Shown: positions 1-64,000 of the stretch, piece after piece
How positions within the stretch are numbered: the stretch's first letter is position 1
Layout: every line of letters begins with the position of its first letter
Assembly: GCA_004348925.1 (NCBI GenBank)
Contig: RCMX01000006.1
Coordinates: 666,919 to 730,918 of the forward strand
Direction: 5' to 3'
Source of the DNA: Actinomycetota bacterium
GTDB taxonomy: Bacteria > Actinomycetota > Coriobacteriia > Anaerosomatales > Anaerosomataceae
DNA length: 64,000 bases
Notes under the pieces: model-generated
What the model was told of the DNA's origin: nothing
Database searches by the model: none
Seen by the model: only the letters and a program-made list of their open reading frames with translations
Position numbers and translations under genes: made by a program

Positions 1-1
1 T

Positions 2-256
2 TTCCAGGGCTCGGGTGTCGGCTCGGCACTCATCGAGGCCGCTGTCGTCTCGGCGCGCGAGAAGGGCGTGAACGCGCTCAAGACCGCCACCACCAACGAC
101 GACATCCCCGCGCTCCACTTCTATCAGCGCCACGGCTTCGCGATCTACCAGATCGAGACCGGCATCATGATCGACCACCACGGTGAGGCCATCCCCGGCT
201 TCGCCGGCATCCCGGTGCGCGACGAGATCCGTCTGCGTCGCCCGGTCTGTCCGTAA
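2..256 (+). CDS. GNAT family N-acetyltransferase, C-terminal part (5' end outside window)
   Basis: In-frame translation FQGSGVGSALIEAAV...ALHFYQRHGF contains the GNAT acetyl-CoA-binding Q/RxxGxG/A signature. The ORF runs off the window start. Confidence 0.6.
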   Translation, partial: FQGSGVGSALIEAAVVSAREKGVNALKTATTNDDIPALHFYQRHGFAIYQIETGIMIDHHGEAIPGFAGIPVRDEIRLRRPVCP

Positions 257-295
257 CCGTCACCCGACATCGTCTGTCCCTACCGAGGAGGACCC

Positions 296-1294
296 GTGAG
301 AACCACCCGCATCCGTCTGCTCGCTTTGCTGCTCGTCGTCGCGCTCGCTGCGAGCGCGCTTGTGGGCTGCACGAAGAAGGGCGAGCCGGCCGCTTCGGAC
401 GGCACGTCGATCAGCGCCACGCCGGTGCCGATCAAGATCGGCACGCTTCCCACCGAGGATTCGCTGCCGTTGTGGGTCGCCGAGCAGCAGGGGCTCTTCG
501 AGAAGGCCGGTCTCTCGGTAGAGATCCTCATCTTCCAGGCGGCCCAGGAGCGCGACGCCGCGTTCGCATCGGGCGCGATCGACGCCTACATGGGCGACAT
601 CATCGCATCGGCAGCGCTTGAGGCCGGCGGGTCGCCCGTCTCGATTGCGACTGTCATGCTTGGCGCCACCGCGAAGGAGGGCCGCTTCGGCATCGTCGCG
701 AAGCCGGGCTCGAAGGCCAAGACGCTCGCCGATCTTGCCGGCGTTCCGATTGCCACGTCCTCGGCCACGATCCAGGAGTACGTCCTCGACGGCCTGATGG
801 CCGCCGCCAACGTGCCCGCGGACAAGGTGAAGAAGGAGATCGTCGCCAAGGTGCCGGTTCGGTTCGAGCTGCTCATGAACGGCAAGCTCGAGGCGGCATC
901 ACTACCCGAGCCGTTCCTCACGCTCGCCGTCTCGCAGGGCGCCGTGCTTGTTGCTGATGACACCGCGGGCGCGAATCTCACGCAGACGGTGCTGGGTGTC
1001 TCGGACAAGTTTATGGCGACGCCCGGCGGCATGCTTACCGTCAAAGAGCTTCTCGGCGTGTGGGACGAGTCGGTGGATGTCATCAACGCCGAACCGAACT
1101 CGTTCCGTGCACTGCTCGTCGACAAAGCGCGCCTGCCCGAGCCGCTCAAGGACACGTATCCGGTGAACGCGTACCCCAAGGCCGCGCCTCCGACGCAGGC
1201 CGAGGTCGATGCGGTGCTGACCTGGATGAAGTCCAAGGAGCTCCTCAAGGGCGACGTCGCCTACGCTGATCTCGTGCAGGCCCTGCCCGAGTAA
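296..1294 (+). CDS. ABC transporter substrate-binding lipoprotein, NMT1/THI5 (nitrate/sulfonate/bicarbonate) family
   Basis: GTG start preceded by GAGGAGG. Signal peptide with lipobox LVGC. NMT1-like SBP fold sequence. Followed directly by ATPase and permease genes. Confidence 0.8.
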   Translation: MRTTRIRLLALLLVVALAASALVGCTKKGEPAASDGTSISATPVPIKIGTLPTEDSLPLWVAEQQGLFEKAGLSVEILIFQAAQERDAAFASGAIDAYMGDIIASAALEAGGSPVSIATVMLGATAKEGRFGIVAKPGSKAKTLADLAGVPIATSSATIQEYVLDGLMAAANVPADKVKKEIVAKVPVRFELLMNGKLEAASLPEPFLTLAVSQGAVLVADDTAGANLTQTVLGVSDKFMATPGGMLTVKELLGVWDESVDVINAEPNSFRALLVDKARLPEPLKDTYPVNAYPKAAPPTQAEVDAVLTWMKSKELLKGDVAYADLVQALPE

Positions 1295-1303
1295 GGACAC
1301 TTC

Positions 1304-2092
1304 GTGGCAGCCGTATCGGTTCGAGAGCTCGCCGTCACCTATAGCGGTGTGGGGCGCGATGTCCCTGCGCTCCTTGGGATGAACCTCGAGGTCGGTGATG
1401 GCGAGCCGATCGCCATCATCGGGCCTTCGGGCTGCGGCAAGTCAACGCTGCTGCTTGCGCTTGCGGGGTTGCTGCCCGCTGACGCGGGTGAGGTGCTCAT
1501 CGGCGGGGAGGCGGTCACGCGTCCGCGCAGGCGAACCGCGCTGATCCTCCAGGACTTCGGCCTCCTGCCATGGAAGACGGTCGCGCACAACGCCGCGCTT
1601 GGGCTTGAGGTGCGTGGGGTGGAAGCCGGTGCCCGCCGCAAGGTCGTCGACGAGGCGCTCGAGCGTCTCGGCCTGGCCGAGTTCGCCGAGGCGTACCCCG
1701 GCGAGCTCTCGGGCGGCATGCGCCAGCGGCTCGCACTGGCGCGCGCGCTTGCCCTCGACGCGGACCTGCTGCTCATGGACGAGCCCCTCTCGGCGCTTGA
1801 CGCGCTCACGCGGGAAGACCTGCAGAACCTGCTGCTCGGCATCTGGCAGCAGCGCGGGCACACCGCGGTGCTCGTGACGCACTCCATTGAGGAAGCGGTC
1901 TTCCTCGGCAGGCGGGTCGTCGTTATGTCGCCGCGTCCGGGTCGCGTTGCGTCGATCGTCGACAACCCGGAGATGGGCGAGGCGGGCTACCGGGAGACGC
2001 CGGCGTTCCTGGAGCGCTGCGTCGAGCTGCGGCGTCTGCTTGCCGCCGAGGGCGCCTTCGCGGACCAGGCGTTGGCGGAGGGTGTCCGATGA
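1304..2092 (+). CDS. ABC transporter ATP-binding protein (SsuB/TauB-like)
   Basis: Walker A GPSGCGKST, signature LSGGMRQR and Walker B LLLMDEP. Confidence 0.9.
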   Translation: MAAVSVRELAVTYSGVGRDVPALLGMNLEVGDGEPIAIIGPSGCGKSTLLLALAGLLPADAGEVLIGGEAVTRPRRRTALILQDFGLLPWKTVAHNAALGLEVRGVEAGARRKVVDEALERLGLAEFAEAYPGELSGGMRQRLALARALALDADLLLMDEPLSALDALTREDLQNLLLGIWQQRGHTAVLVTHSIEEAVFLGRRVVVMSPRPGRVASIVDNPEMGEAGYRETPAFLERCVELRRLLAAEGAFADQALAEGVR

Positions 2093-2844
2093 ACGCGTGG
2101 CTGCGTCGCATCGGCGGCTACGCGATCGCCAGCGCCGCGTTGCTGGCGGGTTGGCAGTTGCTCTCGATGGCGATCGGCTCCCAGGCGCTTCCGGGTCCGG
2201 TTCCCGCGCTCTCCGATTTCGGGCGGCTGCTCTTCTCCGACCTGCTGCCGCACGCCGGGATCAGCGCATGGCGTGTCGTGGCGTCGATGACAATCGGCGC
2301 AGCCGTTGCGACGCCGCTTGGTCTCGCAATCGGGCGTAGTCCTCGGGCAGACGCGGTGTTCGCACCGATGATCTTCCTCACGTACCCCGTGCCGAAGGTC
2401 GTCTTCCTGCCGGTCCTTCTTGTGCTGCTCGGCATCGGAAACCTTCCGAAGATCGCGCTCATCACGCTCATCGTCTTCTTCCAGATACTCGTGACGGCGC
2501 GCGACGCGGCGCGCGGCATTCCCGCCTCGGCGGTGCTCTCGGTCCGCTCACTCGGAGCGACGCGCTGGCAGGTCTTCCGTCACGTGGTGGTTCCGGCCGC
2601 GCTGCCCGACATCTTCACGGCGCTGCGCATCTCCACGGGCACGGCCATCGCCGTGCTGTTCTTCTCGGAGACGGTGGCGGGGAGCGAGGGGCTCGGCTAC
2701 TACATCATCGACGCCTGGAGCCGCATCGCGTACAGCGAGATGTTCGCCGGTATCATCGGCATGGCGATGCTCGGCGTGGTGCTCTACGAGCTGCTTGAAC
2801 TCGCCGAGGCACGCGTGTGCCGTTGGACGCGTGTCGAGCGGTAG
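2089..2844 (+). CDS. ABC transporter permease (SsuC/TauC-like)
   Basis: ATGA overlap with the upstream ATPase. Polytopic membrane protein with an EAA-like loop. Confidence 0.85.
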   Translation: MNAWLRRIGGYAIASAALLAGWQLLSMAIGSQALPGPVPALSDFGRLLFSDLLPHAGISAWRVVASMTIGAAVATPLGLAIGRSPRADAVFAPMIFLTYPVPKVVFLPVLLVLLGIGNLPKIALITLIVFFQILVTARDAARGIPASAVLSVRSLGATRWQVFRHVVVPAALPDIFTALRISTGTAIAVLFFSETVAGSEGLGYYIIDAWSRIAYSEMFAGIIGMAMLGVVLYELLELAEARVCRWTRVER

Positions 2845-2846
2845 CC

Positions 2847-3938
2847 CTACGGCAGCTGCTGAACCGGGTGACAGTTCAGGCAGAGATCATCGTAGAAAGC
2901 GGTGGAGGTCGCCTCAACGAGCATGCGGTAGTTCGTCGACTCGTGCGGGAAGTTCTGGAACCGCGGGTTGTCGGTGAGCGAGCGTCCGTCCGCGATGCCG
3001 ACCATGTAGGGTTTCACCGTCCCGGCGTTCCCGGTCGCGCTGAGCGAGCCGACGTCCCGGGCGTCCTCATGACACTGCTGGCAGATAGGCGCGTGGCCAG
3101 TCTGCTCGGCAGTGCGCGGATACGGCATCAGATAGCCCCCGTTGTTAGCGGCAAGCGGTCCGAGCGTCGTCGCGGTGGCGTTCACGCCTGCGTTCAGCCG
3201 TGCGACGTTGTTGTAGATGAACGGTGTCGCGGTCGTCCATTTGGATTCTGCCGGGTGGTTATGGGCCTCGCTCAGGCCGGGGCCTCGACCCTTGTGACAG
3301 GCAAGGCACCAATCGGAGCCGTAGCTTGCTGTTGAGGTGGTCGCCCCCGTTGGGCTGCGCTTCAGCAGGCGGTTCTGTGTCTGCAGGGTCATGATGCCCC
3401 AGCGATAGGCCCTCTGGCGTTCGCCAAGGAATGGATTGACGCAGTCGTTCCCGTGTGGCGAGTGGCAGTCGCTACATGTCAGTTTTCCGCCGGGACCCGC
3501 GAAGGAGATCGTAGCGCTACCGCCATCTGCAGCATTGCCTCCGGGAACAGCCGAGGTAGTCTCGATGCGGTGTCCGGAAGCTACGGCCAGTCCACGTCCG
3601 CTGATGGCGCCGTAGACGCCCTCCCCGATCGTTGCCGTGCCGTCGTGGCACGTCATGCAGGTTGCATGGATGGTCTCGCCGGGGAGCAGTTTGAACCCAC
3701 TCGGGGCGTCATGGAGGGTGTGGCACGTCTTGCATGCGTTGGTGGTGGTGGCGTAGCCACCATGCGGACCCCACCGGGTGCCGGTGTTACCCATAGCGCC
3801 GGGGTAGTGGCACTCCATGCATGTCGCCCAGTCGCCAGCGGTCGACGTGGTTTCGTCGAAAGCGAAGGCCGGGGATGCAAACGCTAAGATCGCGGTGGCG
3901 ATGAGTAGCAGACACGTACGCAGGAATCGAACCCCCAT
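2847..3938 (-). CDS. secreted heptaheme c-type cytochrome (paralogue A)
   Basis: Seven CxxCH motifs (CMECH, CKTCH, CMTCH, CSDCH, CLACH, CQQCH, CLNCH). Start moved to the internal ATG at 3938, which is preceded by GGGAGGGG and followed by a signal peptide ending AFAFDE. Conserved C-terminal NPRFQNFPHE...LCLNCHPV block shared with the paralogues. Confidence 0.85.
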   Translation of the reverse strand: MGVRFLRTCLLLIATAILAFASPAFAFDETTSTAGDWATCMECHYPGAMGNTGTRWGPHGGYATTTNACKTCHTLHDAPSGFKLLPGETIHATCMTCHDGTATIGEGVYGAISGRGLAVASGHRIETTSAVPGGNAADGGSATISFAGPGGKLTCSDCHSPHGNDCVNPFLGERQRAYRWGIMTLQTQNRLLKRSPTGATTSTASYGSDWCLACHKGRGPGLSEAHNHPAESKWTTATPFIYNNVARLNAGVNATATTLGPLAANNGGYLMPYPRTAEQTGHAPICQQCHEDARDVGSLSATGNAGTVKPYMVGIADGRSLTDNPRFQNFPHESTNYRMLVEATSTAFYDDLCLNCHPVQQLP

Positions 3939-4071
3939 GGATAAGCCCCTCCCGCTGTCCATGACGTCGTTGTTCGGTAGTTTCGCATAACGCGGCCAGG
4001 AATAGAACACGAGGCAGCCAAATGGCCCTGGTGTGATCCCGGAAGACGCGATGAGCGAGAAGCGGCGGCCG

Positions 4072-5181
4072 CTAGGGCAGTGACACGACCGGGTGGCAGT
4101 TCAGGCAGAGGTCGTCGTAGTACGCGGTCGAAGTCGCCTCGACGAGCATGCGATAGTTCTGCGTCTCGTGCGGGAAGTTCTGAAACCGGGGATTGTCCCC
4201 GTCGGTCCAGCCATCCGGCGTGGTGATGGTGTACGGCGCGGCGTCCCCCTGGGTGCCGTCCGCCGACAAGCTACCCACCATCCTCGAGTCCTCGTGGCAC
4301 TGCTGGCAGATTGGCGCATGTCCGGTCTGCTGCGCTGTACGAGGCCAGGGCATCAGGTAACCGCGGTTGCTTCCCGCAAGCGTGCCGAGAACGGTAACGC
4401 CGGTCAGGGCATCACCGTTGAGCTTGGCGACGTTCGTGTAGGTGAAGGGGGTCGCAGTCGTGGCTTTGGAATCTGCCGGATGGTTATGCGCCGCAGACAG
4501 TCCCGAGCTCCGACCCTTGTGACAGCCGAGACACCAGTCCGAGCCGTACTCTGCTGTGGGCGTCGTCGAGTTCCCGGGCGATCGCTTCAACAGCTTGCTT
4601 GAGGTGGTAACGCCGATGATTCCCCAGGTTGCCGACCGCTGACGTTCGCCGGCGTAGGCATTCACCACGTCTGCGCCGTGCGGGCTGTGGCATGAGGTGC
4701 ATGTTAGTGTTCCGCCGGGACCACCGAACGCCACGGGAAGCGAACCGCCGCTGTTCTCGTCGCCGCCCGGGACCACGTTGATCGCCTCCACGCTGTGCGA
4801 GGAGCCGACGCTGCGTCCACGGGCGGCGATCGCGCCGTACACGCCTCCACCGGCCGTGCCATCATGGCAGGTCATGCAGGTGGCTTTAGTGGTCGCACCG
4901 GGAAGCAGCATCACGCTCGATGCCGGCGCCTGATGAACGGAGTGGCACTCCCCGCACTTCGATGTGGTGATCGTATACCCGCCATGAACGCCGGCCTTGG
5001 GATCGTCGAATACCGAGCCTGGCCACGGATCATGGCACCCGCCGCAATTCGCTTCATCCATGCTGGGTGGAAGCGTCGAGGTGGTCTCATCGAACGCCAA
5101 AACAACGCTCGGGACCATAACGATCAGGGTCGCGAGCGCCGCGATGGCTGCGATTCGTATGACGGTTGAGCGCATGCTCAC
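4072..5181 (-). CDS. secreted heptaheme c-type cytochrome (paralogue B, tandem copy)
   Basis: Seven CxxCH motifs (CGGCH, CGECH, CMTCH, CTSCH, CLGCH, CQQCH, CLNCH). Signal peptide ...VVLAFDETTST. Collinear conserved blocks with paralogue A. Confidence 0.85.
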   Translation of the reverse strand: MSMRSTVIRIAAIAALATLIVMVPSVVLAFDETTSTLPPSMDEANCGGCHDPWPGSVFDDPKAGVHGGYTITTSKCGECHSVHQAPASSVMLLPGATTKATCMTCHDGTAGGGVYGAIAARGRSVGSSHSVEAINVVPGGDENSGGSLPVAFGGPGGTLTCTSCHSPHGADVVNAYAGERQRSATWGIIGVTTSSKLLKRSPGNSTTPTAEYGSDWCLGCHKGRSSGLSAAHNHPADSKATTATPFTYTNVAKLNGDALTGVTVLGTLAGSNRGYLMPWPRTAQQTGHAPICQQCHEDSRMVGSLSADGTQGDAAPYTITTPDGWTDGDNPRFQNFPHETQNYRMLVEATSTAYYDDLCLNCHPVVSLP

Positions 5182-5261
5182 CTCAGAGGACTTTGATTCA
5201 ACACCAATAGTACCCCGCGCACGCGTTGTATGCTAGCGCCGTGCCATGTCGCGCCCTCGCT

Positions 5262-5633
5262 TCAGCTGGCAAGGGTCCGCTCGACGACTTCGCGGAGCGC
5301 TCTGGGATCGAACGGTTTCGTCACGTACTCGTCGCAGCCGAGATCCGCGCCGTGCTTGAGGTCCGTGTTCTGAGCGGCCGTTGTGAGCATGATGACCTTC
5401 ACACCCGCGGTTTCAGGCCGTTTGCGCAAGAATCGCAGCACCTCGAAACCGTCCAGCTTGGGCATCGTCACGTCGAGAAGTACGAGGTCGGGGTGCTCGG
5501 CCATCGCGACCTCGAGCGCCTTCTCGCCGTCAACGGCCTGGAGAATCTCGTGCCCGAGCGAGCGCAATGCAGCGCTTACCAACAGTCGTATCTGCTGGTT
5601 GTCGTCGGCCACCAGTATCTTGCATGTCGCCAC
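5262..5633 (-). CDS. single-domain response regulator (CheY-like receiver)
   Basis: REC domain with DD pair, phospho-acceptor Asp in LVLLDVTMP and conserved Lys in YVTKPF. Confidence 0.85.
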   Translation of the reverse strand: MATCKILVADDNQQIRLLVSAALRSLGHEILQAVDGEKALEVAMAEHPDLVLLDVTMPKLDGFEVLRFLRKRPETAGVKVIMLTTAAQNTDLKHGADLGCDEYVTKPFDPRALREVVERTLAS

Positions 5634-5666
5634 GGGTGCCCCTCCTCGTGACGGCGCGGACAGAAC

Positions 5667-6119
5667 TCAGTCGCGATCTCGATGCATGATGTTCACGATG
5701 GTGTGCAGCTTCGCTTCTCGCTTTGCGCGCTCACGCGCGACCTGCTCGCGCTTCGACGGGTCGAGCATCGCTTCGATGTGATCGGCAACATCGGACGGCT
5801 TGAACGGCTTCGGGATGTAGTCGACGAAGTCGTCCTTCATCTGCTCGACCTGCTCCTCGAAGGTGCCAGCCGCCGAGAGGAACAGAATCGGGATCTCCTT
5901 GAACGCCGGCCTGCGGCGGAGCTCCTCGCGTACCTGGTGCCCCGTCATCTTCGGCATCATGACGTCGAGTACGATGAGGGATGGCTTCTCTGTCTCTGCC
6001 ATCGCAAGCGCTTCGATGCCGTTGTCTGCAGTCACGATGGTGTAGCCGCGATTCGTGAGCGCTACCGTGAGAAGCTTCTGGATCGACGGCTCATCGTCGA
6101 CTACGAGGATCTTCTTCAT
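5667..6119 (-). CDS. single-domain response regulator (receiver) with short C-terminal coiled/charged tail
   Basis: REC motifs VVDDEP, LIVLDVMMP, YIPKPF. C-terminal 30 aa are lysine/arginine/glutamate-rich. Confidence 0.85.
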   Translation of the reverse strand: MKKILVVDDEPSIQKLLTVALTNRGYTIVTADNGIEALAMAETEKPSLIVLDVMMPKMTGHQVREELRRRPAFKEIPILFLSAAGTFEEQVEQMKDDFVDYIPKPFKPSDVADHIEAMLDPSKREQVARERAKREAKLHTIVNIMHRDRD

Positions 6120-6134
6120 GTGCTCTACCTCTCC

Positions 6135-6500
6135 CTACTCGCCCAGGATCTCCGACACCCGTCGGACCAGGTCCTTGGGCGTGAACGGCTTACAGATGTA
6201 TTCGCTTGCGCCGCACGTCAAACCTTCTGCAATCTCACGCTGCTGCGATTTGGCAGACAACATCACGATGGGGATGTGCGCGGTCTTGGGATTCTCGCAG
6301 ATCTTCTTTGCGGCATCGTACCCGTTCATGACAGGCATCATAACGTCGAGCAGGATCAGGTCGGGCTGTTCTGACTCGGCAAGCTCTGCGGCTGTTGCGC
6401 CGTCGGCAGCGGTCACGATCTCCCAGCCGTGATTGCCAAGCGTGAACGACACGAGTTTGAGGATGTGCGGCTCGTCATCCGCGACCAGTATCTTGCTCAC
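6135..6500 (-). CDS. single-domain response regulator (CheY-like receiver)
   Basis: REC motifs VADDEP, LILLDVMMP, YICKPF. 4-bp overlap with the upstream kinase gene. Confidence 0.85.
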   Translation of the reverse strand: MSKILVADDEPHILKLVSFTLGNHGWEIVTAADGATAAELAESEQPDLILLDVMMPVMNGYDAAKKICENPKTAHIPIVMLSAKSQQREIAEGLTCGASEYICKPFTPKDLVRRVSEILGE

Positions 6501-8668
6501 GAGTCCTCCAGCATGCTCTCGAGCAGGGCCTCGACGCGCCGTGCCAGTTCCTCTGCCGAGAACGGCTTATCCACCTTCTGTTGCGCAAGCCCGAGGATGT
6601 CGATGCGAGAGCGATCGATTTGATGTGCGGTCATCACGACGATGGGGATGTCCTTGGTCGCCGGATCCGTCTTCACCTTCTCTATGACCTGATAGCCGTC
6701 CATGACGGGCATCTGCAGATCGAGGAGGATCAGGTCCGGGTGTCTCTTCCTGAGCGCGGCCATAGCCTCGGCGCCGTCGTAGGCCGCCGCTACGGAGAAG
6801 CCCTTCGACTTCAGGTTTCGGCAGAGCAGGTCGACGATGTTGCGGTCGTCATCGACAACCAGGATCACGGGCGCCGCGACGCTGCCGACGAGATCGTCGA
6901 TGATCGTCGTGAGCCGTCGCTTGTCGATCGGCTTCTCAAGGTAGTCTGCCGCGCCAAGACGACACGAGCGACCCTCATCGCAGACGATCGAGAGCACCAG
7001 CACCGGGATCTCGCTCGTCTCCGGTGTGTCTTTGAGCTTCTGGAGAAGATCGAAACCGTCGCCATCGTCCAACATCACATCGAGTGTGATCACGCGCGGA
7101 CGGACCTCGATCGCCTTCTCGAGCGCCTCGGTGGCGTTGTGCGCCTTGACGACGTCGTACCCCTGCCTGACGAGGTAGGTCTCCACGAGGTTCGCGATCT
7201 CGGGGTCGCGGTCGACCACGAGCACCATGCCGCCTGCCGCGGTGGGGCCTTCTACTCCGGGCGTGCGAACGAGGTCCTTCGATGCGATCGGCAGCGAGAA
7301 CCAGAATGTGGAGCCTTTGCCGGCTGTGCTCTTCACGCCGACCTTCCCGCCGAGCAGCTCGATGATGCTCTTGCAGATGGACAGGCCGAGGCCGGTGCCG
7401 CCGATCTCGCGAGTGAGCGAGGAGTCGACGCGATAGAACTTCGTGAACAGCTTTGCCTGGTCTTCCTTGGCGATGCCGATTCCCTGGTCGGTGATCGCGA
7501 CCACGACCATATCGCCTTCTTGCTTCGCCTTGACGGTGACGCTTCCGCCCTCGGGCGAGTACTTGATCGCATTGCTGATGAAGTTCATCAGCACCTGACC
7601 GACCCGGTCTCGGTCTCCGGCGGCTTTCGGCAAGTCGTGCGGTGCCTTCGGGAGGAGTTTGTGTCCGCTCTGGTCGGACACTGCCTGGAATGTATCGACG
7701 GCGCCAGCGATCAGATCGCACATGTCGAGGGGCTGGATTTTGAGGTGGATCCGGCCGGACTCGATGCGCGAGATGTCGAGCATGTCGTTGATGAGCTCGA
7801 CCAGCCGGTCGGAGTTCTGCTTCACGATCGACAGGAACTCGCGCTGTATCTCGTTGATCTCGCCGGCTTCGCCGTCGAGGATCAGGTCGATGTAGCCCTT
7901 GATCGAGGTGAGCGGCGTCCTGAGTTCGTGCGACACGGTCGAGACGAATTCGTTCTTCATCTGGCCCACTTCGCGCTCCGCAGTCACGTCGTGAAGCGTT
8001 GCCACGTAGCCGAGATACCCGCCCTTGTCGTCGAGCACAGGGTCGGTGCGTACGTCCATGATGCGATGCTCTGGTTCCTCCAGCCGGACTTCTCGGACCT
8101 GAGAACCATCGATCGCAGGCGCGAAGCTGTCCTCGGGCACCATCGACAGCATCTCCCAGAGCGGGGTCCGCTTTCCGATGAGCTTGGCGGGCTTCAGGCC
8201 CGCAAGCATGCTTGCGGCCGGGTTGATGTAGGTGATCATCTCTTCGGCGTCGAAGACGATGAGGCCGTCACCGGTGCTTGCCAGGATCGCCTCGGCGCGT
8301 TTGCGGTACGCCTCGAGTGCCGTGTCGTCGCGCAGTGTGACGACGGCGGCCCGACGCCCGGAACAGTCGTACGGTGCGACCGTGGCTGCGACGACGCGGT
8401 CGCCAAGCAGGAGTCGAACGCCGTGGGGCTCCTTGCGCGACCTCGGGCGCAGCAGGCGTTCGATCATCGTCTCGATCTTCGGTTGCTTGAGCGTCGTGTA
8501 CAGCTTGCCGTGGACTTTCGACCGGGGTATGCCGAGCAGCTCCTCGGCGGTCTCGTTGAAGACGCGGATATCGCCGTCGGGTCCGACGGCAATCAAGCCT
8601 TCGCTCGTCGTAGCCATGAGCGCGCGGATGTGCAGGAAGGAACGACGTTCGTCAGCCTTCTGCGGCAA
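6497..8668 (-). CDS. hybrid sensor histidine kinase (PAS-PAS-HisKA-HATPase-REC-REC)
   Basis: H-box HELRTPLTSIKGYIDL. G-box [13 protein letters not shown]. Two C-terminal receiver domains (VLVVDRD..., ILVVDDD... LILLDLQMP). Confidence 0.85.
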   Translation of the reverse strand: MPQKADERRSFLHIRALMATTSEGLIAVGPDGDIRVFNETAEELLGIPRSKVHGKLYTTLKQPKIETMIERLLRPRSRKEPHGVRLLLGDRVVAATVAPYDCSGRRAAVVTLRDDTALEAYRKRAEAILASTGDGLIVFDAEEMITYINPAASMLAGLKPAKLIGKRTPLWEMLSMVPEDSFAPAIDGSQVREVRLEEPEHRIMDVRTDPVLDDKGGYLGYVATLHDVTAEREVGQMKNEFVSTVSHELRTPLTSIKGYIDLILDGEAGEINEIQREFLSIVKQNSDRLVELINDMLDISRIESGRIHLKIQPLDMCDLIAGAVDTFQAVSDQSGHKLLPKAPHDLPKAAGDRDRVGQVLMNFISNAIKYSPEGGSVTVKAKQEGDMVVVAITDQGIGIAKEDQAKLFTKFYRVDSSLTREIGGTGLGLSICKSIIELLGGKVGVKSTAGKGSTFWFSLPIASKDLVRTPGVEGPTAAGGMVLVVDRDPEIANLVETYLVRQGYDVVKAHNATEALEKAIEVRPRVITLDVMLDDGDGFDLLQKLKDTPETSEIPVLVLSIVCDEGRSCRLGAADYLEKPIDKRRLTTIIDDLVGSVAAPVILVVDDDRNIVDLLCRNLKSKGFSVAAAYDGAEAMAALRKRHPDLILLDLQMPVMDGYQVIEKVKTDPATKDIPIVVMTAHQIDRSRIDILGLAQQKVDKPFSAEELARRVEALLESMLEDS

Positions 8669-8829
8669 GTCGAGCCACCCCCTTCAGGGCATACCTCTAC
8701 ACCGAGACGTATTCGCTTGCCGAACGTTAATCCCTGCATCTGTCCGATGGATTCCTGGATCGGCGGAGCCATCGCCTCTGACGACGACAGGCCGGTGCGA
8801 TCGAACCGCACCGGCCTGTATTCGTCTGA

Positions 8830-8905
8830 TGGTGCCCCCTGCATGATTCGAACATGCGACACCAGGTTTAGGAAACCTGTGCTCTATCCCCTGAGCTAAG
8901 AGGGC
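8830..8905 (-). tRNA. tRNA-Arg (anticodon CCT)
   Basis: Manual cloverleaf. D-arm GCTCAGGGGATAGAGC, anticodon loop TTCCTAA, T-arm GTTCGAATC, encoded CCA. Confidence 0.8.
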
Positions 8906-9032
8906 GCGGAGGTCATTCTATCACCACATCAGCGGCGGTTGGGCGCTGGTACCGGGAGTTCGCGCAGACGAGTGACGCCGAGGTGATCGCGGCTTTGGCG
9001 AGCGTCGGCTAGCCGCTACGCTCGGGGGAGGC

Positions 9033-9956
9033 TCAGCTTCTGACCACCCGCGAGAACCGGCGGCGGATGCCGCGCTTCGGCTGTAGTGCGGGATGGCCGA
9101 ATATCACGGCCACGCCCGGACGGACGCGGTCCGGCAGCCCCCATCGCCTGCGGAATCGCTTGCTGTAGAAGGCAGCGTAGCCGGCGAATCCGAGCATACA
9201 ACTCCCGAGTCCGAGCGACTCGGCTGCGACAACTGCGAGGGTCGCCGGGATGTGCGGGTCTGCGGGATCGTTCATGCCGGTGCCGTAGAACACCATCGCG
9301 AGCGGCGCGTCGTACATCAGCCAGTCCTCACCCCTGGCCTCGGCGGCGAAGTACTCCTCCATCGCGGGGAAGACGAAGTCACGCAGCATCGCGTAGTCGC
9401 TCCCGCGCATGAACGGCCGTGATAGCGGCAGCATCGGTCGCAGCCAGCGGTACGCGCTCCGCATCCAGTTGAGCGTGTCGCTTGCGAAGGAACGCACCCG
9501 ATCGCGTCCCTCAAGCACGAGAACGCCCACCTCGGAAGGAGGAACGCCCATCGGAGCGGTGACCGCGGCCTCGAGAATGCGGTCCACGGTTTCGGGGCTG
9601 ACATACCGTGCGGTGAACCTGCGCGTTGAGCGCCGGTGCTGGAGCAGCGCCATAAGCGAGGCGTAGTCGGCCTGCTCGGCGCGTGCCGGCAACGCGAAAA
9701 CGTCCGAGGCGAGCAGGTCGCGCCCGGACACGCTCACTGCACCCGTGGGGCATACGGCCAGGCACGACGCGCATCCGACGCAGCCGAACAGTCGCGTCGG
9801 GTCGATCTCCACGCGGCCATCGCGCATATCGAGCGGCTTGCCGAAGCACACCCTGGCGCACGCGCCGCATGAGGTGCAGATCTCGCGATCGATCGTGACG
9901 GTCGCGGTGGCGGAACCGTCGTGCGTCGTTGGAAGACCCATCGACAACCCTCGCAA
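9033..9956 (-). CDS. ferredoxin (2x[4Fe-4S])-nitroreductase family fusion protein
   Basis: N-terminal CTSCGACARVC and CVGCASCLAVCP clusters. C-terminal nitroreductase-like domain. Confidence 0.7.
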   Translation of the reverse strand: MRGLSMGLPTTHDGSATATVTIDREICTSCGACARVCFGKPLDMRDGRVEIDPTRLFGCVGCASCLAVCPTGAVSVSGRDLLASDVFALPARAEQADYASLMALLQHRRSTRRFTARYVSPETVDRILEAAVTAPMGVPPSEVGVLVLEGRDRVRSFASDTLNWMRSAYRWLRPMLPLSRPFMRGSDYAMLRDFVFPAMEEYFAAEARGEDWLMYDAPLAMVFYGTGMNDPADPHIPATLAVVAAESLGLGSCMLGFAGYAAFYSKRFRRRWGLPDRVRPGVAVIFGHPALQPKRGIRRRFSRVVRS

Positions 9957-10042
9957 TCAAGTGGTCTCTCGGCCAGATGAGAATCGTATCAGAGTCGCGG
10001 CGAAGTCTTCGCTCCGACACCGTCACGGATGCGGAGCCGCGC

Positions 10043-10882
10043 CTAGACCGACAGCAGCGCGATACCGATGAGTGCGACGCCCAGCCCCACGATCTGGTGG
10101 CGGGCCAGATGTTCCTTGATGGTCACGCGAGCGAGCAGTGCCGTGACGGCCGGGTAGAGCGATCCCACGACGGCCGCAACCGCGATCGGGCCGCTCTGCA
10201 CGGCGAGCAGCATGAAGACCGTCGCGACCGTCTCCACGAGTCCGGCAGCGATGGTCGCCAACAGCACCGGGCGCGCGGGTACCAGGCCGCGCGTCGTGAT
10301 GAGAGCACCAGTGCCGAGCACGCCGACTGACACGACCCTCAGGATCACCGCAGGCCACAGCCCGCTCGCGGCGCCCGTGTTCGAAAGCAGGATGAACGAG
10401 CCCGAGAAGAAGACGCCGGCCAGGATGGAGAAGCCGAGTGCCACCCGGCTGAGGGGCTCGTGCCCCTCGGCCCGGGGGATGCTGACGAGCAGGATCGCCA
10501 CGAACACGACGGCGAGCCCCGAGACGCTCATCGCAGCGAGCCGCTCGCCGATCAGCGTTCCGTAGAGCACCGGCAGCGATGCGCCGATCGCCGCGGTGAT
10601 CGGCGCGACGACACCCATGCGCCCGGCACGCAGCGCGGCGTAGAGCGAGAAGATCCCGATTCCGCCACTGACGCCGGCGGCAGCCCCCCACAGCAGGTCG
10701 TTCGGCGAGACAGACGACGCGCCCCACAGCAGCGCGGCGACCAGCATGCCGGCAAGACCGGCTATGTGAGAGAACGCGGCGACTCGGACGGGCCTCTCGG
10801 ATCTGCTGGCGTTGCCACCAATGAAGTCCGAAATACCGTAGCCGAGCGCCGTGCCGCTCGAGAGCAGCAAGGTGAGAAGCAT
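10043..10882 (-). CDS. EamA/DMT family transporter
   Basis: 10-TM hydrophobic profile with duplicated EamA-type halves. Confidence 0.7.
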   Translation of the reverse strand: MLLTLLLSSGTALGYGISDFIGGNASRSERPVRVAAFSHIAGLAGMLVAALLWGASSVSPNDLLWGAAAGVSGGIGIFSLYAALRAGRMGVVAPITAAIGASLPVLYGTLIGERLAAMSVSGLAVVFVAILLVSIPRAEGHEPLSRVALGFSILAGVFFSGSFILLSNTGAASGLWPAVILRVVSVGVLGTGALITTRGLVPARPVLLATIAAGLVETVATVFMLLAVQSGPIAVAAVVGSLYPAVTALLARVTIKEHLARHQIVGLGVALIGIALLSV

Positions 10883-10921
10883 GTCACGTCCTTACGCGCA
10901 CGAGCGCGACGGGTCGGTCAC

Positions 10922-12757
10922 TTACGGCGCCTTGCCCACCTTGAGGGTGACGGTGGTGCCCTTGGTCACCTTGGTAGTGGGGAGCGGATCCTGGTTGATG
11001 ACGATGCCCACGTCCGGACTGACCTCATAGACCACGTTGACCTTGAGGCCGAGCCCCTCGAGCTCCGCGCGAGCGTCCGCCTCGGTCATGCTGGTGTAGT
11101 CGGTCAGCGTGACGGTGCCGGGGCCCTTGGAGACCACGATCGTTATCGTCGAACCCGCATCTACCGACACATCGGCATCGGGGTTCTGGCTCACGACGGT
11201 GCCGGTCGGCACGGTATCGCTGAAGTCCTGCGTGACCTTCACCTTGAAGCCGGCAGCCTTGATCGCCGCCTCGGCGTCGGCCTGCTTCTTGCCGACGGTA
11301 TCCGGCACTTTGGCAAGCTCGGTTCCCTTGGAGATCACAAGCGTCACCTTGGAGCCCTTGGGAACCTTGGCTCCGCTCGTGGGTTCGCTCGAGATGACCT
11401 GCCCCTCCGGCACGTCTTTGCTGAATTCGCGCACAACGGGCACGGAGACCACCAGGCCGACACCCTCGATGGTGGTGACAGCATCGGCCTCGGTCATGCC
11501 GATCACCACAGGAACCTCGACCTGCTCGATACCCGCCGAGATGACCAGGTTGATAGCGGATCCCTTCTTCACCCGACCGCCCGCGACGGGATCTTGCCGC
11601 ATGACCTGACCCAGCTCGTATTCCTCGCTGTTCTCAGTCGTCACAGTGCCAACGATGAGTCCCTGCGAGGTGATGGTCGTGCTGGCTTCCTGCTCGGTCA
11701 TACCGAGGACGGTCGGCACGGCGATTGTGCCGCCGCCGAATGCGCCGAGAGCTGCCGCGACGCCGATGCCGAGCGCGAGCAGGACAACCGCCACGAGTAC
11801 CCACACCCACGGCTCCACCCGACGTTGCGGAACCGGACGAAGCTCGGGTGCGGATGCGATGCGCTGACGCTCAGCACGCTCCACGGCGGGCATGACGGAG
11901 GTCTGGTCGGCGTACGTCTGACGGGGGGCGGCTCCAACGGATTCGCCGGTCACGACACGCTTCAGGTCGTCGCGCATCTCCGAGGCGGACTGATAGCGTT
12001 CCGCGGGATTCTTGCGCATCGCCTTCATGATGACGGCTTCAAGCGAGGCCGGTACCGAGGGGCGGATCTGTCGGGGAGGGACGGGCTGCTCGTTGACCTG
12101 CTTGAGCGCCACGGCAACGGGTGTGTCGGCATCGAACGGCAGTCGCCCGGTGGCGAGTTCGTAGAGCGTGACGCCGAGCGAGTAAAGGTCCGAGGCGGGT
12201 CCGAGCGCACGGCCCTGTGCCTGCTCCGGGCTGATGTATTGCGCCGTGCCGAGAACCGAGCCGGTCTGCGTCATCGTCGTGTTCCCGGCGCGTGCGATGC
12301 CGAAGTCCATGACCTTCACGGTGCCGTCGGGCGTGATGACGATGTTGTGCGGTTTGATATCGCGGTGGATGATGTCGTATCCATGCGCCACAGCGAGCGC
12401 AGCGCATGCCTGCATGCCGTACTCGGCCACTTTGACGGGGTCCATCGCGCCGCGCTGCTCGACAAGCGACTTGAGGTCGGTACCGTTCACGTACTCCATG
12501 ACGATGTAGTAGGTCTCGTCATCACGGCCCCAGTCGTAGATGTTCACAATGCTCGGGTGCGAGAGGTTGGCAGCAGCCTGGGCCTCCTGGCGGAATCGCG
12601 CCACGAAGTTGGGCTCAGAGGCGTAGCGGGGGTGCAAGACTTTCACGGCGACCGTGCGTCCCAGCACTTCGTCGACCGCCTTATAGACCTCGGCCATGCC
12701 ACCGGAGCCGATCTTCTCGATGGCTCTGTACCGGCGTCCGAATACCATTTCTTCCAC
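10922..12757 (-). CDS. pknB: Ser/Thr protein kinase with four extracellular PASTA domains
   Basis: Kinase subdomains (GSGGMAEVY, VAVK, HRDIKPHN, DFG). One TM segment. Four PASTA repeats. Last gene of the fhaA...pknB cluster. Confidence 0.9.
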   Translation of the reverse strand: MEEMVFGRRYRAIEKIGSGGMAEVYKAVDEVLGRTVAVKVLHPRYASEPNFVARFRQEAQAAANLSHPSIVNIYDWGRDDETYYIVMEYVNGTDLKSLVEQRGAMDPVKVAEYGMQACAALAVAHGYDIIHRDIKPHNIVITPDGTVKVMDFGIARAGNTTMTQTGSVLGTAQYISPEQAQGRALGPASDLYSLGVTLYELATGRLPFDADTPVAVALKQVNEQPVPPRQIRPSVPASLEAVIMKAMRKNPAERYQSASEMRDDLKRVVTGESVGAAPRQTYADQTSVMPAVERAERQRIASAPELRPVPQRRVEPWVWVLVAVVLLALGIGVAAALGAFGGGTIAVPTVLGMTEQEASTTITSQGLIVGTVTTENSEEYELGQVMRQDPVAGGRVKKGSAINLVISAGIEQVEVPVVIGMTEADAVTTIEGVGLVVSVPVVREFSKDVPEGQVISSEPTSGAKVPKGSKVTLVISKGTELAKVPDTVGKKQADAEAAIKAAGFKVKVTQDFSDTVPTGTVVSQNPDADVSVDAGSTITIVVSKGPGTVTLTDYTSMTEADARAELEGLGLKVNVVYEVSPDVGIVINQDPLPTTKVTKGTTVTLKVGKAP

Positions 12758-12828
12758 TGCGAACTCCCCATCTGCGTTCTACAGCTGCTACCTGCAGATA
12801 CTTGTGGACATTCTACCCTATGCGGTTC

Positions 12829-15576
12829 TCACTTCGTGCGAGCCAGAGCGGCCTCAAGCACCAGCTTCGCCGCGGGCGCCGCGACCTGGCCGCCAACACC
12901 CGCGTTCTCGAGGATGATCGCGATCGCCACCCGCGGGTTCTCTGTGGGCGCGAAAGCGATGAACCAGGCGTGCGTGTCCACGCTCTTGCCCGCCTCGGCG
13001 GTACCTGTCTTGCCGGCAACGGTGACGCCTTTGATCGAGGCTCGTGTGCCCGAACCGCTCTTCACGACCGCGACCATCATGTCCCGCACGGTGGCGGCGG
13101 TCGTTGGGTCGGTTGCTGTGGTCCACGTGCGTGGTTTCGTCACCGAGAGGACAGCCCCGCCTCGGTCGGTGATCGAGTCGACGAGATACGGGCGCATCAC
13201 GACGCCGTTGTTGCCGATGCCTGCGGCGACGAGAGCCATCTGAAGCGCGGTGACCTGTGGACCCGCGGGGCTAGCATGCTCGCCGACCGGTTGGCCGACG
13301 CCAGCCCATGCGGTCTCCCAGCGGGTCATCTCGGCGGGGTCGGGCATGAGTGAGGCCTTCGCGGGGATCTCGAGTGAGGGCGCATCGCCGAAGCCGAACC
13401 GCTCCGTCTGGGCTACGAGCCGTTCGGCGCCGAGCTGGTCGGCCAGCTGCGCGTACACGGTGTTGATGCTGCTCGCGGTCGCCTTCTCGAGGGTGATGGT
13501 GCCGTAGCCGCTGCCGCCGTAGTTGGTGACGGGCGCGCCACCGATCTCGATCCTCGCGGGCCCGGGGTACGTGCTCTTCGGCGTTGCGGTGCCGGCGCCG
13601 ATGGCGCCGGTGAGCGTCACGACCTTGAAGGTCGATCCCGGCGGGTAGAGGCTGACGGCCGCGCGATCCAGGAGCGGCGAGGCGGCTGCTGTTGAGAGCG
13701 AATCCCACGTGCCGTCCACTTTCGCGGGGTCGTACGTGGGACTCGAGGCCATCGCGAGGACCGCGCCCGTCATCGGGTCGATCACGACGCACGCGCCACG
13801 CGTCTTGCCGAGCGCCTTCTGCGCGGCGGCCTGGATCTCGCTGTCGATCGTGAGGCGCACGTCGTTGCCGGGGACCTGCGCGCCGGCGAGCGAGTTCACG
13901 AGGTCGGTGACGCTCGCGAACGTTCGCTTGCCCGTGAGCGCGTCGTTCATGGCGGCCTCGATGCCGGCTCGGCCGTAGCGCGGGCTGTAGTACCCGACGA
14001 TATGTGCGCCGAGCGACCCTTTCGGGTACGTCCGCTTGAACTCGCTGCCCGAGGGGACCGACTCGGCGATGACGACGGCGTCCCGCGTGAGGATCGCGCC
14101 ACGCTCCTGCTGGAGCTCCTCGGCGAGTCCGCGGGTGTTCGCCGGGTTAGCCGCGAGGGCAGCCGCGTCGAAGACCTGCAGGTACGTGAGATTCGCGACC
14201 ACAGCGCCGAGCAGCAGCGTGATGACCACGGCAACCGCGGTGAGCCGTCGGCCGATAGCGACGCGGCCGAGCACGCCGGTTGCGCCGCTCGTGAGCATCT
14301 CGGCCTCGCGACCGGTGGCGGCATCGCCCGCACGCATGAGCACGCCGAGCAGCATGAAGTTGGCCAGCACCGAGGAGCCGCCGTAGCTCACGAACGGAAG
14401 CGTGATGCCGGTGAGCGGGATGAGCCGCGTCACGCCGCCGAGGATGACGAACGCCTGAAGTCCGAACGTGGCGACAAGGCCGACCGCCGTGAACGCGGCC
14501 ATGTCGGAGCGCGCGCGGGTCCCTGTGGCGAGGCCCCGCAAGCAGAACACGAGGAACGCGACGACGATGGCGGCACCGCCGAGCAGGCCGAGCTCCTCGC
14601 CGATCGCGGCGAAGATGAAGTCGGTCTGCACGAACGGGATACGCATCGGGAGACCGCGTCCGGGCCCGACGCCGAGCATGCCGCCAGCGCCGAAGGCGAA
14701 GAGCGACTGCACGAGCTGATAGCCTCGGCCGGCTGCGTCGGCAAACGGGTCGAGCCATATTGCGACGCGCGTCTGCACGTGGTCGAACATCGCGTACGCC
14801 GCTGAAGCGCCCACGGCGAACAGCCCGATTCCGACGACCACGTATCCCGCACGGCCTGTCGCGGCGTAGATCATGATCAGGAAGACGCCGAAGAACAGCA
14901 GACTCGAGCCCAGGTCCTTCTCGGCAACGAGGACGACGAGTGAGAGCGCCCACATGAAGAGCAGCGGGCCGAGATGCTTGAGCGGCGGCAGCCATACTCC
15001 CAGGATCCGCTTGGTCGATACCGAGAGGACCTCGCGGTTCTCGGCAAGGTATGCGGCGAGGAAGAGCACGATGAGGACTTTCGCGACCTCGGCGGGCTGG
15101 AACGACATGCCCGCGAAGCGCAGCCAGAGCTTCGCGCCGTTCACCTCGACGCCGACGATCGCGGGCAGCACGAGCAAACCCACGCCGGCGAGGGCGATGG
15201 TGTACTTGTAGCGCGCGAGGCGCTCGAGCGAAGGCACCACCGCGAGCGTGCCGACGAGCGCTAGCACGCCCGCGAACATCCACAGCACCTGGCTCGCTCC
15301 CGACGCGCTGTCAAGCCGCGTGATGAACGCGACACCGGTGCCGGAGAGCAGGAACGTCACCGGCAGGAGCACGGGGTCCGCGCCCGGCGCGAAGAAGCGG
15401 GCGGCGACGTGTGCGCCAAGGAACGCCGCAAGCAGGCCGAGCGGAACCGCGAGGTCCATCCAGCCGAGCGTGCTGCGAGCGGCGCCATGCACCAGCGCGA
15501 AGAGGAGCGCCACAGCGGGCGCTGCCGCCAGGAGCAAGAAGAGCTCGGTGTCGCGTCGCGAGCGCATCGCGATCAC
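12829..15576 (-). CDS. SEDS glycosyltransferase (RodA/FtsW) fused in-frame to class B penicillin-binding protein transpeptidase
   Basis: 915-aa continuous ORF. N-terminal ~420 aa polytopic FtsW/RodA. Then a linker, a TM segment and a PBP dimerisation plus transpeptidase domain (SxxK-type). Confidence 0.8.
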   Translation of the reverse strand: MIAMRSRRDTELFLLLAAAPAVALLFALVHGAARSTLGWMDLAVPLGLLAAFLGAHVAARFFAPGADPVLLPVTFLLSGTGVAFITRLDSASGASQVLWMFAGVLALVGTLAVVPSLERLARYKYTIALAGVGLLVLPAIVGVEVNGAKLWLRFAGMSFQPAEVAKVLIVLFLAAYLAENREVLSVSTKRILGVWLPPLKHLGPLLFMWALSLVVLVAEKDLGSSLLFFGVFLIMIYAATGRAGYVVVGIGLFAVGASAAYAMFDHVQTRVAIWLDPFADAAGRGYQLVQSLFAFGAGGMLGVGPGRGLPMRIPFVQTDFIFAAIGEELGLLGGAAIVVAFLVFCLRGLATGTRARSDMAAFTAVGLVATFGLQAFVILGGVTRLIPLTGITLPFVSYGGSSVLANFMLLGVLMRAGDAATGREAEMLTSGATGVLGRVAIGRRLTAVAVVITLLLGAVVANLTYLQVFDAAALAANPANTRGLAEELQQERGAILTRDAVVIAESVPSGSEFKRTYPKGSLGAHIVGYYSPRYGRAGIEAAMNDALTGKRTFASVTDLVNSLAGAQVPGNDVRLTIDSEIQAAAQKALGKTRGACVVIDPMTGAVLAMASSPTYDPAKVDGTWDSLSTAAASPLLDRAAVSLYPPGSTFKVVTLTGAIGAGTATPKSTYPGPARIEIGGAPVTNYGGSGYGTITLEKATASSINTVYAQLADQLGAERLVAQTERFGFGDAPSLEIPAKASLMPDPAEMTRWETAWAGVGQPVGEHASPAGPQVTALQMALVAAGIGNNGVVMRPYLVDSITDRGGAVLSVTKPRTWTTATDPTTAATVRDMMVAVVKSGSGTRASIKGVTVAGKTGTAEAGKSVDTHAWFIAFAPTENPRVAIAIILENAGVGGQVAAPAAKLVLEAALARTK

Positions 15577-16697
15577 GGCGTCGTTGTCGACTCGGACGAA
15601 TGCTCGGTCTGCAGGCGGTACGTGGCGACAAGCGAGAACGCTGGCGCGAGCCCGTCTACTCTGACGCCGTTCCGAAGTCGTGCCGCGGTCACAGGGTCGA
15701 GTTCATCGACCGGGATATCCGTGACCGACTCGAGCCAGTTGAGGCTGACACCGGCGAACGAGCCGGGGACGCCGCGGTAGACGGCGACCACGCCATCCCG
15801 CGCGATGAGATACGCCTGAGCCTGCGCGTACGAGTACGTCGCGTACCACGCCCCGGCGACGATCGCCGAGGCTACAAGCACCCACGCCACGCGGGCTGGC
15901 CAGCGGCGCGTGCGTTCGCGCGGGACGGCGTGCTCCACGCGCTGCGCTGGCACCGGCCGTGGTGCGGTGACGGGCGACGAGCCTTCGATGTCCACGACGA
16001 CCGTCGTGATGTTGTCCTGTCCGCCAGCGTCGTTCGCGGCAGCGATCAGGCGCACGACCGCAGCATTCGGCGAGGGTGCCGTCTGCAGGATCTCCTCGAT
16101 CGCGGCATCTTCGACCATGCTGGTGAGCCCGTCCGAGCAGAGCAGCAGCCGGTCTCCCGGCGCGGCCTCAAGCTCGAAGGCATCGACGAGCATGTTCGGG
16201 TCCGACCCCAACGCGCGGGTGATGACGCTGCGATTCGGGTGCACGCGCGATTCCGCCTCGGAAAGCGTACCGGCGCGCACCATATCGGCCACCATCGAGT
16301 GGTCCGCGGTGAGCTGTGTGAGTTCGCCGAGGTGGAGCAGGTACGCCCGGCTGTCACCGACGTGCGCGACGGCGATCCGCGTGCCCTCTACCATCGCCGC
16401 GGTGAGTGTCGTCCCCATCCCGCTGCGACCGAGGCCCAGCTGGGCGCCTTCGATGACTGCGGCGTTGGCGGCGCGTACCGCTCTGCCGAGCGCTTTCGCA
16501 TCGGCGCGGGCCGGCGAATTGCCGAGCAGCGTCTCGATGGCGATCTGGCTGGCGACCTCGCCCGCCTGGTGCCCGCCGAGCCCGTCGGCCACCGCGTACA
16601 GCGGGGGGTTCACGACGTAAAAATCCTCATTGCCCGAGCGCACCAGTCCGACATCGCTTGCGCCCGCGTACGGAAGCGCGCCCTTGCGCGCGCTCAT
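15573..16697 (-). CDS. pstP: PP2C-family Ser/Thr phosphatase with C-terminal TM/extracellular segment
   Basis: PP2C motifs (ADGLGGH, GDSRAYL, LCSDGL). 4-bp overlaps with both neighbours. Confidence 0.85.
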   Translation of the reverse strand: MSARKGALPYAGASDVGLVRSGNEDFYVVNPPLYAVADGLGGHQAGEVASQIAIETLLGNSPARADAKALGRAVRAANAAVIEGAQLGLGRSGMGTTLTAAMVEGTRIAVAHVGDSRAYLLHLGELTQLTADHSMVADMVRAGTLSEAESRVHPNRSVITRALGSDPNMLVDAFELEAAPGDRLLLCSDGLTSMVEDAAIEEILQTAPSPNAAVVRLIAAANDAGGQDNITTVVVDIEGSSPVTAPRPVPAQRVEHAVPRERTRRWPARVAWVLVASAIVAGAWYATYSYAQAQAYLIARDGVVAVYRGVPGSFAGVSLNWLESVTDIPVDELDPVTAARLRNGVRVDGLAPAFSLVATYRLQTEHSSESTTTP

Positions 16698-17113
16698 GCC
16701 CGCACGACCTTGAGCCGGTTGGTGCCGAGTTCGATCATGTCGCCCTCGCGCACGCGAACAGGCCTGGTGAGCGGCTGTCCGTTCACGATGGTGCCGTTGG
16801 TCGAATGAAGATCCTCGGCGATCGCTCCGTCCCCGTCGGGAACGACCTTCGCGTGAATCGAGGAGACGAAGTCGTCTGCGATCACGAGGTCCGCGTCGGG
16901 CGAGCGGCCGATGACGATCGGGCCGGAGAGCTGCAGCGTGACACCGCGCAGTTCGCGCGGACCCTCCGCAACGGTCAGCGCGAGTCCCTTCGCCTTGGTG
17001 CGCACCCCGCCTGAAGCGACCATGCCAACGCCCGTCCGGACGGCCGCGAAGAGGAACAGGTACAGCAGGCCGATGAAGAGGATTCTACCGAACAAGAGGA
17101 TGACGTCTGCCAT
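16694..17113 (-). CDS. fhaB: FHA-domain membrane protein
   Basis: N-terminal TM segment plus a C-terminal FHA domain (GRSPDADLVI...STNGT). Confidence 0.8.
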   Translation of the reverse strand: MADVILLFGRILFIGLLYLFLFAAVRTGVGMVASGGVRTKAKGLALTVAEGPRELRGVTLQLSGPIVIGRSPDADLVIADDFVSSIHAKVVPDGDGAIAEDLHSTNGTIVNGQPLTRPVRVREGDMIELGTNRLKVVRA

Positions 17114-17116
17114 GGG

Positions 17117-17863
17117 CTAGCCCAACGGATCATGGTAGATGAGCTGCGTCACGCCGATCTCGATGACATCGCCGTCACGCAGGCGAGCGCGTGCGACGGT
17201 CTTCCCGTTGAGCAGCGTGCCGTTGGTGGAGTCGAGGTCTTCGATCGCCCAGCCGTCGTCCATGCGGATGAATGCGGCGTGGCGTCGTGACACGTTCACG
17301 TCGGGCAGGTGTATCTGACAGTCCGCGAGTCGACCGACCACGACCTGCTCGCCGCGCAGGGCGACGTCGTGCTCGAGACCGCCGACCGTGACCGTAGCGA
17401 TGCCGCCCTCGGGCGTGATCGTAGGACGCCGCCTGGGGGCATCGGCGTGTCGCTCGGCGGGCTCCTCGGCAAGAGCAGCGCTCACGCGGAACCTGCCGAG
17501 GCGGAGCTCCTCGCTCACGATGAAGCCCACGACCGGTTTCGTCTGTAGAGCGTAGCCAGCCTCGCGTGCGTGATCGACGAGGTAGGTGGCGAGCTCTCCG
17601 CCGAGCGTCGGCTTGAAGGAGCCGAGCTGCTCGTCGTCTTCCGGCGAAAGCGCGACGGTGAAGGACGTGGGTGCGTAGACCTTGCCGACGCCGATGACGC
17701 GACCGTCGTCCATGGCACGTCCGAGCGACTTGGCGAGTTCAGCGGGTTGCACGGGAGAGCGGAAGGCACCCGCGAAGAAGCCCTCGATGCTTGCACCCAT
17801 GCGGTCTTCGAAGTCAGAGAGAATGCCCATGTCACGCCCCGTGCCGGTCGACGCTGCGTTCAT
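17117..17863 (-). CDS. fhaA: FHA-domain protein with N-terminal DUF3662-like region
   Basis: C-terminal FHA signature (GRLADCQIHLPDVNVSRRHA...STNGT). Confidence 0.8.
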   Translation of the reverse strand: MNAASTGTGRDMGILSDFEDRMGASIEGFFAGAFRSPVQPAELAKSLGRAMDDGRVIGVGKVYAPTSFTVALSPEDDEQLGSFKPTLGGELATYLVDHAREAGYALQTKPVVGFIVSEELRLGRFRVSAALAEEPAERHADAPRRRPTITPEGGIATVTVGGLEHDVALRGEQVVVGRLADCQIHLPDVNVSRRHAAFIRMDDGWAIEDLDSTNGTLLNGKTVARARLRDGDVIEIGVTQLIYHDPLG

Positions 17864-17924
17864 CGGTTAAGACTATACCAGCCGTGCGACACGGGACAGG
17901 AGCGGCGTCACCGCACCGTGGCTT

Positions 17925-19643
17925 CTAGGGTTCTTCGGGGCGCGTGGGAGCGCCAAGTGCAAGTACCACGATCATGAGCATGAGCGCGACACCGATATGG
18001 GGGAGGAACGCCTCCGGCGTGAGCGTCGCGGGGGCGAGCCACGCCCAGCCCGCGTACCCGGCTGCCAGCGCCGCACCGCCGAGCGAGACACCGACGACGG
18101 CCATCGTGCGTGTGGCCCGCCGGCATGCGAGCGAGCACAGCGCACCGGCAAGCGCCCAGGCGAGGATCGCCATGAGCGGGCCGGGCGCCAGCAGGTCGCG
18201 CAGGTTGTTCGTCATGACGCTCGTCTGCGTCCACGGGTCGATGAAGAAGCGCCACTCCACGATCAGGAACGGCGCTCTGCCGCCTGTTGCCGCCGAGGCG
18301 GTCATGGTGGCGAGCGCGGCAAGCGCGCTCGATGCGGCAGCCGGGAGCGGCTCGAATGCGTAGCCGACCAGGAGCGGCGTCGCGAGCGCTCCGCGGGCGA
18401 CCGCGAGAGCGGGCGCCGCGGCCGGCGCGAGCGCATCGCCGCGACCGAAGCGTCCGGCGTACGCCCAGTACGCGACGGCCGGCACGAGGAAGAGCACTCC
18501 GCCGAGGACGGAGCCCTTCGCGATGATTCCGGCGCCGAACGCGAGTGCGCCGATTGCGAGCCCCAGCCCGGGTGCGAGCGCGGCGGCGAGTGCGGCCAAC
18601 CCGGCGCCGCCAAGCGCGGGGGCGAGCGGGAGGCCGAACGCAGTGAGGCCCGCCCACGCGAGCCACCCGCAGGCGGCTGCCGCGAGCGTGCGGCGTCCCG
18701 CGCTCGCGAAGCGCGCGAGGCGGTCCCAGAGGCCGAGAGGCGCGAAGCGCGCGGCACCGTCGCTGTCGTCGACGCCCACGAGCGAGGCGACGACCTCGGC
18801 AAGCGACGCCTCGCCGGCCGCCGGGTCGCCCAGGTGAGCGAGGAGGGCATTCCCGAAGTCGATCACGGATTCGTACCGCTCGGCGGGGTCGGGTGCGAGG
18901 GCGGCGAGGATGACGTCGTCGATCTGCGCCGAGAGCCCCGGCTCGAACTCGGAGGGGTCCGGTATCTCGGCGACCTCGATCTTGAAGAGCGAACCCTCGA
19001 GCGTGTCCGCGTCGAAGGGATTGGCGCCGGTGAGCATCTCGTAGGTTAGCGACGCGAGCGCCCAGCAGTCGGTGCGCGCATCGAGCGCGCCGCCGCGCAG
19101 CTGCTCGGGCGGCATGTAGCCGAGGGTGCCTGCCGTGCCCTTCGCGCGGCCGCTTGCATCCGTGAGTGCCGAGACGCCGAAGTCGGCGACTTTCACGCGC
19201 CCGTCTCGGCCGATGAGGACATTGCCGGGCTTGATGTCGAGGTGCAGTACGCCGTTGTCGTGCGCGAAGCCGATCGCACCGACCATCGCGCGGACGACCG
19301 CCGCCACCTCGTCGAGCTTGAGGGGTTCGCCGGTCTCGTCGAGTATCTCGGCAAGCGACGCGCCGTCGATGTGCTCCATGACGAGGAACGCCTCGTCGGA
19401 GTCGGTGTCCCACTCATGGACGATGACGATCGCGGGGTGGTTGAGGAGGGCGGCCGTGCGGGCCTCGGCAAGTCCGGCCTTCTCGAGCGGGCGTCCGGCG
19501 CGGTCGAGGGGGAGCGGAAGCCGCTTGATGGCCACACGGCGCGCCATGCGGGTGTCGAAGGCGAGCACGACGTCGCCGTGACCTCCGCTGCCGAGGTCGG
19601 CGAGCGGCCGGTAGCGGTCGAGGATGAGCGGCTGTTCTTCCAC
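17925..19643 (-). CDS. Ser/Thr protein kinase with polytopic Ala/Gly-rich C-terminal membrane domain
   Basis: Kinase motifs GSGGHGDV, AIK, HLDIKPGN, DFG, APE. About 280-aa C-terminal region with multiple TM helices and no PASTA. Confidence 0.8.
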   Translation of the reverse strand: MEEQPLILDRYRPLADLGSGGHGDVVLAFDTRMARRVAIKRLPLPLDRAGRPLEKAGLAEARTAALLNHPAIVIVHEWDTDSDEAFLVMEHIDGASLAEILDETGEPLKLDEVAAVVRAMVGAIGFAHDNGVLHLDIKPGNVLIGRDGRVKVADFGVSALTDASGRAKGTAGTLGYMPPEQLRGGALDARTDCWALASLTYEMLTGANPFDADTLEGSLFKIEVAEIPDPSEFEPGLSAQIDDVILAALAPDPAERYESVIDFGNALLAHLGDPAAGEASLAEVVASLVGVDDSDGAARFAPLGLWDRLARFASAGRRTLAAAACGWLAWAGLTAFGLPLAPALGGAGLAALAAALAPGLGLAIGALAFGAGIIAKGSVLGGVLFLVPAVAYWAYAGRFGRGDALAPAAAPALAVARGALATPLLVGYAFEPLPAAASSALAALATMTASAATGGRAPFLIVEWRFFIDPWTQTSVMTNNLRDLLAPGPLMAILAWALAGALCSLACRRATRTMAVVGVSLGGAALAAGYAGWAWLAPATLTPEAFLPHIGVALMLMIVVLALGAPTRPEEP

Positions 19644-19738
19644 GGGCGTCCTTCGTCGCGTGTCCGACGCGATTGTAGCGCGTCGGGGGCGGCGTCTGCG
19701 CCCGCCACATCATTGCGCTACACTCGAATCCGGAAGGG

Positions 19739-21487
19739 GTGCGAACGACTCAGGTGGAATTCCCTGTACGCAAACAGTTGCTTGGCTACGCCGAGGCGAC
19801 CCGTCAGGGGACGGGCGTCTTCTGGTTACGGCTCAAGAAGTGGTTCCTTGCCGCCTCGATCGTGGGCGTGCTTGTCGGCCTTGCCGTCACCGCGGTGCAT
19901 TGGGTGGTGTACGAGGTTCTCTGGGGCGCTGTCTCGCAGTACGCGATGACCCCCTGGGGAACGTTGATCTTCCCGATTATCGGCCTCGGACTCTCCGGTT
20001 TCATCCTTCAGAAGTTCACCAGGAACCCCGATCTCCACGGTACCGAGGAAGTCATCGAGGTCTTTCACCACCACCGCGGCGTGTTCGACTACCGCTCGGC
20101 TCCTGCGAAGGTCATGGCGGCCGTCGCGACGCTCGGCCTCGGCGGTAGCGCGGGCCTCGAAGGTCCGAGCATCTACATAGGTGGCGTGGTCGGCTCCTTC
20201 GTGATGCGCAAGAGCAGGCGTCTCGGCTTCGACGAGAACGACGTGCGGACGCTCATGATCGCCGGCAGCGCAGCAGGTGTCGCGGCGATCTTCAAGGCGC
20301 CGCTCACCGGTATCGTGTTCGCGCTTGAAGTCCCGTACATGGACGACATGACCCGAGAAGCGCTGATCCCGTCGCTCGTGGCGAGTGTCTCAGCGTATCT
20401 GGTGCTGGTCGCGTTCCTCGGCGTCTCACCGCTGTTCTACGTCGCGCAGCGATACACGATGGAGACGAGCGACCTCGCCTGGGCGGTCGTGCTCGGCGTG
20501 GTCGTCGGAGTGCTCGCTCGCATCTTCATCGCATCGTTCAAGGCGGCGCAGCGGCTCGCGGCCCGCAGCGGGTTGCAGCTGTGGATGCGCACCGCGATCG
20601 GCGGGCTGGTCGTCGGGCTGCTCGGCCTTGTGGGGCACCTGCTCTATGGCAAGCCTCTGGTGCTCGGTACCGGCTACGACCTGGTACAGGGGCTTGTCGG
20701 TGGCGGGTTCTCCACCAGCGAGGCATTCTGGCTGCTCATCCTCAAGACGGGTGCGATCGTGGCGACGCTTGGCGCTGGCGCCGCAGGTGGTGTGTTCATC
20801 CCGATGATCGTGCTGGGCGCCTCGGCGGGTTCGCTCCTCGGCGGGCTGCTGCCTGCGGGTACGCCGGTCGCGCTCTTCCCGGTCGTGGGCATGGCGGCGT
20901 TCCTTGCTGCCGGGTACAACACGCCGATCGCCGCCGCTGCGTTCATCGCCGAGTCGACCGGTGGGTCGGGCTACATCATCCCCGGCCTTGTCGGCGCTGC
21001 CGTGGCGTACGCTGTCGCGGGTAGGACTTCGATCTCATCAAACCAGCGCTGGCGGCGCGAGTCGCGGCTCGATCGCATGCTCGGTATCCGCGTGAGCGAC
21101 ATCATGACCCGCGACGTCATCGGCGTACCCGCAGATATCACGCTTCGCGACTTCGTGAGCGACTACGTGGTGCGTCTGCGTCACAAGTCGTTCCCGGTGA
21201 TGGACGGCAAGCACCTCATCGGGATTATCGGTCTCTCGGATGTGAACAGGTTCACCGCCGAGGAGCGCGGGTCCGTGCTCGTGTCGGAGGTGATGGCGCG
21301 CGATGTCGCGACGGCGTTACCGGGTGATACGGTCCGACGCGTGGTCGAGCTCATGACCGAAGGTGATTTCGACCGCGTGCCGATCCTGGAGTCGGAAGAC
21401 TCTGATCGGGTCGTGGGCGTGGTGTCGTCCACAGACATCGTTACCCTTGACAGCATCCTCGAGCCGGCGCAGGGGGCGAACGCGTAG
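19739..21487 (+). CDS. ClC-family chloride channel/H+-Cl- antiporter with C-terminal CBS pair
   Basis: ClC selectivity motifs GSAGLEGP, GIVFALEVP, GYNTP. Two CBS domains at the C-terminus. Confidence 0.85.
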   Translation: MRTTQVEFPVRKQLLGYAEATRQGTGVFWLRLKKWFLAASIVGVLVGLAVTAVHWVVYEVLWGAVSQYAMTPWGTLIFPIIGLGLSGFILQKFTRNPDLHGTEEVIEVFHHHRGVFDYRSAPAKVMAAVATLGLGGSAGLEGPSIYIGGVVGSFVMRKSRRLGFDENDVRTLMIAGSAAGVAAIFKAPLTGIVFALEVPYMDDMTREALIPSLVASVSAYLVLVAFLGVSPLFYVAQRYTMETSDLAWAVVLGVVVGVLARIFIASFKAAQRLAARSGLQLWMRTAIGGLVVGLLGLVGHLLYGKPLVLGTGYDLVQGLVGGGFSTSEAFWLLILKTGAIVATLGAGAAGGVFIPMIVLGASAGSLLGGLLPAGTPVALFPVVGMAAFLAAGYNTPIAAAAFIAESTGGSGYIIPGLVGAAVAYAVAGRTSISSNQRWRRESRLDRMLGIRVSDIMTRDVIGVPADITLRDFVSDYVVRLRHKSFPVMDGKHLIGIIGLSDVNRFTAEERGSVLVSEVMARDVATALPGDTVRRVVELMTEGDFDRVPILESEDSDRVVGVVSSTDIVTLDSILEPAQGANA

Positions 21488-21544
21488 CGGCACTGTGTGT
21501 TCTCGGCTAGAGTCGAGGCGATGTTCCCCGAGGGGAGGAGCGAA

Positions 21545-21754
21545 ATGCCGTACACGTACAAGGTCCTGCCATTCACGGTCGCGCCGCAGCAACGCATGAC
21601 GCGTTTCGAGAACCTCAACCTTGCGGCCGCCGAGCTCGAGCGAGTGGTCAACGAGCACGCCGCGGTGGGATGGGAGTTCCAGGGCGTCGAGCAGGTGCAA
21701 CTCAGCGATTTCCAGACGCACTTCGACGTGCTGGTCTTTCGCGCCGAGCGATAG
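21545..21754 (+). CDS. small conserved protein (DUF4177-like)
   Basis: ATG preceded by GGGGAGGAG. 69 aa. The longer upstream extension in the ORF track lacks an RBS. Confidence 0.5.
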   Translation: MPYTYKVLPFTVAPQQRMTRFENLNLAAAELERVVNEHAAVGWEFQGVEQVQLSDFQTHFDVLVFRAER

Positions 21755-21836
21755 CGTTCAGGCGCTGCCGGAGTCTCGTCAACCTCGGAGTTTCCCCGGC
21801 AACCGCGCGTGTGCTACCATTCGTTCTCGCGCACAC

Positions 21837-21922
21837 GCGGGTGTGGCGGAATGGCAGACGCGCATGGTTCAGGTCCATGTGGGGGCAACCCCGTGAAGGT
21901 TCAACTCCTTTCACCCGCACCA
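21837..21922 (+). tRNA. tRNA-Leu (anticodon CAG)
   Basis: Manual fold. Anticodon stem-loop CATGG-TTCAGGT-CCATG. Long variable arm. T-arm GGTTCAACTCC. Encoded CCA. Confidence 0.8.
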
Positions 21923-21933
21923 CAGACACAAGA

Positions 21934-21964
21934 ACGGCCCCGGGATTCTATCCGGGGCCGTTTT
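21934..21964. terminator. bidirectional intrinsic terminator hairpin between tRNA-Leu and the convergent secreted-protein gene
   Basis: 10-bp perfect stem ACGGCCCCGG/CCGGGGCCGT with an 8-nt loop, followed by TTTT on the plus strand. Confidence 0.6.
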
Positions 21965-21993
21965 GCATGTAGGTGCTGGCGTTCTGTGACTCC

Positions 21994-22557
21994 CTACGGG
22001 GCTGGAAGCACGACCCCGTCGATGACGGGAGGCGGTTCGACGGTGCCGGTCGGCTCAACCGTTGCGGTGGGTTCGACGGTGCTCGTGGGCTCCTCGGCGG
22101 GAGGGATGACCGGTGTGCCGGGCATCGTTGAAGGATCGACGCCGAGCCACCCTGCGAACTTCAGCCACACGCGCAGCAGACCGGGCGGTACCTGAAGCTT
22201 CGTGCCTGCCTCGATCTTGGCGAGCGCCTTCTCGATGTTCGCCGTGATGCGTGTGAACGCGTTGGTGACGCCTGGACCTGGAGCATCCGTCGCAACGTCC
22301 GACTCCGGGAGTTTGGCGTCCCCGGTTCCGTCCGCGCCTTGCTTCACACCGCGTGTCTTCTGGTTGGCCTTCCGCTGCTCGGGGGTCGCTTCACGCTTGG
22401 CAACTCCCTTCGCTTTGCCCTTGCTCTCCGCGCTAGCCGCGGTCGTCTTGCGGTTGCCGGTTGGCTTGTCGTTGCCCTTGCCTGCGAAGGCGAGTGCCGG
22501 GAACGCGAGTGCCGCGATGAGCGCGATTGTGAGGACGGCGATGATAGAGCGCTTCAT
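21994..22557 (-). CDS. secreted protein with Thr/Val/Glu/Pro tandem repeats (hypothetical)
   Basis: Signal peptide MKRSIIAVLTIALIAALAFPALAFA. C-terminal EPT(S/A/G)TV repeats. Confidence 0.5.
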   Translation of the reverse strand: MKRSIIAVLTIALIAALAFPALAFAGKGNDKPTGNRKTTAASAESKGKAKGVAKREATPEQRKANQKTRGVKQGADGTGDAKLPESDVATDAPGPGVTNAFTRITANIEKALAKIEAGTKLQVPPGLLRVWLKFAGWLGVDPSTMPGTPVIPPAEEPTSTVEPTATVEPTGTVEPPPVIDGVVLPAP

Positions 22558-22787
22558 CTGTACTCCTTTCGATGAGTTGCTCTTCTCTCTTCGTCACATG
22601 TACCAGCATCGGTGAGTACCCAAACGACGAACGCACGGGGAGGCGTCAGTTTCGTGCTTGAACGCGCGGTCGGCAGATGGTCGAGTGTGTGCTGCGGCAC
22701 ACGCCGGTCATCCGGTCGCAACATCGGCTAGACGCCCGCTGCAGCCACGACAGCGACGCGGGTCGCGGTTCCTCTCGTGTGACGGCC

Positions 22788-24092
22788 TCAGGCGGCGGTG
22801 CGCTTCTTGCGGCTGAAGTTGAGCTTCATCGTGAGCAGGCGATCCGAGCTGAAGATCCGTCCCGCGACCACCACGAGCACCGCGAACCACGCGAGCTCGT
22901 AGAGAGAACCACCCACGACCGCCCCCGTGTTGCCGAGGAAGAGGTTGGGCGCGGCGAGGAATGCATGCGAGAAGGGAATCGCGAGCACCAGGGTGCGGGC
23001 GAGCGGAGCGAGCGAGTTGATGTCGATGAACAGCGACAGGAAGTACGGCACCATCAGGAGCACCATGAGCGGCGCGAGGAGCGACTGCACCGCCTTCACG
23101 TTCTCGGCAAACGCGCCCAGAATGAGCGCGAAGGCGAGCGCCACGAGGATCGCACCGAACATCGACAGGCCAAGCAGCGCGTAGTCGCCGACACCGAGCG
23201 TGAGGCCGAGGCTCTCGGCGAACGCCTGCGATGCTGCCTGCGCAGCTTCGCCCTCGGCACCGCCGAGGCCCTTCATCAGGCCGTCCATGTAGAAGCGCAT
23301 ACCCACCATGTAGCCAGCTGCCGACAGGAGCGCCACAAGGCCGGCGGCGACCATCTTTGCGGTGACGATGCCGGGGCGTGAGATCGGCATGGCGAGCAGC
23401 GTCTCGAGCGTCTTGTTCTCCTTCTCGGTGGCGATTGCGACGGCTACCATCTGCGCCGCAAAGATCACGACGATGAATAGGACGATCGGCACGAACGTCG
23501 TCTGGCTCGTGATGAAGCCCATCACGACGTCGGGACTCACGTCGGCCTGCCTGTCGCCGATCCGGACGTGGTCGCGGACCTGGAGTGGACTCTCAAGAAA
23601 CGCGGGGTCGAGGTCGGGCGCGCTGCCGGCCACGGTGTCCCTCGCGACGGTCTGTTCTACTGCAGCCAGCGCTGCCGAGAGAGCACTGCTGTCCTGACCG
23701 GCCATGAACGAGAAGGTGCGGATGACCGAGTAGACGTCGACAGGCGCAGGTTCCCCCGCTGCGAGTGATTCGCCGTACCCTTTCGGCACCACGAGCAGGA
23801 TCGTGCCGCCGCTGTCGGCTAGCTCGTCGGTCGCGCCCTTCGGGTCGGTGGAAGCCACGCGGTCGATCTTGAAGCCCGCCTGCTCCACCGCTCCCTGGAG
23901 CGAGGCGGACGCCGCGCTCTTGTCGAGGTCGAGCAGCGCGAGCCGACGGTTCGCCTGCGCTTCCGTGCCCTGTGATCCGACGATGTTGCCGATGAACATG
24001 AACATGACGACCGTGATCGCGAACGGGAGTAGGATCTGCGGCGTGACGAGCTCTTTGATCTCCTTGCGGAGCAGCACCCAGAAGCGTCTCAT
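22788..24092 (-). CDS. ABC-2 type exporter permease
   Basis: N-terminal TM segment, large extracytoplasmic loop and a C-terminal 5-TM bundle. ATGA overlap with the ATPase. Confidence 0.75.
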   Translation of the reverse strand: MRRFWVLLRKEIKELVTPQILLPFAITVVMFMFIGNIVGSQGTEAQANRRLALLDLDKSAASASLQGAVEQAGFKIDRVASTDPKGATDELADSGGTILLVVPKGYGESLAAGEPAPVDVYSVIRTFSFMAGQDSSALSAALAAVEQTVARDTVAGSAPDLDPAFLESPLQVRDHVRIGDRQADVSPDVVMGFITSQTTFVPIVLFIVVIFAAQMVAVAIATEKENKTLETLLAMPISRPGIVTAKMVAAGLVALLSAAGYMVGMRFYMDGLMKGLGGAEGEAAQAASQAFAESLGLTLGVGDYALLGLSMFGAILVALAFALILGAFAENVKAVQSLLAPLMVLLMVPYFLSLFIDINSLAPLARTLVLAIPFSHAFLAAPNLFLGNTGAVVGGSLYELAWFAVLVVVAGRIFSSDRLLTMKLNFSRKKRTAA

Positions 24093-24817
24093 CGGGCCAC
24101 CTCCGCGAAGACTTCCTCAAGGTTCTGCGCCGAGTACCGTGCTTTCAGCTCTGCCGGGGTACCCGTCGCGTGGATGACTCCCTTGTTGATGATGGCGACC
24201 CTGTCCGAGAGGTACTCGATCTCGAGCATGTTGTGGCTTGAAAGCAATACCGCCATGCCCTGACGGGTGAACTCCTTCACGGTGTCGCGGATGTCGAGCG
24301 CTCCAAGAACATCCAGGCCGCTGGTGGGCTCGTCCAGGATCGCGAGCTTCGGTCTTGTCATGATCGACCGCGCTAGTAGCAGCTTGCGGGTCATGCCCTT
24401 GCTGTACGTTCCAAGCTTGTCATCGAGGCGATCTCCAAGCCCGGATATCTCCCTGGCAGCCTTGACGCTTTCCGCCTGGTCGGCCTGGCGCTCGAAGAAT
24501 ACCTCGGCCATGAACTTGAGGTAGTCGTTACCTTTCATGCTCTTGTAGGCTCCGGCTTCTTCGGGCAGGTAGCTCAGTCGTTCGCGAGCCTTTGCGGGCT
24601 CCTTCACCACGTCGACACCGTCGAGCGTGATGGCGCCGGAAGTCGGTTGCAGGATCGTTGCGACCATCCGAAGCGTCGTGGTCTTGCCCGCCCCGTTCGG
24701 GCCGATAAGCGCGAAGACCTCGCCCGCCTCTACGCTGAAGTCGATCCCCTTGACCGCCTCAAGCTGTCCGTATCGCTTACGCAGGTCTTTGACTTGAAGA
24801 ATGTCGCCCACACGCAT
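24089..24817 (-). CDS. ABC transporter ATP-binding protein
   Basis: Walker A GPNGAGKTT, signature YSKGMTRKL and Walker B AILDEP. Start set at the ATG preceded by GGGAGGGG. Confidence 0.85.
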   Translation of the reverse strand: MRVGDILQVKDLRKRYGQLEAVKGIDFSVEAGEVFALIGPNGAGKTTTLRMVATILQPTSGAITLDGVDVVKEPAKARERLSYLPEEAGAYKSMKGNDYLKFMAEVFFERQADQAESVKAAREISGLGDRLDDKLGTYSKGMTRKLLLARSIMTRPKLAILDEPTSGLDVLGALDIRDTVKEFTRQGMAVLLSSHNMLEIEYLSDRVAIINKGVIHATGTPAELKARYSAQNLEEVFAEVAR

Positions 24818-24903
24818 CCCCTCCCAGGAGCTGACCGACACAATTGAACCACAAAGCAACAGAGGCGACCTGGGTCGCCTCTGTCCGCACGAGTCATATG
24901 AGC

Positions 24904-25731
24904 CTACTCGGCCGGTGGTGCCTCGTCGCGCTTCTTGGCCGACAGCCGCTTGAGCCCGACTCCGGTCGCAGCTGCTGCTGACGCGAGCGCCACGAGCAGG
25001 GCCGCGTCTCCGCCCGTGAACGGCAGGAACGGATCGCTCGTCTCCGTGTAGGGCAGGAATGGGTCACCGGGGTCGCTCGGATCGCCAGGGTCACCAGGGT
25101 CGCCAGGGTCACCAGGATCGCCAGGGTCACCGGGGTCACCGGGATCGCCAGGGTCACCAGGGTCGCCCGGGTCGCCCGGGTCACCGGGATCCCCAGGATC
25201 ACCGGGGTCGCCCGGGTCGCCCGGGTCGCCGGGATCCCCAGGATCCCCAGGATCCCCGGGATCGCCCGGGTCACCTGGGTTCTCGGGATCCTCCGGCGGC
25301 GTGGGCGCATCCTTGAACGCCACGTGGCTGAGCACCAGGTTGTTGAAGCTTTCAGAGGCGACCAGCGCCGACCCGCCCGTCAGGGTGTCATGGCCGGGAG
25401 TGCCCACGTAGAAGTGTTGCGTTTGGCCCGCATTCCGCGCCGTCACCGTCTTCGTGCCGGCCCCGGCGAAGGTGACCGTCAACGTCGCAGCCGGGGTGTT
25501 CTTCGCGAGCCCGTTCAGTACGAAATGCCAGGCAACCGCCGAGGATAGCCCCCCGTCATCTGCGCTGCGCGTGAACGTCTCGCTGCTCGCACCGACGTGA
25601 GCGGACTTGAGCGGGGCGGTGATTGCGGCGAATGCGGTTGTCGCGTATACGCAGAACACCGCTGCGATCACCGCCGAGGCCAAGACACGCCGTATCCGTG
25701 AGTGCCTGCTGCCCGGCGAGAGAAGTTTCAC
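24904..25731 (-). CDS. LPxTG cell-wall-anchored surface protein with collagen-like (Gly-Asp-Pro)n repeat
   Basis: Signal peptide. About 30 consecutive GDP triplets. C-terminal LPFTG, then a hydrophobic stretch and a KKRDE tail typical of sortase substrates. Confidence 0.8.
   Translation of the reverse strand: MKLLSPGSRHSRIRRVLASAVIAAVFCVYATTAFAAITAPLKSAHVGASSETFTRSADDGGLSSAVAWHFVLNGLAKNTPAATLTVTFAGAGTKTVTARNAGQTQHFYVGTPGHDTLTGGSALVASESFNNLVLSHVAFKDAPTPPEDPENPGDPGDPGDPGDPGDPGDPGDPGDPGDPGDPGDPGDPGDPGDPGDPGDPGDPGDPGDPGDPGDPGDPSDPGDPFLPYTETSDPFLPFTGGDAALLVALASAAAATGVGLKRLSAKKRDEAPPAE
25060..25300. repeat. 9-bp tandem coding repeat (gggtcacc[a/g] / ggatcgcca variants) encoding (PGD)n
   Basis: Directly visible near-perfect 9-nt periodicity across about 240 bp inside the surface-protein gene. 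Confidence 0.85.
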
Positions 25732-25919
25732 AGCGACCTCCGCTCTAAGTGTGATGTGCGTCACCAATATCCGATGAACGCGCGTAATGCGCAAGCCTTT
25801 GAAGATGGCTCGCCGGTGGAGGGCGGTGTGAGGTGGGCGAGCGGGTGTCAGATACTGGTGAACGAACCGACGCTGCACGGGTATACAGACACAAGGTTGG
25901 GCGCCGAAAGGGGTCATTC

Positions 25920-26327
25920 ATGTCGCCACTCAAGCTCGTCGCGCTCTACGTCATCACGATCGTCGTCTTCCTCGGTATCGACTTCGTCTGGCTGTCTACC
26001 ATGGGCGACCGCTTCTACCGCAGGCAACTCGGCGACCTGATGCGGCCCACTCCGGATCTCACCGTCGCGCTCGTCTTCTACCTTGTGTACGTGATCGGGG
26101 CACTCGCGTTGGTCGTGCTTCCCGCAGTCGAAAAGGGGTCGCTCGCACAGGCGGTTCTCGGCGGAGCGCTTCTCGGCCTTGTCGCGTACGGGACGTACGA
26201 CATCACCAATCTCTCCACGATCGTTGGATGGCCGCGGATCGTGGCAGTCGTCGATCTCATCTGGGGCACCACGCTCACCGCGGTCGTATCGACCGTCGGC
26301 TATTTCGTCGCGCGTTGGCTGGGGTGA
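25920..26327 (+). CDS. small integral membrane protein (4 TM, hypothetical)
   Basis: ATG start. Hydrophobic helices. Confidence 0.5.
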   Translation: MSPLKLVALYVITIVVFLGIDFVWLSTMGDRFYRRQLGDLMRPTPDLTVALVFYLVYVIGALALVVLPAVEKGSLAQAVLGGALLGLVAYGTYDITNLSTIVGWPRIVAVVDLIWGTTLTAVVSTVGYFVARWLG

Positions 26328-26445
26328 GGCCGGCCGCACATCTCCGCTGACGGAGGCGCGCCTGACACCGGCGCCATCTCCGCGCGCCAGAATGTCGTTG
26401 GTTCCGTGTACACTCGTGTTCGTCGAAGCGACGCGCACATCATGA

Positions 26446-28674
26446 TTGGGGGAGATGGTGGAAGCTATCGTGGGCTTGGTCGGAGCTGCCGGTGCGGTGA
26501 TCTTCGGGCTGTTCGTACTGTTTTGGCTGGCCTGGATCCTTCTCGGCGTTCGAATCATCAGATCGGACCGTGTGGGCATCGTCGAGAAGTGGTGGTCGCC
26601 CAAGGGTTCGCTCAAAGACAACATCATCGCGCTCAAGGGTGAGGCCGGGTATCAGCCGGAAGTCCTACGTGGTGGCATCCACTTCCGCACGCCGCTCATG
26701 TATCGCGTGCATGTCATGCCCCTCATCACCATCCCGCAGGGCAAGATCGGCTATGTGTTCTCGCGCGACGGTGAGCCGCTCGAGCCCGAGCAGACGCTGG
26801 CGCGCCTGGTCGACTGCAACTACTACCAGGACGTTCGGTCGTTCTTCGCCAACGGCGGACAGCGGGGACCGCAGCGCGCGATCCTGCGTGAAGGCACGTA
26901 TGCGTTCAACCTCGCGCAGTTCGTCGTGATAACCGAGAGCCGCACGTTCTTCCTGCCGATGGGAAGCAAGGAGGAGGAGATGACCATCTCATCGATGGCC
27001 ACCTACCTCCACAGCCTCGGCGGCTTCGATCCGGTCATCATCCGCGGTGCGGATGACCGCACCGGTATCGTCACCATCCACGACGGTCCCTCGCTGCCGA
27101 TGGGCGACATCATCGCCCCCGCCGTTGGCGACAAGTCCGACGATCCGAACTACCACAACAACTTCCAGAATCCCGAGAAGTTCCTGGCCGCGGGCGGCTA
27201 TCGCGGGCGCCAGTACCAGGTGCTGACCGAAGGCACGTACTTCATCAACCGCCTCTTCGGTACGGTTGAAGTCATTCCGAAGGTCACGGTCCCGGTAGGC
27301 TTCGCGGGCGTTGTCGTCAGCTACATCGGCCCCAAGGGCACCGACACCTCGGGAGAGGAGTACCGCCACGGCGAGCTCGTCGCTCCCGGGAATCGTGGCG
27401 TCTGGAACGAGGCGCTCCTGCCGGGCAAGTACGCCTTCAACACCTATGCCGGTGCGATCGTCATGGTCCCGACGACCAACATCATCCTCAAGTGGGTGCG
27501 CGGCGAAAGCGGCGAGCACCACTACGACGAGAATCTGGCCGAGGTCAACCTCATCACCAAGGACGCGTTCGAGCCGCTCTTGCCGCTCTCGGTGGTCATC
27601 CACATCGACTACAAGAAGGCGCCGCTCGTCATCCAGCGCTTCGGCGACATCAAGATGCTCGTCAACCAGACGCTCGACCCGATGGTCTCGGCGTACTTCA
27701 AGAACATCGGTCAGACGAAGACGATCATCGAGCTCATCCAGCAGCGCTCCGAGATCCAGAAGACCTCCTCGGTGGAGATGCAGGAGAAGTTCGGGCACTA
27801 CAACCTGGAGCTCGAGGAGGTCCTCATCGGCACACCGCACTCGATGCCTGGTGACGACAAGATCGAGACGATCCTCATGCAGCTCCGAGACCGGCAGATC
27901 GCGTACGAGAAGCTCGAGACTTTCGAGAAGCAGCGCATCGCCTCCGACAAAGAGCGCGAGCTCAAAGAGGCGCAGTCGGTGGCCGAGCAGCAGACGGCGC
28001 TCACGCAGTCGCAGATCAACATCCAGGTGCAGGAGAACCAGGCCCGCGCCGATCTGCAGCGCGCCGTCCAGGACGCCGAGCGTGTGCGTACGCTTGCGAA
28101 GGCCGACGCCGATCGGGTGAAGACGCTCGCGTCCGGTGACGCCGAGAAGGTCAAGCTCATGGCCGAGGCAGACGCAAAGAAGGTCGAGATGATGGCCGAG
28201 GCGGACGCCACGCGCGTGAAGAAGATCGGCGAGGCCGACGCTCTCCGCGTCAAGCTGATCGCTCAGGCCGATGCCGAGAAGGAAGCGAAGGTCGGCGTCG
28301 GCAAGGCCATCGCCATCGACGAGCAGGTCAAGGCGTACGGCGGCCCGCAGCTGCAGCTGATGCAGGACGTCATGACGAAGCTCGCAACCGCGATCGAGAC
28401 CTCGAAGGTGCCGATCGTCCCGAGCACGGTCGTGAACATGGGTGGTGGCGAGGGAAGCGGCGACGCCTCGAACATGAACGCGTTCGGGCTGCTCATGTCG
28501 CTCATGGCCACCGACAAGCTCGGCGACTTCACGGCGGCCGCGGAGCGCCTCGCCGACCCGGCACAGGCCGAGATGGTCGCGAGCATCAAGCAGCAGCTGC
28601 GCGACCAGGCAGCGGCGGCGGCCGAGAGCGACAAACCGGCCCCGAAGAAGCCTGTTCCCGACGCCGAGGTGTAG
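26446..28674 (+). CDS. flotillin-family SPFH/band-7 protein with long C-terminal coiled-coil repeat region
   Basis: N-terminal TM segment. SPFH domain. C-terminal repeats (A)DAxRVKxxAxADAEK. Confidence 0.7.
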   Translation: MGEMVEAIVGLVGAAGAVIFGLFVLFWLAWILLGVRIIRSDRVGIVEKWWSPKGSLKDNIIALKGEAGYQPEVLRGGIHFRTPLMYRVHVMPLITIPQGKIGYVFSRDGEPLEPEQTLARLVDCNYYQDVRSFFANGGQRGPQRAILREGTYAFNLAQFVVITESRTFFLPMGSKEEEMTISSMATYLHSLGGFDPVIIRGADDRTGIVTIHDGPSLPMGDIIAPAVGDKSDDPNYHNNFQNPEKFLAAGGYRGRQYQVLTEGTYFINRLFGTVEVIPKVTVPVGFAGVVVSYIGPKGTDTSGEEYRHGELVAPGNRGVWNEALLPGKYAFNTYAGAIVMVPTTNIILKWVRGESGEHHYDENLAEVNLITKDAFEPLLPLSVVIHIDYKKAPLVIQRFGDIKMLVNQTLDPMVSAYFKNIGQTKTIIELIQQRSEIQKTSSVEMQEKFGHYNLELEEVLIGTPHSMPGDDKIETILMQLRDRQIAYEKLETFEKQRIASDKERELKEAQSVAEQQTALTQSQINIQVQENQARADLQRAVQDAERVRTLAKADADRVKTLASGDAEKVKLMAEADAKKVEMMAEADATRVKKIGEADALRVKLIAQADAEKEAKVGVGKAIAIDEQVKAYGGPQLQLMQDVMTKLATAIETSKVPIVPSTVVNMGGGEGSGDASNMNAFGLLMSLMATDKLGDFTAAAERLADPAQAEMVASIKQQLRDQAAAAAESDKPAPKKPVPDAEV

Positions 28675-28697
28675 CGCCGCGTACTCAATGCATCGCG

Positions 28698-28730
28698 AGA
28701 GGCCCCGCTTCGGCGGGGCCTCTTCGCTTC
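28698..28730 (+). terminator. intrinsic terminator after the flotillin gene
   Basis: GAGGCCCCGC-TTCG-GCGGGGCCTC hairpin followed by TTCGCTTCG. Confidence 0.6.
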
Positions 28731-28920
28731 GCGGACTGCGATCGGGTCCCGCTGCGGTATGATAGGCGCCACGCTGACCCGGGCCGGCATACCCGACGGC
28801 GCCACGTGTGGGCCGTTCGTCGCCGGAAGGCAGGGAACGGCGCCCACGCGTCGAAGCAAGGGGTGAGCTTCCGCTCAACGAGCCCTGCAACGTCTGAACC
28901 GCCCCGTGTGGAGGACCTGA

Positions 28921-30258
28921 ATGCTTTCGGAACGCACCATTACCGCCGCACTGCGGCTTCTCAACAAGAGCTACCTGTATACCGAACCAGTCGACATGCC
29001 GCGCCTTCCGGGGCCGCGCGACGGACACGGCTACACGCTGTATGCGCACGTCCCGTTCTGTGAGCGGCTCTGCCCGTACTGCTCGTTCAACCGGTTCCTG
29101 TACCACGAGGACCGCGCGCGCACTTACTTCGGGCATTTGCGCGCCGAGATGCGCATGGTCGCGGAGCTCGGTTACGACTTCGCCTCGCTCTACATCGGCG
29201 GCGGCACCCCGACGATCCTCATCGATGAGCTCTGCGAGACGATCGACCTTGCTCGCTCGCTGTTCCCGGGAATCGGCGAAGTGTCCGCCGAGACCAGCCC
29301 GAACCACCTCACCGAGACGACCATCATGGCGCTCAAACATCGCGTCCAGCGGCTCTCGGTGGGTGTCCAGTCATTCGATGACATGCTGCTTCAGCAGATG
29401 GCGCGCTACGACAAGTACGGCTGCGGCCAGGAGGTCTTTGAGACGGTTAGGGCGGCGGCCGGCGAGTTCCACTCGCTCAATGTCGACATGATCTTCAACT
29501 TCCCGAGCCAGACGCGGGAAATGCTCGAGCACGATATCCAGCTCGTGCGTGCGACTGGCGCCAACCAGACGACGTTCTACCCGCTGATGGCATCACCGAA
29601 GATGCGGGGTGAGCTGGCGCGCACAATCGGGCAGATCGACTATCCGCGTGAGGTCGAGTTCTACCGAGCAATCTGCGACGGGCTTGCACCCGAGTTCGAG
29701 AACTCCTCGGCGTGGACGTTCTCTCAGGAGAAGGGTTCCATGATCGATGAGTACATCGTCGATCACGAAGAGTACCTCGGGATCGGTTCGGGGGCGCTCT
29801 CGTTCCTCGACGGGCGCATCTATCACAACACGTTCTCGCTGCACGACTACGAGAAGCGAATCACACAGGACCGCATGTCCGTGGCGAAGGCGGGCCGACC
29901 GTATAGCCGCATCGCCCGCATGCGCTATCGCTTCGTGACCGACCTGTTCGGTCTGCGGCTCGACAAGGATCGGTTCCGCAGGGACTTCGGCGTTTCGATC
30001 GAGCTCGGCCTGCCCGCCGAGATGGCGTTCATGCACCTGGCTGGCGGGATCGCGGACGACGACGGCCATACCCTAACGCTCACCGACAAGGGCCGTTACC
30101 TGCTGCTCGTCATGATGCGCGAGACGCTTGCCTCCTCGAATGACATCCGCGATCACGAGCGCACGCTTCTTCCGGCCGACGAGAAGATGCTACTGTTCGA
30201 TAACCAGCATCCGTGCGAGATCGTAGCGACTGCCGAGGAGTGCCTCGCGGCCAGCTAG
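28921..30258 (+). CDS. radical SAM HemN/HemW-like protein (oxygen-independent coproporphyrinogen oxidase-like / heme chaperone)
   Basis: CxxxCxxC (CERLCPYC) radical-SAM cluster and a HemN-type fold. Confidence 0.75.
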   Translation: MLSERTITAALRLLNKSYLYTEPVDMPRLPGPRDGHGYTLYAHVPFCERLCPYCSFNRFLYHEDRARTYFGHLRAEMRMVAELGYDFASLYIGGGTPTILIDELCETIDLARSLFPGIGEVSAETSPNHLTETTIMALKHRVQRLSVGVQSFDDMLLQQMARYDKYGCGQEVFETVRAAAGEFHSLNVDMIFNFPSQTREMLEHDIQLVRATGANQTTFYPLMASPKMRGELARTIGQIDYPREVEFYRAICDGLAPEFENSSAWTFSQEKGSMIDEYIVDHEEYLGIGSGALSFLDGRIYHNTFSLHDYEKRITQDRMSVAKAGRPYSRIARMRYRFVTDLFGLRLDKDRFRRDFGVSIELGLPAEMAFMHLAGGIADDDGHTLTLTDKGRYLLLVMMRETLASSNDIRDHERTLLPADEKMLLFDNQHPCEIVATAEECLAAS

Positions 30259-30301
30259 GATTGCTGGCGCCGGGTCGGTACTCGGAGCAAGACGAGGAGC
30301 G

Positions 30302-31201
30302 ATGAGCGAGAGCACTGCATCTTCAGCGACCGCTGCCATGGCGCGGGCCTCCACGCTTGCGAACTACGTGGCGCTCACAAAGCCCAAGCAGACTGCGCTG
30401 CTGTTGGCGACGGCCATCGGCGCATACGTGCTCACGGCATCGCCAGAACTTGACTGGACGCGGGGAGCGATCGGCATCCTCGCCCTCGGGCTCGCGGTAT
30501 CGGGCTGCACCGTTCTCAACATGGTCCTGGACCGCGACATCGACGCGATGATGGGCCGGACCGCCACCCGCCCGCTGCCCGGCGGTGACATCGATGTCCG
30601 CACCGCCACGCTTGTCGGGATGGTCCTCTCGGTGGCGGGAGTCGTCATCGCCGCCTTCTTCTCGCTGACCTTCTGGGTGATCGTTGGCAGCGGCCTCTTC
30701 TTCGACCTCATCGTCTACACGATGTGGCTCAAGCGCCGTACGCCGCTCTCGATCCTCTTCGGCGGTGTTTCGGGCGGCATGCCTGCGCTTGCGGGGCGGG
30801 CGCTGGCGCTCGGTCACATCGATGTTGTCGGCATCCTGCTCGCAGCCGGCGTGGTGCTATGGATTCCGTCGCACATCCTCACGCTGGCGCTTCGCTACGA
30901 GGCGGACTACGCCGAGGCCGACGTCCCGGTCTGGCCGAGGATCTACGGCGCGGACGCGACGCGACGCGTGATAGCAGTCGCCACGCTGCTGGCCGCGATC
31001 GTGCTGATGGCGGCCGGGGTGCTGGAGCGGGTCGCGCCGCCGGCGTTGGTGCTCCTCGGTGTCCTGGGAGCGGCCATCTGCGGGCTTGCGGCCTACGGGC
31101 TCGTGCGCCCCTCCGAGCGGACGAACTGGCTGCTGTTCAAGGGTGCCTCGGCGTACATGCTCGGCGCGTTCGTATGCCTCACGTTCGGCGCCATTCTGTA
31201 G
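30302..31201 (+). CDS. ctaB: protoheme IX farnesyltransferase (heme O synthase), UbiA family
   Basis: UbiA-type polytopic protein with a conserved D-rich loop (NMVLDRDIDAMM). Confidence 0.8.
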   Translation: MSESTASSATAAMARASTLANYVALTKPKQTALLLATAIGAYVLTASPELDWTRGAIGILALGLAVSGCTVLNMVLDRDIDAMMGRTATRPLPGGDIDVRTATLVGMVLSVAGVVIAAFFSLTFWVIVGSGLFFDLIVYTMWLKRRTPLSILFGGVSGGMPALAGRALALGHIDVVGILLAAGVVLWIPSHILTLALRYEADYAEADVPVWPRIYGADATRRVIAVATLLAAIVLMAAGVLERVAPPALVLLGVLGAAICGLAAYGLVRPSERTNWLLFKGASAYMLGAFVCLTFGAIL

Positions 31202-31283
31202 CGACCGCTCGCGGCCGCGCGCGTCGCTCGGGGTTCGGCGTATCATTGCGGTGTGAGTGAGGGGCTCGCGAGAGGACGCGCAG

Positions 31284-31652
31284 ATGCCAGAAGTGAATGA
31301 ACCGCTCGGATTCAGCGAGAGTTTCTCGACGGAGCACGCCCAGCGCATGCTGGACTTCTACGCCAAGACGCTCACCGCGCTTGGTTACACAGCCGAGGCG
31401 TACCCGGAGCTTGAGGAGCATGTGGGCGGCAGGAGGTTCGAGACGCCGAAGTACCAGACGCTCTGCCACGCGATGTGGATGATCGATCGGACCCGGGAAT
31501 TCTTGCGCGGAGGACGGTTCGCAAAGGTGTACCGCTGGATCGGGATGATTCAGGGCATTCTCTTCATGAATGGCGTATTCAGCCTCGCGGACCTCAAGCA
31601 GCACAACCGATTCGAGATCCCCGAGTCGGTTCCGCGCCGGAACGAGCGCTAG
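31284..31652 (+). CDS. hypothetical cytoplasmic protein
   Basis: ORF with balanced composition and ATG (MPEVNEPLGF...). No recognisable family. Confidence 0.35.
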   Translation: MPEVNEPLGFSESFSTEHAQRMLDFYAKTLTALGYTAEAYPELEEHVGGRRFETPKYQTLCHAMWMIDRTREFLRGGRFAKVYRWIGMIQGILFMNGVFSLADLKQHNRFEIPESVPRRNER

Positions 31653-31981
31653 CAGCAGGGAGCACCACGTGGATGCCTTCTCGCCCATCAAAGGGAAATG
31701 CCGCTTCTGGCGCGAGCAGGCGCACATGGATGACGTCTGGGACACCTCGCTCAAGAAGGAAGACAAGCGCGTGATATGCACGTGCTTCGTCGAGGGCGAC
31801 ATGTGGCAGATGCCGGCCAAGGAGACGCCCGCCGATTGCCCGAAGCGGAACAGCTGCCGCTACTACGTACGCGCCTGAGAATGGAACAGCGGCCCCCGGG
31901 AATCCCGAGAGCCGCTGCCGGTAGCCGTTCGACGTCCTGTGTGAGCAGTGATCGTGCGCCGCTCGGCGAATCCGCAGTTTG

Positions 31982-32125
31982 TCAGGCGTATGATCCTGAG
32001 ATCTTGACCTGGTAGCCGGCGCCGTTGCAGCCAGGACAGGTGCGGTGCTTCCTGTCTCCGGTGTTCACGGTGACCGCGACCACCTTGTTGCCCTTGCAGA
32101 CCGGGCATGTCTCTTTCCTGACCAT
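31982..32125 (-). CDS. small DnaJ-type zinc-finger protein (47 aa), absent from the ORF track
   Basis: Reverse-strand ORF MVRKETCPVCKGNKVVAVTVNTGDRKHRTCPGCNGAGYQVKISGSYA. Two CxxCxGxG motifs. Strong SD AGGAGG 6 nt upstream of the ATG. Confidence 0.6.
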   Translation of the reverse strand: MVRKETCPVCKGNKVVAVTVNTGDRKHRTCPGCNGAGYQVKISGSYA

Positions 32126-32279
32126 CCCGCACCTCCTACGAACGAAGCCGAGGATAGTTAAGCAACGTGCATGCCAGATGATGGTACGTGAACGCCCGTA
32201 CGGATTTCACCGCCCGGACGTTCGGATGTCGATACGACGGAACCGCTACATCGACGGTACCATTGCCCCGGAGGTGCGC

Positions 32280-33093
32280 CGTGAACGACAGGGATAGCCA
32301 GGCGTTTCGTGAGTTGATTCTCGGCTACTACGAGGAGCATGGCCGAGACCTGCCGTGGCGCCGCACGCGGGATCCGTACGCGATCCTCGTCTCCGAGGTG
32401 ATGCTGCAGCAGACGCAGGTGCCGCGCGTGATCCCGAAGTACGAGGCGTTTCTCGGCGCATTCCCGGACGTACATGCCCTGGCCGCGGCGCCGCTCGCGG
32501 ACGTGCTCGCGCTGTGGTCGGGGCTGGGATACAACCGTCGCGCGAAAGCGCTCAAGCAGGCCGCCGAGACGATCGTGGCCGAGCACGGCGGGCGCGTGCC
32601 GGACACGGTCGAGGGCCTTGTGGCGCTTCCGGGCGTCGGCTTCGCGACAGCGGCGCAGATCCTCGCATTCGCGTTCGATGTGGCGGTGCCGTTCATCGAG
32701 ACCAACATCCGCTCGGTGTACATCCACGAGTTCTTCTGCGACGCCGAGGGGATCCCCGACAGTGCGATCCTTCCGCTGGTAGAGGCGACGCTCGACCGCG
32801 ACGATCCGCGAACCTGGTACTACGCGATCATGGACTACGGAACTGCGCTCAAGGCGACCATCCCGAACCCGTCTCGCCGAAGCGCTCATCACGCGAGACA
32901 GTCGCGGTTCGAGGGCTCGATGCGGCAGGTGCGTGGCGCGCTGCTGCGCGAGCTGACCGTGCGGCCGGGGCAGAGTGTGGACACGCTAGCGGCCGCGACA
33001 GGCTTCGAGTACGAGAGGGTCTGCTCGGCGCTGGACGTGCTTACCGCCGAAGGGTTCCTTGTGTCCGAGGACGGTCGCTACCGCATCGCTTGA
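32280..33093 (+). CDS. HhH-GPD superfamily DNA glycosylase (MutY/Nth-like, no Fe-S cysteine cluster)
   Basis: HhH motif LVALPGVGFATAAQILAFAF and catalytic-region conservation. The N-terminal extension of the track ORF (32188) looks spurious. Confidence 0.7.
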
Positions 33094-33263
33094 GCCGCGC
33101 GGTGTGTGACGGATGCACGCACCGGGCCGCCTGTCGGATTCGGGTAATCTCCCGCGCGCCAGGAGCCGATGAAACCGGTAGATCCCAACGGGCGCTCCTT
33201 ACGGGGCGCTAGCGCCGAGGGCCGTCGCCGCGGGCGCTGGAAAGAATCTGTCGACGACGGTAA

Positions 33264-33299
33264 GAACCCGCTGGATGCCCCTCCGGCGGGTTCTTCTTC
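33264..33299. terminator. bidirectional terminator between convergent glycosylase and larC genes
   Basis: 11-bp stem GAACCCGCTGG/CCGGCGGGTTC followed by TTCTTC. Confidence 0.5.
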
Positions 33300-33306
33300 G
33301 CCCGAC

Positions 33307-34491
33307 TCAATCGGTGATGCCGAGCAGCCGCCGGGCCTCGGCGGTCAACTCGGCAGCAACCTCCGCGACCGGTCTGCCCTTGGCGCTTGCAGTCCTCGCG
33401 ACGTCCTCGAACTCCGGACGCGCGCCGCGCCGGTCGCCGAGCTGCCAGCTCTTCACGCGAACGCTCCCGAGCGATGTCTTGAGCTCCACGACTTCGCGCT
33501 TCGCGATGAACCGCGTGGTGGGGTCGATGCGAACGCCAAGCGTGCCTGTCTCGGCGATGAGGCGCGCCGAGAGCGCGGCGGCTTCATCCGGCATCGTAAG
33601 CGCGCTCAGGGTCACGGCGGCCCGGCCCTTCTTCATGACGATGGGCGTCTGCCACACGTCGAGCGCGCCGGCTTCGAGCAGTCGCTCCGCCGCGTACGCG
33701 AGATGCTCTGCCGAGAGGTGATCCACGTTGCTGTGGAGCACGACGACCGCCTCGGCGCCGGGCTCCAGCGCGAGCGGGGCAGTGACGTCGCCGAGCAGGA
33801 TGCGCGTGACGTTCGGCACGCCGATGTCACGGGTGCCTGCGCCCGTGCCGCACGCACGCACGGTCATGGGCGGGAGCGCGCCGTACTCGCTGACGAAAGC
33901 GCGCAGGAGCGCGGCGCCCGTGGGCGTGGTGAGCTCGCCGGCGATACCGCCGTCGCAGATCACGATACCCTCGAGCAACGCGGCGGTCGCGGGGGCGGGC
34001 ACCGGCAGTACGCCGTGCGAGCACTCGATCGTGCCGCTGCCGACGGCGACCGGTGAGGCCACGAGGCGCTCGATACCAAGCGCCTGGATGCCGGCCGCGA
34101 CTCCCACGATGTCGACGATCGTGTCGGCCGCACCGACCTCATGGAAGTGCACCTGCTCCACGGGCACGCCGTGCACCCGTGCTTCCGCCTCGGCGAGAAG
34201 GGTGAAGGCGCGGATCGCATCGGCGCGAACCGGCTCCGCAAGGCCCTCGGCGCTCTCCAGCATCGCGCGGATGTCGCGCCAGTGACGCCAGCGGGCGTCC
34301 TCGGCCTGCGCGACTTCGACGCCGACGGCCGCGATGCCCGCCGAGCGGACCTCGTGCACGGCGACCGCATCGGCCAGCCCGAGCGGCGCGAGCGTCGCGC
34401 GCAATTCCTCGATGGTGAACCCGGCATTGATGAGCGCTCCGAGGAACTTATTCCCGGAGACGCCGGTGGAGCAGTCGAGGTACGCGATCAT
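33307..34491 (-). CDS. larC: nickel-pincer cofactor biosynthesis nickel insertase LarC (DUF111)
   Basis: N-terminus MIAYLDCSTGVSGNKFLGALI. Start moved to the internal ATG so that it overlaps the larB stop (ATGA). Confidence 0.8.
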   Translation of the reverse strand: MIAYLDCSTGVSGNKFLGALINAGFTIEELRATLAPLGLADAVAVHEVRSAGIAAVGVEVAQAEDARWRHWRDIRAMLESAEGLAEPVRADAIRAFTLLAEAEARVHGVPVEQVHFHEVGAADTIVDIVGVAAGIQALGIERLVASPVAVGSGTIECSHGVLPVPAPATAALLEGIVICDGGIAGELTTPTGAALLRAFVSEYGALPPMTVRACGTGAGTRDIGVPNVTRILLGDVTAPLALEPGAEAVVVLHSNVDHLSAEHLAYAAERLLEAGALDVWQTPIVMKKGRAAVTLSALTMPDEAAALSARLIAETGTLGVRIDPTTRFIAKREVVELKTSLGSVRVKSWQLGDRRGARPEFEDVARTASAKGRPVAEVAAELTAEARRLLGITD

Positions 34492-35252
34492 CGGGCCTCG
34501 TCTGCGGCGGCGTGATTGATGCGGCTTGCGAGAGCAGCGGCCCCGAAGCCGTTGTCGATGTTCACCACGCCCACGCCTGAGGCGCACGAGTTCAGCATCG
34601 TGAGCAGCGCTGCCAGGCCGCCGAAGCTTGCGCCGTAGCCGATCGATGTCGGCACCGCCACCACCGGGCAGGCGACGAGTCCGGCTACCAGGGACGGCAG
34701 CGCACCCTCCATGCCAGCGACGGCGATGATCACGTTCGCGTCACGCAGCACCTCCTGGTGCGCAAGCAGCCGATGGATGCCGGCGACGCCCACGTCGTAC
34801 AGACGCGTCACGCGGTTGCCCATGACCTCCGCGGAGATCGCGGCCTCCTCGGCGACCGGATGATCCGCCGTGCCGCCCGAGGCGACCACGATGTGACCGT
34901 CGCTTGGGCGCGGGTCGCGTCGGTCGACCACGATGAGGCGGGCTTCCTCGAAGTAGCGGGCGTCGAGCGCCACCTGACCCACCGACTGGAAGTGCGAGGC
35001 GTTCGCTCGCGTGCCAAGGAAGACGGCACCGTGCTCAAGCAGTTCGCGAGCGATCGAACGCACCTGCGACGGCGACTTGCCTTCACAGAACACGACCTCG
35101 GGGAAGCCACAGCGAAGCTCGCGGTGGTGATCGACTTTGGCGTGCCCAAGATCGGTGAACGGCAGCGTGCCGAGACGCGAGAGCGCCTCCTCGGCGGATG
35201 TGTCGCCGCTAGCGACGGCGTCAAGAAGAGCGCGAAGCGTGTCCGAGTCCAT
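34488..35252 (-). CDS. larB: nickel-pincer cofactor biosynthesis carboxylase/hydrolase LarB (PurE-like)
   Basis: PurE-fold C-terminal half and the LarB-type N-terminal region. Confidence 0.75.
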   Translation of the reverse strand: MDSDTLRALLDAVASGDTSAEEALSRLGTLPFTDLGHAKVDHHRELRCGFPEVVFCEGKSPSQVRSIARELLEHGAVFLGTRANASHFQSVGQVALDARYFEEARLIVVDRRDPRPSDGHIVVASGGTADHPVAEEAAISAEVMGNRVTRLYDVGVAGIHRLLAHQEVLRDANVIIAVAGMEGALPSLVAGLVACPVVAVPTSIGYGASFGGLAALLTMLNSCASGVGVVNIDNGFGAAALASRINHAAADEAR

Positions 35253-35343
35253 GAAAGCTCCTGAAGCGAGTTGCCGATAGTGGAGTTTGAGGCCGCTTGG
35301 TAGACCACCCTAGAGGTTATACTCTTTCCCAAGGTCAGCCGCC

Positions 35344-36939
35344 ATGAGGAGACAGCGCGTGACGGACGGGGTGCGCAGGAAGCTCGATATCGACGGTGAG
35401 ACGTATCTCGTCGCCAGGATAGCGAGCGCGCTTTTCGTTATCGGCGTCTACATCATCTGGCTGCACCCGGTGCTTGCTTCCGGGGATGATACCGCGTACT
35501 TCTGGGGTGCAGCGCTCTGGGTGTTGGCGACCGTGCTGTCGGTCGCGCTCCGTTTCATCCGCAATGGCATGGGAGCCAAGCAGGCTCTTCTCGTGACGCT
35601 TCCGTTCGATCTCGTCGCGCTTGCGCTGCTCGCCAGCGCCACCTGGCAGTACGAGGATCCCTACTACGCGTTTTACGTGGGCATCGCCGCAGTCTACGCG
35701 ACGGTGTTCAAGCGCACGCGCGCATGGGTGTACGCGGGGCTGTTCGTCGTCTCGTACCTGGCGGCACACGGAACGATGTCGCACTGGATGCTCGAGCCAG
35801 GGTCGTACATGCTCATAGTGATGAAGGGCGCCACGATCCTGCTGCTCGGCTGGTCCGTCAGTCTCGTTATGGAGCAGCAGGTCGATCGGCAATCCATGCT
35901 TGAGGGGCGCAGCAGGGAGATCGCCGACCTCAACCGGCAGCTCGAGCGCAGCGTGGCCGAACTGCAGGCCATCTCCGAGATCTCCGAGATCATCCACTCC
36001 ACGCTCGACTTCGACAGCGTCGGGCCCGTCGTCATCGACATCCTGCAAAAGGTCATCGACATCCCCGCAGCGTGCATCTTCGTAATCGACAAGGCCAAAC
36101 AGCAGACACTCTTCAGCGCCAGCAAGGGCCTTCGAGGCGAGGGCGCGTACTCGTATAGCGGGCCCGGTCTGATCGCCGAGGCGAGCCTCGATCAGGACGA
36201 GCATTTCTCGTGCATGGAGCTTCTCGACCACAACGAGATGCTCGTGGTCTTCTGTGCCGACGCCCGGCACATCGACGCGCTGGAGCCCGATGACCGCATG
36301 GTCCTCTCGGCGGTCGCGTCCGAGCTGGTCGTGGCGGTGGAGAACTCGCGGCTGTACAAGCTGACGAAGCGACTCTCGATCACCGACGAGCTCACCGACC
36401 TCTACAACTACCGCTACCTGCAGCAGCGGCTCGATGACGAGATCGGCCGGGCGAAACGCTACGGCAAGACGCTATCGTTCCTGATGCTCGACATGGACGA
36501 CTTCAAGGCTATCAACGACACGCACGGGCATCTCGTGGGCGACGCGGTGTTGGCCGAGCTCGGACAGGTCATGAAGACCACCGTGCGCGAGGTCGACGTC
36601 GTTGCCCGCTACGGCGGTGAAGAATTCTCGGTGTTGCTTCCTGAGACAGACGCGGCCGGCGCATTCATCGTGGCCGAGAAGATCCGCGAAGCGGTGGCCC
36701 TTCACAAATTCAGGGACGAAGATGGCGAGCGCAGCGTGCGCGCAACGGTCAGCATCGGCCTCGCGAACTTCCCGGTGCATGCCGAGGACAAAGAATCGCT
36801 CCTGCGTGCGGCGGACGATGCCGTCTATCAGGCGAAGACGATGGGGAAGGACCGCGTTCGTGCCCCGCATATCCGGATGACCCGGCTCGGGCGTCCCACC
36901 GCCGTGCCCGATCCGCCCGAAGGAGAGTTGGAGTCATGA
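35344..36939 (+). CDS. membrane GAF-GGDEF diguanylate cyclase
   Basis: N-terminal multi-TM region. GAF-like middle. GGDEF active site RYGGEEF with an upstream RxxD-like I-site. Confidence 0.85.
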   Translation: MRRQRVTDGVRRKLDIDGETYLVARIASALFVIGVYIIWLHPVLASGDDTAYFWGAALWVLATVLSVALRFIRNGMGAKQALLVTLPFDLVALALLASATWQYEDPYYAFYVGIAAVYATVFKRTRAWVYAGLFVVSYLAAHGTMSHWMLEPGSYMLIVMKGATILLLGWSVSLVMEQQVDRQSMLEGRSREIADLNRQLERSVAELQAISEISEIIHSTLDFDSVGPVVIDILQKVIDIPAACIFVIDKAKQQTLFSASKGLRGEGAYSYSGPGLIAEASLDQDEHFSCMELLDHNEMLVVFCADARHIDALEPDDRMVLSAVASELVVAVENSRLYKLTKRLSITDELTDLYNYRYLQQRLDDEIGRAKRYGKTLSFLMLDMDDFKAINDTHGHLVGDAVLAELGQVMKTTVREVDVVARYGGEEFSVLLPETDAAGAFIVAEKIREAVALHKFRDEDGERSVRATVSIGLANFPVHAEDKESLLRAADDAVYQAKTMGKDRVRAPHIRMTRLGRPTAVPDPPEGELES

Positions 36940-37757
36940 CGAAGGTCGCATTCCTCGGCCCGGCAGGCACGTTCTCGGAAGAGGCGCTGCTCTCGCTCGA
37001 TATGCCTGACGTGGAGCCGGTTTCGTGCACGACCATCGGTGAGGTCTTCGAGGCAGTCGACCGCGGCCGGGCAGACCTTGGCGTGGCGCCGATCGAGAAC
37101 TCGATCGAGGGATCGGTCCCGGCAACGCTCGACGGCCTGGTCTTCGACACACAGCTGGAGATCCAGTCTGAGCTGGTGCTCGACATCCACTTCTCGCTGT
37201 TGGTCGCACCGGGCACCAAGGCAGCCGAGGTGACCTCGATCGTAGCGCACCCGCAGGCGAGCGGTCAGTGCCGACGCTGGCTGGAGCGTAACCTTCCCGG
37301 GCGTGCGACCGTGGCCGCGAACTCGAATGCCGAGGCGGTCCAGACGGCTGTGGCCACGCCGGGCGCTGCGGCGCTCGGCACGGCGCTTGCGGCCGAGCTC
37401 TACGGCGCCGAGGTGCTGCACGAGGGCGTTGAGGACTATGCGGGCAATCAGACGCGCTTCGTCGTCATCGGGCGCGGCATCCGGGAGCGCACGGGCCACG
37501 ACAAGACGTCGCTGGCGCTGTTCATGAAGAAGGACAAGCCGGGCGCGCTGCTCATGATTCTCTCGGAATTTGCGTATGGCGAGATCAACCTCACCAAGAT
37601 TCAGAGCCGGCCCACCAAGCGGCAACTCGGCGACTACATGTTCTTCATAGACTGTGAGGGCCATATCGAGGACGCTCATGTGCGCCTCGCGCTCGATTGC
37701 CTGCGCCTGAAGCTTCGAGAGGTCAAGGTTCTCGGGAGCTATCCGAAGGCTGAGTAG
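36936..37757 (+). CDS. pheA: prephenate dehydratase
   Basis: PDT domain (GPAGTFSEEA...ESRP) plus a C-terminal ACT domain. ATGA overlap with the upstream gene. Confidence 0.85.
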   Translation: MTKVAFLGPAGTFSEEALLSLDMPDVEPVSCTTIGEVFEAVDRGRADLGVAPIENSIEGSVPATLDGLVFDTQLEIQSELVLDIHFSLLVAPGTKAAEVTSIVAHPQASGQCRRWLERNLPGRATVAANSNAEAVQTAVATPGAAALGTALAAELYGAEVLHEGVEDYAGNQTRFVVIGRGIRERTGHDKTSLALFMKKDKPGALLMILSEFAYGEINLTKIQSRPTKRQLGDYMFFIDCEGHIEDAHVRLALDCLRLKLREVKVLGSYPKAE

Positions 37758-37765
37758 GCCGTCCG

Positions 37766-38191
37766 CTAGCTGCGTTCCTCGCCGAGTAGCACCACGCGCT
37801 CTTCCAGCCCGACATCGCGGGCGAGCTTGGCCAGCACCCGGTCGGCGGTGACGAGCGTGTGGCCGCTCTGGATGGCTGCGGCCACGTAGTAGCAGCCGTA
37901 GATCGGGTGGTCGAACGCTAGCGAGATGCGCAGCGCGTCGGCCGTGAGGTCGCCGAGCGGCAGCGCCTGGAGCGGATATGCCCGCAGCTGCGCGACCAGA
38001 TCGTCCGCATCCGAGCCGACGAGCAACCCTCGCCGTACGCGCTTCCAGATTGCGTTGGCGCACTCCGCGTAAAGCAGGTCGGGCGCCGTCAGGCCTTCAG
38101 CGCGCTGCAGGATGCTCACCGCCTCGCGCGACCACTCCTCGCAGACAAGGCACTTGAACATCGCCGACGCGTCAACGACGAGCGATGTCAT
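37766..38191 (-). CDS. vapC: PIN-domain toxin VapC
   Basis: PIN acidic residues (VVDASA...D...D). 4-bp overlap with the upstream antitoxin. Confidence 0.8.
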   Translation of the reverse strand: MTSLVVDASAMFKCLVCEEWSREAVSILQRAEGLTAPDLLYAECANAIWKRVRRGLLVGSDADDLVAQLRAYPLQALPLGDLTADALRISLAFDHPIYGCYYVAAAIQSGHTLVTADRVLAKLARDVGLEERVVLLGEERS

Positions 38192-38424
38192 CGAGAGTCA
38201 CGATCCTCTCGGATGAGGTCTGTGCTGTCGTCTGTGATGTTCCATTCCTTCGATCGCTCACGGAATGCGGCAGCTTCCGCCCACCACTCCTCCAGGGTCG
38301 GTTTCACTGCCGCCGTCAGGATCGACGTGAGTTCTGCCTGCAGCGAGCGATTGTTTCCCGCTGCGCGTGCCTTGAGTTTGGCCACCAGGTCCTCCGACAG
38401 GTTGCGGATGAGAACGTCTGCCAT
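38188..38424 (-). CDS. vapB: ribbon-helix-helix antitoxin (VapB/FitA-like)
   Basis: MADVLIRNLSEDLVAKLKARAA... is an RHH N-terminus. C-terminal DSTDLIREDRDSR toxin-binding tail. Confidence 0.75.
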   Translation of the reverse strand: MADVLIRNLSEDLVAKLKARAAGNNRSLQAELTSILTAAVKPTLEEWWAEAAAFRERSKEWNITDDSTDLIREDRDSR

Positions 38425-38440
38425 GTCGGCCTCCTTTCGA

Positions 38441-38461
38441 GTGATAGCACTATGCTATCAC
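38441..38461. promoter_or_regulatory. inverted repeat GTGATAGC-actat-GCTATCAC upstream of vapB (candidate antitoxin operator)
   Basis: Perfect 8-bp arms seen directly, 17 nt upstream of the vapB start. Confidence 0.5.
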
Positions 38462-38610
38462 TTTGACCGACACCACGAGAGCGTACCGGGCGGGCTGTAC
38501 CCGCCGCCAAACCCTCACTGAACTTCCGCAGCGTAGTGACCGCCGGGCGCTTCTCGGCATAGACTGAGCCTGGGAGGCCCGATGGGGGCCGTCGCACAGG
38601 GGAGGTCGCG

Positions 38611-39237
38611 ATGCGCCGCTCGGCATGGATCATTGCGGTGGGGTTGGTTGTGTGTGTGGCGCTGGCCGGTTGCGGGGGTTCTTCGAGCAGCACGGCGCCG
38701 GGCAGTTCGACGTCCGACGGAAAGGACGCCGAGCCGACTGCGTCGGTGCCCGAGCAGTTCGTGGCGATTCCTGCGAGCGGCGCGAACGAGAAGGCGGCCG
38801 TCGCAGCGGTGCCGACGGCGCTCAAGGCCGGCCTTGAGTTGCGCAAGGGCAGCGGGCAGCCGGAGCCGGACATCGGCGGTATCGATCCGACGTTCACCGC
38901 GTACCTGATCCAGGCGGTCAGCGGTAACATGCTGGTGCTCCTCGAGGTGCACGCGGACGGCGTGGCGCACCCGCTCTACAACCCCACGGCCCCTGCCGAC
39001 GCGAGCACCGTCATGAAGCAGGACGCCTCCCTCAACTCGGGCGCCATCCTCGCCGAGCCCGCGAGCGATGCCGAGAAGGCCGCGGTCGCGGCTGCGAAGA
39101 CCGCGCTTGATTCCGCGGTTCCCGAGAAGGACTTCGCCATCAAGATCCTCGGGTACCGGTTCAACTACCTCAAAGACGGCGAATCTGTTCTTCAGCTCGA
39201 GATCAATCCCGATGGAGGCGTGATCTCGATCAGCTAA
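38611..39237 (+). CDS. lipoprotein of unknown function
   Basis: Lipobox [10 protein letters not shown]. Ala-rich secreted domain. Confidence 0.5.
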
Positions 39238-39256
39238 TGCCGAGGAGGGGACTGAG

Positions 39257-39694
39257 ATGTTCAAGGAGTTCAAAGAGTTCGCGATCAAGGGAAACGCCGT
39301 CGACCTGGCGATAGGCGTCGTCATAGGCGCGGCGTTCGGTGCGGTCGTGACTTCGCTCGTCAAAGACGTCATTATGCCGCCCATCGGTGCGTTGCTCGGC
39401 GGCGCGGACTTCTCGCAGCTGTTCTGGGTGCTGAAGCAGGGGGCGACGGCCGGCCCGTACGCGACCGTCCAGGCGGCCGCCGACGCGGGAGCGGTCACGC
39501 TCAACTACGGTGTCTTCATCAACGCGCTCATCAGTTTCGTGATCGTGGCGTTCGCGGTGTTCATGCTGGTGAAGCTCATCAACCGGCTGCGTAAGCCCGC
39601 TGCCGAGGAGATCACCACCAAGGAATGCCCGTTCTGCAAGAGTGAGATCGCGCTCGCGGCGACACGGTGCCCGGCGTGCACGAGTGAGGTCTAG
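39257..39694 (+). CDS. mscL: large-conductance mechanosensitive channel MscL with C-terminal CxxC...CxxC zinc-ribbon extension
   Basis: MscL N-terminus [28 protein letters not shown]. Tail [24 protein letters not shown]. Confidence 0.85.
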
Positions 39695-40638
39695 GCGACA
39701 GCTGATCGTTCGCGATGCATGTCGAGAGCGTCAACGCTTGGACGAGCTACTTCGTCTCTTGGTATCCAGAGTGGTTGGTCGTGATACCGCTCGTACTTCG
39801 TTCCCTCCAGGGCTTTGGCCAAGGTCAGGCGCAGCGTCGATGTGTCGACTGCGACTAGGCCAAGGTCGAAGAGATCATGCATGTCTGCGCGGAGTAGCAG
39901 TCCGTTTGCCGGATGGTTAGTCTGGGGGCCCCGATACGGCACGATGTGAGCCGCTTCAAGAGCGGGCTCAGCATCGAACCGGGTCATTGCGCATGTGCCT
40001 TCGTACGCCTGCAGTAGCGCTCGCCGGAATCGGGGGGCCCCCTGTCTTCGATGCACCGCCCTGATCACCTTTATGCGGTCATCTTGTTCGGCGGCTGGGT
40101 TGAACGGTTCAAGAGGGAACTCTACAAGCGAAATTGTGACTGAAGCCCGGTTTTCGAGTGCGTTTGCTCGAGAATCTATGCCAACCGAGACAGGCCCGAC
40201 GAGTTCAAAGAATCCTTGGTTGTATCCAGCAACCATCGCCAGCCCGAGAACCTGATAGCCACGACCAGTGGCTCCGGGGATGATTACGCCCACGGGTATG
40301 CCGTCCGCCATACACCTGAATAGTGCCTCGTTTGCAAAGTGGCGCCCTGGGTCTCGGAAGTCCTCGGCGGTCTTCCCTTGCTGATGGTAGAAGTACTGCC
40401 AGGTGCCATCGGTAGGGTGGAGGATCGGGTCCTGATCGTCGTAGACGCCCTTGTGCGTCTGAACTACGCTCACGGCGTATGGAATCCCCGCCGGCTTCCA
40501 GATCCCTTTCTGAAGCGACGAGACCTTGATCGGCAGTCCAACATCGAAGGGTCTGTTTGGGAACACCCTATTGGCGTTTTCCTCGAACCACAAGAGTGCG
40601 TCTACGTGCCACGACTCAAGCCGGTATGCAGTCCCCAT
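39691..40638 (-). CDS. HNH endonuclease (HNH_2-type) with N-terminal putative modified-DNA-recognition domain; candidate type IV restriction enzyme
   Basis: C-terminal HIVPY...[17 protein letters not shown] motif. Visibly lower GC and atypical codons. Confidence 0.6.
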
Positions 40639-40695
40639 TGGCGAGATCCCCCTTCCGAAATAGCATAAACCAAGCCCCTTCGAAATGGAGCAAGA

Positions 40696-41103
40696 GTGCG
40701 CAGAGTCACCGCAGCAGTGATCATCGAACAGGGTCGCCTGTTCTTGGTCCGTCGACCGCCTTCAGATCGGCTGGCTGGCTTCTGGGAGTTGCCAGGCGGG
40801 AAGATCGAAGGAGATGAGACGCCCGAGGCGTGCCTCAAACGCGAGCTCTTGGAGGAGCTGAGTATGGAGGGAGTGGTGGGTGATCTCGCTGCCACATGTG
40901 TCCACCGCTACTCACACGGGGAGTTTGAGCTGCTTGCGTACGCTTTCGAACGGACATCACCTTATGAGCTGCTGATTCACGACCAGGCCGCCTGGGTGGA
41001 CCACGTCTCTATTCGGGACTACAAACTCGCGCCTGCCGACGTGTTCCTGGTCCAGCAGCTCATGTTCAATCGCGGATGGGATCCGGCCAAACCTGTGAAG
41101 TAG
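40696..41103 (+). CDS. NUDIX hydrolase (MutT-like)
   Basis: Nudix box GGKIEGDETPEACLKRELLEELS. GTG start. Confidence 0.8.
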   Translation: MRRVTAAVIIEQGRLFLVRRPPSDRLAGFWELPGGKIEGDETPEACLKRELLEELSMEGVVGDLAATCVHRYSHGEFELLAYAFERTSPYELLIHDQAAWVDHVSIRDYKLAPADVFLVQQLMFNRGWDPAKPVK

Positions 41104-41116
41104 ACGGGCGTGTCTA

Positions 41117-41467
41117 TCACCCCGCCCCGAGCAACCCTCGCACCTGCGCAACCGCCTCGGCACGCTCGCCGGCCGGCAGCTCGTCGACGCGCTTGAGCGC
41201 CATGACCACGCCCTTGTAGCCGTCCTTCTTCGTGTGGCTGGCGAACCTGCCGGGCTCGGGCGGGAGGAAGATCGCGAGGTCCTCGGAGAGTTTGAACCGC
41301 TCGGCGGTCTTGAGGGCGCGTTCAAGCTCCTTGCCGGTCGGCTCCTGCCATTTCTCAAGCGTGTGCATCACGAGCGCCACCGCGAACGCGCTCGCAACGC
41401 CCGCGCCGCCCTGCATGCCGGCGAACGCGGCCATCATCGCGGCTGGCATCTGCGGTTCTCGGCTCAT
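41117..41467 (-). CDS. hypothetical protein
   Basis: ORF with reasonable composition. No recognisable family. Confidence 0.35.
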   Translation of the reverse strand: MSREPQMPAAMMAAFAGMQGGAGVASAFAVALVMHTLEKWQEPTGKELERALKTAERFKLSEDLAIFLPPEPGRFASHTKKDGYKGVVMALKRVDELPAGERAEAVAQVRGLLGAG

Positions 41468-41576
41468 GGCGTCTGCTCTCCTCTCGGCTACGGGTCCATT
41501 GTACTGGCCGGCGGCTTCGGGTAGGACGCCGGGCGGTCGCGGCGTGAGAGGTTCAGATTCCTGAAAGGTCCGGGCA

Positions 41577-41848
41577 ATGTCCGCCGTCTACCGTGGCGCA
41601 GGTGGGTGGAAGGGGACTTGCGATGGACGATGCTGTGGGCCACACGATGAGCTGCTGTTGTCGGATGTGAGCGGACTCATCGAGAGCGCGCATGTGCGAG
41701 CAGCAGCAGCGGTGAACAGCGAGCTTGTGCTGCTGTACTGGAGCATCGGCAAACGGGTGCGCGAGGAACTGCTTGGTGGTCAGCGTGCCGAGTAGGGCAT
41801 ACGGGTCGTGAAGCGCCTGGCGCGACATCTGACCGAACGCTACGGGTA
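41577..41848 (+). pseudogene. decayed N-terminal remnant of a DUF1016/YhcG-like PD-(D/E)xK nuclease gene
   Basis: Translation ...LIESAHVRAAAAVNSELVLLYWSIGKRVREELLGGQRAE* matches the conserved DUF1016 N-terminal helix. After a stop and a +1 shift it continues YGIRVVKRLARHLTERYG*. The nuclease domain is absent. Confidence 0.55.
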
Positions 41849-41867
41849 GATTTCCGAGTAACGCGAC

Positions 41868-42509
41868 CTACCGCGCGGCTTTCGTCTCGGCACGCCTGAG
41901 CGCGAGACCTCGCCACAGGTACAGTGACGCGGCCGTGCGGTAGGGGCGCCACGGCTCGCCGATGAACGCGACCTCGTCACGGCTGGCGGTGCCTTCGAAG
42001 CCGTACATCCAGCCGACGGTGGCGCGCACCGCGCCGTCATCGATCGCAAGCACGTCCGGTCGGCCAAGGGAGAAGATCAGGTACATCTCGGCGGTCCAGC
42101 GGCCGATGCCTTTGACGGCGGTGAGCTCGGCGACGATATCGTCGTCGGGAAGCGCGCCGAGGCGGCCGATGTCGAGCCTGCCGTCGAGGGTTCGCTCGGC
42201 AAGGTCGCGGAGGAACGACGTCTTACTGCCCGAGAGCCCCGCGCCGCGAAGCGTGTCAGTGTCGGCCGCTATGATGCTTTCGGGGGTGACGCCGCCAAGC
42301 GCGGTCTCGACGCGACCCCAGATCGTGCTGGCGGCCTTGTCCGAGAGCTGTTGGGAGACGATCGCGCTCGCGAGCGAGTTGAAGCCGTCGTTCTCGAGCC
42401 GCTGCGAGATGGGGCCGACGCGATCGATGAGCGCGCCAAGGATCGGGTCAGCGGCACAGAGGTGCACGACCTCGGGGGAGGTGAGGGTGAGTTCGATACG
42501 AGATTCCAT
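41868..42509 (-). CDS. alkA: DNA-3-methyladenine glycosylase II (AlkA-like, HhH-GPD)
   Basis: HhH-GPD core LTAVKGIGRWTAEMYL and catalytic Asp region. Confidence 0.8.
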   Translation of the reverse strand: MESRIELTLTSPEVVHLCAADPILGALIDRVGPISQRLENDGFNSLASAIVSQQLSDKAASTIWGRVETALGGVTPESIIAADTDTLRGAGLSGSKTSFLRDLAERTLDGRLDIGRLGALPDDDIVAELTAVKGIGRWTAEMYLIFSLGRPDVLAIDDGAVRATVGWMYGFEGTASRDEVAFIGEPWRPYRTAASLYLWRGLALRRAETKAAR

Positions 42510-42529
42510 GCGGCGATTGTAGCGCGAGA

Positions 42530-43072
42530 TCAGCGCGCGGCGCCGAGCCAGGCCTCATACGCGTCGGCGTCATACAGCACCACGCGCACCTCGCGCACGG
42601 AGTGCGTACGCTCAAGCGCGGTGCGAAGGGCGCGTAGAGCGACGTGCGCCGCCGCCATCATCGGATAGCCGTAGATGCCGGTCGAGATGCTCGGGAATGC
42701 GATTGACTGAAGCCCGAGCCTGTCAGCGATCTCCACGCTCGTGCGGTATGCCGAGGCGAGCGCTTCGGCTTCCCCGTGGTCGCCGCCGTGCCACACCGGG
42801 CCGAGTGCGTGGATGACGTACTGCGCCTTGAGATCGCCGGCGACGGTTGCGACGGCCTCACCAGGCACGAGCTGCTCGCGGTCCGCCATCACGCGGCGGC
42901 AGTCCTCGGTCAGGGTCTTGCCGCCGGCGGTGTGAATCGCGCCGCAAACGCCGCCGCCGGGCCTCAGGCTGGCGTTGGTTGCGTTCACGATGGCATCCAC
43001 GCGTTCATGCGTGATGTCGCCGCGCACGATCCTGATGACGCTGCTGCCGATGTGAATCTCTTCATGATTCAT
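42530..43072 (-). CDS. macro-domain protein (ADP-ribose/O-acetyl-ADP-ribose hydrolase, YmdB-like)
   Basis: Macro motifs VNATNASLRPGGGVCGAIH and FPSISTGIYGYP. Confidence 0.8.
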   Translation of the reverse strand: MNHEEIHIGSSVIRIVRGDITHERVDAIVNATNASLRPGGGVCGAIHTAGGKTLTEDCRRVMADREQLVPGEAVATVAGDLKAQYVIHALGPVWHGGDHGEAEALASAYRTSVEIADRLGLQSIAFPSISTGIYGYPMMAAAHVALRALRTALERTHSVREVRVVLYDADAYEAWLGAAR

Positions 43073-43120
43073 AAGACAACAATACCGCATTGAGCCGACG
43101 GCGGAAGACGAGAACGCACG

Positions 43121-43534
43121 TTAAGTCTCACCTATCCAGATGACCGCCACGCCGGAGGCTCCGGCGACGTCGCGGAGACGGGCGTCGGAGGTCGCCAGCG
43201 TCGCTCGCATTCTCGTGGCAACCGCGAGGTAGGCGCAGTCGTAGACGGGATGCTGCCGTTCGATGCCGATCGCGAGGGCAAGGCGCGTGTACTCCGCGGC
43301 CGCTACCACCGAGAATCCGAGTAGCTCGAAGGCTTCGAGCGCGAGAGACGCCTGCTCTGGAGAGGTCTCGCCGCGGCGAACGCGTTTCCACAGGGCGTTG
43401 GCTACCTCAAGGGCTGTCCAGTCCAAGACGGTCGGGTCGGGCGCAGCGGCAAATTCTACCCGGGCCTGCTCGGACCCAGGCTCGTTCGTTACGAGCTTCA
43501 GAGCCGAACTCGCATCGAAGATGAGAGTGGTCAT
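43121..43534 (-). CDS. vapC: PIN-domain toxin VapC (second copy)
   Basis: PIN fold. About 35% identical to the 37766 copy by eye. Confidence 0.75.
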   Translation of the reverse strand: MTTLIFDASSALKLVTNEPGSEQARVEFAAAPDPTVLDWTALEVANALWKRVRRGETSPEQASLALEAFELLGFSVVAAAEYTRLALAIGIERQHPVYDCAYLAVATRMRATLATSDARLRDVAGASGVAVIWIGET

Positions 43535-43761
43535 CGCGAGTCTCTATCCTCCCGAATGAGGAAGGTTGAGTCGGTGTCGAAGGTGGGCAGCCGGTCTCGC
43601 AGCTCCTCCAGCAGCGCGATCGACTCGGCCTTGCTGAGGCGAACCGAGCGCTTGAGGGTGTCGTGGACCTCGGCCTGCAGCGAGCGGCCGTGCTGTTCGG
43701 CGCGCTTCTTGAGCTGCTCAAGCACGTGCGGATCCAGATTGCGGATGAGGAAGTCGGTCAC
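43531..43761 (-). CDS. vapB: RHH antitoxin VapB (second copy)
   Basis: GTG start after AGGAG. LIRNL N-terminus and DSTFLIREDRDSR tail shared with copy 1. Confidence 0.7.
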   Translation of the reverse strand: MTDFLIRNLDPHVLEQLKKRAEQHGRSLQAEVHDTLKRSVRLSKAESIALLEELRDRLPTFDTDSTFLIREDRDSR

Positions 43762-43908
43762 AAGGACTCCTCGGCGTCGGCGGAGTGATACCGATATGAT
43801 ACTACCCACCGCGAACCTCCAGCCATCCGCCCGTCTGACCGTTCTTCTCGGCTATAATCCCAGCTAGCACCGACCGCGCCCTGAACGATCTCCGACCGGA
43901 GGCCTACC

Positions 43909-45189
43909 ATGCTCGACGCACGCTTCGTCCGAGAGAATCTCGACCTTGTCCGCGCGTCGGTCGAGAACCGTCGCGGGAAGTGGAACTTCGATCGCTTCGT
44001 CGCGCTTGACGAGGAGCGTCGGCGTCTCATCGGCGAGGTCGAATCGCGCCAGGCGCGCCGCAATGAGGCGTCCAAGGAGATCGGCGCGCTCATGAAGGCG
44101 GGCGAGCGCGATGCCGCCGAGGCGCGGAAGGAAGAAGTGCGTGTCATCAACGAGGAGATTGCCGTCGACGAGGAGCTTCTCGGCAAGGTCGATTCCGAGG
44201 TGCGCGAGCTGCTCATGACCATCCCGAACGTCCCGCACGAGAGCGTGCCGGTCGGCGCTGACGAAGCCGAGAACGTCGAAATCCGCCGCTGGGGAACGCC
44301 GCGCTCGTTCGACTTCGAGCCCAAACCGCACTGGGACCTTGGACCGGAAGCCGGCCTCGTGGACTTCGAGGCGGGCGTGAAGCTTGCCGGAAGCCGTTTC
44401 GTCGTCCTCGGCAGGGATGGCGCGCGGCTCAACCGGGCGCTCATCAACTTCATGCTCGACACCCACGGCTCGCGCGGCTTCACCGAGTGGTCCGTGCCCG
44501 CGCTCGCCAACGTCGACACGCTCACCGGCACGGGTCAGCTGCCCAAGTTCGAGGACGACCTCTTCAAGACGGGCGAGGGCCTCTACCTCATCCCCACTGC
44601 CGAGGTGCAGCTCACCAACCTCCACCGCGACGAGGTCCTTGAGGCCGACACCCTCCCGCGCCGCTACTGCGCGTACACCCCGTGCTTCCGCGAGGAGGCG
44701 GGCAGTGCCGGCCGAGACACCCGCGGCATGATCCGCGTGCACCAGTTCGACAAGGTGGAGATGGTGAAGTTCGCCACGCCCGAGACGTCGATGGACGAGC
44801 TCGAATCGATGGTGGCCGATGCCGAGAACATCCTGCAGCTTCTCGGCCTGCCGTACCGCGTGATCGTGCTCTGTACGGGCGACATGGGCTTTGGCGCTGC
44901 GAAGACCTACGACCTCGAGGTCTGGCTGCCGAGCTACGACGACTACAAGGAGATCTCCAGCTGCAGCAACTGCTGGGACTTCCAGGCGCGCCGCGCAAGC
45001 ATCAAGTACCGCGGGGGCGACTTCAAAGGCAGCCGCCTCGTACACACCCTCAACGGCAGCGGTCTCGCGGTGGGGCGGACGCTGGTGGCTGTGCTTGAGA
45101 ACTACCAGCAGGCCGACGGCAGCATCGTGGTGCCGGAGGTCCTGCGCCCGTACATGGGCGGTCAGGAAGTCATTCGACCGCAGGCGTAG
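43909..45189 (+). CDS. serS: seryl-tRNA synthetase
   Basis: Class II aaRS motifs and an N-terminal coiled-coil. Confidence 0.9.
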   Translation: MLDARFVRENLDLVRASVENRRGKWNFDRFVALDEERRRLIGEVESRQARRNEASKEIGALMKAGERDAAEARKEEVRVINEEIAVDEELLGKVDSEVRELLMTIPNVPHESVPVGADEAENVEIRRWGTPRSFDFEPKPHWDLGPEAGLVDFEAGVKLAGSRFVVLGRDGARLNRALINFMLDTHGSRGFTEWSVPALANVDTLTGTGQLPKFEDDLFKTGEGLYLIPTAEVQLTNLHRDEVLEADTLPRRYCAYTPCFREEAGSAGRDTRGMIRVHQFDKVEMVKFATPETSMDELESMVADAENILQLLGLPYRVIVLCTGDMGFGAAKTYDLEVWLPSYDDYKEISSCSNCWDFQARRASIKYRGGDFKGSRLVHTLNGSGLAVGRTLVAVLENYQQADGSIVVPEVLRPYMGGQEVIRPQA

Positions 45190-45193
45190 CTCT

Positions 45194-45571
45194 CTACTTT
45201 CGCAGCGGCATGACGACCGCGATGATGAGGTTGCGGCCAAGCACGTGCACTGGGTAGCCGGTCACGACGCAATCGACGCCGGTGCCGTCGAGCGCACTGA
45301 TCTTGCACGCGACGCGGTGGACGCTGAGATCGCGCTCGTACACCAGCTGGACCCTCTCGCGCGCGCTGGCCTCGCCGTCGGGATGCACGAAGTCGAAGAG
45401 GTTGCGTCCCACCAACTCATCAAGGCGACGAGCGCCCACTAGGGCCAACGCCGCAGGATTCGCATAGAGGACGGTCTCCTCGTCGTGCAGAATCGTCGCC
45501 AACGGTGCGTTTTCGATGATCGCTCGCTGGACTTCGCCTTGTCGTGCCGCTTCAAGCCACCGTTCGGGCAT
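45194..45571 (-). CDS. stand-alone PAS-domain protein
   Basis: PAS fold sequence (ILHDEETVLYANPAALALVG...). Confidence 0.6.
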   Translation of the reverse strand: MPERWLEAARQGEVQRAIIENAPLATILHDEETVLYANPAALALVGARRLDELVGRNLFDFVHPDGEASARERVQLVYERDLSVHRVACKISALDGTGVDCVVTGYPVHVLGRNLIIAVVMPLRK

Positions 45572-45689
45572 TCGTCCTCCTCGGTACGAGACGGGCTACC
45601 CGAACAGTACCATCAGTGTCTGACATGCTGCGGTGCGTCTGCCTGGGGTAGAACCTACGTACGAGTCCATCCACTCCTGCGGAGGCACC

Positions 45690-48047
45690 GTGAGCACCCC
45701 AGCATCTCCCACCATCCTCGTCGTCTTCGGCGCGACCGGCGACCTCATGGCGCGCAAGATCGTCCCCTCGCTCGCGTACCTCAAGGTGAAAGACCGCCTG
45801 CCCGAGCGCTTCCGCGTCATCGGCTTCTCCCGGCGCGACTGGAGCGACGCCGACTTGCGCTCGCATGTCGCGACTATCCTCGACGCCTACGAAGGCATCG
45901 CGCCCGCCGCCGAGGACCGCGAGGCGTTTCTCGGCATGTTCTCCTACCAGCGAGGTACGTTCGACGATGAGGACGCGTACCGGCAGCTTGCGGACGATGT
46001 CGAGGCCGTCGATGCGGCGTGGGGGCTGTGTGCAAGCAAGCTCTACTACCTCGCGGTGCCGCCCGAGAACTACCGTGTGATCTTCCAGCGCCTCTCGGAC
46101 AGCGGACTTGCCGAGCCATGCGACGACGGTGTCGGCTTCACGCGTGTGCTCGTAGAGAAGCCGTTCGGCAAGGACGGCAGCTCCGCGCAGGAACTCGATG
46201 AGCTTCTCGGCAGTCTCTTCGCCGAGGAGCAGGTGTACCGAATCGATCACTACCTCGCGAAGGAGATGCTGCAGGGCATCCTCTCCTTCCGCTTCAGCAA
46301 CGCGCTCTTCGAGCCATCGTGGGATGCGGGCTCGATCGATCACATCGACATCACGCTCCTGGAGTCGCTCGGGGTGGAGAAGCGCGGCGCGTTCTACGAC
46401 GGCGTCGGTGCGTTGCGCGACGTGGGGCAGAACCACCTGCTGCAGATGCTGGCGCTCGTACTCATGGACAAACCGGCGGACCTCTCGGCGGAAAGCATCC
46501 GGGCGAATCGCACCCGTTTTCTCCAGGACCTGAAGGCGCCCTCTCCCGACGACATCACGGCGCACTCGTTCCGGGCGCAGTACGTTGGCTACCGCGACAT
46601 CCCTGGCGTTGCCTCCGACTCCACCACTGAGACCTACTTTCGCCTGCGCTTCGCGCTGCACGGTGGACGGTGGGGTGGCGTGCCCGTCACGATGGAATCC
46701 GGCAAACGCATGGGCGAGGCGCTCAAGCAGGTCTCGGTCACCTTCCGCGCTCCGGAGGCCTGTCTGTGCGATGCCGAGGGACCGGGCCCGTACGAGAACC
46801 GCGTGACGTTCCAACTTGAGCCCGAGGAGTCCATCAAGATCCAGTTCTGGGCGAAGAAGCCGGGCTTCGAGCGCGAGCTCGAGCGGCGTGAGTTCACCTT
46901 CTTCCTGTACGAGAAGGAGGAGAAGGTCCAGTACGTCGAGGAGTACGCCAAGCTGCTGCTCGACGCGATCGCCGGCGACCAGACGCTCTTCGTCGCCACC
47001 GACGAGGTCCGCGCGATGTGGGCGTTCATCGACCCGTTCATGCGCGTGTGGGGGAGCGACGCCGTGCCGCTCGACAACTACGAGCCCGAGTCGGCCGAGG
47101 TGACCCGCCGTGCGCGCGAGAAGGTCGACGAGTCGCACATCGCTCGCATGGAGATCGGCGTCGTGGGTCTCGGCAAGATGGGCGCCAACCTGGCACGCAA
47201 CCTCATCGACCACCGCTGGCGCGTCGTGGGCTGGAACCGCACGCATTCGGTCGCCGAAGAGATGGAGGCCGAGGGCCTCGAGTCCGCCGCAACGTTTGCG
47301 GAGCTCGTGCGCGCGCTCAAACCGCCGCGTTCGGTGTGGCTGATGGTGCCGGCTGGCGCACCCGTGGATGACGTCATCTTCGGCGAGGGCGGTCTCGCGG
47401 AGCTGCTCGAACCCGGCGACGTCGTCATCGACGGCGGCAACTCGCACTTCATCCAGACGATCGAGCGCGCGCCGAGGGTTCTCTCGGCGGGACTGCGGTT
47501 CATCGACGTGGGGACCTCGGGCGGGCCGGGCGGCGCCCGGAACGGCGCCTGCCTCATGATCGGCGGCGTGCGCGAGGACTTCGAGCGCCTGGAGCATCTG
47601 TGGCGCGATCTGTCGGTGCGCGACGGCTACCGTTTCTTCGACGGGCACGGCTCGGGCCACTTCGTGAAGATGGTCCACAACGGCATCGAGTACGGCATGA
47701 TGCAGGCCATCGCCGAGGGATTTGCGCTCATGCGTCGCTCGGAGCTGGGCATTGACCTCGACGCCGCCGCCGAGGTCTACAACCGCGGCAGCGTCATCGA
47801 GTCGCGCCTTATCGGCTGGCTGGAGCAGGCGTATCGCGAGTTCGGCGAGGACCTGGAGGGCGTCTCGGGCACGGTCGGGCACACGGGCGAGGGCGAGTGG
47901 ACCGTGCGCGCCGCCGAGGCGCTCGGCGTGGACGCGCGCGTCATCCGCGACGCGCTTGAGGTGCGCAAGGAGTCCGAGACGAGCCCGAGCTACACCGGGC
48001 AGATCCTCTCGGCGCTGAGGAACCAGTTCGGCGGACATGCGCTGTGA
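45690..48047 (+). CDS. zwf-gnd: glucose-6-phosphate 1-dehydrogenase fused to short-form 6-phosphogluconate dehydrogenase
   Basis: N-terminal FGATGDLMARKIVPSL and RIDHYLGKE-like G6PD motifs. From about residue 490, MEIGVVGLGKMGANLARNL... is a Rossmann fold plus 6PGDH C-domain. Single ORF with no stop. GTG start after GGAGG. Confidence 0.8.
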   Translation: MSTPASPTILVVFGATGDLMARKIVPSLAYLKVKDRLPERFRVIGFSRRDWSDADLRSHVATILDAYEGIAPAAEDREAFLGMFSYQRGTFDDEDAYRQLADDVEAVDAAWGLCASKLYYLAVPPENYRVIFQRLSDSGLAEPCDDGVGFTRVLVEKPFGKDGSSAQELDELLGSLFAEEQVYRIDHYLAKEMLQGILSFRFSNALFEPSWDAGSIDHIDITLLESLGVEKRGAFYDGVGALRDVGQNHLLQMLALVLMDKPADLSAESIRANRTRFLQDLKAPSPDDITAHSFRAQYVGYRDIPGVASDSTTETYFRLRFALHGGRWGGVPVTMESGKRMGEALKQVSVTFRAPEACLCDAEGPGPYENRVTFQLEPEESIKIQFWAKKPGFERELERREFTFFLYEKEEKVQYVEEYAKLLLDAIAGDQTLFVATDEVRAMWAFIDPFMRVWGSDAVPLDNYEPESAEVTRRAREKVDESHIARMEIGVVGLGKMGANLARNLIDHRWRVVGWNRTHSVAEEMEAEGLESAATFAELVRALKPPRSVWLMVPAGAPVDDVIFGEGGLAELLEPGDVVIDGGNSHFIQTIERAPRVLSAGLRFIDVGTSGGPGGARNGACLMIGGVREDFERLEHLWRDLSVRDGYRFFDGHGSGHFVKMVHNGIEYGMMQAIAEGFALMRRSELGIDLDAAAEVYNRGSVIESRLIGWLEQAYREFGEDLEGVSGTVGHTGEGEWTVRAAEALGVDARVIRDALEVRKESETSPSYTGQILSALRNQFGGHAL

Positions 48048-48161
48048 GCGGCTGATGGCCACGCTGCATGCACGCCCACCGTTGGCGGGTGCACGCTTGC
48101 AGCTGAGCAATGCTGGATGCTAGGTTGATGGCGTCAGGATACCTGCGACGGATGTGAATCA

Positions 48162-49283
48162 ATGCTGAGACGACTGCCCGCCGCTTTGATGGTTACCGCC
48201 TTCGTGTTCTTCCTCTTCGGCGCGGCATCGACCGCGTTCGCGTTCAACGACGCAGGTTGGACGGGCGGAGTCACCTGCAGCAGCTGCCACCATCCCGGTG
48301 GTATGGCCATCGCCAACTACGGTCCGCACGGAGCGTATTCGACTGCGACACGGGCGTGCAAGACGTGCCATACCCTTCATGATGCTCCCGGTGGTTTGAA
48401 GCTTCTGCCTGGCGACACCGTCAAGGCCACATGCGAGGTGTGCCACGACGGCACCGGTGGCGGTGGCGTCTACGGCGCGATCGCCGCGCGCGGTCTGACG
48501 GTCGGCGGCAAGCACGGTATCGAGACCACATCGGTCGTCCCCGGCGGCAGCGCATCCGACGGCGGCAGCGCGACGATGGCCTTCGGAGGTGCGAACTCGA
48601 CGTTAACGTGTAGTGACTGTCACTCACCTCACGGGAGCGACTGCGTCGACCCCTTCCTCGGCGAGCGGCAGCGCGATGGGGTCGCAATTGGTCTCTTCGA
48701 TGTTTCAACTTCGAATCGACTGCTCAAGCGCCACCCAGGTGGAGCGACCACGGAGACGGTGCAGTACGGTTCTGACTGGTGCCTCTCGTGCCACCAGGGC
48801 CGCGCGTCGGGTCTCTCGGCGGTGCACAACCATCCCGCGGAATCGGCGCTCACGACCGCCAATCCCGCGTACTACCAGGCAGCTGCGATTCTCGGTACGG
48901 CTCCGTATCCCACAGCAACGACGGTCATCGGGTCTATGGGAGTCAACACGAAGAACGCGGGGTACAACCGCGCCTACCTCTGGCCGTGGCCCAGGACCGG
49001 TGCCCAAGCGGGCCGACTCCCCATCTGCCAGCAGTGCCACGAGGACACCCGGAACGTCGGGAGCCTGACGGCCGACGGCACGCAGGGCGTTCCGAGCGAG
49101 ACCACCATCACGGCCCAGTCGGTCGGTGGGCCGTCGGGCAACGGAATCAACCCGACTGACAACCCACGGTTCCAGAACTTCCCGCACGAGACGCAGGGGT
49201 TCCGGTTGCTTGTCGAGGCGGACACCACCTACTTCGCTGATGACCTTTGCATGAACTGTCACCCGGTGGTGGCGCTGCCGTAG
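48162..49283 (+). CDS. secreted heptaheme c-type cytochrome (paralogue C)
   Basis: Seven CxxCH motifs (CSSCH, CKTCH, CEVCH, CSDCH, CLSCH, CQQCH, CMNCH). Signal peptide ...AFAFND. Same conserved blocks as paralogues A and B. Confidence 0.85.
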   Translation: MLRRLPAALMVTAFVFFLFGAASTAFAFNDAGWTGGVTCSSCHHPGGMAIANYGPHGAYSTATRACKTCHTLHDAPGGLKLLPGDTVKATCEVCHDGTGGGGVYGAIAARGLTVGGKHGIETTSVVPGGSASDGGSATMAFGGANSTLTCSDCHSPHGSDCVDPFLGERQRDGVAIGLFDVSTSNRLLKRHPGGATTETVQYGSDWCLSCHQGRASGLSAVHNHPAESALTTANPAYYQAAAILGTAPYPTATTVIGSMGVNTKNAGYNRAYLWPWPRTGAQAGRLPICQQCHEDTRNVGSLTADGTQGVPSETTITAQSVGGPSGNGINPTDNPRFQNFPHETQGFRLLVEADTTYFADDLCMNCHPVVALP

Positions 49284-49298
49284 CAGTTCTCGGCGCGG

Positions 49299-51011
49299 CT
49301 ACTTCTTGATCTCGGCGAAGTGCGCCTGGTAGCGACCGCCGTTCCCCTTCAGGAACGTGTCGTATGGCGGCACTTCGTAGACGCGCAGACGGTTGTCGAG
49401 GAAGTCGCTGAAGATGAGGATCTTCCCGTCGTCGGAGACGTCGAGCGCGGTGCACTGGTTTCCGCCGATGACGGCGTCGAGCGGTTTCCCGCTACCCGCA
49501 TCGAACACCAGGATCGAGCCCCACTCGGGGCCGGGGATGTAGTACGACTTCGGGTTGTTCTCGCCCCGACAGCTCACGAAGAGCATCTTCTTGTCGGGCG
49601 ACAGGTCGATCGTGTTCGGCTTCTCGTCCACGTCGAGGAACTTCGTGGTCGCGCCGGTCTTCATATCGTGCACCCAGATCTTGTCGGCCGACATGTCCGA
49701 GATGAACAGCCGCCCGGTGCCTTCATCGGCCACGATGTGTCGCAGCGCGCCGCCGCTCTTGAAGATCGTGGTCATCTTCCCGGTGGCAAGGTCGATCTTG
49801 TCGAGGAAGCCGGAGTCGAAGCCGGCCACGTAGAGCGTCCTCCCGTCGGCCGTGGCGTACATGCCGCGCGGCGTGTTGGAGACGCCGATGCGCTTCACCA
49901 GCTTGCCGGTTGTGAGGTCGATGATCGATACGTCGTCACCCGACCAGTTGCTGGCATAGAGCGTCTTCTCGTCGGGGGAGAGTTGCACCCACTTCGTCCA
50001 GGCGCTGCCGCTCTTGAACTCGCGCAGGACCTTCCGCGTCCTCACGTCGATCTCGAAGCACTCGGCGGTCTCCATCTGGGACGTATAGGCGAGTGTCCCG
50101 GCCTTGTTGAAGATGACCTCCACCGCGCCGTACTTGCCGATGTCGACCTCGCCGATCTTCTTGCCGCTTCGCGGCTCGAAGATCTCGATCGACGGCGGGC
50201 CGTTCAGGATGCTCGTCCACGCCTCGCTCCCGTCGGGGGTGACCGAGACGCCCTTGGGCGCGCCTTTGGTGGTGATCGTCCCGAGGCCGTGCAGGACCTG
50301 ACCCTCGGGGTCCATGAAGAAGTCGAGCTCGAGCGGCTCGTCCAGGAAGACCTCGCGTGTGAACGTGTTGTACCCGGCCATCGCGACCGTGAGCGTGCAC
50401 TTCCCGGCCGGAGCCTGCTGCGAGAACGGCGCGGTGCCGGTGAGCTTCTCGCCCGAGGCGGTGGTGAGCGTGCAGGTCGCGCCTTCGGGATGCGTGATGA
50501 TCGATACCCCGAACGGCTGTGGCTTGAGGTCGTAGGTGAGCTTCGCCCTGCGCCCGCGCTTGAGCTCCACGTTTGCCGAGACCGGCTCGAAGCCCTTGCG
50601 GCTTACATTCACCGTGTAAGCGCCGGGTTCGAGGTCGGCGACGGTAAGCGTGCCGGATGCGGTCTGTGAACCGTTGAAGACGATGCTCGCATCGGCGGGC
50701 GTGGCGGTGATGGCGACCGACGCGGGACGCGTGAGCATCCATGCGGTCACTGCGATCGCGATGGCGAGCACCCCCACGACGAGCGCGACGAACCCGAACG
50801 ACACCGTGCTGCGACGACGGCGCCCGGCGAAGATCTGCGCGTCGTGCCTGGTGCGCGGCAGGGGCGTCCTGTGTCCGCCTCGGCCGCGCTTGCGTCCCGG
50901 GCCGCCCGAGATGCCTTCAAGCCGCCGCGACGACGCAGGAGGCGCTGCGTGGCGCGCTCGCGACGAACGCGAGCGCGACGACGGATCCCGCAGGCTTCCG
51001 TACTCGCTCAA
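49299..51011 (-). CDS. membrane-anchored PEGA-domain / YVTN beta-propeller repeat protein
   Basis: Arg-rich cytoplasmic tail, TM segment, two PEGA-like modules (PGAYTVNVSRKGFEP, PEGATCTL), then YVTN-type repeats (TLYASNWSGDDVSIIDL...). Confidence 0.65.
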   Translation of the reverse strand: MSEYGSLRDPSSRSRSSRARHAAPPASSRRLEGISGGPGRKRGRGGHRTPLPRTRHDAQIFAGRRRRSTVSFGFVALVVGVLAIAIAVTAWMLTRPASVAITATPADASIVFNGSQTASGTLTVADLEPGAYTVNVSRKGFEPVSANVELKRGRRAKLTYDLKPQPFGVSIITHPEGATCTLTTASGEKLTGTAPFSQQAPAGKCTLTVAMAGYNTFTREVFLDEPLELDFFMDPEGQVLHGLGTITTKGAPKGVSVTPDGSEAWTSILNGPPSIEIFEPRSGKKIGEVDIGKYGAVEVIFNKAGTLAYTSQMETAECFEIDVRTRKVLREFKSGSAWTKWVQLSPDEKTLYASNWSGDDVSIIDLTTGKLVKRIGVSNTPRGMYATADGRTLYVAGFDSGFLDKIDLATGKMTTIFKSGGALRHIVADEGTGRLFISDMSADKIWVHDMKTGATTKFLDVDEKPNTIDLSPDKKMLFVSCRGENNPKSYYIPGPEWGSILVFDAGSGKPLDAVIGGNQCTALDVSDDGKILIFSDFLDNRLRVYEVPPYDTFLKGNGGRYQAHFAEIKK

Positions 51012-51023
51012 GGCCCCTCCGCC

Positions 51024-51850
51024 CTAGCGACGGCCCTTCATCTTGCCGGTCATCCCGTACCATGACATGAGCGCGATACCGCGCGCCAGTCTCGGCCCTT
51101 TCAGGAGACTGTATATGCGCCCCGTTTCGCGCCCCGGTTGCTTGGCCAGTAGTGCTGCTGCTTCTCGGCCCACCACGTCGAGCGGCACGCCGAACGCCTC
51201 CAGCGCATAGCGCCAGTTGTCCTTGGTCGCCTCCAGGCGCGGGCTGCACGTGATGTCCACGTAGAAGTCGGTGGCCACCATGCCGGGCACGAGCGCGTTC
51301 ACGGACATGTTCGCGACGTCGCGGTTCTCCTCGGCAACGCTCTTGGTGATGCTCGCGATCGCGGTCTTGGTGGCGGCGTATGCGGCGGTGTACGGCGTGG
51401 CCTCGCCGCGGTAGCCGCGGCCGGTCATGTTGAGGATGTGGCCGCCGTGCTCGCGGAAGTACGGCACCGCCACGCGCAGGCCGAAGAAGTGGCCGAGCAG
51501 ATTGATGCGCACGATGTCGTCGAGCTCTTCGACAGACAGTTCGTCGAGCGGCCTGTAGCCCTCCGAGATGCCCGCGTTGTTTACCCAGGCGTCGATGCGC
51601 CCGTGCGTGGCGAGCGCATGGTCGAAGAGCACCTGCACCTGCCCGGCGTCAGCGACGTCGGCAACGATGCCCGAGGCCTTCCATCCGCGAGCGCCGAAGG
51701 CGGCGAGCGTCTCGGTGACTGCATCTGCCGAGCGCGAGGAGAGCACGACGGTCGCGCCTTCGGCGGCGCACGCCTCGGCGATCGAGCGGCCGATGCCGCG
51801 GGTGGAACCGGTGACGACGATGACCTTGTCGGCGAGCGGAGGAGTCACGT
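51024..51850 (-). CDS. short-chain dehydrogenase/reductase (SDR)
   Basis: TGSTRGIGRSIA cofactor motif and YAATKTA catalytic YxxxK. GTG start overlaps the LOG stop (GTGA). Confidence 0.8.
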
Positions 51851-52330
51851 GAGTCCCTTCGCGAAGAGTTCCTTCGCTGCGACGATCGCCGCCTCCGGCG
51901 TATCCGCGTCGATGATGCGGCCGGCCGCCCGAAGCGCGGGACCGGGGTCCCAGCCGACCACGATAACGGGCTTGCGTGCCGAGAGCGCGAGCGCGACCTC
52001 GGAGAGCGTCCCGGCACCGCCTGGCAGCGCGATGACGACGTCGCTCGAGAGCACGTTCACTGCATTGCGCGCGTCGCCCATGCCCGTGCGGATCGCGATG
52101 TCGATCGCCGAGGACGCCCGTGCCGCGTCGACGTCGGGAAGCACACCGACAACGAGCCCGCCGGCGTCTTTCGCGCCGTGCGAGCATGCGTCCATGACGC
52201 CGCTCGATCTGCCGCCGGTCAGAAGCGCCCACCCCTCGGCAGCGATCAGAGCGCCGAGGTGTCGTGCGGTAGCGCTGGCGGCGGGCAAGAGCGGCCGCCC
52301 CGAACCCATTACGCCGACCATCTTGAGCAT
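51845..52330 (-). CDS. LOG/TIGR00725-family protein (cytokinin riboside 5'-monophosphate phosphoribohydrolase-like)
   Basis: PGGxGTxxE motif (LPGGAGTLSE) and GVMGSG N-terminus. Confidence 0.7.
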   Translation of the reverse strand: MLKMVGVMGSGRPLLPAASATARHLGALIAAEGWALLTGGRSSGVMDACSHGAKDAGGLVVGVLPDVDAARASSAIDIAIRTGMGDARNAVNVLSSDVVIALPGGAGTLSEVALALSARKPVIVVGWDPGPALRAAGRIIDADTPEAAIVAAKELFAKGLT

Positions 52331-52373
52331 GTCGCACCTCCGAACCGATGGTAGCGCACTGGGGGGAGAAGCG

Positions 52374-52405
52374 GCAGGGGAGCCGCGTTGTGCCGGCTCC
52401 CCTGC
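52374..52405 (-). terminator. GC-rich hairpin downstream of the SIMPL gene
   Basis: 12-bp stem GCAGGGGAGCCG/CGGCTCCCCTGC. No clear U-tract. Confidence 0.35.
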
Positions 52406-52429
52406 GTTTGCGCCTGTGCGTGGGTCACA

Positions 52430-53155
52430 CTACTTGAGCTCGAACACCACCGTCACGCTGGCGGTCACGTCGAGCGTGCCGGCCTCGATCGGGACATTGC
52501 TCCCGCCCATCGCGCTCTTCGCAGCGTCCGCGTAGTAGATCGGTGGTGCGCTCACGCCGGCTTCACTGATGCTGAGCACGGCACCCACCGACTTGCCGGC
52601 CGCTTTCGCCATCACCTCGGCGCGGCTGCGCGCATCGGTGACGGCCTTGTCGATCGCGTCGGCACGCGATGCGGACTTCTCGGATAGCGTGAAGGTCGGG
52701 CCTGAGACTTCGTTAGCGCCAGCGGCGGTGCCAGCTGCGATGACGTCACCGATCTTCTCGATGTCCTTCATCGTCACGCGCACCTGCACGCTTGCCTGGT
52801 AGCCGGTTATCCGCGGAGTCTTGCCTTCGCTGTAGTCCTGCTGCGGATAGAGGTTCACGCCGCTCGTCTGGATGTCGTCCTTCGCGACGCCGGCCTTCTT
52901 GAGTGCTGCGATGATCGCATCGGCCTTCTTGGCGGCGTCATCGAGCGTCTTGCCGGCCTCGGTGCCCGTGGTGGTCACGCCGAAGTTCATCTCGGCTTGA
53001 TCGGGAGCGGCAACCGCTTTGCCTTCCCCTGTGGCCGTTACGGTGTTGAGCGCGCTTCCCGCCGGCGCCGAGACCACCTTTGTCGTGCATCCGCCGAGTG
53101 CTAGGGCGCCGACCACCAGCGCGATCGCGAGCACGAGCCACGTCCTGTTACGCAT
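52430..53155 (-). CDS. SIMPL-domain (DUF541) lipoprotein
   Basis: Lipobox LGGCTT. SIMPL-like sequence. Confidence 0.6.
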   Translation of the reverse strand: MRNRTWLVLAIALVVGALALGGCTTKVVSAPAGSALNTVTATGEGKAVAAPDQAEMNFGVTTTGTEAGKTLDDAAKKADAIIAALKKAGVAKDDIQTSGVNLYPQQDYSEGKTPRITGYQASVQVRVTMKDIEKIGDVIAAGTAAGANEVSGPTFTLSEKSASRADAIDKAVTDARSRAEVMAKAAGKSVGAVLSISEAGVSAPPIYYADAAKSAMGGSNVPIEAGTLDVTASVTVVFELK

Positions 53156-53289
53156 CGTGAGCCTCCCTTCAATGGGCGACCGACACCGGTCGCCGCGAGT
53201 TCTGCACTGGGTATGACGCCGCAGGCGTCTGACGGGTTCTCGGGGAAACGAAAGACCCCGCCGGATCTGGCGGGGTCTCGCAAGTGCTG

Positions 53290-53365
53290 TGGTGCGCCCT
53301 GCAGGATTCGAACCTGCGACCTCCCGGTTCGTAGCCGGACGCTCTATCCACTGAGCTAAGGGCGC
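53290..53365 (-). tRNA. tRNA-Arg (anticodon ACG)
   Basis: Manual fold. Anticodon loop CTACGAA. T-arm GGTTCGAATCC. CCA encoded. Confidence 0.8.
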
Positions 53366-53445
53366 GTGGGCCGTATAGGCTCACGTATCCTGCCATTGAG
53401 CGGCCGATGTGTCAATCGGATCGCCCCGCAGGAGGGATTATCAAC

Positions 53446-53538
53446 TGGCGGAGAGTGAGGGATTCGAACCCTCGAAAGGGCTTCAAGCCCTTTACTCGCT
53501 TAGCAGGCGAGCGCCTTCAACCGACTCGGCCAACTCTC
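53446..53538 (-). tRNA. tRNA-Ser (anticodon GCT)
   Basis: 93 nt with a long variable arm. Anticodon loop CTGCTAA. Acceptor GGAGAGT/ACTCTCC. Confidence 0.8.
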
Positions 53539-53596
53539 CGCGCCAATGACGCGCAAGTGATTATACACGGCGACGACGCGTGCGGCGACACGGACC

Positions 53597-54490
53597 TTGT
53601 ATCGGTTAAACACCACAAATGCGTGTCGTCTGAAGCGGCGACCGGGTATAGCATCAGAAGCGAGCCGCCGCTGGGGCGGTCCGAGGAAGAAAGGAACCGC
53701 TGTGTTGCCTGTAGTCTTGGGAGTTCTGTTTGTCATCGTGGCGATACTGCTCTCGGGTTTGCGTATCGCTAATGAGTACGAGCGTGCCGTCGTGTTCCGG
53801 CTCGGCCGGCTGATGGGGCTCAAGGGGCCCGGTTTGTACTGGCTGATTCCACTCGGTATCGAGACACAGCGCAAGGTGGACCTGCGGACCAACACCGTCG
53901 ATGTTGAGCGCCAGGAGACCATCACCAAGGACTCTGTGACGATCAAGGTCAACGCTGTGCTGTGGTTCCGCATCATGGATCCGGTCAAGGCCGTCGTGGA
54001 GGTTGCGAACTACTACGCCGCAACGTATCAGATCGCCCTCACGAGCCTGCGCAACATCATCGGTCAGCATCAGCTCGACGAGATTCTCCGCGAACGAGAC
54101 CAGATCTCGGCCATTCTGCAGGAGGTCGTCGACAAGGCGACCGACCCGTGGGGCATCAAAGTCGAGATGGTCGAGATGAAAGACGTCGAGCTGCCCGATG
54201 GCATGCAGCGGGCTATGGCGCAAGAAGCGCAGGCCGCTCGCGAGAAGCGTGCCCGTCTCATCAAGGCTGATGCCGAGTTCGAGGCGGCCAAGAAGCTTGG
54301 CGAAGCATCGCAACTCATGGCCGCGAATCCGCTCTCGCTTGAGCTTCGTCGCATGCAGATGATCACCGAGGTGGGTGCCGAGCAGAACACCACCACGATC
54401 GTCATGATGCCGAGCGAGTTCGTAAGCCTTGCCGACAGCATCGCGAAGAAGTTCAGAGCCGATACGCCGAAAGAGAAGGGCGAGAAGTAG
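53597..54490 (+). CDS. SPFH/band-7 (stomatin-like) membrane protein
   Basis: TM segment plus an SPFH domain. The true start is probably the GTG near 53700 (VLPVVLGVLF...), after an AG-rich RBS. Confidence 0.75.
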   Translation: MYRLNTTNACRLKRRPGIASEASRRWGGPRKKGTAVLPVVLGVLFVIVAILLSGLRIANEYERAVVFRLGRLMGLKGPGLYWLIPLGIETQRKVDLRTNTVDVERQETITKDSVTIKVNAVLWFRIMDPVKAVVEVANYYAATYQIALTSLRNIIGQHQLDEILRERDQISAILQEVVDKATDPWGIKVEMVEMKDVELPDGMQRAMAQEAQAAREKRARLIKADAEFEAAKKLGEASQLMAANPLSLELRRMQMITEVGAEQNTTTIVMMPSEFVSLADSIAKKFRADTPKEKGEK

Positions 54491-54555
54491 TCGCACCCGG
54501 CGAGCAGGGGCGGTGGCCGAGCGGTCGCCGCCCCTTCGGCGCTCCGGGAGGAGCG

Positions 54556-55737
54556 TCAGCCCGTGCGCTTCCGTTCGAGCGGGATGTCGAACCGGAACGT
54601 CGAGCCTTCGCCGGGCGTAGTGCATACGTCGATTCGACCGCCGAGCAGCTCAACGATCTTGCGGCTTATCGAGAGCCCCAGCCCCAGACCGGAAGTCTTC
54701 GCAGTATCGGCTATCTCGAGCTGCTGGAACGGGTCGAAGATTCTCTCGGCGAGCTCTGCGGGCATCCCGATCCCGGAGTCCGAGACTTCGAACCATGCGC
54801 GTTCGGAGCCCGAGCCGTACCGAATCGTCACCGACCCTTCCGGGGAGAAGCGCACGCCATTGCCGATGAGCCGGACGAGCACCTGGCGGACGCGGTCTGG
54901 AGAGGAGATGATTCGGACTGGCACCGCCGACGGCTCGATCGCGATGGTGATGCCCTTTTCGGCGGCGATCGGCCGCATGACCTGTGCCGCTGCATCAACC
55001 ACCCAGGCGGCGTCGAACGACTCGATCTCGTCGCCGGGAAGCTCCTGCTCGACGAACGCCATCTCGAGGGCGTCGTTGAGCAGGGCAAGCAGGTAGCGCC
55101 CGGACTTCCCGATCATCTCAAGCTGCGCGCGCTGTTCGTCCGTTACGTCGCCGGCCAGACCGTTCACCATGAGATCCGAGAAGCCGATGATGGAGTTGAG
55201 CGGCGTGCGCAATTCATGCGACATCGCCGAGAGGAACTCGGATTGGCTCGCCCGGAGGATCTCGATCTCCTCCAACAGCCGCTGTATCTCCTCCTGGACT
55301 GTCGCATTCGCCACGGTGGCGGGAACCGCCTGCGCGCGCTCCTTGCGCAAGGCGCGAATCTCGGTCACGAGGTCGCCGTTTATCGAGATGAGCTCGTCCA
55401 GGATGGCAGCATCGTTCTCATGTGATGGGGCGGCGAATACCAGGTAGCCTTCGCTCACCTTCGAGCCCGTGAGCCGAATGGAAACCGGACCCCCGGGGGC
55501 CACGACGTCTACCGGCCAATCGAAGGCGCGGCCACGCGACGCCGTCTCTGCGAAGAACGCGATCACGTTCCTGGTCTGGTCGGGGTAGACGATCGACGCA
55601 AGCGGGGCGCCCTCAAGCATCGGCTGAGCGAGTCGCATGTGATTGCTGATCACCTCGACGATCAGCCCCGACCCATCGCAGAGCACCGCGAAGCAGGCGG
55701 TGTCGTCTGACGGGCGCGTGTCCGGACCGTCGGTCAT
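54556..55737 (-). CDS. sensor histidine kinase (PAS-HisKA-HATPase), cytoplasmic
   Basis: H-box SHELRTPLNSIIGFSDL and G-box GLGLGLSISRKIVELLGG. ATGA overlap with the upstream B12-binding gene. Confidence 0.8.
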   Translation of the reverse strand: MTDGPDTRPSDDTACFAVLCDGSGLIVEVISNHMRLAQPMLEGAPLASIVYPDQTRNVIAFFAETASRGRAFDWPVDVVAPGGPVSIRLTGSKVSEGYLVFAAPSHENDAAILDELISINGDLVTEIRALRKERAQAVPATVANATVQEEIQRLLEEIEILRASQSEFLSAMSHELRTPLNSIIGFSDLMVNGLAGDVTDEQRAQLEMIGKSGRYLLALLNDALEMAFVEQELPGDEIESFDAAWVVDAAAQVMRPIAAEKGITIAIEPSAVPVRIISSPDRVRQVLVRLIGNGVRFSPEGSVTIRYGSGSERAWFEVSDSGIGMPAELAERIFDPFQQLEIADTAKTSGLGLGLSISRKIVELLGGRIDVCTTPGEGSTFRFDIPLERKRTG

Positions 55738-56792
55738 GCGACGAGCCCGGCAGCGGCTTTGAGCGCCTCCGGAGCCGAGCGGGCGAAGTTGTCTGCGCCG
55801 ACGCGCTTCCACAGCTCAGGTGCCAGGTTGAACGGATAGCCACCGACGAGGACCTTCACATTCTTCGTGGCGTCGTTATCGCGAAGCAGCCGGATGATCT
55901 CGGCCACCTCCTCGACTCTGAACGACATCGTTGCCGAGAGTGCGAGCACATCGGCACCGCGCTCCGCGGCGGTCGTGACGATGGATGACGCCGGCATATT
56001 GGCACCGAGGTAGTGAGTATCCCAGCCGTCCATCTCGAAGAAGTCGGTGACCATTCGTAGCCCGAGCTCGTGCAATTCCGAGCCGACGCACGCCGCAACG
56101 AGGGTGTGTTCTTTCGGGGCGTCGGTGAAGATCTCTCCGTAGAGCTGCGACATCACCATCTGGGTAACGGCCGTCGCGTAGTGCTCCTGCGCCACCGAGA
56201 TGCGATTCAACTGCCACAGGCGACCAAGCTCTAGCTGTGCCGGCTGGAAGACGTGCGTGTAGATGTCGCGCACCGGCGTGCCTGCCGCAACCGCATCCAG
56301 GATGGAGCGGGATGCGCCGTGACGGTCGCCGCCGAGCACTGCGCCGAGGTAGCGAACGGCAAGCGAGCCCAGAGGCTGATCCGGCGTGATGTACGAAGCG
56401 ATCGAGGTGTCAGCGGTTTCAAGAGCGGCGATCGCGCGGTCGATCAGGAGAGCGGCGCGCGCGGCAGACTCGGCACCGAGGTCCTTCGCGATCGCGTCTC
56501 GGACGTCAGCGAGGCTGCCCGAAAGCCACTCGGCCGGCAGGGCAAGGTTCTCGAACAAGACCTTCACCCAGAGCACGTAGTTGTCGTAGAGCGCGGCCTC
56601 GTTCGCCCACAGCGATGAAGCGAGGAATTGGAGATGATACTTCGTGTCTTGCACCATATTTCGGTACTGGTCGTCCGAGAGAGTGGATCGCAGCTGTGGC
56701 CATCGTAGATCCTGCAGTTCGAGCGCCGTATCGGCCAGGCCGTCCAGCTTTGCCCGGATGTTGCGGCTCACGTCTTCGGATGATGCCCCCAT
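55734..56792 (-). CDS. cobalamin (B12)-binding domain sensor protein
   Basis: B12-binding_2 helical domain, then a Rossmann-like B12-binding domain with a GSELHELG (DxHxxG-like) motif and a C-terminal VLVGG. Confidence 0.7.
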   Translation of the reverse strand: MGASSEDVSRNIRAKLDGLADTALELQDLRWPQLRSTLSDDQYRNMVQDTKYHLQFLASSLWANEAALYDNYVLWVKVLFENLALPAEWLSGSLADVRDAIAKDLGAESAARAALLIDRAIAALETADTSIASYITPDQPLGSLAVRYLGAVLGGDRHGASRSILDAVAAGTPVRDIYTHVFQPAQLELGRLWQLNRISVAQEHYATAVTQMVMSQLYGEIFTDAPKEHTLVAACVGSELHELGLRMVTDFFEMDGWDTHYLGANMPASSIVTTAAERGADVLALSATMSFRVEEVAEIIRLLRDNDATKNVKVLVGGYPFNLAPELWKRVGADNFARSAPEALKAAAGLVA

Positions 56793-56966
56793 TGTCGCCC
56801 CGCTTTCACGAAGAGGGTGGAAAGCTCTGTGACGCCGGGCCCGGGTGAGCAGGCGTCAGCTACACGTGCTGGGGAAATGATACCCTTCCTGTCGGCGCAC
56901 ACTCGCATGATAATGCGATAGGCGGGCAGTATGCTGGTGCGTGCGGTCAACAAGTGACGACGAACA

Positions 56967-59078
56967 TTGGTGCTTCGGCGGGGAGGACGTTTGGGTGAGC
57001 GGTCACAGTCGGCTCCGGACGGCTTCGATCAGCTGATCGAGGCCCTTGAGGGCGCGTGGTCCGGGCATGGAGCAGCCTGCGACGACCTTCCCGGCTCCCC
57101 GGAGCAGCAGGCCCGCCTCGGCAAGCTTCTGGCCGATATCCGGGCAACTCGTATGCTCGCTGACGCGGTCGCCGAGAGTGCACTGCGATCCGACGTGGAC
57201 GTTGAAGGCCCGCTCGCGGACCGCCTCAGAACGTGTCAGGCGAACCTTCGCGAGATCACTGCGCAAGCACGCGCGGTCACTCGTGGTGACTATTCGTACG
57301 TGGCGGGTGTACGCGGCGAGTTGGCACAGGCTCTTGGCGACATGCGGCAGGCTTTGAGCGCGGCTCAAGAAGCTCAGATGCGGCTTGCGGACGAGCTTGT
57401 CGCGTCCAACTCGCGTCTTGGTGAAGAGGTGCGCACGCGACGCAGGGCGGAGAGCGCACTCGCGGAAGCGAATGAGGAGCTTGCGGCCGCGAACGAGGAA
57501 CTTGCCGAGACGAACGCTGAGCTTGAAGTCGCCACGCGCGCAAAGAGCGACTTCCTGTCGGCGATGAGCCACGAGATCAGAACACCGATGAACGCCATCA
57601 TCGGCATGGGCGAGCTGCTGCAGGAGACGAGCCTCGACGACGAGCAGCGCAGGTACATCCACACCCTGATCAATGCCGGCGAAGCGCTGCTGGCGATCAT
57701 CAACGACATCCTTGATCTGTCGAAGATCGAGGCGGGGAAGTTCGAGCTCGACCCACGTGAGTTCGATATCACCCAGCTGGTCGAGGGAACCGCGGACGTC
57801 GTGGCGATCCGTTCGCGCGAACGCGGTCTTGATCTGCTCGTCGACATCGAGGGAGACGTGCCGCTCGTCGTGTTCGGCGACGACAACAGGCTGCGGCAGG
57901 TGCTCGTGAATCTGTTGGGGAACGCGGTGAAGTTCACCGAGAGCGGGCACGTTCTTCTCTCGGTCCGACAGGGTTCGCGTCCCGGGCTGGTGCGGTTCGG
58001 CGTGTCGGACACCGGCATCGGCATACCGGCCGATCGGCTGGCGACCATCTTCGAGGCATTCACGCAGGCTGATTCGAGCACGACGCGTCGGTATGGGGGC
58101 ACCGGACTCGGCCTGTCGATCTCGAGCCGATTGGTAGCGCTCATGGATGGTCGGCTGCAGGTCTCGAGCGTGGTGGGCGAAGGGAGCGAGTTCTTCTTCG
58201 AGGTGGCGCTTCCGCCGATCGGCGACGTTCGTGCGGCTTCGGTCGCTGCTGACCTTTCGGGGATGCGTGCGCTTGTCGTCGACGATGAGCCGACCAACCG
58301 CTACATCCTCCGGCGGTATCTGGGTGAAGCAGGCATGGAAACGGTAGAAGCCGGCGGTGCGAAAGAGGCGATGTCGCTTCTGGGCGGAGGCGGGGGATTC
58401 CATGTGATCCTCTCGGACATGCGCATGCCGGACGTCTCCGGGCTCGAGTTGGTAGGGATGATTCGGGAGAATCCCGGACTCAGCCGCATCCCCGTGCTCA
58501 TGTTCTCGAGCGACAACCGGCCGGGAGAAGCAGCGCTGTTGAGGAGCAAGGGCGCGGACGACCTGCTGCTCAAGCCGGTGCATCGCGCTGACCTCATGGG
58601 TGCTCTGCAGCGTGCGCTCGGGAAAAGCGCAGGCGCTGCTGTGAGCCAGTCGCCGACGCCGGTGACCGCGGCCGAGACGATTCCCGCGAAGCTCCTCCTG
58701 GTGGAGGACAACGAGGACAACCTGACGCTTGCGTTGGCCTACCTTGCCAAGACAGCGCACCACGTGGTCACGGCCCGCAATGGCCGAGAAGCCGTTGACG
58801 CTTTCATCGGCGCCGGCCCCGGCACCTTCGACGTGGTGTTCATGGATATGCAGATGCCCGAGATGGATGGCCTTGAGGCAACGAGGGTCATCCGGGCCCA
58901 TGAAGCGGAGAACGGCTGGCACCGCGTGCCGATCATCGCGTTGACCGCGTACGCGCTCGCCAGCGAGGCACAGGAGGCGCTTGACGCGGGCTGTGATCGC
59001 CACATGACGAAGCCGATTCGCAAGGCGAGCTTCCTTGAGGCGGTGGCGGAGTACGCCGGCCACGCGAACGCGGGCTGA
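56967..59078 (+). CDS. hybrid histidine kinase (coiled-coil-HisKA-HATPase-REC-REC)
   Basis: H-box [15 protein letters not shown]-box [13 protein letters not shown]. Two receivers (ALVVDDEP..., [10 protein letters not shown]...[10 protein letters not shown]). Confidence 0.8.
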
Positions 59079-59263
59079 TCAGCACAGCGGCTGGCGTGTC
59101 GCCGTGGCCCCCCGGACGCCCGTGATGGGCGGTCCGCGATGGCTTGCGGTGCACGGGCATCGAGCGCATACCTCTCTGTTCAGGTACTCTATTCACGTAC
59201 GGACATCGATTGTGCCCGCCGTTCACCTCGGCCAGGGCCTTCGAGCAGCGAAGGGGAATCCTC

Positions 59264-60661
59264 ATGGCGCAAGCCAAGAACACCATATCGTCCACGGCGC
59301 CTCTGGGCGTGCCGAGCGGCCGAGAGGCTGCTCTCGATGCCTGGACCGCTATCGCTGATGAGCGATCGGTCGTCGACCCCGGACTCTATCTGGAGTACGA
59401 CGTGAAACGCGGTCTTCGCGACCAGAACGGGCGCGGCGTCCTGGCGGGTCTCACCCGAATCGGTGACGTCATCGGCACCGTCGCCGACGGCGATCAGCTG
59501 GTGCCTGCGCCCGGCAAGCTGCTCTATCGCGGCATCGAGATCACCGAGCTCGTCGACGGCTTCGTCGCCGAACACCAGCACGGGTTCGAGGAGACGGCGT
59601 ACCTTCTGCTCTTCGGCTCGTTGCCGACCAAGGCGCAGCTCGATGAGTTCGACGATTACCTCTCGGGAATGCGACGAATGCCCCGTTCGTTCATCCACGA
59701 CGGGATACTCCGCATGCCGAGCAACGACATCATGAACGCCATGATGCGCGGCGTGCTCGGCCTGTACACACTCGACCCCAACGCGGACGACACCTCTACG
59801 AGAAACGTGTTGCGGCAGAGCCTGCACCTCATCGCCAAGCTCCCCATGCTCGCCGTGTACGCGTATCAGGCTTACCTTGACGAGTTCCACGGCAAGAGCC
59901 TCGTCATCCACCGCCCGGAGCCCGACTGCTCCACCGCCGAGAACTTCCTGCACATGCTGCGTCCCGACAGCAGCTTCACCAAGCTCGAGGCGCTCGTTCT
60001 CGACATGATGTTGGTGCTGCATGCCGAGCATGGCGGCGGCAACAACTCTTCGTTCACTACGCACGTCGTGTCGTCGACGGGAACAGACACATACTCGGCC
60101 GTCGCCGCATCGCTCGGCTCGCTCAAGGGCCCGCGGCACGGCGGCGCGAACATCAAGGTCGTCGGCATGCTCGACGACCTGAGCGAGAAAGTCTCGGACT
60201 GGGAGGACGACGAGCAGATCGCCGACTATCTTCACCTGATGCTGGAGAAGAAGGCGTTCGACAAGTCCGGCCTCATCTACGGCATGGGTCACCCTGTGTA
60301 TTCGGTGTCCGACCCACGTGCCGTGCTCCTGCGTGCCTATGCCGAGAAGCTCGCCGCCGAGAAGGGCTTCTCGAAGGAGTTCGCATTGCACGCGCGCGTC
60401 GAGCGGATCGCGCCGCTGATCGTCTCGGCGCAGCGCAGGCTTTACAAGGGCGTCAGCGCGAACGTCGACTTCTACTCGGGATTCGTCTATCGCATGCTCG
60501 ACATCCCGCCCGAGCTGTACACGCCGCTTTTCGCCATCTCCCGCGTGGTCGGCTGGAGCGCGCACCGGCTCGAGGAGATCGCCAACGGCGGCAAGATCAT
60601 CCGACCTGCCTACAAGAGCGTCTGCCCGCGACAGGAGTATGTGCCACTCAAGGATCGCTAG
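59264..60661 (+). CDS. citrate synthase
   Basis: Citrate synthase signature GYGHxVY-like (GMGHPVYSVSDPR) and NVDFYSG. Confidence 0.85.
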   Translation: MAQAKNTISSTAPLGVPSGREAALDAWTAIADERSVVDPGLYLEYDVKRGLRDQNGRGVLAGLTRIGDVIGTVADGDQLVPAPGKLLYRGIEITELVDGFVAEHQHGFEETAYLLLFGSLPTKAQLDEFDDYLSGMRRMPRSFIHDGILRMPSNDIMNAMMRGVLGLYTLDPNADDTSTRNVLRQSLHLIAKLPMLAVYAYQAYLDEFHGKSLVIHRPEPDCSTAENFLHMLRPDSSFTKLEALVLDMMLVLHAEHGGGNNSSFTTHVVSSTGTDTYSAVAASLGSLKGPRHGGANIKVVGMLDDLSEKVSDWEDDEQIADYLHLMLEKKAFDKSGLIYGMGHPVYSVSDPRAVLLRAYAEKLAAEKGFSKEFALHARVERIAPLIVSAQRRLYKGVSANVDFYSGFVYRMLDIPPELYTPLFAISRVVGWSAHRLEEIANGGKIIRPAYKSVCPRQEYVPLKDR

Positions 60662-60670
60662 GGGACCCTC

Positions 60671-62011
60671 ATGCGGTTGATCCTACGGGGAGTATTCTGG
60701 TTCGGCCTGTACCTCACGATCATCCTGTTCCCGCTTGTCGTGGGTGTGATCTTTTTCGACCCGCGACAGGCGGCGGGTCCGCTGATCTACCTGTCGGCCG
60801 CCGCCGGTTACATCGCGATCGCGCTCATGGCGACCGAGCTCACCCTTGTCGCGAGGCTCAAAGGCGTGGCCGGCGCGTTCGGTATCGACTCGCTGCTCCA
60901 GTTCCACCGCGAGATCGGCATCGCGTCGATTGCGTTCGCTGCGGCGCACCCGCTCTTGCTCGTGGCGGATCGCGCGTACACTGCGGGGCTGCTCGTTCCG
61001 TCTGCTACGACACCGTGGCCGGTGACCGTGGGATTCGCCGCATTCATCGTGGCCGCGCTCGTTGTCGGACTCTCCGTCTACCGACGCCTGCTTCGCATGT
61101 CGTACGAGCTCTGGCATACGACGCACGGCGTGCTGTCGGTCATCCTGATCGGCTTCGGAGCGGCGCATATTCTCGGTATCGGGCGGTTCGCGGCGCTGCC
61201 GGTCATGCGGACGCTGGTGATCATCTATCTGGTGTTCTTCGTTGGGATCTTCTTGCGCTACCGCCTGGCGCGCCCGCTCTCACTGTGGCACCGGCCGTGG
61301 GAGGTGGTGGAGAATCGCCCCGAACACGGTCAGTCGCACACCCTGGTGCTGCGTCCGGTCGGGCACGAGGGGTTCCGGTTCGAGCCCGGTCAGTTCGCCT
61401 GGATCGGCTTCGGGCCGACCCCGCTCAACACCGACAAGCATCCGATCTCGTTCTCCTCGAACGGCGACATCCCAAGCCATGACGGTGCCATCGCATTCAC
61501 GATCAAAGAGCTGGGCGACTGGTCGGGCGGCGTCGTACCTGCAGTGAAACCCGGCACCCGCGCATGGGTCGACGGACCACATGGCGTGTTCACGATGGAT
61601 CGCGAAGAAGGCGCCGGCTACGTGCTCATCGGCGGCGGCGTGGGCATCACGCCGCTCTATTCGATGCTGCAGGCGCTTGAGACTCGCGCAGACGCGCGGC
61701 CCGTCTTCATGTTCCATGCGGCCAACGACTTCGACGACCTCACCTTCCGGGAGGAACTCGCGGCGACGGCGGCTCGCATGCCCTCATTGACGCTGGTGAC
61801 GGTACTCGTGCGCGCCGATGATGAATGGGAGGGGGAGCGCGGATTCGTGAACGCAGAGATCCTCTCCCGGCATCTTCCTCCTGCGCTGTACCGGCACTTC
61901 CAGTACTTCATCTGCGGCCCAACGCCGCTGATGGATGCCATGGAAGAGGTGCTCCCGAAGATCGGAGTCCCGGCGGAGCGCATCCACACCGAGCGTTTCG
62001 ACATGGTGTAG
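60671..62011 (+). CDS. NOX/ferric-reductase-family flavocytochrome b (6-TM bis-heme domain + FAD + NAD(P)H domains)
   Basis: Paired His in TM3 and TM5 (FHREIG...AAAHPLL, LWHTTHGV...GAAHILG). HPISF FAD motif. GGGVGITP NAD(P)H motif. C-terminal FICGP. Confidence 0.8.
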   Translation: MRLILRGVFWFGLYLTIILFPLVVGVIFFDPRQAAGPLIYLSAAAGYIAIALMATELTLVARLKGVAGAFGIDSLLQFHREIGIASIAFAAAHPLLLVADRAYTAGLLVPSATTPWPVTVGFAAFIVAALVVGLSVYRRLLRMSYELWHTTHGVLSVILIGFGAAHILGIGRFAALPVMRTLVIIYLVFFVGIFLRYRLARPLSLWHRPWEVVENRPEHGQSHTLVLRPVGHEGFRFEPGQFAWIGFGPTPLNTDKHPISFSSNGDIPSHDGAIAFTIKELGDWSGGVVPAVKPGTRAWVDGPHGVFTMDREEGAGYVLIGGGVGITPLYSMLQALETRADARPVFMFHAANDFDDLTFREELAATAARMPSLTLVTVLVRADDEWEGERGFVNAEILSRHLPPALYRHFQYFICGPTPLMDAMEEVLPKIGVPAERIHTERFDMV

Positions 62012-62019
62012 GAGGACGA

Positions 62020-62628
62020 ATGAACCACCGCATCGTGTCTACCGTGGTCATGATCATCGTGGCGTTCTTCGTGGGCGCGGTGGCGCTGTTCGCCGGCACT
62101 GCGACGTCGGTCGCACCTGCAGCGAGCGCCGAGGCTCCGAAGAACCCGCATCCCCCTTCGCGACGGACCGCATCGTGCCTCGAGTGCCACAACGGGGAGC
62201 AGCACACCATCCCGTCGACGCATCGCAACTTCGACCTTGCGACGTGCGCCTCGTGCCATGTGGAGGCGATGCGCGTGATCGTCCCGCACACCGCCGCCAT
62301 GGGTGACGCCCGCTGTCCGCTCTGTCACGGCGAACCGGCGCGCGACCACGGGATTCCGGTCAGTCATCTTCGGTACGAATCGGGCGAGTGTCTGCTCTGC
62401 CATCCGGGAGATCCTGCGAACTACGACAAGCAGCCGTCGCCAGCCGGATTGTCGAAGAGTCCGGCAGGAGCGATTCCGCATGCTCTGGACGGAGTCTTCG
62501 CCGAGTGCTCGGGATGTCACTTCGTCACAGCCAAAGCCACGCTGCCAGAGAACCACCGGGACTTCCCCGCGGACAGCTGTGGCGGCTGTCATGACCATGA
62601 GCCCGCAGAAGCGGGAGCCGGTAAGTAG
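62020..62628 (+). CDS. membrane-anchored hexaheme c-type cytochrome
   Basis: N-terminal TM anchor. Six CxxCH (CLECH, CASCH, CPLCH, CLLCH, CSGCH, CGGCH). ATG 8 nt after the upstream stop, with GGAGGA RBS. Confidence 0.8.
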   Translation: MNHRIVSTVVMIIVAFFVGAVALFAGTATSVAPAASAEAPKNPHPPSRRTASCLECHNGEQHTIPSTHRNFDLATCASCHVEAMRVIVPHTAAMGDARCPLCHGEPARDHGIPVSHLRYESGECLLCHPGDPANYDKQPSPAGLSKSPAGAIPHALDGVFAECSGCHFVTAKATLPENHRDFPADSCGGCHDHEPAEAGAGK

Positions 62629-62629
62629 G

Positions 62630-62717
62630 TGGCGGAGGGGGTGGGATTCGAACCCACGAACCCTTGCGGGTCAACAGTTTTCAAGACTGTCGCATTCAAC
62701 CACTCTGCCACCCCTCC
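62630..62717 (-). tRNA. tRNA-Ser (anticodon TGA)
   Basis: 88 nt with a long variable arm. Anticodon loop CTTGAAA. Acceptor GGAGGGG/CCCCTCC. CCA encoded. Confidence 0.8.
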
Positions 62718-62777
62718 GTGGGTGACTGCGGGAACGCATGAGCGCTCCTCGGCGGTCAGTAGTGTAGCATTCCAGGC

Positions 62778-63266
62778 ATGGATGCAGACACGATGTACAT
62801 GAGGATGGCGCTCGATGAGGCGCGTCTGGCGGCCGAGAAGGGCGAGGTCCCCATCGGTGCCGTCATCGTGTGCGACGGCGCGGTCGTTGCGCGAGCGCAC
62901 AACACCCGCGAGATCGACAACGATCCCACGTCCCACGCGGAGCTGATCGCTATCCGCGACGCAGCCGCGAAGCTCGGCAGGTGGCGGCTCTCGGACTGCA
63001 CCGTGTACGCGACGCTCGAGCCGTGTCCGATGTGCGCGGGCGCCATGCACCAGGCGCGCATCGACCGCCTGGTGTACGGTGCGCCGGATCCCAAAGCCGG
63101 TGCCGTCGGCACGCTCTACGATCTCTCCAGCGACGACCGGCTCAATCACCGATTCGCTGTGACTTCGGGTATCCTTTCCGAGGAAAGTTCATCCATGTTG
63201 AAGAAGTTCTTCGAGCAGTTGCGTGCGAATCGGGGAAATGGACGCCCGCCCGTCGAAGGTATGTGA
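62778..63266 (+). CDS. tadA: tRNA-specific adenosine deaminase
   Basis: HAELIAIRDAA and PCPMCAGAM zinc-binding motifs. Confidence 0.85.
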   Translation: MDADTMYMRMALDEARLAAEKGEVPIGAVIVCDGAVVARAHNTREIDNDPTSHAELIAIRDAAAKLGRWRLSDCTVYATLEPCPMCAGAMHQARIDRLVYGAPDPKAGAVGTLYDLSSDDRLNHRFAVTSGILSEESSSMLKKFFEQLRANRGNGRPPVEGM

Positions 63267-63356
63267 CGTGCACTACAGGCGAAATGGCGGAACGGGCCGA
63301 TATCCGATTGCATGATGAGATGCGAACACCGACACCGGCAAACGGGAGGAAGAACA

Positions 63357-63835
63357 TGCGCTCGAGCAGGTTCGCACTACTGACGGTATGCCTGCTTCTT
63401 GCGATGCCGTCGACCGCCTTCGCCCAGGACGGGGCCGGAGTCGCAGCCGCCATATCGACCGGAGCGGGTGTCGTCGCGCTCATCGTCGCAGCGATCCTGC
63501 TGCTCGAGATGCTCGCTCTGCGCAAGCTCGCGCAGGGTGCTGCGATCGCTGACAACATCACCTACGCGATTCTCGGCGTGGCATGTCTGGCTACATCGGT
63601 GCTGCTGGGCTGGGTCTCGCGGTACGTTCCGACGGGCTTCACCGCCGAGCAGGCACGCCTGGGGGCCGACCTGCTCTCGATTGCGTCCATGGTGCTGTTT
63701 GGCATCTACTTCTTCCGCGTCCGGAGAGCGATGTCCAGGTTTCTAGGCCGGCTGACGGGTCAGGAGCAGCATCTCATCTCGGTACTGGAACCGAATGCGG
63801 AGCTTCCGGTGGATCGGGACGGTGACGGTGCCTAA
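63357..63835 (+). CDS. hypothetical membrane protein with signal peptide
   Basis: Signal peptide LLLAMPSTAFAQ followed by 3-4 TM helices. Confidence 0.45.
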
Positions 63836-64000
63836 CATCCTGGCAGAGCGCATCGAGGAGGTGCTGCGGCCCATTGTGGGCACGGTGCTGGCGGCCGTGT
63901 CGGTCGACCTCGAAAGCAAGCGTATCGGGAAGGATCCCGAGACGATCACCCGGCTCGACCTACCCGTCATCGCCGACAACCTTTCGCAGCAGCTGAAGCT
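63828..64000 (+). CDS. hypothetical protein, N-terminal fragment (runs off window end)
   Basis: GTG-initiated ORF VPNILAERIEEVLRPIVG... continuing to the window edge. Confidence 0.25.
   Translation, partial: MPNILAERIEEVLRPIVGTVLAAVSVDLESKRIGKDPETITRLDLPVIADNLSQQLK

Follow-up and report, generated by a model that had tools for sequence, protein, structure and literature searches.

Exported heptahaem c-type cytochromes of Anaerosomatales/OPB41-like Coriobacteriia as candidate extracytoplasmic electron carriers

Three genes for heptahaem c-type cytochromes, cytA, cytB and cytC, were found in a stretch of 64,000 nucleotides from an actinobacterial genome (hereafter, the window; Table 1). They represent a large, uncharacterised protein family that is nearly confined to Anaerosomatales/OPB41-like Coriobacteriia. 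We consider it likely that the encoded proteins are exported, unanchored electron carriers acting outside the cytoplasmic membrane, and that the three genes are old, diversified paralogues; we further infer a role in extracellular electron transfer and a location in the cell wall. To our knowledge, electron transfer across the thick wall of Gram-positive bacteria is understood in outline in a handful of Firmicutes only, mainly Thermincola and Carboxydothermus, and we know of no comparable wall-crossing route worked out in Actinomycetota. One family member belongs to the small set of genes that cathodic current switches on, and the family is thus a concrete candidate for crossing the wall in this lineage; it also has a cultured host, Parvivirga hydrogeniphila, and its proteins are small enough to be expressed and imaged.

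In the proposed mechanism, the apoprotein would be exported by the Sec pathway and cut by signal peptidase I after an AxA site, and seven haems would be attached by a cytochrome c maturation system encoded outside the window. In a cell bounded by one membrane, the mature protein of ~340 residues (~48 per haem) would stay outside that membrane, where its closely spaced low-spin haems could relay electrons from membrane-bound quinol-oxidising cytochromes to larger surface cytochromes, minerals or electrodes, or in the opposite direction. The paralogues would be differently regulated, the cytB-cytA pair being placed behind a kinase and three receivers and probably under a regulated promoter of its own.

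Table 1. Cytochrome genes and neighbouring features in the window
Feature	Coordinates	Strand	Description
ABC transporter	296..2844	+	NMT1-type binding protein, ATPase and permease (Pfam); convergent with cytA
cytA	2847..3938	-	exported c-type cytochrome with seven haems, 363 aa; second in the tandem pair
cytB	4072..5175	-	exported c-type cytochrome with seven haems, 367 aa (369 aa from GTG 5181)
Intergenic region, third receiver gene to cytB	5176..5261	-	candidate cytB promoter/operator
Three single-domain response-regulator (REC) genes	5262-5633, 5667-6119, 6135-6500	-	Pfam Response_reg only
Soluble hybrid histidine kinase	6497..8668	-	PAS-PAS-HisKA-HATPase-REC-REC (Pfam domains)
cytC	48162..49283	+	dispersed third paralogue, heptahaem, 373 aa
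Membrane-anchored PEGA and beta-propeller protein	49299..51011	-	Pfam PEGA and Lactonase/SGL/YNCE-type propeller; convergent with cytC

Protein architecture and haem ligation

The original prediction described three paralogues with seven haems apiece, an export signal and no obvious anchor; motif, alignment and hydrophobicity analyses bear this out, and the three open reading frames were confirmed at the coordinates it had given. The start of cytA is ATG 3938, with GGGAGGGG just upstream. Translation of cytB most likely begins at ATG 5175, which has GAGGTG upstream and matches the database start, and not at GTG 5181. The cytB product is identical to a database protein (P0001, "MAG: Actinobacteria bacterium D9V44_09030"), and cytC corresponds to P0063 (D9V44_09265). 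Exactly seven CxxCH motifs occur at aligned positions in each of the three proteins, without any CxxxCH or CxxCK variants, and all of the sequence blocks noted earlier, G(P/V)HGGY, CHSPHG, CQQCHED, NPRFQNFPHE and LC(L/M)NCHPV, were found in all three. Seven CxxCH motifs within ~340 residues, kept across hundreds of homologues, rule out a chance occurrence, and the invariance of these motifs in 52 homologues, together with the signal peptide, identifies the proteins as multihaem c-type cytochromes. Elsewhere in the window, no open reading frame contains more than one CxxCH motif.

Each protein has a single N-terminal hydrophobic segment with an AxA-type site at its end, as in Sec signal peptides, and cleavage is predicted as AFA-F in cytA (AFA-FDETTST) and cytC and as VLA-F in cytB. 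Past residue 35, the three proteins have no second hydrophobic segment (maximum KD19 ≤1.0), and no LPxTG-like motif, lipobox or hydrophobic C-terminus indicative of sortase or lipoprotein anchoring was detected in them.

In a family alignment of 52 sequences with cytB as the query (also the query for the AlphaFold models), six non-motif histidines, H64, H81, H127, H166, H232 and H336, are invariant, and H286 is kept in at least 90% of the sequences. These seven residues provide a candidate sixth ligand for every haem. All seven haems are probably bis-His, which would suit them to electron transfer and not to catalysis. The AlphaFold models are haem-free and of poor quality over the first 80 residues; the mature N-terminus, (F/Y)(D/N)E(T/S)TST(I/V)P, is strongly conserved and family-specific and falls into this low-confidence part. 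A general sorting signal was rejected as an interpretation of this motif, which is present in 0 of 4259 non-family open reading frames.

Family range, paralogue divergence and expression of homologues

The Anaerosomatales/OPB41 lineage is widespread in the subsurface. Clustering at 90% identity divides the family into at least 690 groups; at 50% identity, and with E ≤ 1e-30, there are 147 clusters. GTDB species representatives contribute 250 loci, and those with the best matches come almost exclusively from Anaerosomatales/OPB41-like Coriobacteriia; the best 80 of the 250 loci belong nearly all to Coriobacteriia/Actinomycetota MAGs, with four exceptions binned as "Eubacteriales". An actinobacterial host, as proposed from the sequence, is supported, and it belongs to the Coriobacteriia. 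Genomes of this lineage carry 2-8 copies, mostly with seven or eight CxxCH motifs (six in a distant branch only), and this is the most multiplied cytochrome type among the sampled Anaerosomatales/OPB41 loci. Cultured members of the lineage have 17-18 multihaem cytochromes per genome (PMC9686372), so the family is typical there, not rare, and the original view that such proteins are uncommon in Actinobacteria-like cells is not supported.

Pairwise identity is 61% for cytA and cytB, 56-57% for cytA and cytC, and 52-55% for cytB and cytC. The cytB-cytA tandem is kept as orthologous pairs in at least four other genomes, the cytA orthologue lying directly downstream of that of cytB, with identities of 60-86% for cytB and 69-79% for cytA orthologues, compared with 54-61% between paralogues. 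Since orthologues are closer than paralogues, the duplication is old, which fits diversification and not recent amplification; of the two explanations offered previously, selection for dosage or for diversification, the former is not supported by these data. A scan for terminators and promoters around the tandem pair gave nothing beyond the shuffle expectation, and the predicted RNA fold of the cytB-cytA intergenic region is unremarkable (z = -0.83).

Family members were found in Parvivirga hydrogeniphila, a cultured obligate Fe(III) reducer (PMC9686372), and in the organism dominating an electromethanogenic biocathode, Coriobacteriaceae sp. EMTCatB1 (PMC7943316). The EMTCatB1 loci were mapped to published gene IDs by gene order, not by sequence identity. 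Under this mapping, one member (locus L061, gene 1c0642) has a TPM of 1171 in closed circuit, 77 in open circuit and 114 with inhibitor (data from PMC7943316), a ~15-fold induction on the working biocathode, and its authors proposed this gene as a candidate for taking up electrons from the cathode (PMC7943316). The corresponding values for a second member (locus L052, gene 1d0256) are 869, 284 and 528. The cytochrome with the highest expression in EMTCatB1, gene 1d0125, is a possible further member. These homologues, from another genus, are about 50% identical to the window proteins. The homologue transcriptomics (PMC7943316) and the gene neighbourhoods agree with the original designation of the proteins as candidate extracytoplasmic electron carriers.

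Relationship to known multihaem cytochromes

Paired_CXXCH_1 (PF09699) matches cytA, cytB and cytC with 55.7, 66.5 and 46.3 bits, respectively (gathering threshold, 20.6 bits), best at ~residues 62-110. Together with Cytochrome_C7, Cytochrom_c3_2 and MtrC/MtrF domain II/IV, it belongs to the generic models that match the N-terminal region, spanning ~residues 35-110 (to 244 for PF22113). Such modules are common to many unrelated cytochromes; they account for less than a third of each protein and leave out the C-terminal part with its two haems, which is specific to the family. None of the curated family models reached its own cutoff for any of the three proteins, the best scores with the NCBIfam models for NrfB, NrfH, DmsE-MtrA, GSU2203 and OmcA-MtrC being 29-39 bits against cutoffs of 134-325. 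The C-terminal 263 residues, which are modelled with confidence, have no Foldseek neighbour in PDB.

Unanchored proteins with haems that are all bis-His would also be suited to polymerisation. The copies might form a head-to-tail haem wire, similar to OmcS or OmcE or to CwcA as proposed, spanning the peptidoglycan or reaching beyond it, with a conserved histidine ligating a haem of the next subunit and with NHL propellers and TPR/Wzy_C proteins as assembly factors. We regard such a wire as unlikely, and the following comparisons bear on it from both sides.

OmcS (6EF8), the hexahaem nanowire protein of Geobacter, is similar to the family in size and in its paired-CxxCH start, and shares with it the motif order CxxCHxxH, LLxGAT...CxxCH, CxxCHxPHG and S(D/E)WCxxCH...HP. 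The OmcS sequence was checked against 6EF8, an OmcS-family profile was built, and signal peptides were removed before the final alignments. In the global profile alignment, family haems 2-7 fall on OmcS haems 1-6 in colinear order (hhalign probability 97-99%), with a score of 82.5 as compared with 36.5 +/- 6.2 in shuffles that keep only the CxxCH columns. The invariant H81 aligns with His16, the inter-subunit ligand of OmcS, although its CxxCHxxH context is a general feature of paired-CxxCH domains; in the distant six-haem branch the mature chain begins with GPHGGY, which aligns to the OmcS N-terminus FHSGG; and OmcS is the top, non-significant, Foldseek match. The conserved N-terminus of low model confidence would suit an intermolecular contact. 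However, scores of 68-108 against the family profile, equal to or above that of OmcS (61.5 in this comparison), were obtained with other multihaem cytochromes encoded at the same loci, so the similarity is generic, and specific homology to OmcS was rejected. No family member scores above 21 bits with the OmcS-family HMM, and a profile search of the PDB did not recover OmcS at E ≤ 10. The six-CxxCH spacing of OmcS is replaced by seven motifs, the extra one being N-terminal, only four of the six distal histidines of OmcS have an aligned counterpart, and nothing in OmcS corresponds to the C-terminal third of the family (ICQQCHED, DNPRFQNFPHE, DDLCLNCHP..LP). The OmcS host has two membranes, whereas the host of the family has one. 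Moreover, seven haems with seven distal histidines are equally consistent with a monomer.

Beyond the generic N-terminal domain, the best PDB sequence match is OmcE (7TFS, 9YUQ), a tetrahaem nanowire protein of Geobacter and Desulfuromonas. The alignment (E 1.5e-5) pairs haems 4-5 of the family (CxxCHSPH ... WCxxCHxGR...VHNHP; profile positions 140-231) with haems 1-2 of OmcE (residues 35-122 of 7tfs). Full-length similarity is lacking, since OmcE differs in haem number and length (four CxxCH motifs, ~230 residues) and ~90 residues align. The filament subunits OmcZ, PcECN and AvECN, whose entries we take to be included in the PDB copy searched, are absent from the 15 chains matched at E ≤ 10. 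The closest functional analogue by published description is Thermincola CwcA (TherJR_1117 / Tfer_0075), also a small, exported, unanchored multihaem cytochrome of a Gram-positive host with all haems bis-His. CwcA was proposed to carry electrons through the peptidoglycan, possibly stacked as an OmcS-like polymer (PMC7911101, PMC12203936), a model based on 18% identity to OmcS. It differs from the family as a Firmicutes cell-wall cytochrome with six haems, and its mature N-terminus begins with EEPYY (from primer sequences) in place of (F/Y)DETTST.

The genomic context of some relatives resembles that of the omcS and omcE clusters (PMC9070056; bioRxiv 2025.10.22.684050). In five Actinomycetota loci, Wzy_C/TPR and NHL propeller genes are followed by a family cytochrome and then by cytochromes with 10-19 haems, and the distant six-haem branch contains three propeller-cytochrome pairs; cytA, cytB and cytC lie outside any cluster of large cytochromes. 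An NHL propeller and a two-component system occur near both the family and OmcS: in Geobacter, the propeller GSU2505 adjoins omcS (PMC9070056), as does the two-component system GSU2506/2507 (PMC10599522). OmcE clusters include beta-propeller and TPR genes (bioRxiv 2025.10.22.684050) and also an outer-membrane beta-barrel, which could not be used in a single-membrane cell. NHL propellers likewise accompany extracellular cytochromes in Desulfovibrio ferrophilus (PMC9769857) and Tenderia (bioRxiv 2022.05.06.490989), but they are also found with cytochrome complexes that are not filaments. In its most specific form, a heptahaem wire in a single-membrane actinobacterium joined through the (F/Y)DETTST N-terminus and one histidine and assembled by membrane-anchored NHL propellers and Wzy_C/TPR proteins, the polymer appears rather improbable, and polymerisation in this family is speculative. 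A monomeric relay, if true, would be an ordinary new family on a known theme. A polymer would be considerably more important: such a wire would be an OmcS/OmcE-like solution without an outer membrane and would explain Fe(III) respiration in Parvivirga and cathode uptake in EMTCatB1.

Gene neighbourhood and regulation

The kinase and three receiver genes are located on the same strand immediately upstream of a cytochrome gene in 22 of 43 genomes, and locus L006 and about 20 other loci share this gene order, from the kinase through the three receivers to the cytochrome. The kinase stop codon overlaps the start codon of the first receiver gene. None of the three receivers has a DNA-binding domain, and the kinase is cytoplasmic. 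The third receiver and the cytochrome are separated by 61-158 nt in 20 loci from other genomes, and this gap contains -10-like boxes and palindromes in relatives; in the window, it contains TACTAT and the ribosome-binding site GAGGTG. This intergenic region likely carries a promoter or operator of cytB itself, as judged from its sequence, and the phosphorelay may regulate the cytB-cytA pair.

The conservation of this order on one strand across about 20 diverged genomes, with its analogue next to omcS in Geobacter, could also mean that the cytochrome is a redox-sensing input or a dedicated partner of the adjacent phosphorelay and not a bulk carrier. This is very unlikely, because the kinase, lacking both a signal peptide and any transmembrane segment, would have no direct contact with an exported protein, the kinase and receivers are missing from 39 of the 62 loci whose upstream sequence is long enough to judge, and the promoter- and operator-like intergenic region fits the cytochrome as a regulated target. 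The haem-c sensor domains known to us have far fewer than seven haems. Still less probable is a role as subunits that donate electrons to one particular respiratory enzyme, similar to NrfB/NrfH or to DmsE/MtrA-type modules: the family profile has MtrA as its best PDB sequence match (E 7.7e-7), but the N-terminal matches to NrfB, NrfH and DmsE models are weak, fall well short of the curated cutoffs of 134-192 bits with scores of 29-39, and are confined to the generic paired-CxxCH region, no reductase, porin, molybdopterin gene or other catalytic partner adjoins any of the three window copies, and a porin-cytochrome role is inapplicable to a single-membrane host.

Extracytoplasmic electron carriage thus remains the preferred role, and two further neighbours of the cytochrome genes were considered. 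The neighbourhood of cytC is unconserved among the 80 best loci, and the idea that cytC has conserved ties to the genes beside it (a G6PD/6PGD fusion and the PEGA-propeller protein) was rejected, a single propeller homologue having been found, in locus L062. This homologue (E 2e-76) adjoins another member of the family, and the PEGA-propeller protein is similar to the NHL propellers of cytochrome clusters with E 1.5e-5 after iteration only; tentatively, it is a possible accessory protein. The ABC transporter is found downstream of the cytochrome genes on the opposite strand in 14-23 loci and is probably a conserved neighbour functionally unrelated to them.

A lineage-typical family of exported cytochromes

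The original prediction of three paralogous cytochromes sharing seven CxxCH motifs, with a signal peptide and no anchor, was borne out by inspection of ORFs, motifs and hydrophobicity in the window (65% GC). The cytA, cytB and cytC proteins, 52-61% identical in pairs, have exactly seven CxxCH each at aligned positions, 15-16 histidines per protein, and a single N-terminal hydrophobic segment with an AxA-type cleavage site at its end. No second hydrophobic segment, lipobox or LPxTG was found in these three proteins, and no other ORF of the 64-kb window has two or more CxxCH. The cytB ORF is real, but the start placed earlier at 5181 is an upstream GTG. ORFs antisense to all three genes also cluster across family loci fetched from other genomes and so look conserved; such ORFs are a typical artefact of high GC and could lead scans based on ORFs astray.

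Coordinates of the features discussed (positions in the window, except where a locus of another genome is named)
Feature	Position	Strand	Description
cytA	2847-3938	-	paralogous ORF, seven CxxCH
cytB	4072-5175	-	paralogous ORF, seven CxxCH; database start ATG 5175, GAGGTG before it
cytC	48162-49283	+	paralogous ORF, seven CxxCH
Kinase and receiver genes	5262-8668	same as cytB	hybrid histidine kinase and three receiver genes upstream of cytB; conserved arrangement
Gap upstream of cytB	5176-5261		TGGCAC...TAGCAT and TACTAT
Antisense ORF	2817-3335	+	169-185 aa (range of the three)
Antisense ORF	4093-4602	+
Antisense ORF	48705-49262	-
Cell-division/signalling block	10922-19643	-	Ser/Thr kinase, FhaA, FHA, PP2C, FtsW/PBP, PASTA kinase; conserved
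CLC chloride channel	19739-21487		divergent
Gene pair	37766-38424	-	141 + 78 aa; stop/start codons overlap
Gene pair	43121-43809	-	137 + 92 aa; stop/start codons overlap
Dehydrogenase ORF	45633-48047	+	785-804 aa by start choice; G6PD_N, G6PD_C, NAD_binding_2, 6PGD
Ferric reductase-like membrane protein (NOX/FRE-type)	60671-62011	+	Ferric_reduct and NAD_binding_1 domains
Propeller-cytochrome repeats, L086	1-15319		GCA_015711795.1, 37% GC
Family member, L052	7899-9017		EMTCatB1, seven CxxCH

With cytB as the query, 690 or more clusters (90% identity) were recovered; of the 120 listed, nearly all span the full length. When 1.84 billion representatives were searched with a profile, 147 clusters were obtained at E <= 1e-30 and 323 at E <= 1e-10, and scanning a single genome for each species yielded 250 family loci, the best 80 of which belong nearly all to Coriobacteriia or 'Actinobacteria' MAGs (four were binned as 'Eubacteriales'). 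One notable host, Coriobacteriaceae sp. EMTCatB1, comes from an electromethanogenic biocathode. Among the retained loci, genomes have 2-8 copies; seven haems were counted in 70 members, eight in 25 and six in 7, and the first haem is missing from a more distant branch, whose members are 290-330 residues long. Cytochromes that had been regarded as uncommon are thus typical of the lineage. Our literature search found no paper singling out the family or tying Coriobacteriia cytochromes to OmcS; the family is uncharacterised, lineage-typical and within a known kind of system.

The tandem arrangement of cytB and cytA is shared by their orthologues in at least four other genomes, and orthologues (60-86% identity for cytB, 69-79% for cytA) are closer than paralogues (54-61%). 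The two genes thus stem from an old duplication and have both been maintained, which, of the two selective pressures initially proposed, argues for diversification rather than recent dosage amplification.

Resemblance to OmcS and other multihaem cytochromes

Pfam matches were all generic and N-terminal (Paired_CXXCH_1 at 46-67 bits; c7, c3_2 and MtrC domain II/IV near thresholds), and all matches to NCBIfam NrfB, NrfH, DmsE, GSU2203 and OmcA/MtrC fell 4-10 fold below cutoffs. A profile search of PDB sequences retrieved MtrA (7.7e-7, generic paired motifs covered), OmcE (1.5e-5, family haems 4-5 on OmcE haems 1-2) and OcwA (4.7e-4), with no match to OmcS. The full-length AlphaFold model (pLDDT 78) is poor over the N-terminal 80 residues; the C-terminal 263 residues are modelled confidently (pLDDT 87, pTM 0.85).

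Because the motif order of the family resembles that of the Geobacter nanowire cytochrome OmcS, the latter was tested directly: its sequence was checked against 6EF8, an OmcS-family alignment was built, and profiles were compared with signal peptides removed. The local probability was 96.9%, and the global alignment (98.7%) was colinear: it paired family haems 2-7 with OmcS haems 1-6 and H81, a histidine outside the CxxCH motifs, with OmcS His16. The OmcS score was 82.5 versus 36.5 +/- 6.2 in controls keeping only CxxCH columns in place, and the region after the paired domain alone scored 61.1 versus 35.7 +/- 8.2. In the decisive control, 20 other multihaem cytochromes encoded at the loci retrieved scored up to 108 against the family profile, eight of them above OmcS (61.5 against the same profile), and no family member scored above 21 bits with the OmcS-family HMM. 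A specific relationship to OmcS was rejected on these grounds, and the resemblance therefore consists of modules common to many multihaem cytochromes. The comparison with known families suggested at the outset (OmcS/OmcE, NrfB) revealed no membership; judged by sequence, the family lies outside the OmcS and OmcE families.

Gene neighbourhoods and expression on cathodes

Neighbourhoods were compared for 85 loci in 43 genomes. In five Actinomycetota genomes, genes for a Wzy_C/TPR protein, a TPR protein and an NHL beta-propeller precede the family member, which is followed by 10-19-haem cytochromes. In the distant six-haem branch (L086), an NHL propeller gene and then a ~290-residue relative are repeated three times, with three Wzy_C+TPR membrane proteins and one 15-haem cytochrome encoded in between. 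Extracellular cytochromes are repeatedly accompanied by NHL propellers: GSU2505 adjoins omcS (PMC9070056), and others accompany such cytochromes in D. ferrophilus (PMC9769857) and Tenderia (bioRxiv 2022.05.06.490989). The omcE clusters are reported to contain beta-propeller lipoproteins and TPR proteins (bioRxiv 2025.10.22.684050). The cytC gene adjoins that of a membrane-anchored PEGA + propeller protein, an adjacency that recurs only once (L062).

In Parvivirga (L005) and EMTCatB1 (L061), a family cytochrome lies directly upstream of the cell-division/signalling block, a slot occupied in the window by the CLC channel gene. The L061 cytochrome is followed by Ser/Thr kinase, FhaA, FHA, PP2C and FtsW/PBP genes, matching the published 1c0641 (kinase), 1c0640 and 1c0639 (FHA), 1c0638 (phosphatase) and 1c0637 (ftsI) (PMC7943316); by gene order, it is therefore 1c0642. 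This gene reached 1171 TPM on current-consuming cathodes, 77 at open circuit and 114 with methanogenesis inhibitor, and the authors list it as a candidate for taking up electrons directly (PMC7943316). At L052, the family member comes after glnA, glnR and polA and is therefore matched by gene order to 1d0256, with 869, 284 and 528 TPM, respectively (PMC7943316); being a 'hypothetical protein' in the published table, it would be missed under the table's multihaem-cytochrome name. The order of 1d0123-1d0127 (TPR protein, hypothetical protein, three multihaem cytochromes), in which 1d0125 is among the top-expressed genes at about 10,900 TPM on cathodes (PMC7943316, Table S5), mirrors the L067 cluster of TPR, NHL propeller, family cytochrome and large cytochromes.

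Proposed role and regulation

In a 52-sequence alignment, all seven CxxCH are invariant, as are the non-motif histidines H64, H81, H127, H166, H232 and H336, and 90% or more of the sequences have H286; these seven histidines therefore give a candidate sixth ligand for every haem. The pattern would fit low-spin bis-His haems of the electron-transfer type, with no open catalytic site. It is likely that these exported, unanchored seven-haem cytochromes, probably all bis-His, relay electrons outside the membrane of a single-membrane cell in extracellular electron transfer. Polymerisation, as in OmcS or as proposed for the Thermincola cell-wall cytochrome CwcA (PMC7911101), appears improbable, because none of the three points in its favour is specific. 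One is the strongly conserved, family-specific mature N-terminus (F/Y)(D/N)E(T/S)TST(I/V)P, poorly modelled (pLDDT below 50), which family-wide directly follows the signal-peptidase site (cytA 27-36; cytB 28-37, 367-aa numbering; cytC from 28) and does not occur in any of 4259 ORFs outside the family; it could serve in glycosylation, in contacts between molecules or as a signal for processing. The others are the alignment of H81 to an inter-subunit ligand of OmcS and the propeller and TPR neighbours, like those of nanowire clusters.

In 22 of the 43 genomes, conserved genes for a soluble hybrid histidine kinase and three single-domain receivers lie immediately upstream of one family copy and on its strand, and an ABC transporter converges downstream of the cytochrome. 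A cytochrome acting as the sensor for the phosphorelay is unlikely, as is a dedicated reductase subunit; extracellular relay remains the preferred reading. In other genomes, 61-158 nt separate the last receiver gene from the cytochrome (20 loci). The gaps inspected (L030, L025, L006, L024, L021, L023, L026 and that of the window) revealed -10-like boxes with palindromes just upstream, among them the CRP/FNR-like TGTGA-N6-TCACA in L030 and L025 and TGGCAC-N5-GTGCCA in L024. The boxes and palindromes suggest that the cytochrome may have a separately regulated promoter, and the palindromes look like candidate operator sites of some regulator.

Elsewhere in the window, the dehydrogenase ORF fuses two enzymes that act consecutively in the pentose-phosphate pathway, glucose-6-phosphate and 6-phosphogluconate dehydrogenase, and has a 62% identical homologue in L032. 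A citrate synthase gene lies upstream of the ferric reductase-like gene, and the two gene pairs, judged by eye, look like putative PIN-toxin/antitoxin modules.

What the first reader, a model, noticed from the sequence alone, without database searches (positions are those of the whole stretch)
37766..43809. Accessory segment bracketed by two directly oriented, diverged VapBC modules
Two PIN/RHH toxin-antitoxin pairs at 37766-38424 and 43121-43761 sit in the same orientation. Both antitoxins carry the same LIRNL head and DST(D/F)LIREDRDSR tail. Between them lie a lipoprotein, mscL with a zinc-ribbon tail, an HNH nuclease, a NUDIX hydrolase, an orphan ORF, a decayed DUF1016 nuclease, alkA and a macro-domain gene. 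Strands alternate, and the 39.7-41.9 kb core is visibly lower in GC (about 55-58% by eye, against about 67% flanking). This looks like a defence and DNA-damage island whose boundaries are marked, and possibly stabilised, by duplicated addiction modules. There is no integrase, so acquisition was probably ancient or via homologous recombination between the TA copies.
Basis: partly seen in the sequence, partly recalled or inferred. Interest (0 to 1): 0.7.

Follow-up and report, generated by a model that had tools for sequence, protein, structure and literature searches.

The report
Toxin-antitoxin-flanked variable defence patch
The 6-kb stretch between the housekeeping genes pheA and serS is a real but fairly ordinary variable patch, built piecemeal rather than acquired as one island. 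Its two flanking toxin-antitoxin pairs are old, separately inherited relatives, and its only foreign-looking part is a two-gene cassette predicted to cut methylated DNA.

Summary
The segment is accessory. In distant relatives pheA and serS are adjacent, and in closer Coriobacteriia relatives the same interval holds 5-9 kb of quite different genes.

It is not one island bounded by duplicated addiction modules:
- The two VapBC modules are 33% (toxin) and 44% (antitoxin) identical in protein and 51% in DNA. Their longest shared exact run is 14 nt, so they cannot recombine.
- Each module has its own orthologue in a different relative, vapBC1 beside pheA and vapBC2 beside serS.
- The shared antitoxin head, tail and operator half-site are traits of the whole family.
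- VapC1 has glycine at a catalytic aspartate that is invariant in the 14 other family members compared, so it is probably a dead toxin.
- vapBC1, mscL, the orphan gene and the alkA-like gene form a backbone shared with relatives, with native codon composition.
- The GC dip comes only from HNH plus NUDIX (39691-41103). These sit in a slot between mscL and the orphan gene that is empty in one relative and holds other defence genes in two.

The HNH protein is predicted to be an SRA-HNH enzyme that cuts modified DNA. In all five genomic contexts seen (this window and four others) it is paired with a MutT/NudG-like NUDIX, a pairing I did not find described. Overall interest is modest.

The parts
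36936..37757 (+). pheA (prephenate dehydratase + ACT), the conserved left anchor; overlaps the upstream GGDEF gene by 4 nt
   Evidence: Pfam PDT 1.4e-57. Orthologues 53-96% identical in all relatives.
37766..38191 (-). VapC1, a PIN-domain toxin with Gly99 in place of the invariant catalytic Asp; probably inactive
   Evidence: Pfam PIN. Orthologues at the same position in L163 (59%) and L174 (63%). The motif reads YGC (codon GGC) where all 14 other family members compared have YDC. Identical in three assemblies.
38188..38424 (-). VapB1, a FitA-like ribbon-helix-helix antitoxin
   Evidence: Pfam FitA-like_RHH 1.8e-13. 78% and 74% identical to the L163 and L174 orthologues, 44% to VapB2.
38440..38462 (.). 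Probable vapB1 operator: a perfect 10-nt inverted repeat (AGTGATAGCA-TAG-TGCTATCACT) 8 nt upstream of the ribosome-binding site
   Evidence: The same TGCTATCA half-sites occur as direct repeats upstream of the vapB orthologues.
38611..39237 (+). Predicted lipoprotein (signal peptide, lipobox LAGC). No family match, and no homologue in any fetched locus other than copies of this genome
   Evidence: GC3 0.85.
39257..39694 (+). MscL mechanosensitive channel with a C-terminal CPFC-x9-CPAC zinc-ribbon tail; a backbone gene
   Evidence: Pfam MscL 6.8e-42. Orthologues with the same tail in L163, L167, L174 and L178.
39691..40638 (-). Predicted SRA-HNH modification-dependent (type IV) restriction endonuclease; low-GC cargo
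40696..41103 (+). MutT/NudG-like NUDIX hydrolase, transcribed divergently from the HNH gene with 57 bp between the start codons
   Evidence: Pfam NUDIX_4 3.9e-18. Best NCBIfam match is pyrimidine (d)NTP diphosphatase, 1.1e-22, below its cut-off. PADLOC PDC-S07 1.9e-34. Found next to the HNH homologue in L174, L177, L178 and L219. GC3 0.69.
41117..41467 (-). Lineage-restricted 116-aa helical protein of unknown function (the 'orphan'); a backbone gene
   Evidence: Orthologues in L163 (69%), L167 (72%), L174 (66%) and L081 (46%). Only 10 clusters among 1.84 billion representatives. No fold match. GC3 0.90.
41643..41846 (+). DUF1016 (YhcG-like nuclease) pseudogene remnant
   Evidence: Pfam DUF1016_N 6.1e-8 on ORF 41577-41795. 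63% identical to residues 21-88 of the L178 DUF1016 gene, with an in-frame stop.
41868..42509 (-). HhH-GPD DNA glycosylase (AlkA-like); a backbone gene
   Evidence: Pfam HhH-GPD 1.7e-16. Orthologues directly next to the orphan gene in L163 (66%) and L174 (71%).
42530..43090 (-). Macro-domain protein (YmdB-like O-acetyl-ADP-ribose deacetylase)
   Evidence: Pfam Macro 2.5e-39. NCBIfam 194 bits against a cut-off of 200. 89% orthologue next to vapBC2 in L223.
43121..43534 (-). VapC2, a PIN toxin with all four acidic catalytic residues present
   Evidence: Pfam PIN 1.3e-9. 77-82% identical homologues P0252-P0254. 79% orthologue in L223. Alignment.
43531..43761 (-). VapB2, a FitA-like RHH antitoxin (GTG start at 43761)
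   Evidence: Pfam 1.1e-12. 91% orthologue in L223 and 66% in L081, both next to serS.
43785..43801 (-). Probable vapB2 operator: direct repeat TATCA-N6-TATCAC upstream of the ribosome-binding site
   Evidence: The only match in the window, with 0 of 100 shuffles matching. Conserved in L223 and L081.
43909..45189 (+). serS (seryl-tRNA synthetase), the conserved right anchor
   Evidence: Pfam. Orthologues 55-94% identical.

Best explanation
The pheA-serS interval of this Coriobacteriia-type actinobacterial MAG is a chromosomal plasticity zone, assembled and eroded piecemeal. It is not a single acquired island.

A partly conserved backbone (vapBC1, mscL, the orphan gene, the alkA-like glycosylase, and macro-vapBC2 next to serS) is inherited, with losses and rearrangements, among close relatives. 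Defence cargo is swapped in and out at fixed junctions, above all between mscL and the orphan gene. In this genome that slot holds a compact, low-GC, divergently transcribed two-gene cassette. It encodes a predicted SRA-HNH endonuclease that would cut DNA containing 5-methyl- or 5-hydroxymethylcytosine, plus a MutT/NudG-like NUDIX hydrolase. A second junction, between the orphan gene and alkA, carries the wreck of a DUF1016 nuclease gene.

The two VapBC modules are anciently diverged members of one FitAB-like family. In each, the RHH antitoxin presumably represses its own operon through TATCA(C) repeat operators and blocks the PIN RNase through its conserved C-terminal tail. They sit at the edges because toxin-antitoxin modules accumulate and persist in such zones, not because they were duplicated when an island arrived. 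VapC1 has lost a catalytic aspartate and is probably no longer toxic.

Shown: gene content, synteny, divergence, composition, the predicted fold, and the motif losses. Inferred: enzymatic activities, operator function, and the order of gains and losses.
For: Variable interval:
- pheA and serS are adjacent in L032 and L129.
- Different cargo lies between the same anchors in L001, L169, L171 and L173.

Backbone:
- L163 has pheA-vapBC1-mscL-orphan-alkA with nothing between mscL and the orphan gene.
- L174 has the same backbone plus HNH-NUDIX and further cargo in that slot.
- L167 has a VapC1 remnant, mscL, a 5.4-kb cassette (SLFN/AlbA_2, MutH-like, Vsr, Dcm) and then the orphan gene.
- L081 and L223 have vapBC2 next to serS, and L223 also has macro.

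TA divergence:
- Protein and DNA identities.
- Distinct clades.
- Tail and operator are family-wide.
- VapC1 D99G.

Composition:
- Only HNH and NUDIX deviate as foreign cargo.
- The pair keeps GC3 of 0.63-0.73 in four genomes (this one and three of the other four; not measured for L219) whose own genes run 0.82-0.95.

SRA-HNH fold.

NUDIX pairing: present in all five genomic contexts of full-length homologues, counting this window. Absent from 39 viral loci carrying only the HNH_2 domain and from a 40%-identical Rhizobium plasmid homologue.
Against: - No species tree or complete genomes were available, so gains cannot be separated rigorously from losses.
- pheA identity (L163 89%, L174 83%) and MscL identity (L163 63%, L174 81%) rank the relatives differently. 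This implies recombination or transfer within the zone and complicates any simple history.
- In L163 and L174 serS is not found downstream within the fetched DNA. The interval is therefore rearranged there, not merely refilled.
- The lipoprotein gene has native composition but no homologue outside this genome, so its origin is open.
- The five HNH-NUDIX contexts may all come from one broad actinobacterial clade.
- All functions are predictions.
Confidence: 0.8

Rival explanations
1. A single defence and DNA-damage island was acquired as a unit. Its boundaries are marked by a duplicated VapBC module, and insertion or excision occurred by homologous recombination between the two copies.
For: Two same-family modules in direct orientation bracket the segment, with no others in the 64-kb window. 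The interval is accessory relative to L032 and L129.
Against: The modules are 51% identical in DNA with a 14-nt longest exact match. Each has its own orthologues in different relatives without the other copy. More than 40 database clusters are as close or closer to VapC2 than VapC1 is. The interior backbone is shared with relatives and its composition is mostly native-like. No border repeats exist beyond coding homology and short chance-level matches.
Confidence: 0.04
2. Differential loss. The full arrangement, possibly with HGD-D/BadFG and more, is ancestral to this genus-level clade. Relatives differ mainly by deletions and rearrangements, not by insertions.
For: Backbone genes recur in L163, L167, L174, L081 and L223, and those in this window mostly have native GC3. 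L167 shows a VapC1 remnant and the window a DUF1016 remnant, which is direct evidence of decay. HNH-NUDIX sits in the same slot and orientation in L174 at 77% and 61% identity, comparable with the backbone divergence.
Against: L169, L171 and L173 hold unrelated cargo (hydrogenase, flavodoxins, GGDEF arrays) with no trace of the backbone. The HNH-NUDIX pair occurs in unrelated neighbourhoods (L177, L219) and keeps atypically low GC3 wherever it was measured. The mscL-orphan slot holds three different cargos.
Confidence: 0.2
3. Functional bracketing. The flanking toxin-antitoxin modules are retained because they penalise deletions that remove the segment, and so stabilise the defence cargo. It does not matter how they arrived.
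For: TA modules of various families flank or intersperse the variable cargo in L174, L081, L178, L177 and L219 as well. VapBC2 looks intact, with conserved operator repeats.
Against: VapC1 lacks a catalytic Asp. L167 has lost VapC1, and other relatives lack both modules while keeping a filled interval. Co-location of TA and defence genes is also expected from shared insertion and tolerance hotspots.
Confidence: 0.25

Closest known systems
FitAB / VapBC type II toxin-antitoxin systems (RHH antitoxin + PIN RNase)
   Same: Antitoxin-then-toxin operon with a 4-nt overlap. FitA-like RHH head. PIN toxin. Repeat operators immediately upstream of the ribosome-binding site. Conserved antitoxin C-terminal tail. 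The FitAB mechanism (RHH binds the operator, the PIN toxin stabilises the complex) is described in PMC3920265.
   Different: VapC1 carries Gly at the third catalytic acidic position. The two local copies share head, tail and half-site core, so cross-talk is conceivable but untested. The 8-nt half-site TGCTATCA resembles what I recall of the FitAB operator, which I could not verify in the library.
Defence islands and integration hotspots between conserved core genes
   Same: A fixed pair of core anchors (pheA, serS) with different defence, TA and other cargo in different relatives. A type IV-like nuclease, a nuclease remnant and TA modules cluster together. No dedicated integrase is present.
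   Different: Part of the interval is a vertically shared backbone that includes ordinary genes (mscL, a glycosylase). Exchange is concentrated at gene-to-gene junctions with almost no intergenic DNA (HNH overlaps the mscL stop codon, and 13 nt separate NUDIX from the orphan gene).
SRA-HNH modification-dependent restriction endonucleases (TagI, ScoA3IV/Sco5333, TbiR51I/Tbis1)
   Different: Only about 21% identical to TagI. The profile search finds only the HNH part of VcaM4I. It is paired with a NUDIX gene, which the papers on this family that I read do not mention. Activity is untested.
E. coli NudG (Orf135) and MutT nucleotide-pool sanitising Nudix hydrolases
   Same: 135 aa, with a Nudix box nearly identical in pattern to MutT (GGKIEGDETPEACLKRELLEELS). 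The best NCBIfam match is the NudG-type pyrimidine (d)NTP diphosphatase.
   Different: Scores are below every equivalog cut-off. It is located in a defence cassette, not a housekeeping context. It matches PADLOC candidate PDC-S07, which is untested.

Membership tests
VapBC (FitAB-like) type II TA | Adjacent, co-oriented small antitoxin (RHH) and PIN toxin genes with overlapping stop and start | tested here: met
   Both modules, with 4-nt overlaps; Pfam FitA-like_RHH and PIN.
VapBC (FitAB-like) type II TA | Four conserved acidic residues in the PIN active site | tested here: inconclusive
   VapC2 has all four positions (Asp7, Glu43, Asp99, Asp117 in VapC1 numbering). VapC1 has D7, E43 and D117 but G99, where the 14 other family members compared have D. 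The feature is met for VapC2 and not met for VapC1.
VapBC (FitAB-like) type II TA | Repeat operator in the promoter region, bound by the antitoxin | tested here: met
   Shown at the sequence level only. Conserved TATCA(C) half-site pairs lie upstream of all 7 vapB genes examined. Binding was not tested.
VapBC (FitAB-like) type II TA | Toxin arrests growth and the cognate antitoxin neutralises it | not testable with these tools
   Requires expression experiments.
Classical genomic island | Integrase or recombinase, tRNA or att target, flanking direct repeats | tested here: not met
   No such Pfam domains in the segment. The nearest tRNA is at 53.3 kb. The only border repeats are homologous coding sequence of 18-19 nt, plus short chance-level matches.
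Classical genomic island | Atypical composition across the island | tested here: not met
   Only 39691-41103 deviates (58.2% GC). The rest of the segment is 65.7%, against 65.3% for the window.
Classical genomic island | Presence or absence as a unit among relatives | tested here: not met
   Sub-blocks occur independently in L163, L167, L174, L081 and L223.
Defence-island / core-gene hotspot | The same core-gene flanks hold different cargo in different genomes | tested here: met
   The pheA-serS content differs in L001, L032, L169, L171 and L173. The mscL-orphan slot is empty in L163, holds HNH-NUDIX here, holds more genes in L174, and holds an R-M system plus SLFN/AlbA_2 in L167.
SRA-HNH modification-dependent REase | N-terminal SRA (PUA-superfamily) fold | tested here: met
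SRA-HNH modification-dependent REase | C-terminal HNH catalytic motif intact | tested here: met
   Pfam HNH_2 3.8e-13. H231, N241, H242, N245 and H254 invariant in 46 homologues.
SRA-HNH modification-dependent REase | Cleavage depends on 5mC or 5hmC | not testable with these tools
   Needs biochemistry or tests for toxicity in dcm+ and dcm- hosts, as done for Sco5333 (PMC4333417).
NudG/MutT Nudix hydrolase | Nudix box GX5EX7REUXEEXGU | tested here: met
   GGKIEGDETPEACLKRELLEELS read directly from the translation, with the last G replaced by S. Pfam NUDIX and NUDIX_4.
NudG/MutT Nudix hydrolase | Score above a curated equivalog cut-off | tested here: not met
   Best score 80.3 bits against a cut-off of 156 for PRK10546, and 65.2 against 97.9 for TIGR00586.
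DUF1016 / YhcG-like nuclease | Full-length ORF including the PD-(D/E)xK domain | tested here: not met
   Only about 68 codons remain, with an in-frame stop. It is a pseudogene.

The most novel reading that the evidence does not exclude
The divergent SRA-HNH and NUDIX pair may be a dedicated two-gene type IV restriction module. The NudG/MutT-like hydrolase would destroy modified dCTP (5-methyl- or 5-hydroxymethyl-dCTP). This would stop salvaged or phage-made modified nucleotides from entering host DNA and turning the nuclease on its own chromosome, or would starve phages of modified precursors.

A smaller possibility concerns the two VapBC modules. VapB1, now partnered with a dead VapC1 yet sharing head, tail and operator core with VapB2, might act as a spare 'anti-addiction' antitoxin or repressor for vapBC2.
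Probability: 0.2. Interest if true: 0.6.

Novelty: new member of a known kind. Interest (0 to 1): 0.3.

Why it matters
As submitted, the finding illustrates two known themes: toxin-antitoxin modules clustering with defence genes, and cargo turnover at a hotspot between core genes.

Three results are worth keeping:
- The case shows how a 'TA-bracketed island' can be an illusion produced by independent, old paralogues.
- There is a well-defined slot between mscL and the orphan gene. It is empty in one relative and carries three different cargos in others. These include a cytosine methyltransferase system in one genome and a predicted methylcytosine-dependent nuclease in another.
- A predicted SRA-HNH enzyme is repeatedly paired with a NUDIX hydrolase. 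If the pairing is functional, it would add a nucleotide-pool component to type IV restriction, and it can be tested directly.

Tried and rejected
- Border repeats: none beyond coding homology and short chance-level matches.
- tblastx synteny comparison: too noisy in high-GC DNA. Replaced by tblastn with called proteins.
- My GC3-based gene caller miscalled some genes, for example LarB at 34488-35252(-). This was corrected using the annotations.
- Rfam scan of 30-50 kb: no matches.
- Promoter and terminator scan: nothing above chance.
- Orphan protein: no Pfam, PADLOC or NCBIfam match. The AlphaFold2 helical model has no meaningful PDB match.
- Lipoprotein: no family match and no homologue in fetched loci outside this genome.
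- Viral-contig scan for the HNH family: found only proteins sharing the HNH_2 domain, none with a NUDIX neighbour.
- Plasmid search: one full-length homologue (Rhizobium, 40% identity), without NUDIX.
- Literature searches for a Nudix partner of PUA/SRA-HNH enzymes: nothing found.
- FitAB operator sequence: I could not confirm it in the library.
- No target-site duplication was evident at the edges of the HNH-NUDIX insert.

Full report
**What is there.** The window is about 65% GC. Its closest relatives are Coriobacteriia and Actinomycetota MAGs. The HNH protein is identical to NCBI TDB38199.1, 'MAG: Actinobacteria bacterium', on an 816-kb contig. Two Logan contigs are 100% identical to the window.

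- VapC1/VapB1 (PIN and FitA-like RHH, minus strand).
- A lipoprotein-like ORF (lipobox LAGC, no family match).
- MscL with a CPFC-x9-CPAC tail.
- An HNH_2 protein.
- A NUDIX protein.
- A 116-aa orphan.
- A DUF1016 remnant.
- An HhH-GPD glycosylase.
- A macro-domain protein.
- VapC2/VapB2 (minus strand).

The DUF1016 piece covers only residues 21-88 of a homologue and has an in-frame stop. No integrase, transposase, tRNA or Rfam element lies in the segment.

**Composition.** The low-GC core is real but confined to 39.5-41.1 kb. The bin 40001-41000 is the lowest of the 64 one-kb bins (58.1%, z = -2.5). The HNH-NUDIX span 39691-41103 is 58.2% GC. Without it the segment is 65.7% GC, against 65.3% for the window. 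GC3 per gene agrees. HNH is 0.63 and NUDIX 0.69. The lipoprotein gene, mscL, the orphan gene, alkA, macro and vapC1 are 0.82-0.90, like the rest of the window. vapB1 (0.69), vapC2 (0.76) and vapB2 (0.78) are somewhat lower.

**The two VapBC modules.** They are homologous but old:
- Toxins are 33% identical and antitoxins 44%.
- DNA identity is 51%, and the longest shared exact run is 14 nt. That is far too little for homologous recombination.
- The repeats that link the two borders are the coding sequence of the shared LIRNL head and the stop/start overlap. The other repeat families are short, low-identity matches of the kind expected by chance.
- The DST-x-(L/D)IREDRD(S/G)R tail is invariant in all six family members aligned from five genomes. 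It is a family trait, not a sign of local duplication.
- A database search with VapC2 finds homologues at 77-82%, 49% and 46%, then about 40 clusters at 35-44%. All are as close or closer than VapC1.
- An identity matrix separates a VapC1 clade (window, L163, L174; then L178 and P0262) from a VapC2 clade (window, P0252-P0254; then P0255 and P0256).

Every vapB of the family is preceded by two TATCA(C)-containing half-sites 11 nt apart, just upstream of the ribosome-binding site. Upstream of vapB1 in this window the distal half-site is flipped, which makes a perfect 10-nt palindrome at 38440-38462. Upstream of vapB2 it is a direct repeat at 43785-43801, the only match to that pattern in the window, with none in 100 shuffles. 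This fits autoregulated FitAB-like operons, whose mechanism is described in PMC3920265.

VapC1 carries Gly99 (GGC) where all 14 other family members compared have the PIN catalytic Asp in a 'YDC' motif. The substitution is present in three independent assemblies. The left-hand 'addiction module' therefore probably no longer has a working toxin.

**Comparative genomics.** The interval is accessory.
- In a distant actinobacterial MAG (L032, SerS 55%) the order is GGDEF-pheA-serS with about 200 bp between pheA and serS. L129 also shows the two genes adjacent.
- In relatives with 82-84% PheA identity the two anchors are kept but enclose other genes:
  - L169: HGD-D, BadFG, TetR, two flavodoxins and a GGDEF gene.
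  - L171: HGD-D, BadFG, a NiFe hydrogenase and a PAS-GGDEF gene.
  - L173: HGD-D, BadFG, hypothetical genes and three PAS-GGDEF genes.
- L001 (PheA 67%) holds a PAS/GGDEF sensor.

The segment is nevertheless not a unit.
- L163 (PheA 89%) has pheA, VapC1 (59%), VapB1 (78%), MscL (63%), the orphan (69%) and AlkA (66%). It lacks the lipoprotein gene, HNH, NUDIX and DUF1016. Only 7 nt separate mscL from the orphan gene.
- L174 (PheA 83%) has the same backbone. Between mscL and the orphan gene it carries GT28, a GMC oxidoreductase, HNH (77%), NUDIX (61%), GYD, SLFN/AlbA_2, an HTH gene and Fic. A different RHH_1/PIN pair follows alkA.
- L167 (PheA 89%) has pheA, HGD-D, BadFG, a 29-aa VapC1 remnant and MscL. 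A 5.4-kb cassette follows (SLFN/AlbA_2, an RHH gene, a MutH-like nuclease, Vsr and a C5-methyltransferase), and then the orphan gene.
- On the right side, L081 (SerS 81%) has the VapB2 orthologue (66%) and a PIN gene immediately upstream of serS. Further upstream lie other RHH/PIN pairs, the orphan (46%) and a low-GC DUF262/GmrSD-like gene.
- L223 (SerS 94% over the 53 residues available) has serS, VapB2 (91%), VapC2 (79%) and Macro (89%).

So vapBC1 belongs with the pheA side and vapBC2 with the serS side, each with its own history. The junctions mscL|orphan and orphan|alkA are the places where cargo turns over. Identities rank the relatives differently for pheA and mscL, which suggests recombination within the zone.

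**The low-GC cassette.** The HNH protein belongs to a family of about 314-aa proteins (2,686 database hits).
- AlphaFold2 with 46 homologues gives a confident N-terminal domain (pLDDT above 90, residues 10-150).
- The C-terminal HNH_2 domain has invariant H231, N245 and H254. It matches VcaM4I by profile search (E = 5.8e-5).
- This is the architecture of the SRA-HNH enzymes TagI, Sco5333 and Tbis1. These bind 5mC in any sequence context and are toxic in dcm+ hosts (PMC4333417, PMC6212794).

The adjacent NUDIX gene is transcribed divergently, with 57 bp between the start codons. It has a MutT-like Nudix box. Its best curated match is the NudG-type pyrimidine (d)NTP diphosphatase, below the family cut-off. 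It also matches the untested PADLOC candidate PDC-S07.

The divergent NUDIX-HNH pair recurs in every context of a full-length homologue that I could inspect:
- L174.
- L177, in a 2.5-Mb genome, next to NERD and HipBA genes.
- L178, next to MazEF pairs, endonuclease V, DUF1016 and IS21, and again near a VapBC pair and mscL.
- L219, next to a MazG-like gene, RhuM, PemK/MazE and a PIN gene.

In this window, L174, L177 and L178 the pair keeps GC3 of 0.63-0.73, against 0.82-0.95 for host genes (not measured for L219). The pairing is absent from 39 viral loci carrying only the HNH_2 domain and from a 40%-identical Rhizobium plasmid homologue. I found no paper describing a Nudix partner for PUA/SRA-HNH enzymes.

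I would expect the hydrolase to remove modified dCTP, protecting the host chromosome or starving phage. That is inference only.

**Verdict.**
This is an accessory, defence-flavoured segment with no integrase. It is wrong on the central idea that duplicated addiction modules mark, and could recombine to mobilise, a single island.
- The best description is a plasticity zone between two core genes. It has a partly inherited backbone, slot-wise cargo exchange and accumulated toxin-antitoxin modules, one of which is decaying.
- This is a known kind of arrangement, so interest is modest.
- The most novel lead is the conserved SRA-HNH plus NUDIX pair.

Noticed in passing
window 39617-39694; L163, L167, L174, L178 mscL genes: MscL carries a C-terminal CPFC-x9-CPAC zinc-ribbon-like tail that is conserved in all five relatives examined. 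It is a lineage feature of the channel, not a local oddity.
   Followed up: partly
window 45633-48047 (+): An 804-aa fusion of glucose-6-phosphate dehydrogenase (G6PD_N + G6PD_C) with a 6-phosphogluconate-dehydrogenase-like module (NAD_binding_2 plus part of the 6PGD C-terminal domain). It is conserved in L081 (71%), L001 (61%) and L169.
   Followed up: partly
L167 10172-15477 versus window 39691-41103: The same slot between mscL and the orphan gene holds a C5-methyltransferase, Vsr and MutH-like system plus SLFN/AlbA_2 in one relative. In this genome it holds a predicted 5mC-reading SRA-HNH nuclease. These two kinds of cargo are mutually antagonistic.
   Followed up: partly
L081 9243-9883: The antitoxin next to serS is 66% identical to VapB2, but its partner toxin is only 36-37% identical to VapC2 (its nearest relative is P0256 at 44%). 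Either the toxin has been swapped or it is evolving much faster than the antitoxin.
   Followed up: partly
L081 5786-7795 (-): A 669-aa DUF262/GmrSD-like protein sits in a 53-56% GC stretch (locus background roughly 61-68%). It lies between the orphan homologue and another RHH/PIN pair, so a second predicted type IV-like nuclease occupies the equivalent zone in a relative.
   Followed up: partly
L219 4176-4517: A MazG-like NTP pyrophosphohydrolase lies directly beside the NUDIX gene of the NUDIX-HNH pair. This places two nucleotide-pool enzymes next to one predicted modification-dependent nuclease.
   Followed up: no
window 5262-6500 (-), within 5-8 kb: Three adjacent small ORFs (123, 150 and 121 aa) all match the same gene of L032, so they look like tandem paralogues. 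They lie in the second-lowest-GC stretch of the window (59.8-61.7%).
   Followed up: no
window 32281-33093 (+), 33307-34491 (-), 34488-35252 (-): A second HhH-GPD glycosylase (endonuclease III/MutY-like) and larC/larB-like genes (Ni_insertion, AIRC) form the conserved left flank upstream of GGDEF-pheA in all close relatives.
   Followed up: no
window 38611-39237 (+): The lipoprotein gene has native-like GC3 (0.85) but no homologue in any fetched locus outside this genome, and no family match. Its origin is unexplained.
   Followed up: partly
L178 1-2535: An IS21-type element (rve and IstB genes) abuts a truncated DUF1016 gene. This is the closest homologue of the window's DUF1016 remnant, so the gene is under decay in more than one genome.
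   Followed up: no

Follow-up and report, generated by a model that had tools for sequence, protein, structure and literature searches.

Introduction

Reading of modified DNA and its cutting by a single two-domain enzyme is a known kind of anti-phage defence, and the type IV enzymes that act in this way carry no built-in self-protection. The closest described systems are the SRA-HNH type IV endonucleases TagI, ScoA3IV (Sco5333), and TbiR51I (PMC6212794, PMC4333417, PMC6765204), which the protein described here resembles in architecture and fold. However, it belongs to a separate sequence family, as TagI did not appear in profile searches of PDB sequences even at E ≤ 10 and the Pfam model SAD_SRA gave no match to the protein at E ≤ 0.1. 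Moreover, its nuclease is of the HNH_2 type, for which VcaM4I and ScoMcrA rather than TagI are nearest, and a conserved NUDIX partner is not mentioned for the TagI, ScoA3IV, and TbiR51I enzymes in the neighbourhood survey (PMC6765204). VcaM4I (PDB 6yex, PMC7897488) belongs to the EVE-HNH type IV endonucleases; it has an EVE domain as sensor, whereas the present protein carries an SRA domain, and its linker is helical and auto-inhibitory, whereas the linker of the present protein shows little conservation and a predicted disorder. The phosphorothioate-dependent SBD-HNH enzymes (NF045808) contain a sulfur-binding domain that is missing from the present protein, and nothing suggests that it depends on phosphorothioates.

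We consider it likely that the enzyme is a homodimeric, NTP-independent, modification-dependent type IV endonuclease of SRA-HNH architecture, which in Coriobacteriia is paired with a NUDIX pyrophosphohydrolase. The nearly constant NUDIX companion is what looks new in this enzyme; full-text literature searches covering type IV, modification-dependent, and defence-island contexts returned no description of a pairing of NUDIX with type IV restriction.

Organization and Origin of the Locus

The features discussed below lie within a 64-kb window, i.e., the whole stretch of DNA that was analysed.

39691..40638, minus strand: complete SRA-HNH gene, 315 aa, ATG start, stop codon at 39691-39693 (ORF list, full-length homologues, and AlphaFold model)
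40189..40629, minus strand: SRA (SET-and-RING-associated) modified-base-reading domain, aa 4-150 (predicted fold)
40051..40188, minus strand: variable inter-domain linker, aa 151-196 (pLDDT and alignment)
39694..40050, minus strand: HNH (beta-beta-alpha-Me) nuclease domain and C-terminal helices, aa 197-315 (Pfam HNH_2)
39844-39993, minus strand: Pfam HNH_2 core, aa 216-265 (E = 3.8e-13; 49.5 bits, cutoff 21)
40639..40695, no strand: divergent intergenic region, 57 bp (sequence)
40647-40656, minus strand: purine-rich Shine-Dalgarno element GGAAGGGGGA ahead of the HNH start (sequence)
40662-40667, minus strand: -10-like element TATGCT ahead of the HNH start (sequence)
40696..41103, plus strand: NUDIX hydrolase, 135 aa, MutT/NudG-like, NUDIX_4 type (Pfam NUDIX_4, E = 3.9e-18)

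The reading frame given in the first-pass annotation is present at exactly 39691..40638 and contains both of the peptides quoted there, WQYFYHQQG in the N-terminal part and the HIVPY motif at aa 231-258. It is no chance ORF, because the 315-aa protein has 2692 homologues at E ≤ 1e-3, the best 120 of which are full-length with 60-100% identity. Its close family consists of proteins from Coriobacteriia MAGs that are 59-77% identical.

The low GC content ascribed to the gene was borne out, as its value of 0.581 lies below the mean of the window, 0.653 (sd 0.028 for segments of 948 bp); no more than 0.6% of such segments are as GC-poor, and all of these fall inside the HNH gene, the lowest-GC stretch of the window. 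Its GC3 is 0.63 compared with 0.75-0.89 in nine neighbouring genes, and atypical codon usage and low GC and GC3 are common to the HNH gene and the NUDIX gene (GC 0.596, GC3 0.69). The proposal of a recent horizontal origin holds in so far as the pair is compositionally foreign, but the same MscL...HhH-GPD neighbourhood is found in relatives with proteins 67-77% identical, and therefore the acquisition of the pair by the present genome was not recent. No att-like direct repeats and no inverted repeats were found to flank the low-GC cassette, apart from short pairs at chance expectation. No C5 or N6 methyltransferase motifs were detected in the 64-kb window by a crude motif scan, and the ORF list shows no methyltransferase gene beside the SRA-HNH gene, which is consistent with a solitary type IV enzyme.

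The N-Terminal SRA Domain

Scans with Pfam, NCBIfam, and PADLOC matched only the C-terminus of the protein and returned nothing for aa 1-195. Likewise, searches of PDB sequences with the single protein or a shallow profile recovered the HNH domain of VcaM4I and left the N-domain unmatched, and a deeper profile added only the SRA domain of SUVH4 at a non-significant E = 0.76. The structure was modelled with AlphaFold from a 68-sequence alignment reaching 29% identity, resulting in a mean pLDDT of 87.7; this model supersedes an earlier run on 41 sequences (≥60% identical), in which the SRA domain was well modelled and the HNH domain had a pLDDT <50. The best structural matches of the modelled N-domain are SRA domains, with 22-25% sequence identity to proven 5mC readers, and the characterized prokaryotic nucleases with an SRA-type sensor among these matches are all restriction enzymes. 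The first-pass annotation had suspected a PUA/EVE/SRA-like modified-base reader at the N-terminus that it could not place; structural matching assigns this N-domain, which scans of the sequence libraries miss, to the SRA fold. Two other assignments were rejected: for a sulfur-binding domain, NF045808 PT-DNA_restrict scored 43.8 bits (cutoff 180) and aligned only through model positions 157-279, the HNH part; for an EVE domain (PF01878) there is no Pfam match, VcaM4I aligns through its HNH domain only, and the structural matches are SRA domains.

Within the SRA domain, Y66, W80, Y84, P115, Y128, and G132 are family-invariant and G45-I46-x-K48-P49, D68, and N103 nearly so; the invariance of Y66 and Y84 and the near-invariance of D68 extend over 68 sequences down to 29% identity. 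The motifs around Y66, D68, and Y84 are congruent with the SUVH4 SRA alignment and with Y55/Y67/D58 of TagI, a congruence of motifs rather than a superposition. Y66 and Y84 are probably the walls of the base pocket and D68 the carboxylate reading the Watson-Crick edge.

The N-domain family comprises about 440 clusters at 50% identity (E ≤ 1e-3), is divergent, and carries no library annotation, although one member matches Pfam SAD_SRA directly. Among the best 150 of these clusters, 72 are fused to HNH_2, and the other partners are NOV_C PD-(D/E)xK, GIY-YIG (T5orf172/MUG113), NgoFVII PLD, AAA_5 (a McrB-like ATPase), EVE, and DpnI_C. This fusion repertoire is characteristic of a modification sensor within modification-dependent endonucleases.

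Linker and HNH_2 Nuclease Domain

The inter-domain linker is the least conserved part of the protein alignment and has a pLDDT <50 at aa 156-174 and 189-196, and it is probably flexible according to the model. The C-terminal nuclease had been recognized as HNH_2-type from its motif, in agreement with the Pfam match listed above. H231, N245, H254, and D258 align with H224, N241, D250, and D254 of VcaM4I, which were validated by mutation in that enzyme; H231 is predicted to act as general base, N245 to be structural, and H254 and D258 to be metal ligands. H254 is the canonical second His, in contrast to Asp250 at that position in VcaM4I. The second and third PADLOC matches of the nuclease are HNH models named 'type II restriction enzyme'. 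With the SRA fold and an HNH_2 domain with aligned catalytic residues, the initial proposal of a candidate type IV enzyme combining this nuclease with a modified-base reader is supported.

The NUDIX Gene and the Intergenic Region

The divergent NUDIX gene that had been noted next to the nuclease gene starts 57 bp from the HNH start. Its Nudix box GKIEGDETPEACLKRELLEELS is intact, with the terminal G of the GX5EX7REUXEEXGU consensus replaced by S. The best NCBIfam match is NudG (PRK10546; 80.3 bits, cutoff 156), and MutT reaches 65.2 bits (cutoff 97.9); the protein stays below every NCBIfam equivalog cutoff and receives no substrate-level assignment to NudG or MutT. In the PDB it matches 3r03, BdRppH (3ees), and, over its full length, E. 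coli NudG (2rrk, E = 1.4e-16), and it is about equally similar to the RNA pyrophosphohydrolase BdRppH, to MutT, and to NudG. The JGI annotation is 8-oxo-dGTP diphosphatase, while PADLOC matches the protein to PDC-S07 (E = 1.9e-34), a type that it models as a single-gene candidate. A crude motif scan found no second ORF with a Nudix box in the 64-kb window. E. coli NudG (Orf135), which the partner resembles over the full length but below the equivalog cutoff, is a CTP/dCTP/5-methyl-dCTP pyrophosphohydrolase and has been classified as a 5-methyl-dCTP pyrophosphatase (PMC5389931). Human DCTPP1 is a functional analogue. No link of NudG to a restriction enzyme is known, and literature searches gave no match.

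In the intergenic region, TATNCT and GGAGG-like elements are kept in nearly all of 14 aligned orthologous regions. A scan for consensus sigma-70 promoters returned nothing there and terminator-like matches stayed at the level of shuffled sequence, and TATGCT is hence regarded only as a putative promoter element. A 12-nt direct repeat, CCCTTC(C)GAAAT, was dropped as it is not conserved in orthologous loci.

Conservation of the NUDIX Pairing

A divergent MutT/NudG-like NUDIX gene lies 41-80 bp upstream in 15 of the 17 assessable non-redundant close-family loci, which were found via the HNH protein and whose outer flanks vary; common ancestry within Coriobacteriia could inflate this apparent conservation. 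The NUDIX gene is a conserved partner of the SRA-HNH gene and no incidental neighbour. Eight close NUDIX orthologues were sampled: six stand beside an SRA-HNH gene and two, in two other genomes, directly follow a McrC-like gene whose end they overlap by 4 bp. This gene matches DUF2357 (E = 1.6e-32) and PDDEXK_7 (E = 2.7e-19), the N-terminal and nuclease domains of McrC (PMC11090510). Outside the clade, 18 of 19 assessable SRA-HNH_2 loci contain no NUDIX gene, so that the pairing is largely limited to one bacterial class, and two close relatives (L010 and L021) have kept the nuclease and lost the NUDIX gene; therefore NUDIX is not required for tolerating the nuclease. At L021, a weak NUDIX-like match (E = 2.9e-5) in the DNA upstream of the homologue is probably spurious, as this DNA encodes a GmrSD_N protein on the other strand. 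At one locus with a distant SRA-HNH protein (L060; 35% identity), an unrelated NUDIX_4 gene (33% identity) lies directly upstream on the same strand.

Proposed Function and Alternative Explanations

In the mechanism that we propose, the SRA domain would scan duplex DNA and flip a modified cytosine, with 5mC and/or 5hmC as candidates, into its aromatic pocket, and the flexible linker would join it to the HNH_2 beta-beta-alpha-Me nuclease with H231, N245, H254, and D258, so that phage or plasmid DNA with cytosine modifications could be destroyed. The most likely role of the NUDIX protein, and our preferred reading, is the hydrolysis of modified dCTP (5-methyl- or 5-hydroxymethyl-dCTP), which might be synthesized by phages or be salvaged from modified DNA after its degradation. 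Its removal would keep the target mark of the nuclease out of the host chromosome, an immunity by pool sanitising that prevents self-restriction, and might also starve modified-DNA phages of their precursor. More tentatively, NUDIX and SRA-HNH may form a hitherto undescribed two-component type IV module in which control of the nucleotide pool replaces a methyltransferase as self/non-self safeguard, with the same NUDIX clade linked to McrBC-like systems as well in Coriobacteriia; we regard this as possible rather than probable.

In an alternative explanation, which we find doubtful but worth serious consideration, the SRA-HNH protein would act on its own as a type IV enzyme, and the NUDIX gene would be a mere neighbour, either a housekeeping MutT at a locus that attracts defence genes or the independent single-gene defence candidate PDC-S07. 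The loci without NUDIX just described, among them plasmid and prophage copies of the nuclease as well as L010 and L021, agree with it, as do the PADLOC single-gene model and the JGI label. It does not readily account for the atypical GC3 common to both genes, nor for a pair that is kept divergent and 41-85 bp apart across at least six outer contexts; for a housekeeping NUDIX gene, conservation of one flank or more would be expected, yet no flank is conserved here, and each of the eight sampled orthologues adjoins a nuclease gene that is type-IV-like, two through the operon-like overlap with the McrC-like gene.

It is improbable that the enzyme acts as a modification-independent HNH nuclease (type II-like, homing, or nicking) with the SRA-like domain as a general DNA clamp: the PADLOC 'type II' matches and the low identity of 22-25% to proven 5mC readers would be compatible with this, and in the presence of Mn2+ ScoMcrA and related enzymes cease to depend on modification (PMC7461809), but such an unprotected nuclease with no adjacent cognate methyltransferase would be lethal, and the conservation of the candidate pocket residues Y66, D68, and Y84 argues for a ligand pocket over a generic clamp. 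Still less probable is a DNA-damage surveillance cassette, in which SRA would flip damaged or oxidised bases, HNH would nick, and NUDIX would clean oxidised dNTPs alongside HhH-GPD glycosylase and macro-domain genes. The MutT-like NUDIX would suit this role, a glycosylase gene (41868-42509) lies about 0.8 kb from the pair with a Macro-domain gene at 42530-43090, and the same glycosylase recurs close by at L004, L008, and L010. However, glycosylase and Macro genes are missing at most other pair loci (L001, L114, L117, L119, and L120), which are defence islands with Mrr_cat, NB-ARC STAND, AAA_21 and DUF4435, HerA/NurA, GmrSD, and toxin-antitoxin pairs, and both the characterized SRA-type nucleases among the structural matches and the other fusion partners of the domain point to restriction. 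Finally, an abortive-infection switch, with the SRA pocket binding a free phage-made modified nucleotide that licenses HNH, and with NUDIX setting the threshold by hydrolysing this ligand, appears hardly plausible, as nothing here points to free-ligand binding, the SRA domains of matching fold bind, without exception, bases that are flipped within DNA, and the architecture closely fits the DNA-scanning modification-dependent endonucleases TagI and VcaM4I.

Significance and Mobility of the Family

If the modification-dependent reading is correct, current domain libraries miss a family of modified-DNA sensors that is both large and mobile (about 440 clusters at 50% identity, with SRA-HNH_2 enzymes making up half, on chromosomes, a plasmid, and prophages), the members of which are annotated only as 'HNH endonuclease'. 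Its recognition would improve the annotation of defence systems and could provide new 5mC-/5hmC-dependent enzymes for epigenomic mapping, as was the case with the MspJI, PvuRts1I, and TagI families. If the proposed NUDIX role is also true, two unrelated type IV nucleases would each be linked to a dedicated sanitiser of the dNTP pool, which would represent a new principle of autoimmunity avoidance or a second attack on modified-DNA phages. The physiological purpose of NudG-like 5-methyl-dCTP pyrophosphatases, and of the PADLOC candidate PDC-S07, would then be explained as well. The mobile relatives that encode SRA-HNH without NUDIX are carried by a Rhizobium plasmid or lie in the defence hotspot of a Vibrio prophage, in the latter case next to PD-Lambda-5.

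Identity and composition of the SRA-HNH gene

The open reading frame singled out in the first-pass annotation was recovered at exactly its coordinates, and both peptides quoted from it were found in the product. Since 2692 database proteins are homologous to it at E<=1e-3 and the best 120 of these are full-length and co-linear at 60-100% identity, including an identical protein from an Actinobacteria MAG, the ORF is, judged by its sequence conservation, a genuine conserved gene. The proposed HNH_2-type C-terminus corresponds to a Pfam HNH_2 match at aa 216-265 (E=3.8e-13), and the divergent NUDIX gene that had been named as its neighbour lies 57 bp away.

39691-40638, minus strand: SRA-HNH gene, ATG start, 315 aa
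40696-41103, plus strand: NUDIX gene, 135 aa, Nudix box intact

The low GC content described earlier was confirmed as well: at 0.581 the SRA-HNH gene is the lowest 948-bp stretch of the 64-kb window (mean of such stretches 0.653, sd 0.028), and its GC3 is 0.63 versus 0.75-0.89 in nine neighbouring genes. The NUDIX gene has the same anomaly (GC 0.596, GC3 0.69), and low GC is common to both genes in seven of nine relatives examined.

A divergent SRA domain fused to an HNH nuclease

Scans with Pfam, NCBIfam and PADLOC match only the C-terminal nuclease; the NCBIfam phosphorothioate-restriction model covers just the HNH part with 43.8 bits against a cutoff of 180, and the sole match in PDB sequence searches is the HNH domain of the EVE-HNH enzyme VcaM4I. 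Because no sequence library names the N-domain, the structure of the whole protein was modelled. A first model from a shallow alignment gave a confident N-domain and a poor HNH domain, while a second model, based on 68 two-domain relatives with identities down to 29%, reached a mean pLDDT of 87.7; in it each of the two domains exceeds 90, and aa 156-196 form a disordered linker. The top eight PDB matches of the first model in Foldseek are all SRA domains (LpnPI, SUVH5, SUVH6, KRYPTONITE, AspBHI). The deep family profile matches the SUVH4 SRA domain weakly (E=0.76), and in this alignment the family motifs Y-x-D, N-x-A-L, PVGV and Y-x-V-L-G-L stand opposite YEDD, GNLAL, PVRV and YTYDGLY. On the modelled structure, the N-domain is an SRA domain. 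The suspicion of a PUA/EVE/SRA-like modified-base reader is thus supported in fold and architecture, and the Foldseek comparison returned an SRA fold and not a non-DNA-binding one.

In the profile alignment to VcaM4I, residues H231, N245, H254 and D258 lie opposite H224, N241, D250 and D254, and alanine at H224, D250 or D254 drastically impaired VcaM4I activity (PMC7897488). As these four catalytic positions are invariant or nearly invariant among the 68 aligned relatives, the HNH nuclease should be active. HNH domains of the same class dimerise for double-strand cuts, for example in TagI and VcaM4I (VcaM4I: PMC7897488), and by analogy we infer that the SRA-HNH protein would dimerise for double-strand cutting likewise.

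The protein shares with TagI, ScoA3IV and TbiR51I the architecture and fold of SRA-HNH modification-dependent endonucleases, modification dependence being a prediction here. It is, however, not a member of their family at the sequence level, because Pfam SAD_SRA remains silent and the family profile misses TagI even at E<=10. The HNH_2 nuclease type is common to VcaM4I and to the ScoMcrA/SprMcrA enzymes, but the EVE domain of the former and the sulfur-binding domain of the latter are absent from the SRA-HNH protein. New are a divergent SRA family still missing from domain libraries and a different pairing of sensor type with nuclease type.

When a profile of the N-domain only was searched against 1.84 billion representative proteins, 440 clusters were found at E<=1e-3 and 277 at E<=1e-10. 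Among the best 150 of the 440, about half have the SRA-HNH_2 architecture of ~300-330 aa (72 by Pfam, 77 by phmmer), and others carry the N-domain fused to NOV_C PD-(D/E)xK (five), GIY-YIG T5orf172/MUG113 (two), EVE (two), an NgoFVII PLD nuclease, an AAA_5 ATPase or DpnI_C; one member of these 150 matches Pfam SAD_SRA directly. It is the hallmark of modification-dependent restriction enzymes that a single sensor domain is shuffled between unrelated nuclease domains (PMC6765204). Full-length relatives with 35-40% identity are carried by a Rhizobium plasmid and, adjoining a PD-Lambda-5 gene, by a Vibrio prophage accessory region; their annotation reads just 'HNH endonuclease' or 'hypothetical protein'. 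In Vibrio phage 10N.286.54.E5_PE002 (L122 3629-4909), a 35%-identical full-length relative lies inside a 427-aa ORF at the end of a prophage-like element, adjoining an integrase and the PD-Lambda-5 gene; it was labelled 'RM_Type_II REase' by the depositor's tool and is probably a type IV enzyme.

Pairing of NUDIX and predicted type IV nuclease genes

The close nuclease family (59-77% identity) is found in MAGs of Coriobacteriia and other Actinomycetota. After loci retrieved through the nuclease were collapsed at 97% identity, 17 had enough upstream DNA to judge, and 15 of them carry a divergently oriented NUDIX homologue, 46-61% identical to that of the window, at a distance of 41-80 bp from the start of the nuclease gene. 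The outer flanks of the pair vary between loci.

Outer flanks of the NUDIX/SRA-HNH pair
Window: MscL on one side; 116-aa hypothetical, HhH-GPD and Macro genes on the other
L004: extra GMC-oxidoreductase and glycosyltransferase genes on one side; GYD, SLFN/AlbA_2 and HTH-Fic on the other
L001: MazG-like and RhuM genes on one side; PemK/MazE pair on the other

The two exceptions are L010, where NUDIX was cleanly lost and the nuclease kept, and the Coriobacteriia locus L021, where an 826-aa GmrSD_N (DUF262-type) protein (2122-4602) precedes the SRA-HNH gene in place of NUDIX, so that two different type IV enzymes stand side by side. In the reverse test, eight orthologues of NUDIX with 51-62% identity were taken from long contigs and their neighbourhoods inspected. 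Six are divergent from an adjoining SRA-HNH gene, each time in a different context, including Mrr_cat, an NB-ARC STAND protein, AAA_21 with DUF4435, HerA/NurA and one plain housekeeping region; of these six nuclease genes, one is frameshifted. The other two (58-59% identity; regions L113 2937-4399 and L116 1-4396) overlap by 4 bp, operon-like, with the end of a McrC-like gene (DUF2357 E=1.6e-32, PDDEXK_7 E=2.7e-19), these being the N-terminal and nuclease domains of McrC (PMC11090510). The McrC-like gene is preceded by a large P-loop NTPase with a PADLOC PDC-M26A match and AAA/AAA_5 matches below threshold only. Outside the close clade, 18 of 19 assessable SRA-HNH_2 loci (33-42% identity) lack a NUDIX gene, and the lone exception is L060, in which the nuclease gene is immediately preceded, in the same orientation, by a different NUDIX_4 gene (33% identical).

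We conclude that NUDIX and nuclease form a cassette moving as a unit, and that members of this NUDIX clade also accompany another type-IV-like nuclease system, unrelated to the first. A further new feature is the conserved NUDIX partner in the close clade. No description of a NUDIX/type IV pairing was found in the literature searched, and a survey of the gene neighbourhoods of 350 fusions between PUA domains and endonucleases leaves NUDIX unmentioned (PMC6765204). As a defence gene the SRA-HNH enzyme is of an expected kind; that NUDIX is linked to two different type IV nucleases was unexpected.

Several details of these loci were recorded. In L001, from a 2-Mb genome, the MazG-like gene (PF12643, 5176-5517), a putative second dNTP pyrophosphatase, directly flanks the pair, with RhuM, HTH/M78-peptidase and PemK/MazE genes farther away. 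In L118 (3004-4045) the SRA-HNH gene beside the NUDIX orthologue is split, with SRA and HNH parts in separate reading frames; either the gene is a pseudogene or the long-read assembly is wrong here. In L119 (616-2812, 4438-7427) and L117 (1866-2663, 4643-7237) the pair lies among recognisable defence genes, namely AAA_21 with DUF4435 (PARIS-like pair), HerA with NurA, an Mrr_cat/NA-iREase1 nuclease, an NB-ARC/TPR STAND protein and a phage-integrase fragment. The NTPase region of L113 is called as two shorter genes, and in L116 a UvrD-type helicase gene and a PLD-family gene come next. Upstream of the nuclease gene, a -10-like TATNCT element and the Shine-Dalgarno sequence GGAGG persist in orthologous intergenic regions. 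The window's intergenic region also holds two copies of CCCTTC(C)GAAAT (40649-40686), 27 bp apart and each with a TTCGAA-like palindrome, for which conservation was sought in orthologous loci and not found.

Possible role of the NUDIX protein

NUDIX is a member of the MutT/NudG group. Its best NCBIfam match is NudG, a pyrimidine (d)NTP diphosphatase (80 bits, under the equivalog cutoff of 156), with MutT at 65 bits, and its best PDB sequence matches are the uncharacterised NUDIX protein 3r03, the RNA pyrophosphohydrolase BdRppH (3ees) and E. coli NudG (2rrk; E=1.4e-16 across the full length). NudG is listed as a 5-methyl-dCTP pyrophosphatase (PMC5389931, citing O'Handley et al. 2001). NUDIX also matches the PADLOC defence candidate PDC-S07 (E=1.9e-34), for which a literature search returned inventory mentions alone and no functional test. 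Modified dCTP, which may arise from phage metabolism or from salvage of degraded modified DNA, could enter host DNA and would then endanger the host through its own nuclease attacking modified cytosine; a NUDIX pyrophosphatase might clear this pool, which would shield the host and could deprive phages using 5hm-dCTP for their DNA of this precursor. Judging by the gene association and the protein family, we consider it possible, if rather doubtful, that NUDIX removes modified dCTP in this manner, protecting the host and perhaps starving phages.

Origin and genomic setting

37766-38424: PIN-toxin/RHH-antitoxin-like pair, 141 aa and 78 aa, 4-bp overlap
39257-39694, plus strand: MscL
41117-41467, minus strand: conserved 116-aa protein without family match, next to NUDIX
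41868-42509, minus strand: HhH-GPD DNA glycosylase
42530-43090, minus strand: Macro-domain protein
43121-43809: PIN-toxin/RHH-antitoxin-like pair, 137 aa and 92 aa, 4-bp overlap

The first-pass annotation had read the deviating composition as recent horizontal origin. The pair is indeed compositionally foreign, but it also lies in the same MscL...HhH-GPD region in relatives of 67-77% protein identity, where the insertions differ between lineages. Because this location is shared, the cassette either predates the divergence of those lineages or re-inserts at a hotspot. Att-like repeats were searched for around the cassette of the window and not found. The bracketing PIN/RHH-like pairs and the variable insertions in relatives suggest that the stretch between the genes for prephenate dehydratase and seryl-tRNA synthetase is a hotspot of defence or accessory genes.

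Synteny with L004 identifies the two toxin/antitoxin-like pairs that bracket the cassette region as PF01850 PIN with FitA-like/RHH_1 genes. MscL is convergent with the SRA-HNH gene, and both end on a shared CTAG palindrome (39691-39694) in which their TAG stop codons overlap, leaving neither intergenic space nor terminator. The corresponding gap measures 2.8-3.5 kb in L004 and L008, and in L004 it holds a small ORF besides the GMC-oxidoreductase and glycosyltransferase genes. MscL of the window has a Cys-rich C-terminal extension (CPFC...CPAC) with weak zinc-ribbon matches. In several relatives the gene for the 116-aa protein lies no more than ~4 kb from the cassette, although its side changes: it is upstream in L004, L008 and L010 and downstream in L014 and L016.
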